Positions 1-64,000 of a DNA stretch of 64,000 nt are shown piece after piece. Positions within the stretch are counted from its first letter, which is position 1, and the number at the start of each line of letters is the position of its first letter. Source of the stretch: Laetmonice hystrix (taxonomy: Eukaryota); the NCBI GenBank assembly GCA_965235115.1, contig OZ249450.1:15686001-15750000 (forward strand). Reading direction: 5' to 3'. A program made the position numbers and the translations under genes. Under the pieces are notes generated by a model, which had not been told where the DNA came from, searched no databases, and was given only the letters and a program-made list of their open reading frames with translations.

Positions 1-801
1 GAACATTGACTGTTAAGGTAATCCTGGCACTGGCATAGAGTGTATTTTTCTTTTGAAATGCATGGGCATCAGGGGTAACCCAATTACTTTGACAATCTCC
101 CCAAAGAGAAAAGTTGTATAGTCCTCTACAGGAATCGAACCCAGTCCCTAAGATTACTGCACCCATTCGCATAGCATAAGGTGTCGACACCCATGCCCAC
201 TAGGCCACCACCACTCCCCTATAAAAGGAGCTTTGGTGGTCGAGCAGGACAATGGACCCTCCCCCTACACACATCTTTTTGAAATGAAACGGAATCCATA
301 TTTTCCTAGTTAGAGCTACACATGATTTCTACCGAACATTGACTGTTAAGGTAATCCTGGCACTGGCGTAGACTGTATTTTTCTTTTGAAATGCACGGGC
401 ATCAGGGGTAACCCAATTACTTTGACAATGTCCCTAAAGAGAAAAGTTGTATAGTCCTCTACAGGAATCGAACCCAGGCCCTAAGATTACTGCACCCATT
501 CGCATAGCATAAGGTGTCGACACCCATGCCCACTAGGCCACCGCCACTCCCCTATAAAAGGAGCTTTGGTGGTCGAGCAGGACAATGGACCCTCCCCCTA
601 CACACATCTTTTTGAAATGAAACAAGTGATTAGGACGCTATATACCCCACCTGACTGTATTTTTCTTTTGAAATGCACGGGCATCAGGGGTAACCCAATT
701 ACTTTGACAATGTCCCTAAAGAGAAAAGTTGTATAGTCCTCTACAGGAATCGAACCCAGGCCCTAAGATTACTGCACCCATTCGCATAGCATAAGGTGTC
801 G
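1..801 (-). repeat. Head-to-tail ~333-bp repeat with a tRNA-like Pol III head (SINE-derived tandem); 1 full, 1 truncated and 1 partial copy; runs off the window edge
   Basis: gaacattgactgttaagg recurs at 1 and 334; third partial copy at ~651-801. On the minus strand, copies 1 and 2 have an A-box-like TGGCCTAGTGG (197-207 in copy 1) and all three have a B-box GGTTCGATTCC (131-141 in copy 1). Confidence 0.7.
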
Positions 802-1394
802 AGTGATTAGGACCACCTCACTGCAGCAGGGCTGCAGCAGGGCCGCCTCCCGTGGAAATGCCATTTGGAGAGTACACACTGTCTGTGCTGAGTACAAGCA
901 CATCATACACTGTAGCTAACATTTGAAATTATTCTCTTTACTGAGGGCAAATTAATAGTCAGACCTCTGTAATCCAGTATGCCCACTGATTCCTAAGTAG
1001 GCCTGGGGTTGCCACAGACTTTCTAATTTGAAATTCCATGATTTTCCCATGATTTCTTGGGGTTACCTACAACATTTCCTGGTGTCATCATTACTGGCAT
1101 TGGCCTATAAGCTATGACATTTTCATAAAACGACCTCCCATCCCACCTGATCCATTCAACCTCCAAGCCACACCAGAATATAAAATTGTATAGATCTAGA
1201 TAGTTATAATCCACAGCAATTTTTGGGTAAAGGCAAGATCAGGCATGGATGGGGGGGGGGGGGCAAAGGGGCACATCCCAGCAAATTGGCGTGATGTTGC
1301 GTGAACCTGGGTCATGGGATCACGCAGTGCGCGAGGTTCGTGTACATTGCGTCATGCTGCGTCTAACGCCTCTTCACGCAACATCACACTGTGC

Positions 1395-2030
1395 GTCTAG
1401 TGCAACCTCACCCAACATCACACAATGTATCTCACGCAACCTCACCCAACATCACAATGTATCTCACGCAACCTCACCCAACATCACACAGTGTATCTCA
1501 CGCAACCTCACCCAACATCACAATGTATCTCACGCAACCTCCCCCAACATCACACACAACCTCCCCCAACATCACACAGTGTATCTCACGCAACCTCACC
1601 CAACATCACACGATGTATCTCACGCAACTTCCCCCAACATCACACGATGTATCTCACGCAACCTCACCCAACATAACACACGTCTCACGCAACATCACAC
1701 GATGTATCTCACGCAACCTCCCCCAACATCACACGGTGTATCTCACGCAACCTCCCCCAACATAACACACGTCTCACGCAACCTCACCCAACATAACACA
1801 CTGTATCTCACGCAACCTCACCCAACATCACACGGTGTATGTCACGCAACCTCACCCAACATAACACACTATATCTCACGCAACCTCACCCAACATAACA
1901 CACTGTATCTCACGCAACCTCACCCAACATCACAGTGTATCTTACGCAACCTAACCCAACATCACACAGTGTATCTCACGCAACCTCACCCAACATCACA
2001 CGGTGTATCTCACGCAACCTAACCCAACAT
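1395..2030. repeat. Left subterminal array of the transposon, ~31-34-bp unit (cacgcaacctcacccaacatcacacagtgtatct), ~19 copies
   Basis: Read directly from the sequence; starts ~120 bp inside the left TIR; explains the spurious ORFs 1249-2022, 1391-1765 and 1425-1676. Confidence 0.92.
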
Positions 2031-2726
2031 AGCATTCTGCGTCTAGCGCAGGTTAACGCACATATTAATTAAAGCCCCACCCCACCCCCTTCAATTCCTT
2101 AACACAATCAATACTGTAAAATTAATGTGGCGAAAACAGACTTTATTACTTTAACAAAGCCTGAGGGCCACATAATGATATACAACCACACAACCTTTAA
2201 ACGATTATAAGTAAAATAAAATTACGGCAAAATATCCGCGACGGCACAGTCATTCTGGCCATGTTTGTTGTATTGTCAAGCTAGTACGATCACTCCAGTG
2301 ATCACAATAACGGAACAGTATAGGTTGTGAATAAACGTTCATGCCCAAAGTGAGGGGTTCAAACTGGTCGATTCCATACATGTATACATGGATATACATG
2401 TATATGACATAATTAAAAAAAAGTTGTCTAAGTCATCAAAAGGTTATTTTCATTACAATCTCGCACTTCCTTGTCATATAATTACCATTAGACACAACGA
2501 ATACAACATTGTGTAACCTACTGTTATGTACTATATCCCATGTGAGGGCTAAGGAAGTAAAGCTGATCTTTAATATGAAGCAACATTTCACATCAAAACA
2601 AAACTTGAAATGCCTAAACAGTGCACTTAGATTAAGTTAGACTTACTGAACAACATAATATGTTCTCTATAAGGGGATATCCACTGCGCTACACCTTTCA
2701 TGATTATGATCAACTTATGACAAACT

Positions 2727-5700
2727 CTAATTGTCTTGATCAATGTTCATTGTGCCGAACTCTGTATCATGGGCATGTACCTGATTTGCCCTGCGTCGCT
2801 CTTCCCGCAGTCTTTTAGTGGCTATAGCTTTCTCGTGTTGACGGGATGCAAATGCAGCCTTTCCCTCGCTCAATCTTTGTGCTGCTTTTGCCACCTGCTT
2901 GTTGTGGCGCTTGACCCTTTCAGTGGAACGGTTGATTATATCATGCAGTTCGTTCTTCTGGCGTTTCTTGGCCTCAGCACTGTGGGGGTTATCATAGACG
3001 CGGGACCTGAGGGTGGCCGCCTTCATCAACAGGCTAGCATGCTGGGTGCCTTGCAAACGATGTTTTTCTGTCTCAACACTGCTGGCGCCAACAATACCAG
3101 CCCAGTTGAATTCTGCCTGCAAGTCAATCGTCATGAGCCTATCCAGCATCTGTCTCAGCATGGCGCCCCATTTCCTACTGGATTTGCTGGGGTAGACAGG
3201 CTTTTCTCTACCCCACCGGGCCACCAGCTCGTCAAAGATGGAGCTGTTGGCTTCAAGGAATTGGTCCTGGATATCAAATTCCTCTTTGGTTGCACAGACC
3301 TTAGGCTCGTAGCCAGTGTCCTGCACATCAGGTAAACCTGCAGGGTCCTCAAGCACATCCTCAGCTTGAGGTATTGGGGAAGGCGAACGAGGAGCTTCTG
3401 CTGGGGGTTGTGGTGGCTCAGCTATACCGTCCCTGTCCTCACACATGGCATACAGAGTAGTTTGTATCCATGCCAACCGGTCTTCGCCTCCCTGTATTCT
3501 GCTTTCTACTTTGCACATCCTGTGATTTAATTTGTCCAGCTTCTGCGAGAAATTACCGATTGTCGTATTCATATTCTTCATAATTGCCGCAAAAGTATTG
3601 AGGGCACTAGTAATCCCCCCGCGCCGATCAGGATTCGCAGAAGTCACAGGGGTGTCAGTAACTGGAGGCACAGCTGCCGAGGTGGACGGAGTCACTGGGG
3701 TGTCTGCAACTGGAGGCACAGCTGCAGGGGTGGACGGAGTGAGAGTCACGGGGATGTCTGCAACTGGAGGCACAGCTGCAGGGGTGGACGGAGTCACTGG
3801 GATGTCTGCAACTGGAGGCACAGCTGCAGGGGTGGACGGAGTCACGGGGATGTATGCAACTGGAGGCACAGCTGCAGGGGTGGACGGAGTCACGGGGATG
3901 TATGCAACTGGAGGCACAGCTGCAGGGGTGGACGGAGTCACGGGGATGTATGCAACTGGAGGCACAGCTGCAGGGGTGGACGGAGTCACGGGGATGTCTG
4001 CAACTGGAGGCACAGCTGCAGGGGTGGACGGAGTCACGGGGATGTCTGCAACTGGAGGCACAGCTGCAGGGGTGGACGGAGTCACGGGGATGTATGCAAC
4101 TGGAGGCACAGCTGCAAGGGTGGATGAAGTCACGGGGATGTCTGCAACTGGAGGCACAGCTGCAAGGGTGGATGGAGTCACAGGGGTATCTGCAACCAGC
4201 CGATTCGCAGAGGTCCGTCCCCGATCAGTCGAGGACATGTTTGGAAGGCTGGCGCACAGAGTTCCAGGAAGTGACAATCGGCCTTTAGGTAAAACCACTG
4301 GCTGCATAAACTGCCCACGTCTAGACTGAAATGCATGTTTTTGACTGATATAGGAATGCTGAAACAATGAAAACCAAGAATTAAAAAAGTAAAATTATCC
4401 ATTTATTAAATCTTTAGTGTTGATAAGCTCTTTGACAGAATTCTGAATCCCTTTCATCGTTCCCTCAGTGCTGCACCGTAAGCCCACTAGCCATACTTTA
4501 GCAACATCACATCTTGAAGTTATTTATAAGGTTAAAAATTAATATAATTAATAAAAACAATTAAAACTGCCCATTCCCTGGATTTTTTTATAGACAGCAG
4601 ATGAGCTATACAAGCACCATGCAGGACCCAGTTCTTTTGTTCACCTATTCGCTGCGCTTACCATTAGCAGCGCCTTTAACATTAGCTCAGCCTTGCTCCG
4701 ATCAGCTCACGCTTTGCTCATAGTGGAAAATTTAAGAAACCTAGGCCAAGTTCTACCAATTTATGTAGGCCTACAGCCATTTAAAAACTATCAGTTCAAC
4801 AAAATCCCATTACTAGTAAATGCGCATTGCAATATTCAATATAAATTACTACAAAAGACACTCCCTAAAGTTAGAGAATTATTACTTGTATTAGTTACAC
4901 TGTGTGGCAATGAATTTTGTCATCCATCTTTTTTAATTCAGTTTAAACCAAATACTTACCACATCTGTTGTCCCTGCTCCAGCCTGTGACCTGCCAGATT
5001 CAGCCAGCTGCAATCAGAGATACAAATATTAGTACAGAATATCACAATTTAATCCTTGCGCACACCACAGATTAAGGGATGAATTATTATGATTAAAACT
5101 TCATACATAGCAGTATTTAAATATAGGCACGAATGCCATAAATAAAAATTAATATTTTCCGAAAGTTTAACCTCAACATAAAAATAGAATGTATATTGAA
5201 TGCCTTTGCAACTATAATTAATCAGTTATCCTCACCATTTGGTTCTGACCACTAGTTGAAGGGAATATGGTACTCTCGATTATAGTTGAAGTGTCACACG
5301 TGACGGGGTGGTCCACGTCAAGCCTCAACACGTCAGTAGATTCCATTAACAGACTGCGCTTGGCACTGTTCGGTTTTCCTGTTTGTGTGGTGAATTCTCT
5401 GTTGTCTGCGTCACTCTCATCGCCCATGTCACTGGAACTGACACTGCCATCACTAGACTCATTGCTGTCACTCTGTCTTTGCTTCTTCCCAGAGGGGCTG
5501 GATGACTGGGTATTCCTTCGCTTCTGTACTTGGGGAGATTCATCCGGGTTCTTCCAGGTGCCACAGGTGCCCCCTTTGACCCCAAAACGTGCAATTCCTG
5601 GTGGCAGAGGAGTTGGAGTTTCCATTGGCACAATATTTTCCACTGGCTCACTATCAGACTCCAAGTCGCCATCACTGGTGTTGTTTTGGAGGGCCCTCTC

Positions 5701-6342
5701 TCGCTCCCTTTTCTCTGTCTCTCTCCTCTCTCTCTCCATTTTCAGTTGATGTATTGCCTTCTGCTTCTTCCTCTTTGCCTTCCACCTGCCGTGATCACTG
5801 TCTACAGCCGATGAACTTTCCGGCTGATCACCAGTGAAGCCAAACGGTTGGGTTTTTTTTCGCTTTCTCTTGCCATCCACCACCACATCCTTATTTAAAC
5901 AAGCATAAGGAATGGTGTGTATCTGTGACTGCATCAGTTCAGTCAGGGAGGCCTTGTCCCCAGAGGCAAATACCATGCTTATGGGAAAGTCTCGCCATGT
6001 TTGGAAGTTGGGTTGCTGTTTGGTGAGCATGGCATTCGTTGCCTCTCTATTGCTGACCGCACTTGGGGTGAAGTATATCGTCCACAAATCACGATCTTCA
6101 GCGTCAATCACACACCAGCACCCTGGGAACACGCCTACCATGTATTCCATGTGATTGGTATCGCCTCCCTTCCTCTCACGCCACCCAACGAGGACAAAAT
6201 CTTCGAGATCCACTGCCAGCGAGATCTCCCTAACGATGGTCGGCTCGTAGTCGGCAGGATTCAGCGACTGCACGCGGTCATCCTTGGTGATACCCATTTT
6301 TGCCTGAAATGCACCATATGCTACATGAATGAGTGACATCAA
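2727..6342 (-). CDS. Second gene of the transposon (TnpA-like partner; DUF4806-like C-terminal domain), 3 exons, ~917 aa
   Basis: Exons 6342-5236 (donor atg|gtgagg), 5007-4960 (ttgcag| ... gtg|gtaagt) and 4325-2727 (tttcag|tct), all phase 0. N-terminal YMVGVFPGCW...QQPNFQTWRDFP block, basic/Ser-rich linker, 16-aa Pro/Thr/Ala repeats, a coiled coil (MNTTIGNFSQKLDKLNHRMCKVESRI), and LRQMLDRLMTIDLQAEFNWAG...EKHRL, which resembles the DUF4806 pattern of animal EnSpm ORF2 proteins (from memory, not searched). Confidence 0.75.
3645..4200 (-). repeat. Coding minisatellite, 48-bp unit = VADIPVTPSTPAAVPP, 11 copies plus a partial
   Basis: In-frame repeats within ORF 2727-4367; the plus-strand ORFs 3532-4329 and 3854-4288 are its antisense shadow. 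Confidence 0.9.
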
Positions 6343-6838
6343 TTGGTTTATTTGGCAGATACTCTAAATGATGTTTCTTTAACGTGGTGCTGATAATTCA
6401 TCCAAACAAACCATGTTTTGTCAGACCATCCAAAAGGTAGTAAACTTCTAGTTTTCTTTGGTTTGCAGCCAATGTGTAACCCCATATTTACACAAAATAT
6501 AAAGATGGAACTTCATGAGAAGCATGTTTTTTTTTAATTTGGATGAATTATCGGTGCTGCTCTAAAGCAATAATAATTGTTAACCTAACATCTGGAAATT
6601 CCAAAGTTTTTTTTCCTGATTGTCTGGTGTTCAAGGCCCGTGGGAACCTTTTAATGAATAATGTTGCGAAAACTTCTAAACCCTGTACTATTTTACAGAA
6701 AAGCAGGGTAGCATACCAGCACTGGTAACTTTGATTTTGGACGTTGCTCTTAAGATATTTTATATAGGAAAAAATGTTTACATGTAATTGTGTCAGGGCT
6801 TGATCCCTAAGAATCTATATAGTCAACCTACTAGTAGC

Positions 6839-9043
6839 TCATGCCATGGTGTGCAGGACACCTACGGCCACAAACTGGTCGGGGTGGTTTGGAATGCCAA
6901 GCAGCACAGCTTTTCGCTTCAGTTTCGACTTTGGCAAGCTGTCTACAATTTCAAGTGGGGTATTTTCATCAATGAGGCAGATGAACAGGTCTTTCGAGCA
7001 GCATGGTTGCATGTACAGTGCCTTGAGGTCATTCTGCAAGTACATGTCACAGTTGAAGGTCCCATCCTGGTTCTCGTAGTTTACACATACTAGGTTGGAA
7101 TCAGTGGTGTAGAAACAGTTATCATTACTCTTGTGAAGGATTGTTCCTATAGTTCCAATATACTTGTTTGTGTCGCGACGCAACACCTTATCCAGTGTGT
7201 GCAGTTTGCGGGCCACGCTTACACACGCATTCTTTGAAGATGGTTTGACATAATCTTTGATAACCTGGAGGTGGTTCTCGAACCTAAAGGCACCCAGTTC
7301 ATCCAATGTTCTCCCGAAACGTTCAACATCATCAGCTATATGACACATAGAATGAACGTTAAACGTGGGAAATCCCGGGCCATAGAGTGTTATGGATCGG
7401 TCCACAAAGTACTCAAGCCATATTCTTGCCTGCTGGATGAAGGGAATTCTGATTGTCTTGTCAGGGATACAGAGTGCACGGATTGCTGCATGAAGGTAAA
7501 TGAAGTGGTCATAAATGATGGGTTGATGAGCAAAGAATTCCTTGAGAATCACAGGTCCTGGATAGAAGAGGAAGGTCCTGAGCTCCTTGGCCTTCCAATA
7601 ACTGATGTCTTCCGTGCCTCTAAATTCCTGTCGAGTAAAGTCACTGGGCATGCATGAACCTAGGTCTTTCAGCATCTTGTTCAGTTGTTCACGCATCTTG
7701 TTTGTGAGTGATTGGAAGAGGGCGCCATTGACATGGGCGGTGGCTGTGGGTGTCAGCCAAACATGAAGTAGCCTTTTAGTCACTCCCTGGCACACACTGT
7801 GCATATAGTCCAACACAAACGTTGTAACACACAGCACATTGAAGTTCATGAGTGGGGTTGAGCTATGCTGGTGTCGCTTGTTTTTGTCTTTATCCCAATA
7901 ATGCATGCGATCGAAGGCCATGTCGGTACGCTTAGCAGCATTAGCATACATGGTCCTATTATGGCAGTTGGTGTTGCCAACTCTCACCCCCTTCATGGTG
8001 CAACGCTCACAGCTGAAGTAACCTGCGTGCCCTTTGATATTTTTGATCCAGGCCCTGGCAGGTGCGTCGCACACCCAACACAAGGATTTAACAGGGATGG
8101 TTTGGTACCCTTGATGACTGTTACCCACTATGATGCCAGTGGTCTCCAGTGCCTGCAGCTCATTCAGGAAAGGGGTAATGAAACCCCCCAGCTCCTCTGG
8201 CTTCCCATCGCCCTCAAATACAGCCACTGTGATTGGGGGAAAGTCATCAAATGCCACAAGAATGGGCCACATGTGACGTCTGGCACCCTTTGCAAATGGT
8301 ATGCCATCAACATTAGTAAGAAGGTTGATCTCTTTTATGGTGCGTGCATACTCAACATCTGAGCAGAGTCTTGCTCTAATACCCTTCTCCAGGCCTATAT
8401 ATATGAAGTTGCCATTACACATTACTTGTGAAACAAGATCCAAAGGGGTGCCTTCGATTTTATGAAATGAGGGCAGATTGGCATTGAAGCAATCATTAAG
8501 GAGATCTACTACACTTTTTTTGGCCTGCTCAGTCCACTGACCCTTTGCCCACATCTCACGCAACCTAAATGTGACATCTTTTCGGTTACTCTCCTTAGTG
8601 GCCTCTGGTTGGTCATCAACAGGAGGTTCCGCACATGCAAGGTCTGCACAAGTGTAGTTGACTGCTGCAGGTTCTGGCATTTCGTCATTGCTTGAGTATT
8701 CAGCCTCCAAATCCACCTGCTCATTTACTGGTGGCTCACCAATAAGAACATCGGCGCAACAATCACCGGGCACATGACACTGCAGAGCTTCTTGGTTATA
8801 GGGCACCTCAGGTTGCAATGGTGCAGCAAGTTCAAATGTAGGAATGTTTACATGTTCAGATTCAAAGCTAAAAGTGAACTCAACCGCCAATAACTCGTCC
8901 AGTTCCTCATCAGGCATCATGGCCAGTTGTTTAGACACCCGGTGTTCCTCAGGAGCATCATTATCTTTACCTGCTGTCCGCTTACGCAACTGGACCATGT
9001 ACGCATTTCTGGCACCAGGCGTGTGCTGACGTTTGGATGCCAT
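6839..9043 (-). CDS. CMC/EnSpm-family DDE transposase, 734 aa, uninterrupted
   Basis: Motifs TNVDGIP...MWPIL, VCDAPARAWIKNIKGHAGYFSCERC, VLDYMHSVCQGV, WKAKELRTFLFY, FNVHSMCHIADDV and AFRFENHLQ match animal EnSpm/CACTA-like transposases (D, D, DxxH, E). Confidence 0.93.
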   Translation of the reverse strand: MASKRQHTPGARNAYMVQLRKRTAGKDNDAPEEHRVSKQLAMMPDEELDELLAVEFTFSFESEHVNIPTFELAAPLQPEVPYNQEALQCHVPGDCCADVLIGEPPVNEQVDLEAEYSSNDEMPEPAAVNYTCADLACAEPPVDDQPEATKESNRKDVTFRLREMWAKGQWTEQAKKSVVDLLNDCFNANLPSFHKIEGTPLDLVSQVMCNGNFIYIGLEKGIRARLCSDVEYARTIKEINLLTNVDGIPFAKGARRHMWPILVAFDDFPPITVAVFEGDGKPEELGGFITPFLNELQALETTGIIVGNSHQGYQTIPVKSLCWVCDAPARAWIKNIKGHAGYFSCERCTMKGVRVGNTNCHNRTMYANAAKRTDMAFDRMHYWDKDKNKRHQHSSTPLMNFNVLCVTTFVLDYMHSVCQGVTKRLLHVWLTPTATAHVNGALFQSLTNKMREQLNKMLKDLGSCMPSDFTRQEFRGTEDISYWKAKELRTFLFYPGPVILKEFFAHQPIIYDHFIYLHAAIRALCIPDKTIRIPFIQQARIWLEYFVDRSITLYGPGFPTFNVHSMCHIADDVERFGRTLDELGAFRFENHLQVIKDYVKPSSKNACVSVARKLHTLDKVLRRDTNKYIGTIGTILHKSNDNCFYTTDSNLVCVNYENQDGTFNCDMYLQNDLKALYMQPCCSKDLFICLIDENTPLEIVDSLPKSKLKRKAVLLGIPNHPDQFVAVGVLHTMA

Positions 9044-9194
9044 GATATAGGGTAGTATATAAAGTATAATAAGGAGGGTTCCTGATTACATTAATGACAT
9101 ACCGGTGGGATCACGGTGGTTGCTCAAGCTGGATCACTGTACACCTGTGCGCTGGACACCTGTAACACATCCAAAACTTGTAATACATATATTT

Positions 9195-9500
9195 AAAAAT
9201 ATACTACTAAACAACCAGCCTGTTTCAACAGGAGTTCCGCAAGGATCAATATTAGGACCCTTGATTTTCCTCATTTATATATTAATGACCTTGCTACGGT
9301 ATCTGCTAAATTTATGCTTATGATGGTAGTCTTTTTTTCATGGAGAATCCCCTTCAGATTTGATAAAAATAGCAAATCAGGACCTAAAACAAATAATAAG
9401 ATGGCTTAATATTGATGAACTTTTCTGAATATTATTAGAAAATCTAAATACATTCTTTTCTCAAGAAAAGGTATAACTCCTGTTTATTATAATGAAAGGT
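9195..9500 (+). pseudogene. Degraded CR1/L2-type LINE reverse-transcriptase fragment inside the transposon
   Basis: GVPQGSILGPLIFLIY, then frameshifted NDL...ANQDLKQIIRWL...KSKYILFSRK. Confidence 0.7.
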
Positions 9501-9922
9501 TATAATAATGTGGAAACACCAAATCAACGCAAAACACTCGTCTAGGCCTAGACTCTATTGGCCCCCTACTGTAGGTTTCGGCCTGCTATAGCCCTAGTAG
9601 AGCCATGCAACAGTGTCCACCCACCGACTTTTGTTCCCCCGTAATTCAACGCCATGCATGTCCATGTACACATAGTACCTTAGCCTAGGGCAGGGGTTCT
9701 CAACCAAATTTCTTCACGACCCCAAAGTGCTGAATTCGACCCCAGGACATGTAACCAAAGTTTTACCCATAATTATCACTTTAAATGTCGATTAAAATTA
9801 TATATTTTAACTCTTTGATATTGTCACCGGAGAGGTTAGTCTGAGACCATCAGTGGACATGGTAGCATTGCTAGTGCCGAGTAGTGGCCGCAGAGAGCTG
9901 CTAGAGTAGAGGCTATCTCTTT

Positions 9923-10106
9923 CAGGGCCGTAGCCTGGCCCAAATACGTGGGGGGGGGGGGGGGGGGGGCAGTAGACCTGCCATGTGATAGTGCGTCATT
10001 GTGCCGGTCGAGCTGGCCCGGAGTGTGGGTTAAAAAACACCAAAAAACTGGACATCCCGGGGGGGGGGGCAGCTGCCCCCCTGTCCCTCTGCAGGCTACG
10101 GCACTG
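9923..10106. mobile_element. MITE with CAG...CTG ends and a 5-bp TSD (tcttt), nested in the transposon
   Basis: cagggccgtagcc ... ggctacggcactg; tcttt at 9918-9922 and 10107-10111; same family as 45493-45663. Confidence 0.75.
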
Positions 10107-11084
10107 TCTTTAGTTTAGGGCCGTCTGGAGAGTTTTGACCGGCGGAGAGAATTGACCGCGACACCGGCCTCGAGAATGCTGTGAATCAGTGAATGGTAAG
10201 GAATCGGGTTCACGTTCTGAAATCCCCCTCCACTTAAACGTTACCACTTCTCCTGGCTACAGATAAATATTAAACCATTTGGCATTTATAATCAACCAGC
10301 AAAGCCCACTACCTCGTTATAGAGTCTAGTGACTATAGATGGTGAGTAGGCTCATACGCCTAACGTTAGCCCCCCCCCCCCCCAAACTGATAAGTGCTTC
10401 AACTTTCAAGTTCAAGGGATTCAAGTTCAAAATAGATCTACTCAGAGCACCAAAAACCAGGTCCACCGCCACCCCAGCACACTGACATGTTAATCGAATA
10501 TTATGTAGGCCTAAGTACAGTGCATAATAATAAATTATATTATTCCGTTTTCGAGATAGGAAGTGGTGACTGCACTCACGATGACTAAATCAAATGCCGC
10601 GATGTCGACCGGCCTAGTAGTAGTAGAAATAATAGCCAAATATAGGTCACCCACACTTACCGAAGAAATATATTATTCAAAGGTCAACATCGATATGTAT
10701 GCAGTCTAGACTCATTTCGAAAGGCGTGTGCATCTACCTACCTTACTTATAAAGCTGCTGGCAGTAAAGAAGGGGATCACTGGTCAGCTGCACCCTCCAC
10801 ACGTGTTACGGTTGGCCGTAGATCTACCGTCATGACCGTTAGGCCTAGGCCTACGTCAAAATTTCAAATCCGAGCCGAAACCACGCGGTCACGCGAGACG
10901 CGAGACACCATCGTCAGGTCTCAGATAACAAAATGTGCAGTGCAGGGAAATAGGCCCGATATGCTAGATGATATAGATGATCTAGTCTATATTGGGATGA
11001 CCGATCCAAATATTCTTGCTGCCACTGCCACTGGACTGGTAGTGGAGGAATGTGCGTGAGGTCATAGGCCTATTACGTGAGGTT

Positions 11085-12570
11085 GCGTCGAGTGAGAAAT
11101 CATCCAACCTCACGAGCTCGCACAAGCACTGCTCAGTGTGAGGTTGCGTTAGTCTGTGTGACAAGTCACTCAACCTCACCCAACCTCACGCAGTATGAGC
11201 TCGCACAAGCACTGCTCAGCGTGAGGTTGCGTTAGTCTGTGTGACAAGTCATTCAACCTCACCCAACCTCACGCAGTATGAGCTCACACAAGCACTGCTC
11301 AGCGTGAGGTTGCGTTACTCTGTGTGACAAGTCACTCAAGCTCACCCAACCTTACGCAGTATGAGCTCGCACAAGCACTGCTCAGCGTTACGTTGCGTTA
11401 CTCTGTGTGACAAGTCACTCAACCTCACCCAACCTCTCGCAGTATGAGCTCACACAAGCACTGCTCAGTGTGAGGTTGCGTTAGTCTGTGTGACAAGTCA
11501 TTCAACCTCACCCAACCTCACGCAGTATGAGCTCGCACAAGCACTGCTCAGCGTGAGGTTGCGTTAGTCTGTGTGACAAGTCACTCAACCTCACGCAGTA
11601 TGAGCTCGCACAAGCACTGCTCAGCGTGAGGTTGCGTTAGTCTGTGTGACAAGTCACTCAACCTCACCCAACCTCTCGCAGTATGACATGACTGAGCTCG
11701 CACAAGCACTGCTCAGCGTGAGGTTGCGTTACTCTGTGTGACAAGTCACTCAACCTCACCCAACCTCACGCAGTATGAGCTCGCACAAGCACTGCTCAGC
11801 GTGAGGTTGCGTTAGTCTGTGTGACAAGTCACTCAACCTCACCCAACCTCTCGCAGTATGACATGACTGAGCTCGCACAAGCACTGCTCAGCGTGAGGTT
11901 GCGTTACTCTGTGTGACAAGTCACTCAACCTCACCCAACCTCACGCAGTATGAGCTCGCACAAGTACTGCTCAGCGTGAGGTTGCGTTAGTCTGTGTGAC
12001 AAGTCACTCAACCTCACCCAACCTCACGCAGTATGAGCTCGCACAAGTACTGCTCAGCGTGAGGTTGCGTTAGTCTGTGTGACAAGTCACTCAACCTCAC
12101 CCAACCTCACGCAGTATGAGCTCGCACAAGTACTGCTCAGCGTGAGGTTGCGTTAGTCTGTGTGACAAGTCACTCAACCTCACCCAACCTCACGCAGTAT
12201 GAGCTCGCACAAGCACTGCTCAGCGTGAGGTTGCGTTAGTCTGTGTGACAAGTCACTCAACCTCACCCAACCTCACGCAGTATGAGCTCGCACAAGTATA
12301 CTGCTCAGCGTGAGGTTCCGTTACTCTGTGTGACAAGTCACTCAACCTCACCCAACCTCACGCAGTATGAGCTCGCACAAGCACTGCTCAGCGTGAGGTT
12401 GCGTTAGTCTGTGTGACAAGTCACTCAACCTCACCCAACCTCACGCAGTATGAGCTCGCACAAGTACTGCTCAGCGTGAGGTTGCGTTACTTTGTGTGAC
12501 AAGTCACTCAACCTCACCCAACCTCACGCAGTATGAGCTCGCACAAGCACTGATCATCGTGAGGTTGCGT
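11085..12570. repeat. Right subterminal array of the transposon, 83-bp unit, ~17-18 near-identical copies
   Basis: gagctc recurs at 11114, 11197, ...; each unit carries gtgaggttgcgt and caacctcac as an inverted pair. Confidence 0.93.
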
Positions 12571-13012
12571 GATGCCGCGTTATCTATCACGCAGATTCAC
12601 GCAACATCACGCAATGCGGCTCTGCGCAAAAGACACCTCAGCGTGAGATTGCGTGATGCTGCGTAATAGATAACGCAGCATCACGCAACCTCACACAGTG
12701 CGTCCTCGCGCAAAAAACCCTCACGCAGAGGTCACCCATCATTACACACTATCACGCCAATTTGCTGGGATTGTAGCCAGTTGGCTGAGCACAGGTCAAG
12801 TCAAAAACTGTGGCATTATAATGTCACCATGACCATGATTTGGCTGCTTGAATAAATGATGTTTCTGTTTCAAGTAAGAATTTCAAGATTAGTTTTAAAG
12901 AATGCCTATTTTTCAGTCTGTGTCTCCCCCTCTCCTTTACAACAATCCTGGTGCTGAAGATCCATTTGCACCTGGGAGTGAAAATAATCAGCAGCACAGC
13001 CACTGCCAGTTA

Positions 13013-13294
13013 CAGGGCCGGATCCAGGGGGCGTGGGGGGCGTATGCCCCTCTATTTTTGGCAGAGTAGGCCTAATGATTTTTTAGACTGGAATTTTACC
13101 AGTACTTTGCCCCCTGAAAAAAAGGAACAGTTCTTTTCTCAGATGCCGGAAAAAATGCATCTGACAAACATGAATTTTCAAATTTTTCGGGGGGAGTTCC
13201 CCGAGACCCCCCTGGGGCTTTGGGCCTTCGGTGCTCGCAATCTTCTCCAGGGGCTATGCCCCCCCCCTTTCTAAGAATCCTGGATCCGGCCCTG
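13013..13294. mobile_element. MITE with CAG...CTG ends and a 5-bp TSD (agtta)
   Basis: cagggccggatccagg ... cctggatccggccctg; agtta at 13008-13012 and 13295-13299. Confidence 0.8.
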
Positions 13295-13424
13295 AGTTAT
13301 CAAACTCAGCCAATGAACAGTAACTGTCTTGAGTGGTAATATCTCAAGAGATCCAACATTAATGTTTGGTGAGACAACCAATTTTGAACAGGTTCACAAG
13401 CAATTTTCCGGTGGTCACATTGTT

Positions 13425-13680
13425 GCAGTGTGCTGTTACATTGTTGCAGTGTGACAGGATGCTGTTGCAGTGTGACCAGGATGCTGTTGCAGTGTGACCA
13501 GGATGCTGTTGCAGTGTGACCAGGATGCTGTTACATTGTTGCAGTGTGACCAGGATGCCGTTACATTGTTGCAGTGTGACCATCCCGGATGCTGTTACAT
13601 TGTTGCAGTGTGACCAGGATGCCGTTACATTGTTGCAGTGTGACCATCCAGGATGCTGTTACATTGTTGCAGTGTGAGCA
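13425..13680. repeat. Minisatellite built on ttgcagtgtgaccaggatgctg(ttacattg), 21-34-bp variants, ~9 copies
   Basis: Read directly from the sequence. Confidence 0.8.
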
Positions 13681-15539
13681 CTTCCAGGTTGCTACATTGT
13701 AGCCTATTGCTGCAGTACTGGTATTGGGGTAGATGTCCATGCACTGCCTGCAGACTTCAGGGAATTTCTTTTTTTTGGCGGGGGGGGGGGGGGACCAACT
13801 CCTCCCTGGACTGACACTTTTGGAATGTAATGAATCAGAACTTTTCTAAAGGAGATTCTGGGTAAGGGTCTGATCATGAAGATAGGCCCCCATTTCAAAG
13901 TGCCAGTGTCCTAATGGTGAAGCTAGAGGAGAGTGAAGGTCCACACAGCTGTCATGCTCTTGTTCTTTTCTACTCCTTTATAGCGATGTTCACCAGGTGA
14001 TAGGCCTACATCCCAAGATTATTAATCATCCTCCAGGGCGGGGAGGGGGGGGGGTTGCACTAACGACCCCTGACACAAGCAATCAGGTTTGATCATGAGA
14101 GTCAAGACATGATAGGTACTACCTGACTTAGTAGGCCAACCCCCTGGCCAGAGCGCTATTGCAGCCTGAAATATTTGTGTCAACGGGGGACGGCTGGTGA
14201 ATGCCCCCCCCCCCCCCCAGCTATTAAAGTAAGCCCGAAAAAGTCCATTTTTTTCAGTAACACCGAGCTAGGCTATATAATTATAATGGTCTACTCTAAT
14301 TTTATGGTACACAGCACACACGGTTCCGTATTAGCCTACAACTATACCTACAACATGTGCAATTGTTTTGCTTCCAATTTATTACGAGTTTGCAGGTACA
14401 TGTGTACATCTAGATTGTTTAAGGATTACAGCTCCTTCAACAACCTCTTTCAATACGCTGAATAACAATGGGGCGTAGCAGACACTTGTATATCCAGGTA
14501 GGTGGAAATCAATTTTAATCTAATTACGGTGCCAGTTGCAAATGTACATACGTTAGCCTAGCCCTCGGCGGCAGGCCGAGTGGCGGCGGCTGCGCCCAGC
14601 TGCGTGTACCGCGATATAACTTTACGAATTATTGGCGGGGGACGTTTTGAGGCGTGGGCCGTTTTCGATGGCAATCAGCGCAAAAAACAACATTCAACAC
14701 ACTTTTAAAATCTTAATTACAATATGTGTATAATTAGTACTCACCCAAAATTCCCGGTGTTCTGCTCACGTTCCCAGGGCAGGTGGTCCTCGCTGTGGTG
14801 GTGACTGTGTCACTGGTGTCCATTTCACCTTCCCAACGTTTTCACACTCTCTGTCCTCTTTCACCGATAACTCAATCTTCTCGCGTCTTGTCAACTACCA
14901 TGGACACGATAAAACTGTTCCCGGAATGTCTACCGTTCATATAGCAATAAGTAGCACAGGTGTCCCTTAAAACTACGTGTGGAAAATAACTCCTTTTAAA
15001 CCCGGTATTATTCAGTCAACTGTTTGATTTAATGCCGGCGTGGTAGGGCTCCCACCTGTCGTTTTATGATGAAACTGTATGTAAAACTTTTATGTCGCCA
15101 TCTAGCGTTATTATCAGGAGGTCTCTTTTTAGAGTTTGAGTGGAGGCCTAGTCAAGAATGGTGTAGAGTTAACCAATATAATACTAGGCCTACAGAAAGT
15201 AGTAGGCCTACCCGAAAGAATGGTGGAGTGTACAAGTGCCTATCAAATAACAGACGTTCTTCAGTTTTTCACGTTCATTATTATTAGGCCTAATTCCAAT
15301 TTTGGATAGAAAAGAGAGCTAAGTTCTTATCATGCGTCCCCTTTACGCTTTGCCGCAAAAACAAAGAAAGTGATCCAGCCCTGTTGGTTCACAGACTTTG
15401 TCCACTTTCACCGATAACTCGAACTTCTCACGCAGGTATACTCACTTGGACACGATAAATAAGTTCTGGAATGAGGCGTCGCCTTGTTTTCTGTACCATC
15501 CCCTTGTTCACTGCCAGCTAGCGCTAGTTCATCTGTCCG

Positions 15540-15619
15540 CCGCTACGCTACTTGGCGCTGATGGTCACGAGCGACCATCAGCGCCAAGGCGCGTAGCGGC
15601 ACGTAGGGGAACCAGGCTA
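15540..15619. other. GC-rich hairpin element ending in aaccaggcta (copy 1 of 2)
   Basis: Perfect 16-bp stem cttggcgctgatggtc / gaccatcagcgccaag plus outer stem ccgctacgc / gcgtagcgg; related copy at 44881-45016. Confidence 0.6.
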
Positions 15620-16402
15620 ACTGTCGGGGCCGATCCGGGGGGGGGGGGGGGAATTAGGCGGCTAGATCGGGGGGGGGGGGGTGAATTAGGTGGCTGGCCA
15701 CCCCATCTGAACTGCTTTTTTCCTGCTCACTTCATTTAACAGACCCCCATTTTGTGTTTCAAAATTCACCAAATTGCACCTTAAATTTCACATTTTCCGG
15801 ACAGGGAAGGACTTCGCGCATTTGGCACTCGACCTGTCCAAGGCTCCTATCCACCCTCCCCCCCCACCCCATCCCCCCTTTGAAAAAATCCTACATCCGC
15901 ATTCCGATCCGTTTACAAATGGGTCTGGCCCAATGATGAATGACTCGACAATGAAAAATTATGTGCACGGAAATTTTAAAGTTGTAAAGGTTTATTCATG
16001 ACTTATTGGCTTAGATCCAAGCTATCCCCAGCTGCGCCTCTCTGTATAGTGTATACCCACGAGAAATATTACCTTTTTAAAGCCATTGGCACGAAAATAC
16101 CAGCGTGAAAATATCCCAATCGACAGTAGGCCTAATTAAAAATGTTAATAAAACAGGATCTCATGCTTATAAGCTTCTCTGGAAAGTAAACATCTCTCTC
16201 CTAGCTGACATTTGTTGATGAAAATACCGGCATCCTTGCATCCTGATCCGAACCGTAAACTATAGACTACCTGGGCGGTGGCAGTTGTCACACGACAGTG
16301 TTTCCGACAAAGGCAGAGTAGATTTCTATAAGCTAACTGATATACAACATATCTTTTTCACAGCATTGAAGGCAAGCCACAAAATAAATGTTCTTGCTAT
16401 TT

Positions 16403-19400
16403 TTACCCAGTTGCTGGGGCTCCGGCGCGGCACTGCTGTGCCCGGCAGTTGTGGTCGAGAACACAGCCAGCCGTCGTACGTCGGATCCAGTCCAGGTAGG
16501 TGAGGGTGTTGGTCATAACGGTGAAACGTTTCGGAGTCTCACAGTTAGTGTTATATGACACCACTCCGACCTGGATGAAGTGTCGGTCCCCGGACCTCTC
16601 CGTCATCACTGGACCGCCCACGTCACCGCGACACGCCTCGAACCCCCTACGGTGGACAATACTTCCCGAATTACTTCAACCACGCATGATCAACATTCAC
16701 AGGCTCTTCTTTAATTTGTCTGAGATTAAAGTTTTAAATATTTCCCAGTTTACAGTAATGAATCTTTCAAGAAAAAGCCTCCGAATTGTTGGGGGAAAAG
16801 TATTAAAAAAATATTAATTTGCGTCAATTTATCCTGAGTTGTAACAATTTGTTCTCATGTTAGGCTTCTCGATACCAAGCTTTCAGGAGTGATGCAATGT
16901 TTAGAAAGGTTGAGCCTAAAATGTTGAATATTTCTGTGTGCTGCTCAGCAAAAAAAAAATCCAGTCAACATAACGCGCACCACGCCTATAATGAGACTAG
17001 CAAACCACACCTCGCAGTCTCATCATATTCTTACATCCAAGTCTGAAGAATGTTCAATTTCCAGATTTGGTAGAAAAAGGTAAAAAAAAAAAAAAGTATT
17101 GGCACCTGACAAAAAGTATGAAAAAAGTATAAAAAGTAGTTTTGCACTTAGTATAATACTAAAAAAATAGACATAGCACTGGGCAGGGGGTGCGGACTGA
17201 CCTCTCTCCTATGCAGGACATGTTAGCGCTGTGCTCAGTGAGGTTACGCAGCAGGTTGGTACACCATTTCATGCGGTGGATCTTGGTCAGCTGCTGTTTG
17301 GGGACCTCGAAAGGCGGTAGTTGGGCGGACAGAAGGCTTCCAGCACCCCAGCCGGCTACGTACAGCTTCTTCTCATCATGGACACGCCACGGCGCACGTG
17401 TTATCACCTCCTGACCTGACAACCGACACAGTTTATGGCAGCGATATGACGTTACGGCATAGTGACTTTAGAATGTTCTACGTTTAACCTAAAAAAAACT
17501 TAAATAATTCAAATTATCTTTAAATAGAATATAGAGTAGGTCTCTTTCTACCCTACTTCTCCAAGCGTAACGATCCTGAACCAGGTCAGTTTCGATACGG
17601 ACTTGTCATTATTGTGTACAAACCAGTTATGAGTGTCACACTACTGAACACAGTGAATTCAACAGGAAAACAAGTTTATTTCCCAAAAAGGAAGTAGCCC
17701 TACTGTCATTCCTGGGCACGCATACAGTGCGGTAGTACTTGGCTAATTTGACTGGGTATTTCAGTCGAACCAAGGCGATGTCGTCTGTCAAATCATCCCG
17801 TAACTCGGTCTCATAGCGGTAGATTTCGCTAACAGCGATTGTCAGCACCCGCGGATTTTCTTCCGTCCAGTTATGAACTCCAACACGGACACGGAACTGT
17901 AATGAATTATACTTTAATTACACGGACTCGGAACTGTAATGATACTTTACATTTTAATTACACGGACTCGGAACTGTAATGATACTGTACACTTTAATTA
18001 CATGGAACCTGAATTGTAATGATATTTTACACTTTAATTATGGTATATCCCTCCACGCAAGGCGTTCAAAACTGGTCCCAGTATATATACGTGCCACAGC
18101 AGCGATGTTTTTTTTTTTTTTTTTTTTTTTTTTTGGGGGGGGGGGGGGGTTGTAGGGGAAGCAGTCCACCCACCTTGTCACCCGATAGTGCCTGAATCTG
18201 TCCATTGCCGGCGCGGGTCTTAAAGCACTGAGCGGCCGTGAGCACCCAACTCTGACAGATGAGGGTGCCAGCACACACCATCCTCTCAGGGCCGCCGTCA
18301 AACATCTGATAGATCTGTACCAACCATGGCCATGATCCCTGCAACAACAACACCAAAACACTGCACCAACCATGGCCATGATCCCTGCAACAACAACACC
18401 AAAACACTGCACCAACCATGGCCATGATCCCTGCAACAACAACACCAAAACACTGCACCAACCATGGCCATGATCCCTGCAACAACAACACCAAAACACT
18501 GCACCAACCATGGCCATGATCCCTGCAACAACACCAAAACACTACACCAACCATGGCCATGATCCCTGCAATTAACAACACCGCCAAAACACTGCACCAA
18601 CCATGGCCATGATCCCTGCAACAACAACACCAAAACACTGCACCAACCATGGCCATGGTCCCTGCAACAACACCACCAAAACACTGCACCAACCATGGCC
18701 ATGATCCCTGCAACAACACCGCCAAAACACTGCACCAACCATGGCCATGATCCCTGCAACAACACCGCCAAAACACTGCACCAACCATGGTCATGATCCC
18801 TGCAACAACACCACCAAAACACTGCACCAACCATGGCCATGATCCTTGAAACAACACCACCAAACACTGCACCAACCAAGGCCATGATCCCCGCAACAAC
18901 ATCACCAAAACACTGATTCTCACAACATGATGGCCAATTATATACTTACGTCCTTTGTGTCACCTTTGTTTCCAACCAGCTCAGTGTTGCCTGAAATTCC
19001 ACATTGTTCGTAATCTGCAAAACATTGGCAGAAAAAATATGTAAGCCGCACACACTTTCAAAACACTTCCACAACGCCCCATAAAGTAAGTTTGGCGACC
19101 TGTTGGACGTATGAAAACTGAAATATCTCAAAGACGTTATGGCTTTTCGAAACTAGGTTCTTTTCTGTGGACTTTATTGCAATATAATTTGATAGAAATG
19201 TACATGCTTGAAGAGGTATACATAATAAAAGAGTACCCATTCTTCTGTCGAGAACCAGGTCCCGGAGGTTGTTGAGTTGTCTGTAGTTCTCTAAGAGGTA
19301 GACGTGCTCCTGTATAGGCCTGGAGGCGAACTCTGACAGTTGGCGGCGGTCAACGTCCATCCCAACACCAATCGTGTAGATCTCGACATTTTTCAGCTCT

Positions 19401-22400
19401 TACCGATGGGAGGACAGACAGACATCAACAATATTACCAATGCAAAATTACAGTTGATTTGTATTTGGAAAAAAAAATATGCATCTGGGGAACCAATTAC
19501 TACGGAAGCCACCAACATTTCAGAGAGGCGGTATACGTTTGATGCTTTAGGAGGTGCACATATATTACAATAAATTCCAGCATTTTAGCTGTCATGACAA
19601 GGAAGCGACGATCTCTCGCTGACTGAAACCACTACATGTCCCCCAAGGCTCGGCATTTTTAACTTACTTCTCAAGGATTTTGCCACTGTCTCAGTGGCCC
19701 TTTCACTGCCGACATTTGAGCGTCCGTCTGACATAATAAACATGATCCTCTTTTGGTGGACGTAATTTCCCTTTATTTTGTCTAAGAGGATCATGCGATC
19801 CACAGCTTGAAGAGCCTGACGCAGATTGGTGCCTCCACCTGGTGGCTGGTGGAAAAATAGTAGTGCCTGTAGTACTGTAAACTAAACCCCTAAGAAAGTC
19901 AAGTTATATGGGAAACAATGATATAAAAAGTTAAAGATTCTCTATTCATAGTTTAATATTATAATAACATCACAGAAGAATATAATAATATCCCATCTGA
20001 TTTCTAAATGGGACTTGATGTGCTCTTCCTAGAACCAAGCTACCTGTAGGTCTCCTGGTGTGACAAAAAGATTCTGGGCTTACCTCCAGCACCGACAGCC
20101 TTTGTCTCACTTCCTCAGTCGTACCACAGGAACCCAGTTCTATGGCAATGTTTGTCTCGGAGCCGAAGGCTATCGCTGCCACACGGGTTGTTCCTGGTGA
20201 AAACCATTCTTATAATATCAAAACTCACTCTCTCTGTCTGAAACACCGGACTTTATTGTGATAGTATCTATGTGACGTTTATGGGGTCTAACGGGGATTC
20301 AAGTGGTTCCCAACTCGAAACTCACGTAAGTTCAAATAAAAAGGCATTAAATTGAAGGGTTTAACGTAGAATTATTCTTGCTCAGATGTCGTCAGTAAGT
20401 TCCTTTCACTGACACTAAAGTCTCAGTTTAAAACTTCCATATCTATGAATGAAACCTATCTATGAATGAAAGCTATCTGTGAATGAAACCTATCTGTGAA
20501 TGAAACCTATCTATGAATGAAAGCTATCTGTGAATGAAACCTATCTATGAATGAAACGTACCTGTGAATGAAACCTATCTATGAATGAAACATATCTATG
20601 AATGAAACCTATCTATGAATGCCAGAGAGATCTATGTTTACCTGTCGTATTGGAGACACCAAGTTCAGTGAGAAGGATGTCGGTAAAGTTCACACCACGT
20701 TTGAAGTTATGCGACCCGACACTGGATGAGCCGTCAAACAGGAGGAAGAGGTCGATGCCGTTGGGTTGGATCAGCGAGAACCGAGCTGATACATGGACGG
20801 CACATGTTTACATGGACGGCACACAATACAGGTTCACATGGACGGCACACAATATGGTTCACATGGACGGCACACAATACAGGTTCACATGGACGGCACA
20901 CAATACAGGTTTATATGGACGGCACATGTTCACATGGACGGCACACAATACATGTTCACATGGATGGCAGGCACACAATACATGTTCACATGGATGGCAG
21001 GCACACAATACAGGTTTACTTTGACGGCACACAATACAGGTCCATTTCTATAGGTAAACATTGATTTATGTAGTCTAAGGCCTTATCTAACACATGTCTG
21101 CATTTTGGAGTCATTGAAATGAGAGATACTCAGTGATTGCTTTAAACATAAAAAAATAATACATCGACCCGCTATTGATTAGCTAGAAATATATTTAAGC
21201 CAATCATTTCAAAGTATAACTGCCCTGTCTTTATCTGTTTGCCTAGTTTTATGCCACCACACAAATCACTATCTACGGTTGTATCGAGCTGATGTGCCAC
21301 AACTGAAACCTTTTATCAAGGCCCCGCCAGGTAATGATTATGTCCCGCCAGGAAGACTAACTTACCAACTGACAAATGCTGCTTGCCGGAGGCCGAGTTC
21401 CTCGACATTTCCTCCACCATTTCCCGAAATTTAAGGGCCATGTTTCCGAGAGATTCTGGTTCTGTAGATAAGAGAAGTTACAAGGTGTATGATCTGTGAG
21501 AGCAAAATTGTACATATCGATATAAGAGTGGATCAAAAACTGTTGGAGTTTTCCAGTTTTTGTTCATGTTCACAAAGATGGCTGAGAATAGAAGAGATGG
21601 AGGCATAGATTTATTTGATTGGCTCCTGCAGTTCTTACCTTTACATATAGGCGAGTAGGAGGGACTCCAGTTTAAGGTTCGGGTACACTCTCGGCGACTG
21701 GGGCCAACCAATCGGTAACCTGTCTTACACACATAGTGTATGGCGTTACCACGATAGAAACGATCCCCGCTTATTTCACCGTACTTCACGGGGGTCGGGT
21801 CCGGGCACCGGGGCTCTAAAAATGATTGGAGTATACGAGCATTACGATCACAGAAACTGCAGAGAACGGACAAATTCTCATGTAGTAAATGAATTCAGCT
21901 GACCGACGATTTGATCGGGAATAGTCTTCCTGGACAAAACCGTAGTTTGCGTTTAAATACGCATTTGCTATGCGGAATTGCACCTCATAAATAAGTATAA
22001 TGGCGCATTCTCTGTACTTTCTTTTGGACATTAGAGGTAGAGTAAAACGAAACAATCAGAAGGCTTGATGGCCCAATGATTGGCGCTATATATATATACG
22101 CGGTGGTCTTTACTCCACCTCGCTTGCTGACTCTGAGAATCACTTGCGACGGCCATGCGATCTTTGATTTAATGGTGGAATTTCATGCTGAGATTTTTCC
22201 TGGCTGGCTTTCCGGTTCCATCTTTTAATCTCAAAATAACAGGAAAATAAAAGGGTGATGTCAAAATCGCATGGGCGTCGCAAGGAGAATCGGCTTAGTG
22301 GATAATGCCCTTAATCCAATCAACTTATACGATAAACCGGGTTGACATGAGACGGTATAGGTACGTACTGGGCCTGCAGTAGGGTAGCCGAGGCCACCTT

Positions 22401-24369
22401 CGCTTGGTGCAGGTCAGGAGGGACGGCCCGATCCGATGGTAGTCACCGTGACAGGAGACGACAGCAATGTTCCCACGGAAACCCAGGAGTTTGACATTCC
22501 CGTTGTCTATCTGCGGCTGGAGGCACTCTGGCTCTGAGCATACAGTCAGTAATCGATAAGTAACAATCAGTAATAACAGAAGTCGGACAACTCTACAGTG
22601 GCGGATCCAGGGGGGTGTCTGCGACGTCCGGACCCCCCCCCCCCCCTCAGATTTGCCAAATTTAACTTTTTATAACCAAAATGCCTTATTGTTTTTACAA
22701 CGGACCCCCCCCCCCCCCCCTCGATTTGCCCTTTTTATGCTGGACCCCCTAGGACATCCCCCCCTGAATATAGACCTTAGATCCGCCCCTGCTCTACCAG
22801 GAGAAACAACCCGATTCCAGGCTGGTATCCAACTAAATACACTTTATAGAACCACCGCACTTTTTACCAGTAATACTTTCTTTGGGTTGTCTATGTCTAT
22901 TCAAAGGATTCGCACCGGAAGTACATTTTAAAGGTGGAAATTCGGAAAGAAGTTGTTGGGAGAGTTACCTCGGCAGGAGAAGCCATTGCCGATCAATCCC
23001 TGCTGGCAGATACACGTGTAGCTGCCGTTAGTGTTCACACACGTGGCGTTTCTGTGACAGTGGCGGAGATCATTGTCGTCGTCACCACCATCGCCTGGCT
23101 GACCCCCGCTTCCTTCACCTCCATCGCCTGACTGGCCCCCGCTTCCTTCCTCCATCAGGGCGCATTCGTCAATGTCTGTGTAAAACCAGCAATCCATGTG
23201 TCCGTAGTGCGTAGTGCGTAATGCGTAGTGCGTAATCAAAACAATCAAAACGCACACTTGTTTTCATTGATTTTGATGAAAACGCAATACGCATCACGCC
23301 CACACTACAAATTCAGTCGTAACGGCCGTTTGCAAATAACATAATTTTAGGTCTATGTGAGGACCAAATGTCGAGGCTTATATTGTCACCTTACCTATAT
23401 CCTGGCTTATCATTCTGCTTTTAGGCAAACAAGTGTATCTGTACCTAGTTTTCAAGAGTTAAAATACACTTTTGGGTGAGCGTAGAAGTGGTTGTCACTT
23501 TACCAACACAGATGGGAGGAGTCCCACTGAAGCGCTGCTCCTCTATACTGCAATGGCGAATGGCTGACCCATGACCCAGATGGTAGCCAGGGAGACAGTA
23601 AGCCTTGATGACCCTGTTGTCTTCACTTACTGATTCGTAGTATCCATTCAACACTGAGGCACTGTCGTCAAAACACCCTGCAGTAGTAGAAATTGTTTGA
23701 TAAATTGGAATGTGTGTGTGGGGGGGGGGGGGAACAGACAATACCAGGGCCATCCGCAATGTGCACGGCGGGGCAGTTGTCGACCATGGAATTACAAATT
23801 ATTTAAAGTGATAAGTGCTAGTTCAGAAGGAATATCCTTTTTAAACTGTAACGTGAGAAAGATCATGGTTGGGTGAATGCAAAAAGCCAATAGAATCATA
23901 GATGTCCCCTTATTTCGGATGCCACTGAAATATTCAACCGCTCACTATACAGGGTGTTTCATAAATCTGAGAATCTCAAATTTCTGTTTTTCACTTATAT
24001 TATTAAAACATCTCTCTCTATATGGAGGTTCATTCCCTATAACAGTGGTTCTCAACCATGGGTACGGACGCCGTCCCGTCGCCCCGCCACTAATCCACAT
24101 CGCTTTAACCCATCCCCCCTCTCCGAATCATTCCAAGAATATTCATAAACTCAATCTATTCAAATCTAAAAAGGGCTCAGCGGCCCCCTCAGAGCTCCAA
24201 AAACGGCCCCTAGGGCCGCTATACCACCTTGCTTAGAACCACTGCTCAAAAGGCAATATTGATAGGCCTACTTACGAAAGGTTCGGGTCCTCCATGGGTC
24301 GCAATATACGGCCCCTAATGATACGCTGAGAACCCAGAGCAGATCTAACCGGTACCCTCGACAGTCCAT
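16403..24369 (-). CDS. Complement factor B/C2-like protein, 15 coding exons, ~795 aa: signal peptide, CCP, EGF-Ca, CCP, CCP, linker, vWA, trypsin-like domain (catalytically dead)
   Basis: Kozak gccgccATGg at 24369 (MDCRGYRLDLLWVLSVSLGAVYC). Exons 24369-24276, 23677-23504, 23175-22969, 22533-22369, 21815-21639, 21461-21366, 20785-20642, 20193-20084, 19845-19668, 19398-19237, 19014-18950, 18338-18174, 17896-17704, 17415-17202 and 16646-16403; all GT-AG and phase-compatible, sum 2388 nt. vWA motifs DGSSS, GGTN and SDG; protease motifs SWPWLV, TAAQC, DIAL and CRGDVGGP. Confidence 0.88.
17884..18040 (-). repeat. 37-40-bp tandem (4 copies) containing the splice acceptor and first codons of factor-B-like exon 13
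   Basis: cattacag|ttccg(t/a)gtccgtg at exon starts 17896, 17933 and 17973, plus one degenerate copy. Confidence 0.85.
18319..18915 (-). repeat. ~46-bp minisatellite (13 copies) = splice acceptor plus first 8 codons (GSWPWLVQ) of factor-B-like exon 12
   Basis: Unit ttttggtgttgttgttgcag|ggatcatggccatggttggtgcagtg; fills almost the whole 611-bp intron 18339-18949. Confidence 0.92.
20448..20618. repeat. 17-bp intronic minisatellite (atgaatgaaacctatct), ~10 copies
   Basis: Read directly; lies just beyond the donor of the first vWA exon. Confidence 0.85.
20790..21050. repeat. ~26-bp intronic minisatellite (catggacggcacacaatacaggttca), ~9-10 copies
   Basis: Read directly; abuts the acceptor of the first vWA exon; source of ORFs 20726-21064 and 20793-21053. 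Confidence 0.85.
22596..22791. mobile_element. MITE with CAG...CTG ends and a 5-bp TSD (ctcta)
   Basis: cagtggcggatccagg ... agatccgcccctg; ctcta on both sides; near-identical copy at 58286-58465. Confidence 0.85.
24043..24244. mobile_element. hAT/Charlie-like non-autonomous element
   Basis: cagtggttctcaacc ... ttagaaccactg termini; no matching 8-bp TSD. A related solo end, caggggttctcaacc, occurs at 9691. Confidence 0.5.
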
Positions 24370-24742
24370 GGCGGCCCAATGTTAGACCACGGCCTGAAAC
24401 AGTTGTACAGAGGGTACAGTTGTATATATAACAGTGGTGGTCCGAGTGACAGGCACCGGATGGTGAATGACATATGTATAACATAGAGATCTACCAGGAT
24501 ACTTCCAGTCACGATCGAGAAATACAGGCTGTTTCTTAACAAAGGAATCCGAGGGATTAGAATATGTAGAATATGTACCATGTTCTCTTTCCAATCATAT
24601 ACCAACAATACATGGCTCTGGCCATCATGATGATTGAACAGCAATTGTTTGGAGACAACGTGTTTGCCTACATGCACCTCCATACACGACTGGTATAATA
24701 CTATTAATGTACCATTATCTACCATTGACGAGGTTACAATAT

Positions 24743-24919
24743 CAGTGACGTATCCAGGAATTAGTGAAAGGGGGGGGGGGCGTAAAGAGGGGCGTAAATT
24801 TTTTTAAGGAAAATCGGACAAGCAAAAAAAAAAAAAGTCTTCAACAATGCAAAAAAAAAGAAAAAAAGAAGCCAATCGGGGGCGTACACCGGGTACGCCC
24901 TATGGTGGCTACGTCACTG
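24743..24919. mobile_element. MITE with CAG...CTG ends and a 5-bp TSD (aatat)
   Basis: cagtgacgta ... tacgtcactg; aatat at 24738-24742 and 24920-24924. Confidence 0.8.
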
Positions 24920-25298
24920 AATATATAGACTTATTTAAAGGCGGCAATAGTACCTGTAAATGTAACACTGTGTATAAGTGACATAGTTTCCCATACTCCG
25001 AGTTTTTATTTTCCCCAGGATCTACAATCGAACAGGAACTGAGAAGTGTGAAACTAGCTGCGTCCTACTTGACTGAAACTGTCTCTTCCCGAAACAGCCT
25101 ATCCCCTTCTCCGTTACACGTTTCATATTTCATCCTCACCCTCCACCGACACACTCACATACAGAGAGAGAGAGAGAGAGAGAGTCACTTTTGCTCGAAT
25201 GTAATCTCGTTGGCTGGTGGGGCCACCCTCGCGGAAAGGGCCAGAAAGGTTTATGTGCAATTTCTACAGCAGTGGCCGAGTGCATAAAACGAAGGTAA

Positions 25299-25646
25299 AG
25301 CCAGGAATCCATGGGGCCCGTTTCACTAAGCAAGGACATCCCCAAGTGGGGACATCCACGATTCAGAGACATCCCGTTTCACTAAAATGTCCTCGAAATT
25401 AACATTGTCTGAATTGGGGACGTCCCCAGGGAGGGACATGTTAGTGGAACACTTTGAGTGGGGATGTCCCCAAATCAGGGATGTCCCTGGGATGTCACCG
25501 TTAGTGAAACGGGCCCCATGTGTCCGATAGTGCGTATTGCGTATTGCCTAGTGCGTAATCAAAACAATGAAAACACGCATTACGCACTACGCAGTAAATC
25601 ATTTGTTTTGATAACGCACTACGCAATAGGACATGGATTCCTGGCT
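25299..25646. mobile_element. MITE of the tgcgta-rich family (TIR agccaggaatccatg) interrupted by a second MITE
   Basis: agccaggaatccat ... catggattcctggct; an uninterrupted related copy starts at ~23185 (accagcaatccatgtgtccgtagtgcgta). Confidence 0.7.
25313..25517. mobile_element. Palindromic MITE (TIR ggggcccgtttcactaa) with a 2-bp AT TSD, nested in the element above
   Basis: ggggcccgtttcactaa / ttagtgaaacgggcccc; at at 25311-25312 and 25518-25519. Confidence 0.8.
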
Positions 25647-25906
25647 TCAGTCTACGTCCACTACGCCCGGTTTAGTCCGGACGTAGGGCTATGAGTCCTT
25701 TATGCCGGCGACAGATATACCTACTTTAAATCAGCCACTGCGAGGAGGGGATAGATTTAGGCATATGACAACAGGATGTGACAACAGGGTACCTTTAAAG
25801 AACATACATGCATTCTTGATTTTTGGCCATCACGACCAACCATACCAAAATCCGCCCTTTATGCACTCGGCCACTGGATCACACGAACTTCTTCCTAGTC
25901 GTTACG

Positions 25907-26074
25907 CAGTAGCGTACCCGGGGGGGGGGGGGGGTGCTCAAGCACCCCGCTCAATTTGCCGATTTTTTTTGGTGGCCTTGTTGCCCACAGCCCCCTCCCA
26001 ATTTGCAGCGCCTACGACGTTGGTTATTTCCAGCACCCCCTCCCCCCTGGGTCGAGTTTCTGGATACGCCACTG
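25907..26074. mobile_element. MITE with CAG...CTG ends and a 5-bp TSD (ttacg)
   Basis: cagtagcgta ... tacgccactg; ttacg at 25902-25906 and 26075-26079. Confidence 0.78.
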
Positions 26075-27041
26075 TTACGCCACGTTGAGCGTAACGACCC
26101 TGAAGCACTAGGGCAAAGTTCTGGCGAGGAGAGTGCTGCACAAAATTAACCTCTCGCAATTTGATGATAGGTCGTAAATCTCTCGTAACCTGCGTTTGCA
26201 GCTGGTGGTCGCAAATACCCGTGTGGTCATTTAAAAACATTGAAAAGCACATGTTTTTGATATTTTAATTTATACATATTTGTAAAGCAAATTAAAAACC
26301 TTTTGACTGTATTTACAATGTCTCCTTAAACTCATGCAGAATTATACTAACATAAAGCTGTTTCACAGGGAATGTCTCAATTGGTAAGTCTCTAAATATT
26401 TAAATAATTTTGTCAACGCAGATTGTTGGAGGACTGTGCTATGACGGAATCTTATGACGAGGTGGTTGTCAAAGGGAAAACAGGTTGTAGCAATATACAC
26501 CTTAGAAAACGGGGAATCCATTAGGATGGACGGAATCACTGCCGAGCATCGGAAATTCTGGTGTGACAATGTAGTGGAAATGATGTCAGTAGGTTTTACA
26601 TCCATGTTTGTTCACGAGTACTTGCCGATGATGTCATCTGTAGTTTTGATTCCCATTATGGAATTTTTTTTTCAACCCCCCCCCCAAAAAAACCCCACAA
26701 AAAACATAGCTCCCCCCCCCCGGTATCAAATGGTCCGCCCCTAACGGGATCACACGCTGCCTGACATTTCGTAAGGAGCGATTAGTGCAAGTGTTTAGCA
26801 AGACGCGCCTAAATCTTTTTGATCTACGTGTAACTTCTACACGTGTAGGCCTATAGCAGGGGGCCTGCCGTCGTTAAACACCTTTCATATAGTTACGGCC
26901 CTGAGAGCTTTTAATATATCGGTTATCTTAACACAGCAGGTTTAAAGGGGTTCTTGTCGGGCGAGTGCTGAGCACTCGAGTTAAGTCAATCCCACATAAA
27001 TCAAAATGAGTTTGGCAGCAGTGACGCAGGTGGGCAGCCGC

Positions 27042-27160
27042 TATATAAAGCCCGTCCAAGGCGCACATTCTCCAGACAGGGACACAGCCCCATGCAGACG
27101 TGGTCGGCAGATGTTACGAGCCTAGCCAACCGAATCTTGCTCGCCACCTTTTCCGTAAGT
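27042..27160 (+). promoter_or_regulatory. Possible TATA promoter plus short first exon
   Basis: tatataaa at 27042-27049, Inr-like cattct ~25 nt downstream, ATG at 27092 open to a strong donor tcc|gtaagt at 27155. Confidence 0.3.
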
Positions 27161-27879
27161 ATAGGTATGGCACAGTACGTTCGTCACAGACTCCCCAATA
27201 CTTAGGCCTAAATATATTCTCTCATGTTTGCAACAAACATGAATATACTGAACGTCCCACAACGTCCTCTATATAAGTGGTTGCAAAGATTGCCTCATTC
27301 ATGACGAATATATAAACTCAGTCACAATGGTACAATTTAACATTTTCCGTTCAGAGCTGCCAGACTATCCTTGCCCAACAACTGAACAAATTCGTCACAA
27401 CCACTGCCGCTGAAGAGTATGGCGGGCACAAAAATACCACGGTATGTATTCGGCATATAGTTTGGCTTCACACAAAGCAGAGTCTCCAAATGCTAACGCT
27501 TTACAGGAAAGCCCCTAAAAGACATCAATGTGTGTAACATTTCCACTATAGGCCTGCCCTATTTTATATTAACCATACATAGGCGTAGGAACCGGGGGCA
27601 GGGGGGCTGTAACCCCCACCCCATATCAAAAGTATCTTTCTCCCCCCCCCCCCCCAACACCATGCTCCTAACGCCTCCGGCCTCCCTGTGACGAAGAGAC
27701 CACCGCGGGGCTCTTCATTTCAGTCAGAATTTGACCTCCAGATGGCCGGAAATACCGTTTTGGGCCTTCCAAATTAGAAATGTTTCAGGGGGAGCCAAAT
27801 TTCAAGTTTTTCCGGGGGAGGTCCCCCGGATCCCCGCTGAATATACGACTCGCGCCGTACCTACTTTGGCGCTTGCGGG

Positions 27880-28260
27880 GCACCACACACCAGCCACTGC
27901 TCCCCCAACCATGCAACAAAAGTTTTCTCCGCCCCTGGATGCCTTACATATGCCACATATCAACGCGGGGGATGTGATCCCGCCTTTCAATCTAGACGTC
28001 TAGACTAGACTTCTGGGCTGTCCAAAGTTGCGGCTGCTTGGTGCGCAACACATCCAAAATCAGTGCACCAGAACTACCAACCCCAGCAAATTAGAAGCTA
28101 GACGTAGGAGCCGGGAGGGGATCCTACACACCAGCCACTCTGAGCTCCCCCAACCATGCAACAAAAGCTTCCTACGCCCCTAGATGCCTTACATATGCAA
28201 CAAATCCAAGAGGGGGATGCGACCCCGCCTTTAAATCCAAACGTCCTCTGTCAAACTAGA
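27880..28260. repeat. Diverged local duplication, two ~120-bp copies
   Basis: cacaccagccact...ccaaccatgcaacaaaag...gatgccttacatatgc...ccgccttt at ~27886 and ~28127. Confidence 0.6.
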
Positions 28261-31200
28261 CGCATAAATTAGGGCTACAACTTTCGGTAAAAGGAAATAA
28301 GCTCCTGCTTATACATGTATAACTTATAGCATGTATAGGGTTTTGATTCGTGGGGATTCAAGGGAGAGCCCCTTGCCCCCCCCCCCCCCCCACGGATCCG
28401 CCAGTGCATGGCGTCATCAGTGGAGTTGTACGAGTTCTACAGAGAATAACATATGAAATATATATATATATATATATATTGTAATGTACTTCACTCCAGA
28501 AACTTCGGCATCAGTAATGTGTTTTGAAGTCATGACAGTTTGGGTGTCCTCACTTGTGATGTCCTGGAGGAAGACTACTTATAACGTATAACAGAAATTC
28601 TATGACCTATAAGTAACCTTCGGACAAAAACGGAATACAGCCAGGCCTATAATTATGAGTTCTGCAAAAAGCCGCACGAGAATGTAGACTCCTGAGAATT
28701 TTGCTCGAAGAATTAAATCTGGGTCAGTGATTCAGATTTACTGGGGGCGGGCGTATATGAGGAGAGAGCAAAGGACACCACCATGACACGACCTGCTGAA
28801 CCTCAAGGCGCGACAGTTCAGGCGCGAGTGGCGGGAAAAGTGAACCGCAACGGTCACGGTCGATCGAGGTGGACATTAGCCGGTTAAGATCCGCCCCGAG
28901 ATCGAGACCGAGGCCGTCGGACGTCGGACGCCGTTCGTTGCGCAAATTTTCTGGTAAGGAAATTCAGCCAGACAACAAGACCGAGTTGAACTGTTGGCCC
29001 TCTATTATACAGTGGTCTGACACACCAAAAAAAAGCAGTCCATAGATACGAGCGTCTGTATAATGATTTTTTAAACGTAAATCTTTGATATAGTAGCAAC
29101 AAGGAGAGTTTTAAAGGAGAAGTCCAGTCAAAAATCATATTTAGACAGCTGCAAGGCCTCTATATATACTCACCTTTCAGAGTAGTGGTTGGAAATAAAT
29201 GTCCCCCTATTCCAAGAAGTCATACGTTGAACATGACAACCGTGTCAAAATCACTGGCTTCAGCTGGCCGGAAGTGACGTTCCAGTGCTAATCTGCATTC
29301 CGGGGCTAGGCTATACTAGGCTAAAGGCAGCCGAGGCGGGTGGCAAATCGACGGGGGTCAGTCCCACAGTCACAACTAAATGCAGCAGGTCTGTGCTGAC
29401 CATGCTGACACTGCCATTGCCCGCAGTCGTATAGTCCGAATGGGGCCTGGCCTCAGGGGCCATGAGCTCCGTCAACATCACACGAGTCCGAGTGGGACGA
29501 ATGCAGGCGGCCGAAACCCACGGCTGCCCAGATCCGTGTCCACCCTGATATATCCCCTGACATCGGTAGGCTTAATTCCTAGCCATTCCTCATCACTATC
29601 GATGGTTTTCGTCTATGTTCTAACAAATTTTGCTTATAAGCTGTCAACGTTCGCTGCCTTCCGAATCGATCAACGCAACATGTGCGTCAGTTTTTAGTCC
29701 CTCCCAAACTGGAGAGCAGTCGTGCTGCGCATGCTCGCCTAGGGCGATCATGCGCAGTTTGAGATTAGCCCAAGGAGCAGACGGTAATGGCGGCCTTCAC
29801 CAGCTGAGCAGGTTCTAAGAAGCCTCCGGCACTAAAGTGCTTATATCTTAACTATTTGAGCACCAATTGTGTTCAAATATTTTTTAACTTGCTTAGAATA
29901 TCACGGCCTGTATGCCTGGCCTGTACAGACTGGCGATGGCCGTTTCTTTTAAGGAAACCACTGAGGCTACGCTTTGAAACGATACCTCCAATGGGAAGTC
30001 GCCGCTGTGTACAATTCGTCGTGAATCATGCCGTTTAATCAAATTTTATCGTTATTTTCGACCTTTAGTAAAACGGGCCCCAGGCTTAGTGGGGGGGGGG
30101 GGGGGGTCTCCACTCCGGCACCACGCGAGTTTGTTGTCTAGAATCTACACCCGGACCACTGATCCCGACCACCCACTCCCCACACCCCATTCGGGAATCC
30201 TCGGCCATATCTTCAAAAGTAGCCTCGGGTAAAATAGGCGCCATTTTGAGCGTTGCATGGCGGGTACCGGGACTGCTAGATTGGGCAGTGCTTGCAGTAC
30301 ATGTATTTTGCCTGCATCAGGCATGGAAGCAACTAAAATAGGCCTACAGTGCTTTCCCCAAAATCAGTGGGCAATATTACGATAGTATCATGTTCATGAT
30401 ACAAGTAGTCCTACCATGTGTCGTAGTGTTGTCGTTCATGGGCGCGGCCATATTGCTTCCCATAATTTGATAAATTACCGTATCACGCCAATTTAGGTAA
30501 ATTAGGTGATTCATTTTTCTTCTTCAAACGTTCCCCTTCATACCAGAAATGTATATTTGCACAGACAACGCCGAAGGAGCAGGTGTCAATTATGCACTAC
30601 TTCCTGGCTCGATGGGATATGACGGTTCACTCAGTGCCTCGCTACACACCTCCATTTGGCCATGTATCCGGTTGCCAAACATGGCCACTAATCCACCCGA
30701 GGGTATATTCGAATAGCAGGAAGTGACGTCATATGCCCGAGGGAGTCCCGAATGCCCCCCCCCCAACTTGGCGACCTCCATCGTACAGCCGATGCAGTAC
30801 ATTCATGCAGCACGCCACTGCCCGTTTACAGATTAAAAAAAAAGTGTTAATATCGCTTCAAGAGCGAAATAAGATATATTTATTTGGCTCAGGAGCTGCG
30901 CCAGTAGGCTTACTTATTATCTGGGCCAACGACTTAAAAGCAATATGGTTGACATACTGCAAAAACAAAAACTTAAGACTACGACTTAAAAAGCAATATG
31001 GTTGATAGGCTATACTGCGAAAGCTAGTCAAGCCGAGCTGCAGAGGCTAGGCTAGGCGACCTGCGGAGATTAGGTCATACTGGGCGGCGGCTATACATGA
31101 TACCGCTACCAAGCCAGCTACTGATACGAATCTATCGAAGGGTATATCGGACATTACCCTCAATTTGCTCTACTTTACCCACGCCTCCACCCCCAACGCA

Positions 31201-31573
31201 CCGCTATAGGCATCTCTACGCATCAGTGCTTGCTTTGATGCAATAATTTGAAACACGCCACAACTATAAAGGCTATATCCAAATAGGCAGGGTGATACAG
31301 AGAAGCCACTTAATATAGAGCTCCAAAATTTCCACGAGATCCATGTTGCCAAATGTCATAAGGAAGTATACGCCCTTCCAAAGCCAGGGTGGGCTGAATT
31401 CGGCTTCGGGGGGGGGGGGGGGGGGCATCTGGTCAGCCCAGATCTACCAGAAGAAAAATGGTCTCTAATGTCTTATTGGCTGTAATGAGTGCGGCGATTA
31501 AAAAAAGATAATGTTTGTATAATATTGCAGCACACCTAGAGTTTCGGATGAGAGAGTATCACCATCAAAGGAT

Positions 31574-33721
31574 ATGACGAACAGGGCATACGAGTCTATC
31601 CTTGCCTGCAACAAGTGAGTATTTCTACTCCCCACATACATACTGCTCTGAATGTGGCCCATTTTCATTCTGTGTACATTGGCCTAATACATGTATAATA
31701 ACGAGCCAGATATACCAGCATTGCCCCTATAAAAAACGCAATAATATTATGTGTGGCAGAGAGATGTTCGAGAAGTGTGTGGCGCCAGACGTTTCTTTCA
31801 CCTTACCGACCCACGATGGGCGCACGACGACCGTAAACGCTCACCGTTACATCCTTATTTCTCGAAATCCTGTCTTCCGCGCAATGCTCCTGGGAGCATT
31901 CGACTGTCCAGGCAACGACATACAAGTCTGTGATGTCACGTCGGAGGCTTTTACAGAATTCCTCCGGTAAGACTCCGTTACCACCACCACTTGTAAGAAT
32001 ATACATGGGTATCATTTACTGAAAGTTTCCTTCTCGTCCACTGAGAAGGTGTTTTACTTATTGCTGCAATGTAAATATAGTTTTCTCAGGTAACTCCGGC
32101 TCCCTCCACCACAAAGATTTTATGTTATTACCCGGTTTGGCACACCTGTGATAATAAATGTACCCTATATTCCCACCCAACTAGCCGTGGTCTAGATATG
32201 TCCATGTTAAGTATATAGGGGCCTATATGTTCTCGCGGTGCAGAACGGTCTCGCACAATGCGGTCTAGATGCAAGCAGGGCGTAAAACATCAATCACCAT
32301 AAATTATTTAGACGGAGACACTTTCGCTAAAGCGGGGAGGGTGGGTGGGTATTTCGGGTTCCTTGTAACAGCCAGGGTCATATCTCGACTGACAAACCTT
32401 TCACACATGCAGGCGATGGTCCTAGGTGCCATGAACCAACACCTTAGACCAATCGGCCACCCGAGGCCCCCGCTAAAGCGGGGAACACACCTGATGCGAT
32501 GCGACGCGATTATGAAAAGCTCCTTATGGTTTTCAACGAGTGTGAAGACACCTGAAGCTCCAGCGACATGCAGCTTCAGGTGTTTTCATAATCACACCGC
32601 ATCGCGTCGCATCGCGTCAGGTGTGTTCCCAGCTTCAGGACCCCCATCTCCATGTCTTATCTATTATTTCAACATTACATTTCCACGCTAGGTTTCTCTA
32701 CTACGAGGAAGCATTCCTAAATGAAGACATTATCTGTGAGGTCATTTACGTCGCCAAAAAGTATATGGCAGCACAACTCCTGGACCGATGCGTGGCCTTC
32801 CTTCAGGACAACATAACCGAGCAAAATGCGTGTTTGGTCTTAGAGATGGCTCTTCTTTTTGACCTCGAAGACCTTGAGACCCGGTGTATGCAGATCATAA
32901 GGGCCAAGACAACCGCCATAATACAGGACGAAATGATCGTGCGCATGAACCGCCGGGTTCTAGAACGAATCCTGCAAAGCGACATATTGAACGCCTCGGA
33001 GGTGGAACTCTACAATGCATGCGTAAAATGGGCTACGTTCAAATGTGAACACGAGAAACTTCCGTGCACTTCCGAGAACCTGCGGAACGCCCTTGGCAAC
33101 GCCATGAACCTCATTCGCATACCCACCATACTGCAGGAAAACCCTGGCAACGAATTCTATTTGGAACTACTGAGCCAGTACGAAAGAGACGCTTTACAGG
33201 CTTTCCAGGAGGACCCATCAAATAAGACTATTTTACCTTTTCTGACATCACGGCGGAAGCAAAGGTCGTTGGAACGCATGCGCTGTGGTCTTATCAGTGG
33301 CGTCTCAACGACCTCAGTTCGTGCAGGGACGGTCTCTCAGCATATCTTCACAATAAGTGAGGATATCATCCTTCACTCTATTGACATTCTCGATCGCTGG
33401 AAGTCGCCTACAATGAGCCTCGCCTGCATCATTAATCAAAATGGGAAGAAATGTATCAGTTACAGAATGCGGGTACCGCCAGTCAGGAAGGGTACTGGTC
33501 TTGGGCCTGTTGTTCCAATGTTTCTCCCTGAAACAGGCGTCAAGTTGAAAGCTGGCCAGTTTGAAATCGGCATAACGCATGGCTTTCTTGGAGGGGGCAT
33601 GTATGTTTCGGTTCCTTGTGGCAAGGCTAGATCTGGCACTATTGAGAATTACGGTTTAGACATATCGGTATATGCACCGAATTGTCACCACATTGCTTCC
33701 ATCGAGTTTTCCCTTCTATAA
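31574..33721 (+). CDS. BTB/POZ-BACK domain protein with a PHR-like C-terminus (BTBD1/2/3/6-like), at least 3 exons, at least 425 aa
   Basis: Exons 31574-31614, 31760-31966 and 32692-33721 (phases 2, 2). DVSF...AHRYILISRNPVFRAML...DVTSEAFTEFLRFLY, AKKY...CVAFL...NACLVL, ASEVELYNACVKWA, LRNALGNAMNLIRIPT. The true start may lie further upstream. Confidence 0.85.
32476..32635. mobile_element. Hairpin MITE in the BTB-gene intron
   Basis: aagcggggaacacacctgatgcgatgcgacgcgat ... atcgcgtcgcatcgcgtcaggtgtgttcccagctt; TSD unclear. Confidence 0.55.
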
Positions 33722-35059
33722 ACTTATTTACAGAATCCGTATATGACCCTGCTTCTTTATGTGCAACAGTTGTCCAGGTGGGAAAGCCCTCAAAGTACAT
33801 GTATTTGAACGACTTAAGTAGTTATGGCTGCTTACGTCGTTCAAATACGTACTTTAATGCTGGGGGATAAACTTTAGGGTCGATTTTCTCAATTTTGCAG
33901 ATACTGCAGTCTCTCTTGTGAGGGCAATAGTTCTATTATGGTCTACTCAAGAAAAAATAGGGAGTTCTAGGTTCGTCAAAGCAAAATGCCATATTATCGG
34001 CCCCCTGGAAGTATATAATGGGATTATTCTGTATTATAGTTTTGCTACTCTGCTTAAGCATCGGCACCATGTCCCTGGTATCGGTCCCCAGCTCTTATTA
34101 TATCAAAATAACTGCATATATTATGGTTTTTTGCTCAGGTATCGGCCCCCTCGCCCTAGATTCAAGCCCCCTCGCCCGAACATCACTCAAATGTACATTA
34201 TGGGCCCCTGGAACATATTATATAAAAATAATCGTTTTATTTTATATGATATATTATTATTACTATATTGCCCTCACGTTATTTCAGGGGGTGGCCAAGG
34301 CCCCCCTTGCCCCCCATCCCGATCCACCAATGCCAACAGTGAAGCGCCGGATGGCTTCCAGGGGTGGTGTGATTTCTCGGCTCAACATTGCGGCCACGCC
34401 TATAAAACACGGACTAGTATAACCTCGTACATGTATGTATTCGTGAAATAAAGTATGACGATTTAAAACAACTCAGAGCTCGCTGTGTATCCCCAAGCAG
34501 TAAGAGAGACCAGGGCACAGTGGGACGTTCTTCAAATCACTATAGTTCGGACAATTAATGGATAAGCCTAAAAATGACTTCACAGAAAGGTTCGTACATT
34601 GTTTGGCTTTATATTTCCGATCTAAACTTGGGCGTCACTTAAAGTGGCACTCCGAATTCCTCAAATACTTACTAAATACTGAACCCCAGTGTTCCCAAGT
34701 GCTTTATTCCGAATTTCCCAAATCCACTGACCTGCCAAATTATAATGATGGTGATGATGACGATAATGAGTCATGTATTCTGAACCGTGCGGATATTTAG
34801 AATAGAAATACTAGTAGGTATATCATCATGCAGTTAGTCTGCCCTTGGTATTAGGGCCTACTTGATACTTATACAAGTTATGTTAGTACGTCGTAACGCT
34901 CAATGACCCGGTTACGAGGTCATTTTTAATTGTAATCATGCATGGACTGGCACATATTATAGTATACGCCTTAATTTATTTTATTAAAAGTGGAAGTGGG
35001 TATTGTAGGCGAGGATTTAAATGGTCCAAAGAAGAAGACGGCGTGATGTGCTAAATAAG

Positions 35060-35360
35060 GTGATATTTCACTCATGCATAAACAATCTGCGCCCTATATC
35101 AAATACTTGGCTTCCCGCTAAAATTTTAGAAAAACATGTAAATAATGAAATTTACAACTATATGGAAAGCAATAAACTATTTTGTAAACACCAAAACGGA
35201 TTCAGAACAGAACGAGTACAGAAACAATAGTGAATATAGTATAACGGTATTTATTGACCTGTCAAAAGCATTCAACTGTGAATCATGACATCTTATGTAT
35301 GAAACTAGAAAAGTGGGTATCAAAGGGCAGTGGAAACAATGGATCATTGAATACCTCAGG
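35060..35360 (+). pseudogene. Degraded CR1/L2-type LINE reverse-transcriptase fragment
   Basis: NNLRPIS...KILEKHVN...QNGFR, then DLSKAFN-VNHDIL...WIIEYL across frameshifts. Confidence 0.7.
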
Positions 35361-35559
35361 GGCCCGACCTCAAAAATGCCCCCGACCTGGATTTTTATTA
35401 ATTTTTTTCAAAGAACCCTGCTTAAAATAAAGTATAAAAACGGTAAAAAAAAAGTTTTTGCGCCTTTTAAGAACATTTGAACAAAAAATTAAAAAGCAAT
35501 TTCAAGTTCTTCATTTTCTAGCTTGAAAGTTTAGACGAGGTGTGGCATGGTTGAAATAC

Positions 35560-35900
35560 CCAGTATGGGTTCATTGATGGGGTGGCCCAACTATCAAATT
35601 TTGGCTTAGTGGGATCATAGTCTGGAGTCATATCCAATTCTTCAAACGTTCCATCCTGGTGGGTCCCAGGTGCAGTGAATGAAGTCAACGACATGGATCT
35701 AAACATCTTCAAAGCGGTGTCCTTGAGAGTTGAAATGTGAGCCTATCTCGGTATATCTAACCGTATGAAGTCGGGCTTCGGTGATTTTGTGTATAAGTGA
35801 ACTTGGAACCTGTCCATAAATCCACGTCTAGTTTGACCCACATGTTGTTGTTTATTGCATTAGGTCCAACATGTGAGGCAATAGACAACTCTTAAACTTT
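35560..35900 (-). pseudogene. Degraded Penelope-like element GIY-YIG endonuclease fragment
   Basis: VVYCLTC...CNKQQHVGQTRRGFMDRFQVH, then in another frame GSHFNSQGHRFEDV*IHVVDFIH; contains in-frame stops. Confidence 0.5.
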
Positions 35901-38038
35901 AGCAAGAAACACTGTGAGCGAGTATTCGTCTACTCGTGTCAGGCCCGTTTTCCATGAACGCCGAAACGCGCGCGTTTCCGCAGCCTATCGGCTTACAATA
36001 TATGGAAAAGGTGCAATAGTTCAAATTGGTGGGTCTGCGAATTGCAGTGCCGAGAATCCTGTTATAGATTACCTGAGTCTTCGACGAATGGGACAGTAGG
36101 GAGCCTATTGTGTCCCAGTTCCTTCTAACGAAGGGGGAAAGATTAAAATATAAAAGATGGGATTTAGATCCGACCCTGAAGAATCTGCCATTCACTGGTT
36201 CCTTATAGGGGTGGACCATTTGATACGGGGGGGGACTATGGTTTTCCTGCATGAGGAAACCTCCCTAGTCAGTCAGACGGTCAGATGAACCTCCTCTCTG
36301 GCCAGGCCGACGCTCTGGTACAGGTCCATGACGCATTAATAGAAGTGATTAATCAGCAAAGAATAAAGATCACTTCCACCTAAATCCTGTCAAAATTACC
36401 TAAAAAATACACTTTCCCCCTCGAAAGTATAGTACCCATCCCTTGAGAATTCGTGCCTGTGTGCCTGAACCTAGCCGATTGTGAATGTCCTAATAATTTT
36501 ACAAATCCAACTTTCCGGGTTTATCGTCCGCCTGGGACGTGGTACGACGCCACAGTGTGATGCCGAGCCCGGCAATAATAAACACAGCCACGAAAGTTAC
36601 TCCCAGCAACGACCAAGTGGCCGACTGGTACTCCATCAGGGGTCGCGGTGTCGGCCCAGGCGTCGTCGTTACTGGACAAGAAAGGTGTTAGTAAAAAGAT
36701 TAGAAAACGAGAAAACTACCAGCAAAACTGCCATATAGTGTCTCTCCATGCGAGTTTCAACGTGAGTAGGTCAAGTTAGACCATAATATGGTCTTTTTTT
36801 GTAATATTCAACTGACCGACTAAATGACTTTACTGTCATTGATAGCATTTTAATTTTTTTGAAGCTCATTCGAACAGAGCATGCATTCCCTAAGTATCAG
36901 AAATAGCATTCGGCCTATAAGTTTCAATCCCGGGAATGGCAGCAAAATATAGGTTCCTACAATAAGAGGACATCTTTTTGGCACATAGGCCTACTTAACT
37001 ATCATAGGCCTATTAGATATGCTTATCATAGAGTAACCTATAAAAAAAACTCTCTAAACAAAGCCCCTTAAATAATGCAATGTGGGAACTACAAAGCATA
37101 TATTTTATTAGATTCCAGAGTATCTATTGGCAGTAAGAAATTGCTGTACATCTATTTTCTTATGACATAAAAATACACTGTACATAACAAATCGAACAGG
37201 CAATGGCCCCACGTACTGCGTGAACAACACAATTTACCAAGAATTCATAAAGCTTCAACATCGTTTTGTTTTTATAAAGGCACCATTTCAATTTTGGGTC
37301 GTGCCTGCACTGTCGGCATCAACCCAATGGAAGACGGTTGGTCACGTGGTTATAACGTGACGATCTGGTTTAGATATTCGACACAACGTGTCAATCAAAT
37401 CAGACAAACGAAAAAACCTTTAAGGCTAAACACAAGCACATACACAAGCTAAACACATAAAATATACATTCCTTTGCACTAAGAACTTTAAAAGATCAAC
37501 ATAGATTATTGGCAGTGAGATTCAATGATTGCGAAGAGTTCTACTCTGAGTTTGTAGGGGTCGAAAGGTATGAAACTTCCCCTTCCTTTTCACTCACAAT
37601 GAAACATTCTTACAAGCTCTTTCACTGGCCTACCATTATATCCAATCAGAACGTTAAATACTCTTCTTGAGCGAAAGAAACGGCACTTCATTGTCTTATG
37701 ACTTAACTTATAATGACTTAGCCTTATAGGTCAACTGGGAGAAAAAGGACACATAACCTTAGGTTGTATCTGTCTCTGGACTATGGGATACCAGGGATAC
37801 ACAGCTCAGATGGATTGATACAATCCTATTTCGTATCTGATAGTAATTTTAGAGATATTTGCCAGGTGCATTTCAGAATTCAGATTCATTCCAAGATAAT
37901 ACAATATAGCTCAAGCCTCGCCACTTTCTTCACACACGCACTCATTCAATCTCTGTCTGTCATACAAGTCCACTCAGTCGAATCTCCCACAAAGAGTGGC
38001 TCGGTTACGGTAACTGAGTGGTAGCGTGGCCCTGAGAG

Positions 38039-41000
38039 CTACATGTCTAAGATGCTAGGGGAGAGGGTCCGGCGCCAGAGCGTGATGCCAAGGGCGAGGA
38101 TGATGGAGATGGTGATGAAGCTGGCCCCGACCAGAGACCACGTGGCTCTCTGGTACTCGAGTCGGGGTCGTGGGGTCGGGCCGGGTGTTGTCGTCACTGG
38201 TAACAACAGATACACACTTGACAATCACTGCAGCCAGGCACAGCCGGGCGGGGAGGGAAGGGGGTGGGGTCAACAAGCAAACAGTGAAATGCCCTAATAT
38301 CTTACAGATTTGACAGCTTTTTGCTAACTATAATATACCAATACTTCGAATAAAATACTTATAATGTATATGGGTTCTTATCAACAAAACTACTGCCTTG
38401 ACAACAAATCTCTAAAAAGCACTGAAACTTAGCATATCTTAATAATATGCAAATCATATGCACTTGAGGCAATAGGGTAAAAGTAGCTTAACCATATCTT
38501 ATACTATTTTAAATAACCTACTTTCAATCCTTTTCAAATTTTCATTTCTTAAATAATTACAGGTGTTCATACTTACATGGCCACCAACTAGAGACAGTTG
38601 GGAAGTAGTTCCTCCAAAAGGCGTAATGATTTTGCCGAAAGTTAATATCCATTTCACTGTATTCCATAATGTGGAGGTAGGAGAGATTTGACAAGCTGAA
38701 TGGATACCAGGTGACATTCCTTGTCCATTCTAGTGTCGGGTTTCTGGTGGTCGAAGAAAAAACAGACACTTTGTGCTACTTCATGACTTATGAAATATTA
38801 TGAAAGGTATGCTCTTCAAGTGTTCTGTTACATATTTGTCAAGAAGACTGTAAATAATCAACACTTCTTACCCATATTTAGTAAAGTTGACCCACATGTC
38901 CTGGATGAAAACACTTATGTTACGGTCAAGGTATGTCCAGTCCCACTGGTCAGGTACAATCCCCGTCAGGTTTCCCAGTGTTTCGTTGAAGAAAGGATGA
39001 CCAAAGAGGTAGTCTAAATCTTTATATTGGGGTACACCTGTGTGGACCGAAAATGTAATATTTTTATTTGGTGAACGTTCTAAAAAACACACAAAAGTTT
39101 TTTGACATAGATGCAATTGGTGGCCAGAGTCAACAAACCTTTTCCTTTCTTTCCTCACAACCATTTGTCTTTAGTGAGATAACTTGAGACAATATTATGC
39201 TTATGCAAATAAGACAAGAAGAAACAAAATGTGAAAACTGACCCATCCATTCGGGAAGGATTTCCCATTCCGACCGATGATCAAATATGTACATGTAGAC
39301 AGGTCGGTTGTGGGCTGCATGGTATTTAACGACAGCATCGACACAAGATCCCACCATCTGGTCGGAGTACAACTGAAAACGTATATACCACACATGGACA
39401 TCAGCACACTACACAGAAATGGTTTACAGCACAATTTGTGCACTGTCTACACATGACAGAAATATCATTTTACAAGAACCTGTGGATAGAAATTCTGTGC
39501 TTCCTACAGATTATTAATCTAACTGACTAAGTCACGAGGACAGAAAGCTCCCCAATAGCACCTTATGTTTACTTATTTCAGGTGTTAAGTTTTACTATTT
39601 CATTACTACTAGATGATATATCTGTTTTCAATATTTTTTTCAAAATACTGAAACAATCTTTTCTGAAACACATTACGGTACTACAATGCCAATACATAGA
39701 ACTTTATCAGAGTTATCTAAACCCTTAACACCTACATCAATAAGGTTCTGTCGAACTGCAGTTTTGTTGTCTGGTTTTGACCAGAAGGTGTACTCAAACT
39801 CGACTGCTGACACAGTCTCGTGAGTATTGCGAATGTAGGATTTTTCTCTGATCATCTTGTAGAGGATATCACGGAAGGTGCCTGGATCGAGGCCCTCACT
39901 CATTTTGAGACCAATGATGTCCTTAGTGATGTTTTCTGTAAGAGATAGACTATCAGTCCCAATCCTGAAAACACGCGACAGGCTGCTACCCCCCGTAATC
40001 TTCCGTGTACAAGCCGCAGTCATGTATAAGCCGCACCCCCGTTTTTAGAGCAAAAGTCAGAGGAAAAAAAAATTCACGTTTCTGACGCCAGTCGTAGCAA
40101 AGTTGGGCCCCAACCATCAACCCTACAGGCTGAGACGTGTATCAGCTAGGTGTTTCACCAGCTTGGCCATAGTGTGAAAAGTCGTTGGCCAGACGCCGGT
40201 GCCACCATCACCTCCCATTGTTAAACGGGCCGTTGCTTTCACGGGGCATTGAAAACAATAGGACTCACTTTTATTTTGGGAATCCATCTCACTGTCTTAG
40301 TCAGCAAAGAGTCACACGTAAAACAATGGGTATTAACGGGTTGTGGGTATAAAGCAGGCCAGTTCCCATCAGAAAGGCCTGTCCTTTGTCCCATTCCAAT
40401 GATGATCTTGCCCAGAATCTTTCTCTGTCTATATCTCTCTCTATATGTTTCTTTAAATCTATAACTCTCCATATAACGTTAATACTTTATTCGCAATACC
40501 ACCACTAGGGGTGTAAAAAATTGCGTTGGTGGCGCCACCTAGGGATGACTTGGTCTCCACATAGACGTAGAAGTCTCCAGACGCTTGTGGCCATGTATAA
40601 GCCGCACCCCTGATTTATGATTAATTTGAGGAGGAAAAAAGTGCGGCTTATACACGGAAGATTACGGGTACTTGCTGGTGTACGCTACTCAACGAGTCGC
40701 GAGTGTCCAACATTCTTATATGAACACAGTGACCATCACATACCACACTACCCTGGAGTGGGTTACTTCATTATAACCACGTTATTATTATGTCATTCAG
40801 TGTGACAAGAACATCCATCTCATTCTTACCAGCTAGGTATGACCCTTCATCCTTGGTGAACCCAGCCAGAATGTCAATCTTCATGAACTGGTTTTTGTCT
40901 CGGAGGGCCTTGGGGTCGCCAGGAAGGACAGGTCTCGGGACAAAGTCATCCACTACTGGGGAAAATGGACCGGCTAGGGACCCATACTGTAAATAAATAA

Positions 41001-43878
41001 GTATTGTTTCAAAAAACAATAAATGTGTTATGGATTCTTCCAAATAATAACACTGGCACTCTTAAAAACTTTTTTATATTGGCTCCAGAAAGCTATATAC
41101 ATGTAGCAGTAAAAAAAATGTTAAGGAACACAACATGGAAAATACAACACATAAAAAGAAAGTTCAGGCTTGACTGGTAATACATATTTGTGACACAATC
41201 AAACAAAACGATATTGGCCATATAATGACTTCAAGCATATAAAAATTCTTTAAAAAGCTATATGAGGCAGGATACCCCAGTTCTATTCCCTCACAGAAAG
41301 CAAATTAAGTTCTTTGTTCCCATGAATTTGAGATTTGTTCTTACGTGTTTGTACATTGAGGCAGTTGCATTGACTATTTCTTCAAAGTGCTTTTTCCGCA
41401 GACAGTCAACAAGGTTTTCCAAAGGTAGTCCCCAGTCTGGGTTACATCCAACATGCCGACCCAGGTCCTTTGCGTATTCCCTGGCATTGGAATTATAAAC
41501 ACCTTTCACAACCGACCACTCACACAGGTCCGACCCAGCCATCATTATGGCTCGGTGAAACAACTGACGACCTGTAAAAAAAAACAGTAAATAAACAACA
41601 GTGTAATGTACCAGGGTAAACCTTTCAAATCAAGTAGATTCATGTGCAATAACCTTGGATTTTAAAACTTTTGTGATTTCAAGATTAACTTTAAATGTCT
41701 TACATAAGACAAACAATAAAGCATAGATAAGAAGAAATGTAATGATTCTGTCCATCTAGATTTACTGGTATCACACCTGTGATAGTACCTTGCAGAAATT
41801 AAAGGACATGTGTAAATGAAGATACGCACCATTTTCTTTAGACAACGGAGAAAGCAAGAGAAGGCCAACGATACTGGCCCCTGACCCATGACCGAGAATG
41901 GTAACTTTGTTAGGGTCTCCTCCGAACACAGGCTTGACGTAAGTTTGTATCCACTCAAGGAGTTTCAACACATCCCGTAAACCATAATTGCCAGGCGAGT
42001 TGGAGTCCAGAGTGGACAGAAAGCCTGGAAAAAATATTACTCTTTTCAGAATTTTTAATGTAGCAATGAGAAAATAATCTCCTCTCAGTTAGATATGTTT
42101 AGATATGTAAGATAAACCTCTCCGTTTGAGTCATTAATAAAATGTTGATTACAAAAATATTAAAAGTGAGAGGTTGGTTTTCTTGTTGGTAATGGACATT
42201 TTAGCAGCATGGTTCTGCCTAAAAATTGTGATATCTCACCAAGGGCTCCAAGACGGTAGTTGAATGTGATAACAAGGAGCTCCTTCTTGGCCAGGATGTG
42301 GCCTGGGTACATCTGAGAGTCGCCCAGTTTGTAGTCGTCACCATGGATAAACACAAGGACATCCCAGTCACGGTTTGTTGACTCAGGTCTATCAGTTAGC
42401 TATAGACAAACAATTGTTCCATGTCAAATCAACCAGATTAGGAAAATCTTTGAGGGTGGTCATCTGTGTATCTGAAGTACATTTTGTAAAATTTGTCCTC
42501 AAAATTCCCTCTTCCTGAGTTACAAGCCATTGGTAAAAGAGCTTCTTATTACAAACCACTGATAAAAGAACTTCTTATTCTAAGCTATTCTTGGATAGCT
42601 GCCTCCAGAAACAGTAAAGCTGGCAACTTATATTTCTTCCCACATAAACTTCCATATGCACCAACTACAGAAAAGCAATAAATTAGTAGATCCTTTCTTA
42701 AAAGTTTTTTCCTGCTTTTAATTTCTGGTAAATTAGCATGCCATCAAATCATTTGAACATTTGTAACCAGGTTTTCTGGTGGAAAACTGAAATGAGCAGA
42801 GCAAGAAATAAAGATTACTTCTCATGAAATGAGCAGAGCAAAAAATAACGATCACTTATAATTCTCATCACTACATGCATGTAGTCATTCACCAATTTTC
42901 AAAAACAAGTATAAAGCTATACTCTCTCGATTTTCTCACTTGAAAAGTCATCTTTAATTAATATGTGGACGTACGTTAGGCTGAAAGACATTCATATGGA
43001 GACAGTCTTCACTCTGGTTCCGGATCTCGTAGAACATTTTGTCTAGTTTCCAAATTTCTTGCGGGCATGCTGGACGGTAGAAGGAGGCATCCCACTCGCA
43101 CTGACCGATGTCCCAACACGGTCCTGGATCCTCGGGTGGCTGGGTTTTAGGCAAACACAGTGAATGACTATCAAGTTGTAATTGGGGCCGTTGCCATGGA
43201 TTGGCAACAGAGGTCGACACCTGCTTATATAATATAACCCCCTCCTTCATTATGTCCCTTGGAGGTCCCAGGCAGGGGAGATGCTTAAAATGCCAATCAA
43301 ACACCATACGTTTCCCATTACAGCATCTATGCAAGTTACAGCTGTCCCACTATTCGGTTATATCTTAAATTATTACTGTATTTATTCCTTGTGCCACACC
43401 TGATAGCACTGATGTTGGCATGCAGTACTATGGTTAGGAAATCCCTCTGACAGTGGGGAATCCCGCCCTCTGACGACCTGACCCAGTTTCTTAACTTACC
43501 TGAGAAAGGCGGGCAGCCTTTGATGTTTTTATTAAACAACTTGGAGCCTACCTTAAATCGTAACTCCCCAACTGGTGGTCGAGCGTAGGGCACACCCAGG
43601 AAGATATTAATGTAGCGATAGGGCATGTAAATAAGCGACCGCCCAATAATTTCCCCGATGTCACCAACTTGGCGACGGATTTGATCGTACGGGTAGAACG
43701 GTGGCTCCCAGCACGGATACGGCGAGTTGGGGTCGCACCATGGCCTGTCCTTGTTTCCTGGCCACCGGCTCGAGTCCCACTGGTTTGCCCCATTCAGAGG
43801 TTGCTGGCTCACGACGACAGCAGCCAGTGCCAGCAGTAACCATACTAGAAGTGTCTTTCTCCACCATATCGCCATCAC
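38039..43878 (-). CDS. Non-catalytic cholinesterase-like (neuroligin-type) single-pass membrane protein, 11 exons, ~683 aa
   Basis: Exons 43878-43552, 43139-42975, 42399-42240, 42024-41830, 41571-41345, 40986-40830, 39935-39736, 39372-39243, 39037-38872, 38743-38577 and 38196-38039; phase-compatible, sum 2052 nt. Signal peptide, FLGVPYARPPVG, SEDCL, NYRLG, FGGDPNKVTILGHGSGA (nucleophile Ser replaced by Gly), GVPQY (His replaced by Gln), TM segment ATWSLVGASFITISIILALGITLW. Confidence 0.87.
39989..40668. mobile_element. Tc1/mariner(pogo)-like non-autonomous element with TA flanks
   Basis: ccgtaatcttccgtgtacaagccgca ... tgcggcttatacacggaagattacgg; ta on both flanks. Confidence 0.6.
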
Positions 43879-44880
43879 AACTTAATCCCGGTCCTCTCCG
43901 TATTACAGGAGCAGGGCTCGAACTTTGCACTCCATGTTTTCATGCCGCTTTGCAGGTGCGCGTCTGTACGGGGGTCACATGATGTTTACCTGGATGGTTG
44001 GCCAATAGCACGCGCTCTCCTGCTGCCGCTATTTCCTTTGGTGTTAACTTGGGAAGCGCCAGAATAGCGTTGTCTGGAATACTAATTTGTGTCATAAGGC
44101 GCCAGATTTAGCAGTCTTTCTTTTTCAACCAATCTAATTTTAGAGCGTAGGAGGCGTCAATTTCTTTAATTTTCCTGTAAAACGTGATTATATTAAGTCC
44201 ATTCCATTTTCGACCTTGACCGTCTTCTTTTGTAACCACTTTCTTAGTTTTGTCCAATATTTCTGCAAACAACAGTGATCAGAGATATCTATTGCAATCA
44301 TATATGACCCTGGTTTTACTTATGTTATTGGAATTTGTGAATATATGTTATCTATAATTGTTGCGGTTGTAGTAATTATTGTAGGACCTAATAATTGAGC
44401 AGATAGTATATATATTCGCATCTAAAAACCTTTGGACAACTTTCTCATTTTAAAAATTAGCGAGATTTATATTAAACATACGTCATATACATTGTACTTA
44501 CAAACAAGATTTTATTGGGTACTCGTCATGGAACACAAGGCACCCAACTTACACACGCACCAGCACGGCACGTCTCTCCGATATATTCTCTTAAATTCTC
44601 TCCCTATCTCTCCTCTCGGCTTACTCTCCCCTCCTCCCTCGCCCGTGGCCCAGCTTGCTGGGATCGAAGATATATCTTTGGGCTTTATTGAAATGCACCT
44701 CAGCCTGCCAATAAAGCCCAAAGATATCATTGAAAACCTCGCTGGAGCCAGGTGCGAGGTTTTTATTGAAACACTCACTCTCTCCCCATCCAGACTACAC
44801 TAGTCCAAAAGGCGTCTTTGGTAAAGATATCCTTGGCAAAGATATCTTTTGATATTGAAACACACTGGTTCCCCTCCCCG

Positions 44881-45016
44881 CCGCTCCGCTCCTTGGCGCT
44901 GATGGTCTTTTGCTCCAAGCCAGCGACCATAGCACTCGGAACACCGACGCTGCCGAGTGCGACCATAGCGACTATCAGCGCCAATGAGCGAAGCGGCGGG
45001 CAGGAGAACCAGGCTA
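44881..45016. other. GC-rich hairpin element ending in aaccaggcta (copy 2 of 2)
   Basis: Stem ttggcgctgatggtc / gactatcagcgccaa with an inner stem gcactcgg / ccgagtgc; homologous to 15540-15619. Confidence 0.6.
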
Positions 45017-45492
45017 GGACAGACGGGGGCAAATCATTAGTAGGACCCCACTGATTGGTTAATGAGCATTACTGGCGGGAGCCGGCTGGCCTATTACCTT
45101 ATACTGTACATTGTACATTATATGGTCGTGGGATATAACAAGATACAATGTGTATAGGCCTCTATGTATCAAAAAGGGTCCATCGGGCAAGAGTCCTACA
45201 ACCCGCAAATTGTCAAGGCCTATAGATTTACAGATTATATCAAGTCGCATCGCCTTAATGTGAAATAGAACATGAACGCTTTGTCAGGGTTTCATTCAAA
45301 GCACGTTTATGACACTGAGTATGAGACCATAAACAGCTACATGTTCTGTGCTGGCCAGGTTGGTCCCACATACAACCTGGTCAATGACCGGTGAATGAGA
45401 AACTGTTGGCCTGTGACAAGGATGAACGGTGAAATGGATCAGGATCGATACACACTATATTACTTAGCTACCCCGGAGTCGGCAAACCCTGG

Positions 45493-45663
45493 CAGGGCCG
45501 TAGCCGGGGGGGGGGGGGAGATGCTCCCTGGGATTTCCAGTTTAAAAAAAAATTTTTTTTACCCACACCCTGGGCCAGCTCGACGGGCGCAATGAGGCGC
45601 TATCACGCGGCAGGCCTACCCCCCCCCCCCCCCCTCCGCGTATTTGGACAGGCTACGGCCCTG
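45493..45663. mobile_element. MITE with CAG...CTG ends and a 5-bp TSD (cctgg)
   Basis: cagggccgtagcc ... ggctacggccctg; cctgg at 45488-45492 and 45664-45668. Confidence 0.8.
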
Positions 45664-48174
45664 CCTGGTTGTCACTATCGCTACCATGTGTTGGGGTGGT
45701 ACATGTATTTGTAAAATGCTTGCGGAGGTTTCTTGATGAAATAACTTGTTCTCTCGACTGACATTTACTACCAGTACATGTATGTCATTGTGTAGTTAAT
45801 TCGCTGGTCAACAGTATTTTTAGTGCACATGCACCAGACCACCTCGGTAGCAACCTTAATTCGACTTTATTTGTAAACATCGACATCAATAAAGGCATAA
45901 CAAGAATATGTTTAAGAAACATACAGAAATATTTACCATTAGCAATAACATCTAACGCATACATATGACTTGGCAAATAGGCGCACTATACTAAACAAGT
46001 AGAACCAGCAAATATGATGATAAAGAAAGAACTGAAGCTAAAACTCAGGCACAAACGTTTCTTTCATCGATAATAATGAACAATTGTCCTAAGGCGCTAC
46101 CACAATCTCCCTCTCAGTGAATAGGGTCGGCACCTGACAAGATGATTGGGGCGTGGAGGAGGGCTAGGCTCGCCTTTCTATTATTTTTTTGTTGCTTCCC
46201 ACCTCCTCGGAAATATTAGGTGCGCCCCTGCCGGGACCGTCAAAACGTACACGTTAAATATCCCTACAACTACTTAACTGTGTACTTCAAACTGTATTGA
46301 AACTATTAATTAAGACACTTCCTTATCCATACACACTGTATACTATACACCTGGATCTCCGTTTGTGCAAATAACTGCGCCTATGTCTGGGGCAATGAGA
46401 AGCAAAAAGATGGGGACATATCACAAAACACTCACATACATCCTTTCGTTAAATCAAATCAATATTTCCTTGGTGTATATATTTACAACTCACACAAATC
46501 CGTTTCATTATCCAATTTTTCCAACTCAAATAAACTGTTGATTTAAAGAAAAAAACGGAAACCTAATTAAAGATATACACATGTATTTGTAATTAAAAAG
46601 CTATAAATCGACAAGACATGGCCTGTATTATCAACTGGTTGGAGTCGACAGACCGTAGTAGGAGAAGTATTTTAACGACTTTGTTTTCGCGGATGACCAT
46701 CTCATCAGTGCTGATCTGAAGGGTCTGATCCACCGGTTCACACGGCCGGTCGACCGTTGTTTTTTTTTCTCTCAGTCAAATGGGGTCTGAATTTTGTTAT
46801 GACGCGGCCGGCCGGCGGTACATCCGGTCACCTGACACGGCCGACGCAATAAGGCATTTCTCGGCGAATGCCTCGAATCCGTTCTCGTTCTTCATCCGTC
46901 TTGGAGACGGGTGAGATTTGAATATTTTCAACAGAAGAAGGGTACAGAGCATCGGGAGGGGGGGGGGGGGGGGGCTTGTCAAAAATTTACCCCTTGACGG
47001 CCGCCCAGTCACCCGGTCAAATCAAACATTTTTGGAGATCCGATTTTTGGCCTTGGCTGTTAAACGTCTCTGACTAAACTGAGCTTTTTTTTCGTTGGTG
47101 AAAAAAAATGCAACTTTGATAATGTATCACAAAAGATGAACGATAAACCATTAGTTTCGTGACAATTTGTTGTATCTGTAAGTTAAAAGATAAACAGGTG
47201 TTTTCCTGAGGAACGTGCTCTCAAATTCTTGGAACCGAGTTTGCATTGACCAAAGAAAGCTGATTGTGACACACTGATACAGCTCATCATAACGTGAATT
47301 TGTCAGCACCGTAATGTACCAATGAAGTCGGTGAATTCACGTACCTGTGCCTTGCCCCAACACACACCCTGATCTACACAACGGCACCGTAATGTACTAA
47401 TGAAGTCGGTGAATTCACGTACCTGTAGCTTTGCCCCAACACACACCCTGTTCTATAAGACGACTCCGCACTTGCCAGATGGACCGTTTGACTCATTATA
47501 TTTTTTTTGTAGGCCCAGTATAGACAACAGTCCGAGAAACACCAATGGTAAACTGTAGCTTCTGCGTGAAGTGTTTTGAGTGAACTCACAACTCACCCTC
47601 CACCATCTGTGCGCTGTTAAATCTTCCTCCCTCCGAAAATGACTAAAGATATCAAGATATAGCCGTTATCATATCTTAACAATACCACAACTGTCTAAAA
47701 TATAGCTTTCATGGTTCTGAATATGTTCAAATTCGTAATGCGCTCTGGATTTACACCATATCTGAGAACGAATTTGGAACATGAACAAAGGAAGCATAGA
47801 GTGGCTTCAGCAATAACCAAGTAAGATTTTATTTTATATACATCTTCCCACCCTCTCTTCGCCTCAATATACGTGTAAGTATTCAGAGCCATGAAGGCTA
47901 ATTCTAAAAAAGTGTTTACATTATTTACCGTCCTGCTGACAAACATATTTATATTTTTATACTTTAAATTTGGTATATCCTACATTGTGAGAAAGGCTAC
48001 TGGTCTACCCACCCTCATTTCATTGTCATTATAGAAAATATATTGGGGAGACTTATGGGAAATCTATATATAGTTGCTGCCAAATCTGCTGTGAGGTTTT
48101 CCAGTCATATGCAGATCAATATGTGGTCACGGCGACGTGAAAGGCAAGCCAGGGATACGACCAGGGCCCAGCAC

Positions 48175-48575
48175 TGTCCTCCGTCCCCTACAACTGTCCC
48201 AGGAGGTCGTCGGTGTCCCCCGTCCCCTACAACTGTCCCAGGAGGTCGTCGGTGTCCTCCGTCCCCTACAACTGTCCCAGGAGGTCGTCGGTGTCCTCTG
48301 TCCCCTACAACTGTCCCAGGAGGTCGTCGGTGTCCTCCGTCCCCTACAACTGTCCCAGGAGGTCGTCGGTGTCCTCCGTCCCCTACAACTGTCCCAGGAG
48401 GTCGTCGGTGTCCTCCGTCCCCTACAACTGTCCCAGGAGGTCGCCGGTGTCCTCCGTCCCCTACAACTGTCCCAGGAGGTCGTCGGTGTCCTCCGTCCCC
48501 TACAACTGTCCCAGGAGGTCGTCGGTGTCCTCCGTCCCCTACAACTGTCCCAGGAGGTCGTCAGTGTCCTCCGTC
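48175..48575 (-). repeat. 39-bp tandem = last codons plus stop of Ku80 ([12 protein letters not shown]), 10 copies including the coding one
   Basis: TAG codons spaced exactly 39 bp apart from 48539 to 48188 (9 x 39 = 351). Confidence 0.93.
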
Positions 48576-51500
48576 GGGCCATCGTCTCCAGTGTCCTCCT
48601 GCTGCATGCCCTCCTCCACCCGGGTGAACTTCTCAGCCTGCTGTTTGGTGACGGTGCTCTCCTCACACTCCGTTTTGGTTATCAGGCTGAGTTTCTCTGG
48701 GAAAAGTAACAGATTCGATAATTACCCACTTTATTGTCACACAACATTATACTTGACAATAAGCAGGAAGCTTAGAATTCTTTTCGACTTCCTTGAAAAG
48801 CAAGCTGTAAATGTGTATTTGTACAGATTTTAACATGTCAAAAGCTTGTTGAAGTGATTTTAAATTGACACCCGTGAAATCGTCTAGGAACAATTGTGTT
48901 GATGCTCACCTTCACAGAGCTGTTCCACGAAATCCTTACGACCTTTTGCAATGACTGACTCCTTTAATCTTCGCAGGAAATCATTGAACATTTTCGGTTC
49001 ACTGTTCTGTAGGCACGACAAACAATATATTATACGGTGTAGTAATATAGGGTTAGAGGTATATACACGTATATTAAGTGTATTTGTCATGTACCAATAG
49101 GATTAAAAGTGGTCTGTGTAGTGTAACCTCAAGCCCTGATCCTCCTATAATAATTGGACTTAATAAGCTACAGAATCGTTTGCACAGCACATCGCATACA
49201 TTGTTCACCTGGATAGACTTTTACTTCAAATTTCCAGACTTTTCATCTGGCCATATTTTATCTTTCATGTTAAACAAACAGGCTGCAGGCTGACTGGTGT
49301 CTGCTGGGGACGGGGCTTTTCCTTTCGTTCTCACTGCTAGCCTGGCTTAGTCTGGAGAGAACAGCTCTCCGACTGCTACTCAGTCGGGTCCATTATCAAT
49401 GTCAACGCTATGTCAACACTAGTCCGCATTTCTTTAAAATACAGCAGACCCATAATAAATTATAAATGGTATTCATAAGGAAGAATTGATTCAACACTTT
49501 ACCTTCATGCACTGTTCCCGAAGAGCACGGAGACAATCAATGGCTTTGGTGTAAAATTGACTTCCGAATGAGTCGGTGATGATCTGTTCTATCCTGGTCT
49601 GCATCATTTCACAGGCTGCAAGCACATAAACCAACCTTGCATGAATATGTATCTGACACAAACCGTACGATAACAAGGGATTGTATGAAGGATTGTAACC
49701 ACAAGTAGGAAAATTATAATTTGTTATAAAATACAATGTATAGCCACTCTGAAAAGGAAATACTTTTCCATTTACCTTCGTCAAAGTGATCTTCATCTTT
49801 CTGCCCAATGATGGCTAGGAAATCATCGATAGGTTTGACTGTACCAACCTGCAATACCCAAAGAAAGATTTTGGACTTTTGCAAGTACATGTCTACCCAC
49901 ACGTCTGTAGTACCCAAGGTCTATAATTCTGAAATATTTCTAACTTCGGCAAATCATGCGATACTTTTCAGTGTTGGCAGTACTCTATCCTGGAATATTC
50001 AAGACACTTTATCTTCATGAAATACTACAAGGCATGAAACCAGGGATGCAAAACTGCTCTCAAAAACTGGAACGCTGAAAGCCCTTTTCCCTGATTTCTA
50101 AGTAGAGCTACCTCAGTGACGCGACTCTTCACCAGGTCTGCAACTCCTCCTTTAAGATCATCATCCAGTTTGGCACTTTTCGCAGATGGCCCTTCCCCCG
50201 ACTTGTCACTAGAGTTAAAGAAAATAGATCAACTTACTATCAGTATGAGTGTGAGAAAACTTATTACATGCTGGTATATTACATCTTATGATCTAGTAGC
50301 CCCCATATATACTAGAGCCAATTTCTTTAGCGCTAATATTCCACAAAAAGTTCAGTTTTGTCTGACCCGTATAAACCACCTACTTATCCTGAAACATGTT
50401 CTGGCCTGTCTGTTCCTCCTTCCTTTTTAGTACTTCTGTTAGTTTGAACATCTTCGACATTTTTTCAGTAACTGGCTCCGACCTGGAACAATGCAAAGAA
50501 AGGATCAGTTTTCCTGATGCACCTACAACATTTTACTTCGGTTATATGTTGGGCCATCTCTGAATGAATATGTAGAAAAAGGAAATGAAGTGACACTATC
50601 ATTTACTGGCATAATATCCTTCAAAATAGATATGGCATGTCTTCTAACAGGCCCCACAGATGGCGCTTGAGAAGACAAACTTCAAGATGGTTCTCAAGAT
50701 AGTGTCTATGTTTTATTGATTGTGATTTTCGGTTTGTAGGTCACAAAAACATACATTGTATCTGATTGACATTGTAAGTGTTCATCCACACATTCAGGAA
50801 CACGTAGGGAGTTAAACAAAAAATTTGCTATATCAGATGCCGTTATTCTCTTGCTATAAACTGTGGCCGACATATACTGACCTTATGACATGTTTGGACT
50901 AACCTTGTCTGAACTTCCTGAGGAGGTTTCAGGTAGTTAGCGACCACTGGGGATAATTCTGGCAGCGGATCGTCTGGGTTCATATGCCGATGTTGTATGC
51001 ACTGAAGGCAATAGTAAAAAATACAACATTCACTTTCATGTCTGCATGGTCTGCAGTTTAAGCAAGGTTCAGGTAAAATAAAATGATAACGCCCAGGTGT
51101 AGTGACTGGAGCGATAGTTTGTTTCGATGTTGAAACAGATCAGATGGTATTCTCTGCAGACACAAGCAAATTTAGGGAACATAATATATGTATGTAAAGG
51201 TAATGTGTGATTCCAAGAGAAATGCGATTTGGAAGCCAAAACTGGCAACCTTCAACTTGAGATTCTGTTTCAGTTCAGGGCCTGCTGGCATCTTTTGACT
51301 TTTAAAGTTTTACTACAAACTTTTTCAGAAGTGGACTATATACCTGGTAAAGACGCTGTAAAAAGGGGTTGAAGGTGTACTTAGGCTTGAGGACTTCATC
51401 GCCATCTCCGCTGTCCCGGATTAAAAAAAAAGTCTAAATCAAGACGACAGGTCATAAATACAGAAAACTTTAATTATAAACACCCATGCAGATGTTCCTG

Positions 51501-54500
51501 TATGCCGATGGCACAGCTTCAGTGGCATTACATCTCTGATCTTCATGGATTCACAGGTGAAGCCAATGACACTTCTCAAACCATGTGCTATGACAGACAC
51601 AAGGCTTGCAGTACAATAAGGATGTAACTTCTTACTTGGTATTTGTGAGGTCCATCGTATCGATAAGCTCATCCATAGCAGCCAGTTGTTCATCTAAAAA
51701 AACAAATGAACTTTATTTCTTCACCTGTGCAGCCTCAACCAATTTTAATAATTTTCTCCTTAAATGTACTCCCTATACATGCTTCGAAAAGAAATCTCAA
51801 AATGAAATCTACCTGTAGGTTGGAATTTTTTGTTGAGTGTTGTGACATTTTCTGAGACAGGTAAAGATCCAAATGTAAATTGTCGGATATCTTCTGCAAA
51901 TGGCAACTCATTGTAGAACAAACACTGAAAAAAATACAAAAGCCATTAAATATACAGATAAATCATCGATTGACCTCTCCATCTGAAGAATTTACCATTG
52001 CATATAGTTTTACTGCCTCTTTAAGTTGATAAATTTCAGTTGATAAATTTAAGTCAATAAATTTAAGTCAATAAATTTGAATGCTGAAGGATAGATATAA
52101 TATAAACCTCCCTTACAATAAGGGTTATAACGATATTACGCAGAACATTTTTAAATCCAGATTTCCAGAGGGTTGCTGACTTTTATCTAGTTTTTAAGGA
52201 AACTAATGAAAGATCTACTGCTTTTTTCTCACCTCATATTTAGCTTTAATGTGAGGTACCAGTACACCAATTCGTGGAGAGGCCGCTGCACTATAGCACC
52301 GCCGAACAATGATTGCCATATTTGTCTGATAGAGTGCGTTAACGAGGGCAGAGAGAGCGATGGCTGCCGCCTCGTCACCCTTCTCAGCTGTCACAACCAT
52401 GCAGTAGTCTCCCATAAAATGCTGCCGCCGGATCTTGCAAGTACCATCAGATATTGTTTACATAGCTTCTATGCTAATTTTTATTTCAACTTGTGTTAAG
52501 TTCAGCTTGACTTGAACCAATTTTCTATTCAGTAAAGAATTTGCAATTCGAGAAAAACTGAATTATTAAGCAGTATTTGATAGAAGTGATAATCTACGTG
52601 GTGAAAACCAATCTGTGTAATGATACTTACATTCTCGTTTTTTGTGAATCCCAACACCTTAAAACACTTCTCTGACCGATATTTCATGGCCTCCTTATCT
52701 TCCGCTGAGAATGGCACTAAAGTGCTGCCATAACGGTGACCTTTTATGGAAGAAATGGACCTGGTAATTATTCTTGAGTTTGAGTTTCTTGCCTGAATCA
52801 AATCTAATCGTCCACTTTTCATCAACTCTGAGTGCACAGAGTATCTTTTGTGGTAAATTCAGCTTTCATAACGAACATATCATTATGCATCTATCTACCA
52901 ACCCTTTCACTCTATATATGTATACATGTTATGTTCAGATATTTACAGTCCATAGTTTTGGTAAAAACGAAATTAAAAAGTTAAAAAAGTAATTTCTGTA
53001 CCTTCTACAGTTTCTGAAAGATCAACTTCTGTTTCTGCCTCATCATTCAAGTGATTTGTCCTCAGACGTTGCACCTCTGCCTCCATATCCTTGGCAAATA
53101 CATTCTTGAATGACTTGGGCCTGGCTTCTTTTACCTAAAATTAAAGAACGACTTGGATGTCAAGTATTTTCATGCTCAGTTCGTTTCAAAATTGTACTCA
53201 GAACATAAATTTAAATTTGATTCACGCAATTTACAAAGCATACCGGTAAAAATAATTTGGTTTGGTGTCTAAATTTCACATTATTCCAAACTAACAAGCT
53301 TCAAGTTCCAAGGCAACTTCAAATCTCAAACTAAGGAAACGATTAGTTTATGTGTCAAATATAGCTTCACTTGACCAGCCAATGAGAAGTCTTAGTTTCA
53401 CTTGACTGGCCAATGATGTTTCACTTGACCAACCAATGAGAAGTCTTAGTTTCACTTGACCAGCCAATGAGATATCTTAGTTTCACCTGACCAGCCAATG
53501 AGAAGTCTTAGTTTCACTTGACCAGCCAATGAGAAGTCTTAGTTTCACTTGACCAACCAATGAGAAGTCTTAGTTTCACTTGACCAGCCAATGAGAAGTC
53601 TTAGTTTCACTTGACCAACCAATGAGAAGTCTTAGTTTCACTTGACCAGCCAATGAGAAGTCTTAGTTCCACTTGACCAGCTAATGAGAAGTCTTAGTTT
53701 CACTTGACCAGCCAATGAGAAGTCTTTTAACAAGGTCTGAGTTACATGTTTAAGATCCGTAATTTTTGTGAACTAAAAACCAGGCCCAGAGGTAACAAAC
53801 TGTGTCAATATCAGAGTGTTGCAACTCAACCAGTTCCAATAATTGGTGACAATCTGCTCAACAAATGTACGTGTTATAACATGCATGAAGAATGCTGTTT
53901 TTATTACCAGTATTCGGAGGGATGAGAAGGAATTTTTTTTAAACACCCTGTATAAGAGAATCTACATCAACTTTTAGCCTGATGATTGGCTGGTTCACTA
54001 TTTGGTTCCATCTTTAATATCTACTATGTGACTTTGACGAGATTTTTATTGACTTTTTCTGGTTGGTGTTTGCCCACCTTTATGTAGCCTGAGATGGGGA
54101 TTCGGAGGCTGCTTCCTATTTCCAGCTGACATTTCCAGGGCATTGGTCGGACTGCCCGACTCTGGAAGAAACTCAGCGCAGGTAAGGCCTCACTGTAACA
54201 CAAAGTACACGTAAGTTATGTTGTCAGCCCATTTCCAATAATGCCAGGATTGTTATTTGGCTGTCAATTCCCCCCCCCCGAATTCCTGTGTTTTGGAGAT
54301 TCCTTTTTTTTTTTTTACAAATTCCCTGTGTTTTCCCTGCAGGGAACTTTTTTGACTATCTTCCCTGTTTCCCCTGTGCCGTGGTCACCTTTTCTCTATG
54401 TGATGTAGTCACTTACTCAAATGAGTAGCTTTCTCCATTGACCAGTTCGATCATGTGACGGAGCAAGGCCTCTCCTGCCATTTGCTGTGCCGTCTTGGCC

Positions 54501-57490
54501 TTAACACGATTACTGGTAGCAGCCCCTGAGGCTGACGGAGCACTGCCATCATCATCATTGCTGTCATCATCAAGGTTGGGGCCACTGGAATAATGGAGGA
54601 CAATCACAAATCAGGGACATATCTGTATCAAACTTAGATAGGGTACCCCAATAGGGTACCCGTACCAGCATGCGGCACTACCAGTTTAACACATTATTTG
54701 TAGTGATAAATCATCGGTAAACAAATGTTTGTTGAGGTTGACACCCTTCACAAGGATTTGGTTTAGTTAGGTTAGATTTAAGGCCTTCAAGACTACATAA
54801 ATCAATAATTGTTGACAAAATCGTTGACCTGGTATTGATTTTGTAGTCATTGAAATCAGGGATACTCGGTGATTGCTTTAATCATATCACACACAGTGGC
54901 CACCTGAGAAAATTCCAAATTTGCTCAACACACTCCGAGTCTGACCCCTTCGTTGCTAATAGTAAAGCGTCTTTTGAGCATTCCTCAGGAGGTTTGTAGT
55001 AGGGTGCTACAGAAATGAAAAATGGTCTATAGCTAAAACATGTACGTGTATTGCATCACACAAATAAATACAAAACTTACACAACATTGAGCTCAATCTC
55101 TGCTTCCTTCATGCTAGCTACAATGTCTTCCAGCTGGTCATCACGAAATTCTCCTCCGATGTCTGAGAATAGTATAAGACGTTTCGATGCAAACCCTCGC
55201 TTTCCCCTGATAGAGAGACAAAGATGTAACAGTTAAAATTTACTGAATTAGTACCAAATGGCCATTTTACAACATTTAACGCTGTTCATTGCAATGAAAA
55301 AATCCACAATACGAACTCCCGAAACCAACATGGTATTGGTTTTCCTAATTTCCATGGGCAACTGTTTCAAAATGTGATTTGTTTAATCAATACAAGTCTT
55401 CCATGATGAACCACATTGAATGTCTCCGAGTCCTATAAGAATCATAAACTAATCAGTCTGGAATTAACCGTCATTTTGCAGCATATAGTATGCTTTATCT
55501 TCTTCATTCTAATGTTTTCAAATGACACCAATGCCAAGAAAAGTCAAAGACAAGTGAATATATGACATGCAAAATCATAACTCCATTACTCTTACTTTGC
55601 AAATGCTGAACTCCCTTACTGAGAAAACTACTTGGCATACCAGTACTTTTATAAAAGTTTGCAGAAATAAGTTTGGGTTTAAGTCTTTTCCCTGATTACT
55701 CGTATAGCAAAGTGAACATGGTAAAGTTACAAGACTGCGATCATTCCTTGGTTCATCGTGTCAGTTTATGAGTTAGTCATGGAGTGGTAATGTGCATTTG
55801 ATGTTTATAAAAGGTAGAAGCCTAAAGAAATCACTATACAAATGTTTACAAACACAAAAGAGTTGGCTAAACAAGACTTTTCAGGTGGAGTAAATTTACG
55901 TAAAATTGCAACACTGAGTACTGGTACATTGCTTGATTTTGCTCTCACATTGAAACTTCCTTCCAAAATGACTACTGGGTAGTAGTTTGTAAATAATACC
56001 CACTGGCAGGGTATCAACAGTAATGGTCATATCATATACAAAATAATTTTCTTTTGTAAAAGAACTCACTCAAGGTTCTTGACGAGATGATCCATTGCAA
56101 CAACGATGGCATCAAGAACTAAAACTAGGTCAAGGGCATACCTAAATTATTTGGTGTCTTCATGTGGATAACTGTTACCCATCTATTACTAATGTAAAAT
56201 TAATTAGAATCTTTATCTACTGGCACTTGCTGTATAACTGCAAAGATAAAGGATACAGTCTCCGGCCACGTTGCTGGGCTGGACGTCATTCTGGATGTAC
56301 TCAATGAGATCCCAAGTGACGACCCCAAGAGATTTGGCCACAGTGATGTTTTCATAGCTGCCGCCGTCGGCGAGGTCATTTGCAGTGTTGGCTGTCCCAA
56401 AGAGCACTAGGGCTACTTCGTCCTTTGACTCAGCAAACAACTGTACCATCACAATCAAGGAAAGGTCATCACTTGGAATCAACAGGTTATAACAGGATGA
56501 AATTGGTTTAAATATCTATAATAATGGATTGCTGAAATTGTAAGTAATGTTTACGTTTAAATCTCCTCTTCCTATTAGTTTCATTATGATAGACTTACTT
56601 TGTAGATGAAAGTCAGCATACCAATGTCCCTCTTGTTAAAGTCACCTTTGAGGTGTTTTAAAATATGTAATAGCAGTAGTACTGCACATTGACGTCTGAA
56701 TTTCCTATCATTTCCATCATTCATAGTACACTGTACATGTATGTGGTTGTTTTCAACAGTTCTAGAGATAAAAATCATGGCAAATTTTATGACCTTGAGC
56801 GAAACATATGGAATTTACTGAATCATTATAAATAGAAAATGGTACCAGAAAGTGTGTTCAGTTTGTGAGGTATACGGATTAAAGAAGCATGGATTAACGA
56901 GGTCTAACTGTACATGTTTGAGTGCCTACCTTGCGCTGCAAAATCATATTGATGGCAGCAGTCGATGCCTGAAGGTATGTTTGTTCCCCTGGTGGTGCTT
57001 GGTTCATTGATGGACCAATGTCAAGCACAATGGCAATACCTTCCTGAAATTCAATGTATCACTGTGTATGACAGATTGACCCTCTATCAAATCGCCACCC
57101 GGTATTTCATCTATTATCGCCCACAGACACTGCGTTTACGTATCGAGTTATTGACGTTTCCTAAGGTTGTCAGTGGTGTATATCGATGTCTGTTTGGAAT
57201 CGGATGTACTAAAGAGCCTTTATTTACTGGCGGATCACCTTGACGAGTTTAATACGGAGGATTTAACAACGCTGAAACATCCGTCCAGAAGAAAATGTCG
57301 ACTTGTCAATCGTCTTTCGAGCCGGCAGTTGTTTCTGAGCCATTTACGTTATCAATTATAAAATTATCAACTTAAAGATATTGCTATATAACCGAAGAGC
57401 TACTAATTTATCCCTGTTTATCAGTACTAAGAAAGACAAATAACCAAGTAATCTTTTATCGATAAATTTGCTTACCTTGTTGTAAGCCAT
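48539..57490 (-). CDS. XRCC5: Ku80 (X-ray repair cross-complementing 5), ~20 exons
   Basis: MAYNK (57490-57476), [13 protein letters not shown] (57043-56930), [16 protein letters not shown] (56440-56257), [12 protein letters not shown] (56118-56070), KRLILFSD (55206-55081); later exons read [22 protein letters not shown]...IVRRCY...[62 protein letters not shown]; last exon 48696-48539 KLSLITKTE...AEKF...[10 protein letters not shown]. All are collinear with vertebrate Ku80. Middle exon boundaries were not all resolved. Confidence 0.95.
53366..53725. repeat. 31-bp intronic minisatellite (ccagccaatgagaagtcttagtttcacttga), 12 units, 11 with CCAAT
   Basis: CCAAT at 53379, 53410, 53433, 53464, 53495, 53526, 53557, 53588, 53619, 53650 and 53712. 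Confidence 0.9.
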
Positions 57491-58285
57491 GCTTGCTTGT
57501 TTTGGGACTTTAGAAATGGGGAGATAATCGCGACCCAACGCTCCCACTAAACCCGTTTCAGCGTACTTCCTTCAACTACCGCTGCGTTGCTGTCGGCAGC
57601 ACCAGCACTGACGGTGGGGTTCGGGTGGGTCCGGGTCAGGCGTCAGGTATAGAGACAGGGATCATATACATGGGACACGGTTTAATATAGCCTGCCCTAG
57701 GGCTAATTTAACTGGGATAGATCCATAGCCTACCTAGTTCTACTAATTTCATGGAGATTTTGGGCATACAGGCCTATACATAGCCGATTAAGATTAGGCC
57801 TAGGCTAGCTACCATTTTGATTAACTTTCAGGCCGAGGCGCCCCCCCCCCCCCCATCCCCTTCGCTATGCACAAATTTAAGGTCCCAAGCGGAAAGCTGG
57901 TCTATATTTTTAGGGGGGAAATATTAATAATATTAGGCTATAATAAAATTCCCCTCCTCCCCATTTTTGTATATCTACTAGATCTACTGTCAGCTGCGGA
58001 AAAGGTTCTCATTTTAAACACAGGTAGGCCTATCTAGGCCTAGGGGGCCTATAGTATAGGCCTACCTACCTAGGCCTAGGCCTAGTGCAATCTCATTAAA
58101 ATTAGGCAGCACTGATCGACACAGCCGAGAGAGACGCGGAATAGGTATACCAAGATCTAATTTTAATTAGGCCTAGATTGCGGCCTAGTGAAGTACATTT
58201 TAAATTTGATTAAAATTAGCCTACGGCCGCCTGCGTTTCTACCAAAGCTTGGCGGTTTGACTCGAGGCAGATCTATAGTCTAGTA

Positions 58286-58465
58286 CAGTGGCGGATCCAG
58301 GGGGGGTGTCGGCGACGTCCGGACCCCCCCCTCAGATTAGCCAAATTTAATTTTTTATAACCAAAATGCCTTATTGATTTTACAACGGACCCCCCCTCGA
58401 TCTGCCCTTTTTATGCTGGACCCCCCTCGGACCCCCCCTGAAAATAGACCCTAGATCCGCCCCTG
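58286..58465. mobile_element. MITE with CAG...CTG ends and a 5-bp TSD (tagta)
   Basis: Same family as 22596-22791; tagta at 58281-58285 and 58466-58470. Confidence 0.85.
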
Positions 58466-59837
58466 TAGTAGAGGTCTATATTAGGCGCAGTCCGACTAAT
58501 GTTGCTTTCATCGCATAGCCTAATCATAAAGAAGTGCTCAGAGCAACTCTAGGCCCTACTATAGATAAACCAGATATATACTCACAATGTAGCATGGGGC
58601 AAGGCGCACCCCCGGGCCTAGGCTATGTCAACCTCGTCCTTTCCCTATTGGCGAATCCAGGGGGCGCCCCCAGAATGAGACTAGGCTTAAGCTTCAGGGT
58701 GATTTTTACATAAGTTAATGGCCTATATGCAATTGAAACATGACCTTATCAGCAGCAACATAGATGAAGTGAACATGAATCCTACAAGCCATTTCCAGGA
58801 CAATCTGCCAAGAAATATGTTGCCAAAGTGGGCCATTTTGTCCAAAGGGTTGTACAAAATGGCCCACCTAGGCCTATATAGTATATGGGGTAAAATTAAT
58901 ATTGCCCCACCTGCCAACTCACATGTTCTGTCAATGTCATACAAGAGGTACGCATGAGAGAGTTGGATTCTTTTATCCTATAAATTAGTTCACTAACTGA
59001 CTTATCAATGGGTACAATCACTCCAGGCTGTCTTGATTACAAGTGATGACATCTAGTCTGCCATACTTACGCCTAGCCTATCTTAGGTCAGAGACGTCAC
59101 TTTTTGACTTCGATCATCTGTCGGGCACCAGGGGGGTGTCCACGTTCGCAGCGCCCTCTATACGACCAAACATAATAGTGATCGCAGAGACCGAGCGTGC
59201 CAGTACCATGCGGGACTCGAGCTGAGCGTGAGCCGGCACTCCCGTGCGCCCTGCAGCCATGTTCACGCATCGGACAGGATCTAGCCTTCACTCGTTTTTT
59301 AACAGTTTTACCAGTCTGAGGTATTAAAAAAAACATGCTCCTATAGCTTTAGAACATATTTCAGCCTTTGTGGGTGGTAATTTTGATAAGATTCCTGGCG
59401 CAGTGTATGAAAAATTACGAGTTGATTGTCGGCTGACACTGACAGCGACTCGAGCCCGGGTGCTTGCCGCGACTCGACGCGAGTACTAGCCGGACATCCC
59501 TGGCCGTCTCTCCGATACCAGTGGCAAAGACAGACTACCAAAAAGTGCTCTAATGACACAGAAATCTTGGAGCGCTTGCGAGCGGGGTTGAAGAATTAGA
59601 TACAAAAAATGATGAGCTTTCCAACGGTGGTAACTGATTTTTTAACGCTCATCTAGTTAACGTATGGTCAGCGTCTAAAGTTAACCATTTTTTAGCAATT
59701 TATCAGTCATGGCAGAATGGCGGACGACGTCCGATGAATTGGTTAAATATATATTTTTAGAGCACAAAAGCTCACAAATCGGATATAATTAGAAAGAAGA
59801 TACTACTGTGTAAGCGACTCTAACTCGAATTTGGCAA

Positions 59838-60460
59838 ATTGAAGATGATTTTGGTGTCTAGATGTAGGTTTTTGTGTATGTGGAATCTAATAAAGGAAGA
59901 AAAATTAAAGTTGGACCACTCCTTTCCCACCTAAATCCAAGATGGCCGCCAAGATGGCCGCGATCAGGGGCAATTTTGAAAAAGTCCCATAACTTCTCAA
60001 CCAATTCACTTAGGAAGATGATTCTGGTGTCTAGATATAGGTTTTTGGGTACGTAGAATCTAATGGAGCAAGAGAATTTGAAGTTGGACCACTCCTTTCC
60101 CACCTAAATCCAAGATGGCCGCTAAAATGGCCGCAATCGGGGATAATTTTGAAAAAAAAAGTCCTATAACTTCTCAACCAATTCACTTAGAAAGATGATT
60201 CTGGTGTCTAGATATGGTTTTTGGATATGTAGAATCTAATTGAGAAAGAAAAATTGGAGTTGGGCCACTCCTTTCCTACCTAAATCCAAGATGGCCGCCA
60301 TCTTGGATAATTTTGAAAAAGTTCTCTCTTCTCAACAAATTCACTTAGGAAGATGATATTGGTGCTAGATATAGGTTTTTGGGCATGTGGAATCTAATGG
60401 AGAAAGAAAAATTGAAGTTGGACCACTCCTTTCCCACCTAAATCCAAGATGGCCGCCAAG
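59838..60460 (-). repeat. ~173-bp tandem array (~3.6 units), inverted relative to 62545-63495
   Basis: cctaaatccaagatggccgcc recurs at ~59930, 60103, 60279 and 60438. Confidence 0.85.
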
Positions 60461-60639
60461 ATTTAGTCATCTCTACATGTCAAGTACTGTGTCTTGAGCT
60501 AAACCAGCCACTGTATACGTGCTCATATACCTCATCAAGGCCCTTCATCTGGTAAGCTGGGATGGGCTGTTTAAAATTCTACCCCCCTCCCAACTGGGCA
60601 AAGTCGAACTGGGCAAAAAAAGGCACAGCAACAGATACC

Positions 60640-61140
60640 TTCACCAAAACTGAAAGAACGGGTCTGGAACTACTGGAAACTGTCAATGACAACAAGAATG
60701 AAGGTCTGTCAAGTCTGCGTACGAAGCACCACCTCTATGGGAGTGAAAACTGGACACTTTATCAACACATCATGAACAATCATTCACTTATGTCTATCCT
60801 ATGCCTGAAGACCATACTCCATATCATGGAAGAAAAACTAAAACCGATGTTCTCAACATGCCAAAATGCCATCAATACTCACTATACGTTAAAACAATGA
60901 AGACTTCGTTGGACTGGTCATGGGTGTCTGCAGAATGACAGATGGGAGGATCCAGAAAAAAAACATTATGTACGGGGAACTAGCGGAAGGCAAATGGCAA
61001 ATTGGGAGACCCCATCAAAGCTACAAGGGTCTGGTCAAGAGAGATCTCAGCTGTTTAACATCAACTGCAAAATATGGGAGACAACAGCAGAATCTAACTC
61101 AATGGCGACATGCACCCTTCACCGGCAGCAAACAGTGCGA
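60640..61140 (+). pseudogene. RTE-clade LINE 3' fragment, degraded
   Basis: LYGSENWTLY, then LRWTGH...MTDGRIQKKNIMYGELAEGKWQIGRPHQSYKGLVKRDL; frameshifted. Confidence 0.7.
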
Positions 61141-61470
61141 AGAAAGCCTCCAGGTGGCTTCATATACGACTTCAGTCAACATCATCATCATCATCCTCAG
61201 CCTCTCCTTCATGCACCTGCTTTGTCCACACATTTAAACACATTAGACCTGCATGGAATGCACAGAGCACAGTGCATGGTATAGGTTAAAGCTATGGCAA
61301 CCTCATCCATGTGTTCTGCATGGTGCTTCACTCTCACAAGAACATTTTAGTATTTTGAGCAAGTCCACAGGGGTAAGTGGCTTGTCAGGAAACAGTTGTG
61401 AAAGACAGACATGTAGAGATGACTAAATTTTAGGTTGCCTTTGATTTTTGTGTTGGCTTGTGGTCCTTAA

Positions 61471-62338
61471 AGGGGCATATTATGAGGAAACGTGACAAAT
61501 CGGTATTTTAAAGAACTTTTGCTGTTTTCATAAAGAGATCCTTCATTAAAATTGCTTGGTAAACAAAGACAGACTTATCAGTTTCATTTTGCGTGAGAAA
61601 TCAAAGTTTATGAAGCTCCCTTGCCCGCTTCTCTGCCGATTTACTAAAAATATTTTTTGGGTGGCATTTTGATGCCAGTCGATCGAGTGCAACTGCTGAA
61701 TTGTTTACAACTAAGCGAAGCACGTGACTAAGCACATGCAGAGAGTGCACACACAGGATGTGACACAGTATGCAATTACACGGGTTGATGGGGGGTTGTC
61801 CGCCAAATTATGGCGGGAGATTACTATCGGGAGAAATCTATAGGTTTGGTTGCATAGAACCTACTGGTGCTGCATACGCAGTGAAAACACGTCGGAGGAC
61901 AAAATGCTGTGGTAGGATTATTTGCTTGGATCCCTAGTACACGGTCATCTTGGATAATTGCCGGGAATCCTCCAAAACGTGTTCCATAGCATGCCCCTTT
62001 AATTAGCAAGCGAATATAATTCTGAATATAACTGTATTAACATTGTGCACATAGTACTAGAAAAAATTCCTACCGATACCATTGGCCTGATAAACCTTCT
62101 ATTAGTTTGTGTGCAGCATTTGAAACCTATCTCGGTGCGCACCGAGATAGAGCCATTTCCTATGGTGGGGCGTGCCATGGTCTCCACAGGCGTTCTGAGA
62201 GAGCCACATTTGTGCCGTTATCCATGAAAAATTTTGATTTCCTTTGTTGTGAATCTATTTCCATGATAGGTGGGATCACATAAACGTCAACAAAATTAAA
62301 AATAAAAAAACTGAACTTTTTTTTCACGAATAGCACCT
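61471..62338. mobile_element. Possible Kolobok-like non-autonomous element
   Basis: ttaa|aggggcatattatga ... tcacgaatagcacct|ttaa: TTAA flanks, AGG termini, imperfect TIR. Confidence 0.45.
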
Positions 62339-62544
62339 TTAAACTGAAAATAAGATGCATTTGACTCATGTTATTCCATAGTTACCTGAACATGGCATTT
62401 CCTCCAACACTTTCGTGGGAATGTTTCTACAGCGGCCATCAATTGTAATGAGAGAGATAGAGAGCGAGGAAGAGGGATAGAGAGCGAGAGATCTTACCAA
62501 GGAATAGTCCATTCTTAATTTTTTTTCCTCCACTGGATTCCACG

Positions 62545-63495
62545 TCTTCGAAAACCTATATGAATAGCGGCCATCTTGGCGGCCATCTTGGATTTAGGTG
62601 GGAAAGGAGTGGTCCTACTGTAATTTTTTCTTTCTCCATTAGATTCCACATGCCCCAAAACCTATATCTAGACACCAATATCATCTTCCTAAGTGAATTT
62701 GTTGAGAAGATTATAAGACTTTCAAAATTATACCCGATGGCGGCCATCTTGGCGTCCATCTTGGATTTAGGTAGGAAAAGAGTGGCTCAACTTTAGTTTT
62801 TCTTTCTCCATTAGATTCTACGTGCCCAAAAACCTATATTTAGACACCAAAAGATTCTACGTGCCCAAAAACCTATATTTAGACACCAAAATCATCTTCC
62901 TAAGTTAATTGGTTGCGAAGTTATGGGACTTTTTAAAAATTATCCCTGATGGTGGCCATCTTGGCGGCCATCTTGGATTTACGTAGCAAAGGAGTGGTCC
63001 AACTTCAATTTTTCTTTCTCAATTAGATTCTACATACCCAAAAACCACATCTAGACACCAAAATCATCTTCCTAAGTGAATTGATTGAAAAGTTATAGGA
63101 CTTTTTTTTCAAAATTATCCCCGATTGCGGCCATTTCAGCGGCCATCTTGGATTTAGGTGGGAAAGGAGTGGTCCAACTTCAAATTCTCTCGCTCCATTA
63201 GATTCTACGTACCCAAAAACCTATATCTAGACACCAGAATCATCTTCCTAAGTGAATTGGTTGAGAAGTTATGGGACTTTTTCAAAATTACCCCTGATCG
63301 CGGCCATCTTGGCGGCCATCTTGGATTTAGGTGGGAAAGGAGTGGTCCAACTTTAATTTTTCTTCCTTTATTAGATTCCACATACCCAAAAACCTACATC
63401 TAGACACCAAAATCATCTTCCTAGGTCAATTAGTTGAGAAGTTATAGGACTTTTTCAAAATTATCCGCCATCTTGGCGGCCATCTTGGATTTTTT
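62545..63495 (+). repeat. ~173-bp tandem array (~5.5 units)
   Basis: gccatcttggattt recurs at ~62587, 62760, 62972, 63147, 63320 and 63484; one unit has a 38-bp internal duplication. Confidence 0.85.
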
Positions 63496-63690
63496 AAATT
63501 GCCCAAGGGTGAGAGCTCCACACCCACCTGGAAATTAATATACCCACCCCAGTGATAAATAATCAGCAGAGAAAAAAACTATATCAGAAAAGTCGGGGTA
63601 TAGCCTCACAGCTGCCGGACTAATAAGGATACCTCACCATGGGTTAAGGACGCCGTCCCGATAGCATTTCACCACACGACACCGCAAGCC

Positions 63691-63783
63691 ATGGACGTGA
63701 TTCAATTTGCTTCGCTTTTCGTAGCAATGGTCTTTTGCACTACATTAGCCGTTGGTGTTTCAAATTCGGCAGCCAGGACTTGG
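63691..63783 (+). CDS. First coding exon (signal peptide) of a secreted or membrane protein that continues beyond the window
   Basis: Kozak gccATGg; MDVIQFASLFVAMVFCTTLAVGVSNSAARTW, then donor tgg|gtaagg. Confidence 0.5.
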
Positions 63784-64000
63784 GTAAGGAGAGAAGCGTT
63801 AATCGTTGCCTGGTTTCCCATATAGGGCCTATATGCAGGGACAGACAATCTCTGTCGAACCGTTAACTTTTTTTTGGAATATATATAAATTATATATATA
63901 TAGCATAATCAATTAAGGTAATGTCGGTTCTCGTAAAGTGGCATATAATCTCTCGCAAGCGACTCAGATCTGGGAAAAACGCACGGAGAAAAGAAAAAGA

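Follow-up and report, generated by a model that had tools for sequence, protein, structure and literature searches.

The window analysed here, 64,000 nucleotides of the Laetmonice hystrix assembly GCA_965235115.1 (contig OZ249450.1, positions 15,686,001 to 15,750,000), carries a 15-exon gene on its minus strand, at 24369..16403 in window coordinates. Splicing of the exons yielded an open coding sequence of 2,388 nt, with GT..AG borders at all 14 introns, and a corrected product of 795 aa that is predicted to be secreted. From the N-terminus, the protein consists of a probable signal peptide, CCP1, a cbEGF module, CCP2, CCP3, a linker, a vWA domain and a serine-protease-like domain. Exon by exon, Pfam returned the order Sushi, EGF_3, Sushi, Sushi, VWA (three exons) and Trypsin (two exons). 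The features are as follows.

24276..24369, minus strand: exon 1, ATG and hydrophobic N-terminus (probable signal peptide)
23504..23677, minus strand: exon 2, CCP1 (Pfam Sushi, E 1.7e-4)
22969..23175, minus strand: exon 3, calcium-binding-type EGF module, DIDEC... (Pfam EGF_3, 1.2e-11; EGF_CA, 4e-7)
22369..22533, minus strand: exon 4, CCP2 (Pfam Sushi weak, E 0.013, though the profile matched over its full length)
21639..21815, minus strand: exon 5, CCP3 (Pfam Sushi, 1.3e-12)
21366..21461, minus strand: exon 6, linker with the Ba-like C-terminal helix region, ending ...HLSV and aligning with other Bf linkers
20642..20785, minus strand: exon 7, junction Arg306/Phe307 and start of the vWA domain with MIDAS DGSSS (Pfam VWA profile positions 1-35)
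20084..20193, minus strand: exon 8, middle of the vWA domain
19668..19845, minus strand: exon 9, vWA with MIDAS Thr395 (GGTN) and Asp429 (SDG) (Pfam VWA positions 76-125)
19237..19398, minus strand: exon 10, C-terminal portion of the vWA domain (Pfam VWA positions 130-172, E 1.1e-5)
18950..19014, minus strand: exon 11, vWA-to-protease connector with a conserved Cys
18339..18949, minus strand: intron 11, almost entirely a minisatellite of 46 bp x 13 (TRF rows 18315-18915)
18174..18338, minus strand: exon 12 (start corrected), start of the protease-like domain, GSWPWLVQ...TAAQC, with Gln561
17704..17896, minus strand: exon 13, protease-like domain with the Asp102 equivalent (Pfam Trypsin, 3.7e-5)
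17202..17415, minus strand: exon 14, middle of the protease-like domain, bounded by spliced-contig joints
16403..16646, minus strand: exon 15, GDVGG with Val724, Cys-rich tail and stop codon TAA (Pfam Trypsin, 3.1e-8)

A preliminary description of this DNA had all 15 exons open and in phase, which holds for the reading frame and the splice sites but not for the start of exon 12, which lies at 18338 and not at 18314. Each unit of the minisatellite in intron 11 reproduces the 3' splice site and the 24 nt with which exon 12 opens, and an RNA-type contig showed that the last copy is used as the acceptor, at 18338, so that GSWPWLVQ is gained in frame. The description was silent on the EGF module that separates CCP1 from CCP2. 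The exon of this module carries an acidic, Gly/Ser-rich insert with a 33-bp in-frame tandem duplication at 23082-23156 (TRF).

The residues on which the description had based its reading were all found as claimed. The position of His57 is occupied by Gln561 (TAAQC, codon CAG at 18230-18228) and that of Ser195 by Val724 (GDVGG, codon GTG at 16621-16619), and the Asp102 equivalent is kept as Asp618 (DDIAL, GAC at 17782-17780). Instead of the catalytic triad of a C3/C5 convertase protease, both DNA-type and RNA-type contigs thus encode Gln561, Asp618 and Val724. Alignment further revealed a degenerate substrate cleft, with Glu at residue 189 and SYN instead of SWG at 214-216, and the conservation of 8 of 8 canonical protease-domain cysteines, to which two clade-specific cysteines are added. 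Judging from these residues, canonical catalysis is impossible for the protease domain. The MIDAS is complete, Asp322, Ser324 and Ser326 (DGSSS), Thr395 (GGTN) and Asp429 (SDG) all lying in conserved Bf columns, and the linker reads SVAR306/F307, with Arg306 aligned to the Ba/Bb-junction Arg of cnidarian, hemichordate and lamprey Bf. In the factor B/C2 family, this junction Arg (Ba/Bb, C2b/C2a) precedes the MIDAS Asp by about 15-16 residues.

Both dead-site codons are covered by unspliced DNA-type contigs of public runs X1-X3 and by a spliced RNA-type contig of run X4, all runs being from one and the same sample, and no alternative letter was seen in any of them. The spliced contig (2,820 nt, k-mer depth ~199) lacks introns 12-14, each removed precisely at its predicted GT..AG borders, with joints at 17896/18174, 17413-17415/17702-17704 and 16645-16646/17201-17202. 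At 18338 its loose end matches, as reverse complement, the 3' end of exon 11, and the 1,642 nt that it has ahead of exon 12 fit exons 1-11 (1,572 nt) plus a 5' UTR of ~70 nt. Each of the five coding variants in exons 12-15 is synonymous. Since the DNA-type and the spliced RNA-type contigs carry the same codons, the locus is neither an assembly error nor a silent gene.

A paralogue with 63% amino acid identity lies 6.5 Mb away on the same chromosome (G000:C20:22.176-22.19 Mb). Every domain was found in this second copy, including an intact MIDAS, and its protease domain is also dead, with TAAQC, DDIAL and GDLGG (His57 to Gln, Ser195 to Leu). Between the two copies, dN/dS (NG86) gave an omega of ~0.16 overall, 0.13 for the vWA domain and 0.19 for the protease domain, values that are approximate, given the saturation of dS between them (1.3-2.2), and that refer to HSP-aligned codons only. 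The catalytic loss is older than this old same-chromosome duplication, and both copies have since been under purifying selection in every domain. It is scarcely credible, then, that the two codons result from assembly errors or that the gene is an unexpressed, decaying relic: the paralogue's Gln at His57, the identical codons in contigs of four runs, one of them correctly spliced, and the low omega refute such a reading, and the frame open over 15 exons also speaks against it. We conclude that the locus almost certainly harbors a real, expressed and selected pseudoprotease of the Bf/C2 family, with fold residues kept, catalytic residues replaced and dN/dS (~0.16-0.19) far below 1, in line with the maintained pseudoenzyme originally proposed.

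By descent, the gene belongs to the complement factor B/C2 family. Its product combines CCPs (the CCP2 match being weak) and a vWA domain with full MIDAS with a C-terminal chymotrypsin-fold domain, which directly follows the vWA domain without an Ile16-type activation peptide. In a maximum-likelihood tree rooted on factor C, the two genome copies and a distant relative, P0150, form a clade (100/100) inside a Bf/C2 ingroup (100/100), as sister to deuterostome Bf (92/90), these clade members being the only protostome Bf proteins in the tree. P0150 has the same Pfam architecture and is dead as well, with Lys at His57 and Ile at Ser195, and each of the three clade members keeps the junction Arg and the MIDAS residues. 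Against P0150, conservation is highest in the EGF module, at 58% compared with 27-38% for the other domains. By sequence, the best multi-domain PDB match of P0150 is human factor B. A Foldseek search, run with the model of P0150 rather than of this locus's protein (mean pLDDT 66.8), returned factor B and C2 as its top 28 matches (E ~1e-39), with 2XWJ among the top ones. Residual, non-canonical activity through another nucleophile or base is very improbable in these proteins. Asp102 and the GDxGG backbone are retained, and the authors of a study on triad-less FB-like proteins call the loss of activity untested (PMC4714745), but a nucleophile/base pair is not available from Val, Leu or Ile (position 195) and Gln or Lys (position 57), both positions vary among the three clade members, and degeneration extends to the substrate-binding residues of S1 and 214-216.

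The preliminary description went further and proposed a decoy or regulatory convertase subunit, which would use its CCPs and MIDAS to dock on C3b, be unable to cut C3 and so dampen or scaffold a pathway driven by active factor B. The intact and conserved MIDAS, CCPs and junction Arg are consistent with this, as are the factor B/C2 fold family and the C3/C4-like thioester exons at two thioester-protein (TEP) loci. An exon-by-exon search of the genome, based on best-scoring candidates, detected only two Bf-type loci, both dead, and no catalytic factor B; the sensitivity of this search is limited, as a Ptychodera Bf query missed even both known copies, and a divergent active Bf could have escaped it. 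No ANATO domain was matched at any TEP locus of the genome, in a search run without a positive control, and no C345C/NTR domain was detectable at any of them, the NTR matches falling at three loci that all lack upstream TEP exons. The thioester exons closest to C4/C3 are at C10:6.39-6.42 Mb and C8:8.13-8.15 Mb, where no conserved exon was found beyond the receptor-binding domain; a C3-like partner without recognizable C345C could still be among these two. The C-terminus of C345C is what the MIDAS binds in human C3bB, a point against docking of the decoy type. Moreover, C3-like genes are reported to have been lost from annelid representatives (PMC8960428). A decoy needs a competitor, and since no catalytic factor B was found, this role is not supported by the genomic context. 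Because every member of the clade is dead, even the distant P0150, the clade looks like the lineage's own Bf and not like a regulatory side branch of an active Bf. The decoy idea is thus weakly supported, and we regard it as distinctly unlikely.

Overall, the best explanation, and on balance a probable one, is that a transcribed, dead Bf/C2 protein has a non-catalytic role, in binding or as a scaffold, and does not serve as decoy of an active convertase. The protein would most likely circulate in a closed pro-form until a trypsin-like protease cleaves it on the C-terminal side of the conserved Arg306. Docking could then proceed through the Mg2+ MIDAS, the CCP and EGF modules and the disulfide-stabilized protease-like domain, onto one of the genome's thioester proteins or onto a microbial or cell surface. 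Such a scheme would resemble that of the non-catalytic SPCLIP1, which organizes the TEP1-based complement-like reaction in mosquitoes. Drawn from conserved motifs and from analogy, this cleavage-activated, MIDAS-dependent scaffold mechanism is put forward as a tentative possibility. A rather unlikely alternative is re-use outside immunity, in which the CCP, cbEGF and vWA domains would serve as extracellular adhesion or matrix modules, the dead protease domain would be structural or ligand-binding, like that of other inactive trypsin-fold proteins, and no link to TEPs would exist. The strong conservation of the EGF module against P0150, the abundance of vWA matrix genes in the genome and the lack of a detected C3 would all fit this alternative, but the Arg of activation type has been kept, and so has the precise Bf distance between linker and MIDAS, both of which are easier to understand if zymogen-like activation still matters.

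Within the oldest complement pathway, factor B is regarded as the protease. To our knowledge, versions without a triad have been noted in a few invertebrates and have never been explained or tested. The locus adds to them a well-supported case, with a transcript, an old paralogue showing the same loss and purifying selection on the dead domain. If the absence of active factor B and classical C3 holds, it would offer a clean system in which to study a role of factor B other than cutting C3. We consider it possible, at low probability, that a lineage lacking classical C3 and catalytic Bf has kept a duplicated, protease-dead Bf with intact MIDAS and activation site under long purifying selection. 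Factor B would in that case have a convertase-independent, non-proteolytic function, for example the Mg2+-dependent bridging of TEPs or microbes, which may be ancestral and could explain the recurrence of triad-less FB-like proteins in spiders, a clam, octocorals and worms.

The caution that inactive relatives might already be known proved justified. Triad-less FB-like proteins with intact MIDAS have been published as Lox-FB of Loxosceles laeta, FB-3 of Hasarius adansoni and FB-like of Ruditapes decussatus (PMC4714745). Like the protein studied here, they have the factor B-type CCP-vWA-SP organization, a retained MIDAS, a lost triad and two extra cysteines, which, compared by description, are matched by the two clade-specific cysteines found here. 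They contain two CCPs and no EGF module, however, where the present protein has three CCPs and an EGF module. In Lox-FB none of the three triad residues is left, Ser, Asn and Pro standing in their place (PMC4714745), whereas Asp102 is kept here beside Gln and Val. On present evidence, the gene is an incremental addition to this known group and not a surprise.

Human factor B and C2 (PDB 2OK5, 2XWJ and 2I6Q, among others) share, in the same order, the CCPs, the linker with its Arg cleavage site, the MIDAS-bearing vWA domain and the trypsin-fold C-terminus. They differ from the present protein, which has an EGF module between CCP1 and CCP2, Gln and Val in the catalytic site, degenerate S1 and 214-216 residues and a Cys-rich tail, and for which no C3b or C4b partner was found in the genome. 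The amphioxus (Branchiostoma belcheri) FB/C2, with three CCPs, EGF_CA and 752 aa, is listed with the same domain set (PMC4714745, table 1). An EGF domain also appears in the precomputed Pfam list of a coral 'complement C2-like' protein (Oculina, P0213), which, according to the alignment, keeps His57 and Ser195 (TVAHC and GDSGS), both replaced here. Several octocoral entries annotated as 'complement factor B-like / C3/C5 convertase' (Xenia P0151, Paramuricea P0210, P0209, P0211, P0212) aligned as dead too, with Asn, Ser or Lys at His57, Thr at Ser195 and YN or IN for WG at 215-216, but with MIDAS and junction Arg kept. These proteins lack the EGF module and group in the tree with active hexacoral Bf instead of with the present clade, and a single origin of the dead state in the two groups is disfavored (AU p = 0.032). 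Finally, SPCLIP1 of Anopheles gambiae, a non-catalytic CLIP-domain serine-protease homologue with a trypsin fold, regulates the recruitment of a C3-like TEP without ANATO or C345C (PMC3764210) and offers a functional precedent for the scheme proposed above; it has a clip domain and neither CCP nor vWA, and its likeness to the protein described here is by analogy alone.

The minus-strand gene at 24369-16403 was re-read and its 15 exons could be spliced, with 14 of 14 introns bounded by GT..AG, into an open coding sequence of 2,388 nt (795 aa). The key residues named in the preliminary description were recovered exactly: the Gln codon of TAAQC is CAG (18230-18228), the Val codon of GDVGG is GTG (16621-16619), the retained Asp of DDIAL is GAC (17782-17780), all five MIDAS residues are supplied by DGSSS, GGTN and SDG, and the linker ends in SVAR, followed by F. 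Pfam matches, taken exon by exon (Sushi, EGF_3/EGF_CA, Sushi, Sushi, VWA over three exons and Trypsin over two), give the architecture CCP–EGF–CCP–CCP–vWA–SP, where SP is the serine-protease domain. The EGF module had been absent from the preliminary description.

Reads were available from four runs of one sample, probably the assembled individual, and their contigs were compared over 16350-18420. Three DNA-type runs gave unspliced contigs. The RNA-type run gave a contig of 2,820 nt (mean k-mer depth ~199) that skips introns 12, 13 and 14 precisely at the predicted sites, which shows transcription and splicing of the gene. The loose end of this contig at 18338 coincides with the end of exon 11, and the joint places the start of exon 12 at 18338, adding GSWPWLVQ; WPW is the usual start of a trypsin-fold domain. 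The earlier model of 15 open, in-phase exons stands as an open spliced frame, with the boundary of exon 12 moved from 18314. The Gln and Val codons were the same in all four runs, and no alternative letter was seen at either in this single sample. Five coding variants were found among the contigs (16475, 16553, 16556, 16559 and 18291), all at third positions and synonymous. At 16753-16756, within intron 14, 2 letters are replaced by 129 others in the contigs of each DNA-type run, likely an indel polymorphism or a haplotype difference.

Several tandem arrays lie within the gene. Intron 11 holds a minisatellite (18315-18915, 46-bp x 13) in which every unit repeats the 3' splice site together with 24 nt from the start of exon 12; of the acceptors in this array, the one at 18338 is spliced in the transcript-type contig. 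The other intronic arrays are as follows.

Intronic minisatellites of the factor B-like gene
17883-18040: 40-bp unit, 4 copies
20440-20621: 17-bp unit, 11 copies
20802-21041: 26-bp unit, 9 copies

Exon 3, which encodes the EGF module, contains an in-frame 33-bp tandem duplication (23082-23156, 2.3 copies), so that EGSGGQ(S/P)GDGG is encoded twice. Elsewhere in the window, a plus-strand neighbor at 31602-33721 contains long open frames, including a 366-aa one, which by eye resemble a BTB/BACK-type protein; no relation to the factor B-like gene is apparent.

When exons 15, 12 and 10 were searched against the genome, a single further locus emerged, on the same contig and 6.5 Mb away. This paralogue has all domains, an intact MIDAS, and the motifs TAAQC, DDIAL and GDLGG. 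Since Gln is common to both copies, the residues most simply suggest that His57 was lost before the duplication. In the matching intron (~G000:C20:22180669-22181190; G000 is this genome, C-numbers are contigs), the paralogue carries at least 4 extra copies of its own exon-12 start, GSWPWLVQIYQRF, which argues that the array is old or recurrent. At the same place in its EGF exon it has a shorter, acidic insert. The two proteins are 63% identical over 667 aligned codons (pS 0.66, dN 0.26, dS ~1.6, saturated). With dS saturated, omega is approximate: ~0.16 overall, 0.13 in the vWA domain and 0.19 in the protease domain, which indicates that constraint on the dead domain matches that on the remainder of the protein. 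None of the eight canonical cysteines of the protease domain has been lost. The claim that the pseudoenzyme is maintained is thus borne out by omega well under 1 between the two paralogues, as well as by the transcript and the shared Gln. We conclude that this is an expressed, constrained gene; that it is an artefact or a pseudogene is exceedingly improbable.

Relatives proved scarce. Exon 15 had no match above 48% identity among 1.8 billion cluster representatives, and its match list consisted mostly of multi-protease proteins, the sole true architectural relative, P0150, standing at rank 150. In word-indexed protein searches with P0150 and with A2, an alignment of 14 factor B sequences, most matches were vitrins and EGF proteins, and none was a protostome factor B. 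P0150 (771 aa, encoded by a Logan contig of 2,648 nt from run ERR14707600) has the layout Sushi/EGF/Sushi/VWA/Trypsin, as in our gene, and shares with it the junction ARFS and DGSSS; its triad positions are Lys, Asp and Ile. Two extra cysteines (positions 552 and 776) occur only in P0150 and the two paralogues. The best multi-domain PDB match of P0150 by sequence was human factor B. Its AlphaFold model, built with A2, had a mean pLDDT of 66.8, with the vWA and protease blocks mostly at 70-89, and in Foldseek places 1-28 were all factor B/C2 chains (E ~1e-39).

A word-indexed search with the Xenia protein P0151 yielded the cnidarian, hemichordate and vertebrate proteins for a maximum-likelihood tree, which comprised cnidarian, hemichordate, lamprey and fish factor B with factor C as outgroup. 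In this tree, the two copies and P0150 form a clade with 100/100 support within Bf/C2, sister to the deuterostome proteins (92/90). The protein is of secretory type and belongs to Bf/C2 by descent; as the sequences place it, the gene is the factor B of its lineage.

His57 and Ser195 are also missing from octocoral entries that carry the annotation 'complement factor B-like' or 'C3/C5 convertase' (P0151 of Xenia, P0210 of Paramuricea, and P0209, P0211 and P0212). The alignment shows Asn, Ser or Lys at the former and Thr at the latter (GDTGG), with MIDAS retained; we found no paper that mentions these losses. A change of WG to xN at 215-216 is common to these entries and to our clade. In the tree, the octocoral proteins cluster with active hexacoral factor B, and one origin for all the dead proteins is disfavored (AU p = 0.032). 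Judged by its residues, the Laetmonice protein has a degenerate substrate cleft and is incapable of the canonical protease mechanism, and residual catalysis of some odd kind is highly improbable. The junction Arg, MIDAS residues, domain cysteines and EGF module are conserved.

Searches of the genome with exons 10, 12 and 15, P0150 and the A2 profile found no third factor B-type locus. The A2 and Ptychodera factor B searches were swamped by single-exon vWA + CCP arrays, and the latter, which missed even the two known copies, is uninformative; a divergent active factor B may therefore have escaped. In the genome, the protease portion of the profile was matched best by an intronless 254-aa frame at G000:C1:50748139-50748795 (-) (E 1e-39; 34% identity to Ptychodera factor B), with no vWA match nearby. 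A single open frame of 2,437 aa with many tandem CCP (Sushi) modules lies at G000:C2:42062253-42069395 (+).

About eight thioester protein (TEP) loci were defined by TED_complement and A2M_recep matches, the strongest of which (C1, C20) are A2M/CD109-like.

TEP genes
G000:C20:17177530-17189538, plus strand: intact GCGEQ; A2M-like by PDB comparison; 1.5 Mb from the factor B-like gene, same contig
G000:C10:6390304-6425317 and G000:C8:8134295-8169356 (-): paralogous pair; thioester exons nearer C4/C3 than A2M

Three loci matched NTR/C345C, all distinct from the TEP loci, with no TEP exons in the adjoining 10 kb, a stretch that lies upstream in two cases. A genome search for ANATO, run with no working control, gave zero matches. 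Neither ANATO nor C345C was detected in the C10 and C8 genes: no ANATO-like exon lies between their MG6 and MG7 exons, where candidate frames gave nothing, and comparison of the two loci revealed no conserved exon after the receptor-binding domain. A second C10 exon was uninformative for the C3 search. Introns of both genes are crowded with Cys/Pro-rich minisatellites, and ANATO-like regex matches proved to be intron minisatellites. C345C-like open frames seen by eye 3' of the C10 gene had no Pfam or PDB support. A survey reports that representative annelids have lost C3-like genes (PMC8960428).

The preliminary description had proposed a decoy that occupies C3b. With MIDAS and the junction Arg kept but neither a third factor B-type locus nor a C3-type TEP detected in the genome searches, that part of its interpretation does not hold up well, and we consider it quite unlikely. 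An adhesive role outside immunity is also unlikely, if conceivable. By analogy, we tentatively propose that cleavage at Arg306 would still activate the protein, yielding a Mg2+-dependent docking or scaffolding protein in which the protease-like domain would serve as binding platform and whose partner may be either a thioester protein or a surface. For such a role, the closest functional precedent comes from mosquitoes, where recruitment of TEP1 is controlled by SPCLIP1, itself a protease homologue without catalytic activity (PMC3764210).

The preliminary description had cautioned that inactive invertebrate paralogues might already be known. Three FB-like proteins that keep MIDAS and lack the triad are indeed published, namely spider Lox-FB, jumping-spider FB-3 and the clam Ruditapes FB-like protein (PMC4714745), so the kind of protein is not new. 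New here are the phylum, the combination of CCP–EGF architecture with a dead triad, and the transcript and selection evidence, along with the apparent lack of both active factor B and classical C3 in the genome. Amphioxus FB/C2 has three CCPs and an EGF_CA module (table 1 of PMC4714745). Lox-FB, FB-3 and the Ruditapes protein have two extra cysteines in common, and their authors state that their role is without experimental demonstration (PMC4714745). Compared by published description, their likeness to the Laetmonice protein is that MIDAS is kept and the triad lost.

Follow-up and report, generated by a model that had tools for sequence, protein, structure and literature searches.

The extreme C-terminus of Ku80 is a PIKK-interaction motif that binds DNA-PKcs (available text of PMC4433226, PMC9006396, PMC9935390 and PMC8224183). 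In lancelets, the so-called mirage arrays leave the mRNA normal, according to the accessible portion of PMC3087553. The type III readthrough signal, as described in the available part of PMC13517186, is composed of a UAGGGV hexamer, an 8-nt spacer with G1, G2, G5, U6, C7, and A8, and an H-type pseudoknot at +12. In the open-access literature, no report was found on the Ku80 locus described here or on readthrough of Ku80. This locus lies in a 64-kb stretch of Laetmonice hystrix DNA (the window), to which all coordinates refer.

The Ku80 (XRCC5) coding span occupies 48539..57490 on the minus strand, from the ATG at 57490 to the first TAG at 48541-48539; the ATG and the first exon were taken from the DNA sequence, not from RNA. 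The Pfam domains Ku_N, Ku, and Ku_PK_bind match on all five exons tested, and 17 tblastn segments at the locus cover residues 5-734 of a snail Ku80. These two lines of evidence agree with the assignment to Ku80 in the first-pass annotation. A genome-wide search with one exon returned one locus, and the gene is intact and single-copy. The last 11 exons are joined in one spliced contig and contain no internal stops. The coding part of the last exon (48539..48696, minus strand; junction 48910>48696) begins at 48696, as had been claimed, and comprises the end of Ku_PK_bind (PF08785, E=7e-5), an acidic linker, and the terminal motif. The last intron (48697..48909, minus strand) is a GT..AG intron of 213 nt in phase 1. 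Its donor, previously placed at 48912, had to be moved: the upstream exon ends at 48910, and the donor GT is at 48909-48908. It should be mentioned that molluscan proteins are the nearest named matches to this Ku80, and that a protein of a close relative (P0001) matches one exon at 93%.

At the end of this gene, TRF detected an array at 48175-48575 (minus strand) with a period of 39, 10.3 copies, 98% matches, and 0% indels, which as a repeat is far beyond chance. Copy-by-copy reading agreed with TRF and bore out the earlier description of ten near-identical, in-frame 39-bp units, every one closed by TAG. The first unit is the genuine end of the Ku80 CDS: copy 1 (48539..48577, minus strand) consists of the last 12 codons and the functional TAG. 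The copies share one frame because the period is divisible by three, and each contains a stop because the stop sits inside the copied unit. Copy 1 differs from the other copies in one synonymous base and in its first two bases. Copies 2-10 (48188..48538, minus strand) lie beyond the stop, likely in the 3′UTR, and retain all their TAGs. They carry three substitutions in 351 bp (0.85%), namely D>G in copy 4, a synonymous change in copy 8, and E>G in copy 10, and are otherwise alike. A partial 11th unit of 13 nt (48175..48187, minus strand) follows, and its last 11 nt are identical to the start of copy 1. This match is likely the seed homology, or simply the ragged end of the array. The 25-nt core of the unit has ten matches in the 627-Mb genome, all of them in the array, and the control gave none; the only other DNA match to the unit, at 69%, comes from a 42-bp array with no relation to it. 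The unit is thus derived from local sequence, not from a dispersed family.

Copy 1 was also compared with known Ku80 tails. It shows an acidic stretch followed by DDLLxxL at the very C-terminus, as had been recognized in the first-pass annotation, and could be aligned, weakly (E=0.29), to the tail of human Ku80 in 6zh6_B. By homology, it is a putative DNA-PKcs-binding motif of the ordinary form, like the molluscan TTDDLLMEL and SADDLLDQL. The motif ends within two residues of the C-terminus in 108 of 172 Ku80-like proteins, a set that includes 59 in which the motif pattern had no match, being partial models or having divergent tails, and five with non-terminal chance matches only. A repeated tail was seen in none of the 172, although predicted proteins end at the first stop, so that readthrough forms would be invisible among them. 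Unless readthrough occurs, no difference exists at the protein level.

One sequencing run (X4) was treated as RNA because its Ku80 contig is spliced at ten GT-AG joints and the adjacent intron has zero depth. The contig has the normal last exon and a frame open to the first TAG. It continues into the array, and the unit junction is present in the same run. This means that the array is likely in the 3′UTR, with copies 2-10 untranslated, in accordance with the fallback reading of a 3′-UTR VNTR. The first AATAAA downstream of the array (47828..47833, minus strand) is a candidate poly(A) signal. The Ku80 protein likely terminates at the first TAG and has a single, normal motif for DNA-PKcs binding.

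Very probably, then, the array is a young, locus-born 39-bp minisatellite lying across the last 12 codons and TAG of Ku80, whose extra copies are likely untranslated. With 10.3 head-to-tail units of 39 bp at 98% identity, it falls within the 10-100 bp range of VNTR units. The first step might have been a head-to-tail duplication spanning the stop, perhaps by slippage between the 11-nt match on either side; the second copy would then have been amplified via slippage or unequal exchange. Such an array would have survived because a duplication across the stop does not alter the first copy, nor, consequently, the protein. Contigs of the sample vary among themselves at 43 sites over 4762 bp (0.9%). 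The divergence of copies 2-10 is close to this value, and the array is therefore young or recently homogenised. Two of the three changes are non-synonymous, against 24/39 expected without selection (p=1.0, with very low power). This suggests no sign of coding constraint in copies 2-10, though three substitutions are too few to prove neutrality.

The genomic background is rich in similar arrays, defined as having a period of 15-100, at least five copies, and at least 85% match. Sampling of 33 stretches, 330 kb in total, gave 20 of them, or 60.6 per Mb; the window has seven, one of which is in a Ku80 intron. This density corresponds to approximately 38,000 arrays in the genome. Owing to it, 24-103 genes are expected by chance to have a seed unit that spans the stop; the unit would be in frame in 8-34 of them, and in 2-9 it would also include 30 nt or more of CDS. 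These values assume 15,000-25,000 genes and uniform placement. Among 15 loci of the LSM family in the genome, none could be recognized as LSM11, and the matched LSM coding stretches carried no array. Against the minisatellite reading, the unit coincides almost exactly with the functional motif plus the stop and looks designed. Out of about 38,000 arrays, however, it is cases of this sort that catch a reader's attention. The UAG-GGG context, which fits the type III hexamer, also speaks against it.

This context leads to the possibility that the first TAG undergoes programmed readthrough of a type III-like kind, so that a minor form of Ku80 would carry two DNA-PKcs-binding motifs or, rarely, three. 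If so, DNA-PK recruitment or end synapsis would change. We regard it as very unlikely. UAGGGG does match the UAGGGV hexamer (available part of PMC13517186), so that the likeness to gammaretroviral signals noticed at first holds to this extent. In addition, the array is present in the transcript, adjacent units fold on each other with the inner TAGs placed in a stem, and DNA-PKcs is encoded in the genome (PF20500; 13 exon matches, one cluster on C1). However, the type III context is described in the same source as weak without downstream structure. The spacer, GGGACGGA, matches three of the six functionally tested bases (G1, G2, and A8, but not G5, U6, or C7). The proposed GGAGG/CCUCC stem fails on several points: its pairing probability in the ensemble was 0.0, and it starts 5 nt, not 8 nt, past the stop. 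Nor does any pseudoknot beat the shuffles: the best H-type pseudoknot had 5+4 pairs in a simple pair-count search that uses no pseudoknot energy model, and 135 of 200 shuffled units were equal or better. Folds of the array gave z values of -1.4 to -1.6, with 16-17 of 200 shuffles as good. Furthermore, readthrough of 5% per stop was computed to give three motifs in 0.25% and ten motifs in 2e-12 of products. A single TAG mutation, said earlier to produce a multivalent tail, would give two motif copies and not ten, since the next unit stops again. An inner copy may also bind less well, because the motif is terminal in most of the relatives counted above.

It is highly improbable that the array is kept for an effect on the RNA, as a GC-rich 3′UTR insert of 364 nt tuning the stability or translation of Ku80 mRNA by its copy number. 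The array is transcribed, and it would make up about half of the 3′UTR if the latter ended near the AATAAA at 47833; in humans, a VNTR in the XRCC5 promoter is reported to alter expression (available text of PMC4829605). Nevertheless, the array folds no better than its shuffles, and an incidental effect on RNA is not the same as a selected function.

Supply of alternative last exons by the AGs of the array is scarcely credible. Each unit offers three AGs, and a phase-0 donor upstream (49502) joined to ttgtag would be in frame with the end of a unit, but this route would drop two helical-bundle exons. Splicing from the donor at 48909 to any of the three AGs shifts the frame and loses the motif, because the last intron is in phase 1 and the unit AGs are all in phase 0. 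The T fraction before the array AGs is 0.1-0.2 (0.20 before ttgtag, the acceptor originally suggested), compared with 0.45-0.65 in all ten real Ku80 acceptors, and pyrimidines make up 0.3-0.5 compared with 0.5-0.8. The predicted junction from the last-intron donor into the array did not appear: among the ten joints listed in the spliced run, none enters or passes copy 1, copies 2-10 being outside the stretch compared and contigs being prone to drop rare splice forms.

The refutation foreseen at first, namely an artefact of assembly or an array length that is badly wrong, is almost certainly incorrect: although the read evidence is contigs from one sample, possibly the assembly source, which cannot fix the exact copy number and whose summed overlaps make depth unusable for it, the unit-to-unit junction occurs in all four runs, the bin holding the unit has 2-4.6 times the flanking depth in each, three copies bear private substitutions, and both flanks are unique.

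On the minisatellite reading, the most likely one, the array matters little: it is one more minisatellite among the approximately 38,000, probably ordinary and harmless and not a new form of Ku80. It is a neat example of duplications across a stop codon, which are tolerated because the protein is left intact. It also provides material that one mutation could turn into a repeated C-terminal motif, and at Ku80 it can lead gene prediction and variant calling astray. Should readthrough or a stop-loss allele be demonstrated, the locus would offer a natural way to test whether a free C-terminus is required by the Ku80 motif and whether two motifs alter DNA-PK synapsis.

Among known systems, the human XRCC5 promoter VNTR (PMC4829605, in its available part) is in the same gene, but it lies in the promoter, has an unrelated unit, and is of independent origin. 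The MoMLV gag-pol type III signal shares with the Ku80 array UAG followed by GGG and purine-rich bases after the stop (accessible portions of PMC13517186 and PMC4178896). It differs in its H-type pseudoknot at +12, which has no supported counterpart here, and in the spacer, of which the Ku80 array matches half the tested bases. Moreover, gag-pol readthrough adds an enzyme, whereas that of Ku80 would add 12 residues up to the next stop. The amphioxus mirage minisatellites at Adh3 and the globin genes BflGb6/BflGb9 belong to a different phylum. As far as the available text of PMC3087553 describes them, they span exon-intron boundaries, whereas the Ku80 unit spans a stop codon inside the last exon, and their length polymorphism has been shown, whereas the Ku80 array is known from one sample. 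In both cases, however, the arrays are locus-born, head-to-tail copies of the gene's own functional boundary, the copy at that boundary is distinct from the inner ones, which are homogenised, and the mRNA is spliced normally. The Ku80 array works like a mirage but is not classed as one.

The gene is identified as Ku80 by Pfam matches (Ku_N, Ku and Ku_PK_bind) in all five exons tested and by 17 tblastn segments covering residues 5 to 734 of a snail Ku80. One exon used as a query had a single match in the 627-Mb genome; the nearest named proteins were molluscan, at 64-67% on that exon. Molluscan Ku80 proteins end in TTDDLLMEL, SADDLLDQL and similar sequences, which means that DTDDLLGQL followed by the stop is an ordinary Ku80 terminus. 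PDB 6zh6_B, which contains the human tail, aligned weakly with the last exon (E=0.29). DNA-PKcs is encoded in the genome (13 exon matches in a single cluster). The neighbouring genes on the downstream side of Ku80 are a BTB/BACK gene (31578-33718, plus strand) and a secreted carboxylesterase/neuroligin-like gene (38871-43881, minus strand).

The last exon of Ku80 starts at 48696 on the minus strand, as indicated by the sequence and by the splice joint 48910>48696 in X4, one of four read runs. In the sequence, the first stop TAG occupies 48541-48539 on the same strand and is followed directly by nine further 39-bp units and 13 nt of an eleventh (TRF: 48175-48575, period 39, 10.3 copies, 98% matches). 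The first-pass annotation described this array correctly throughout, apart from the upstream donor, which the X4 joint places at 48909, not 48912. A genome-wide search found the unit only at the Ku80 locus. Three of the 351 bases in copies 2-10 depart from the consensus of these copies: copy 4 carries D>G, copy 8 a synonymous change and copy 10 E>G. A single synonymous base is peculiar to copy 1, and the TAG is intact in all ten units. Since the expected number of stop losses from three changes is only 0.15, the intact TAGs are uninformative. Two of the three substitutions change a residue, against 24 of 39 possible transitions (p=1.0, with low power). Divergence among the copies (0.85%) resembles the density of variant sites among the contigs of the sample (43 in 4762 bp, 0.9%), which suggests that the array is young or recently homogenised.

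A doubled Ku80 tail, produced by readthrough or by a stop-loss allele, is very improbable. The proposed likeness to gammaretroviral signals holds for the hexamer: UAG GGG fits the type III pattern UAGGGV, a context which is weak in the absence of downstream structure (PMC13517186). Readthrough in MoMLV requires both pseudoknot stems after an 8-nt spacer (PMC4178896); behind the Ku80 stop, three of the six MoMLV spacer bases tested matched. The suggested GGAGG/CCUCC stem does not form in the predicted ensemble (pairing probability 0.0), GGAGG beginning 5 nt past the stop. The best H-type pseudoknot found in the unit, of 5+4 pairs, was equalled in 135 of 200 shuffled units by a simple pair count, and folds of three array stretches gave z values of -1.4 to -1.6. 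Basal readthrough in mammalian cells is given as 0.01-0.1% in PMC4615788, with a value of 1-2% at UAG from a single reporter study and +4 G not favoured. Because each additional motif needs a further readthrough, 5% per stop would give two motifs at 5%, three at 0.25% and ten at 2e-12. A single TAG mutation, proposed to create a multivalent tail, would yield two motifs only. An open-access literature search found no paper on this locus or on Ku80 readthrough.

Among 172 Ku80-like proteins (22 from earlier matches and the best 150 of 4165), the motif lies at most two residues from the C-terminus in 108; 59 had no match to the motif pattern and five had non-terminal chance matches only. No tandem motif copy was found in this set, a protein-level survey blind to DNA behind the stop. 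In two predicted members from other genomes, P0117 and P0141, the C-terminus consists of translated tandem repeats that bear no relation to the motif; these tails are probably gene models extending into minisatellites.

The four runs covering the stretch come from one sample and one study, and none is recorded as RNA. Their contigs were compared over 48539-53300, which contains copy 1 only, and give no copy number for the array. X4 was taken as RNA because its 1084-nt contig is spliced at ten GT-AG joints. Ku80 transcripts likely continue into the array: this contig extends 6 letters beyond the TAG, a loose end is identical to the unit-to-unit junction, and depth reaches 52.3 where the bin includes the unit, compared with 25.7 for the contig and 0 in the adjacent intron bin. 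The 11 joined exons give 390 codons with zero internal stops, and the first downstream AATAAA, at 47833, lies about 340 nt beyond the array. The other three runs contain the junction and show excess depth at the unit (299.5 vs 64.5, 135.6 vs 55.5 and 94.9 vs 27). This speaks against an array created purely by the assembly, although coming from the same sample these runs give no independent support. It should be mentioned that the X4 contig differs from the window and the other runs at 48947 and 48955 in the second-last exon (on the sense strand, one silent A>G and one V>I). The likely cause is an allele missing from the other contigs, or a different individual; editing is improbable because one change is G>A. 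The short intronic stretches 50706-50739 and 49085-49313, where depth is raised and loose ends are numerous, are dispersed repeats.

The array AGs were rejected as a regular splice route: the last intron is in phase 1 and all three AGs of the unit close a codon in the motif frame, so that joining 48909 to the proposed ttgtag acceptor yields a product without the motif, the frame being restored only from phase-0 donors further upstream with loss of at least two exons of the C-terminal bundle, and the T fraction in the preceding 20 nt is 0.1-0.2, against 0.45-0.65 in all ten confirmed acceptors.

The array is real and ordinary. A sample of 33 stretches, each of 10 kb and taken from 15 large contigs, contained 20 arrays (period 15-100, at least 5 copies, at least 85% match), that is, 60.6 per Mb (95% interval 37-94) and 4.2% of the DNA, or about 38,000 when extrapolated to the genome; the period was divisible by 3 in four of the 20. 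The window contains seven by the same definition, one within a Ku80 intron. Assuming 15,000-25,000 genes and uniform placement, a seed unit across the stop is expected in 24-103 genes, in frame in 8-34 (5-21 with the observed 4/20), and in frame with at least 30 nt of CDS in 2-9. Such duplications would not be purged, because the protein stays unchanged. The Ku80 array is one expected draw among them, and it seems meaningful because the last residues of Ku80 are a known motif.

Other repeats were also observed. A second Ku80 minisatellite (53362-53726, 31 bp x 12, intronic) has a CCAAT-like box in every unit. The second DNA match of the unit search, on contig C3, contains at 1436-1771 an unrelated array (42-bp x 8, 98% identical) that belongs to the same size and age class as the Ku80 array. 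In the 17883-18040 / 18315-18915 region of the window, a minus-strand gene has an intron filled by a 46-bp x 13 array, which ends a few bases short of the next exon, and an array of 40-bp x 4 stops where another exon apparently begins; the host gene of the former is complement factor B/C2-like, its Sushi, EGF-like and vWA exons preceding protease-like ones. Three long intronless minus-strand ORFs at 2730-9085 (555, 381 and 748 aa), the first containing a 48-bp in-frame array (3642-4196), had no Pfam match at 1e-3 and look like a mobile element. The region 59841-63466, upstream of where Ku80 starts, contains large repeats of 158-212 bp with GCGGCCATCTTG cores, interspersed in direct and inverted orientation; they are likely a non-autonomous DNA element family.

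We consider it highly probable that a 39-bp segment across the Ku80 stop was duplicated head to tail, that the second copy was amplified through slippage or unequal exchange, and that translation ends at the first TAG, as the readthrough and acceptor tests suggest. The duplication might have used an 11-nt match at both array ends, which may be a mere ragged end. The closest known kind is the 'mirage' minisatellites of lancelets, which copy exon-intron boundaries, homogenise their inner copies and vary in length while splicing remains normal (PMC3087553). The Ku80 array behaves similarly; however, its unit spans a stop codon, whereas mirages span exon-intron boundaries, and for this reason it is not classed as one.
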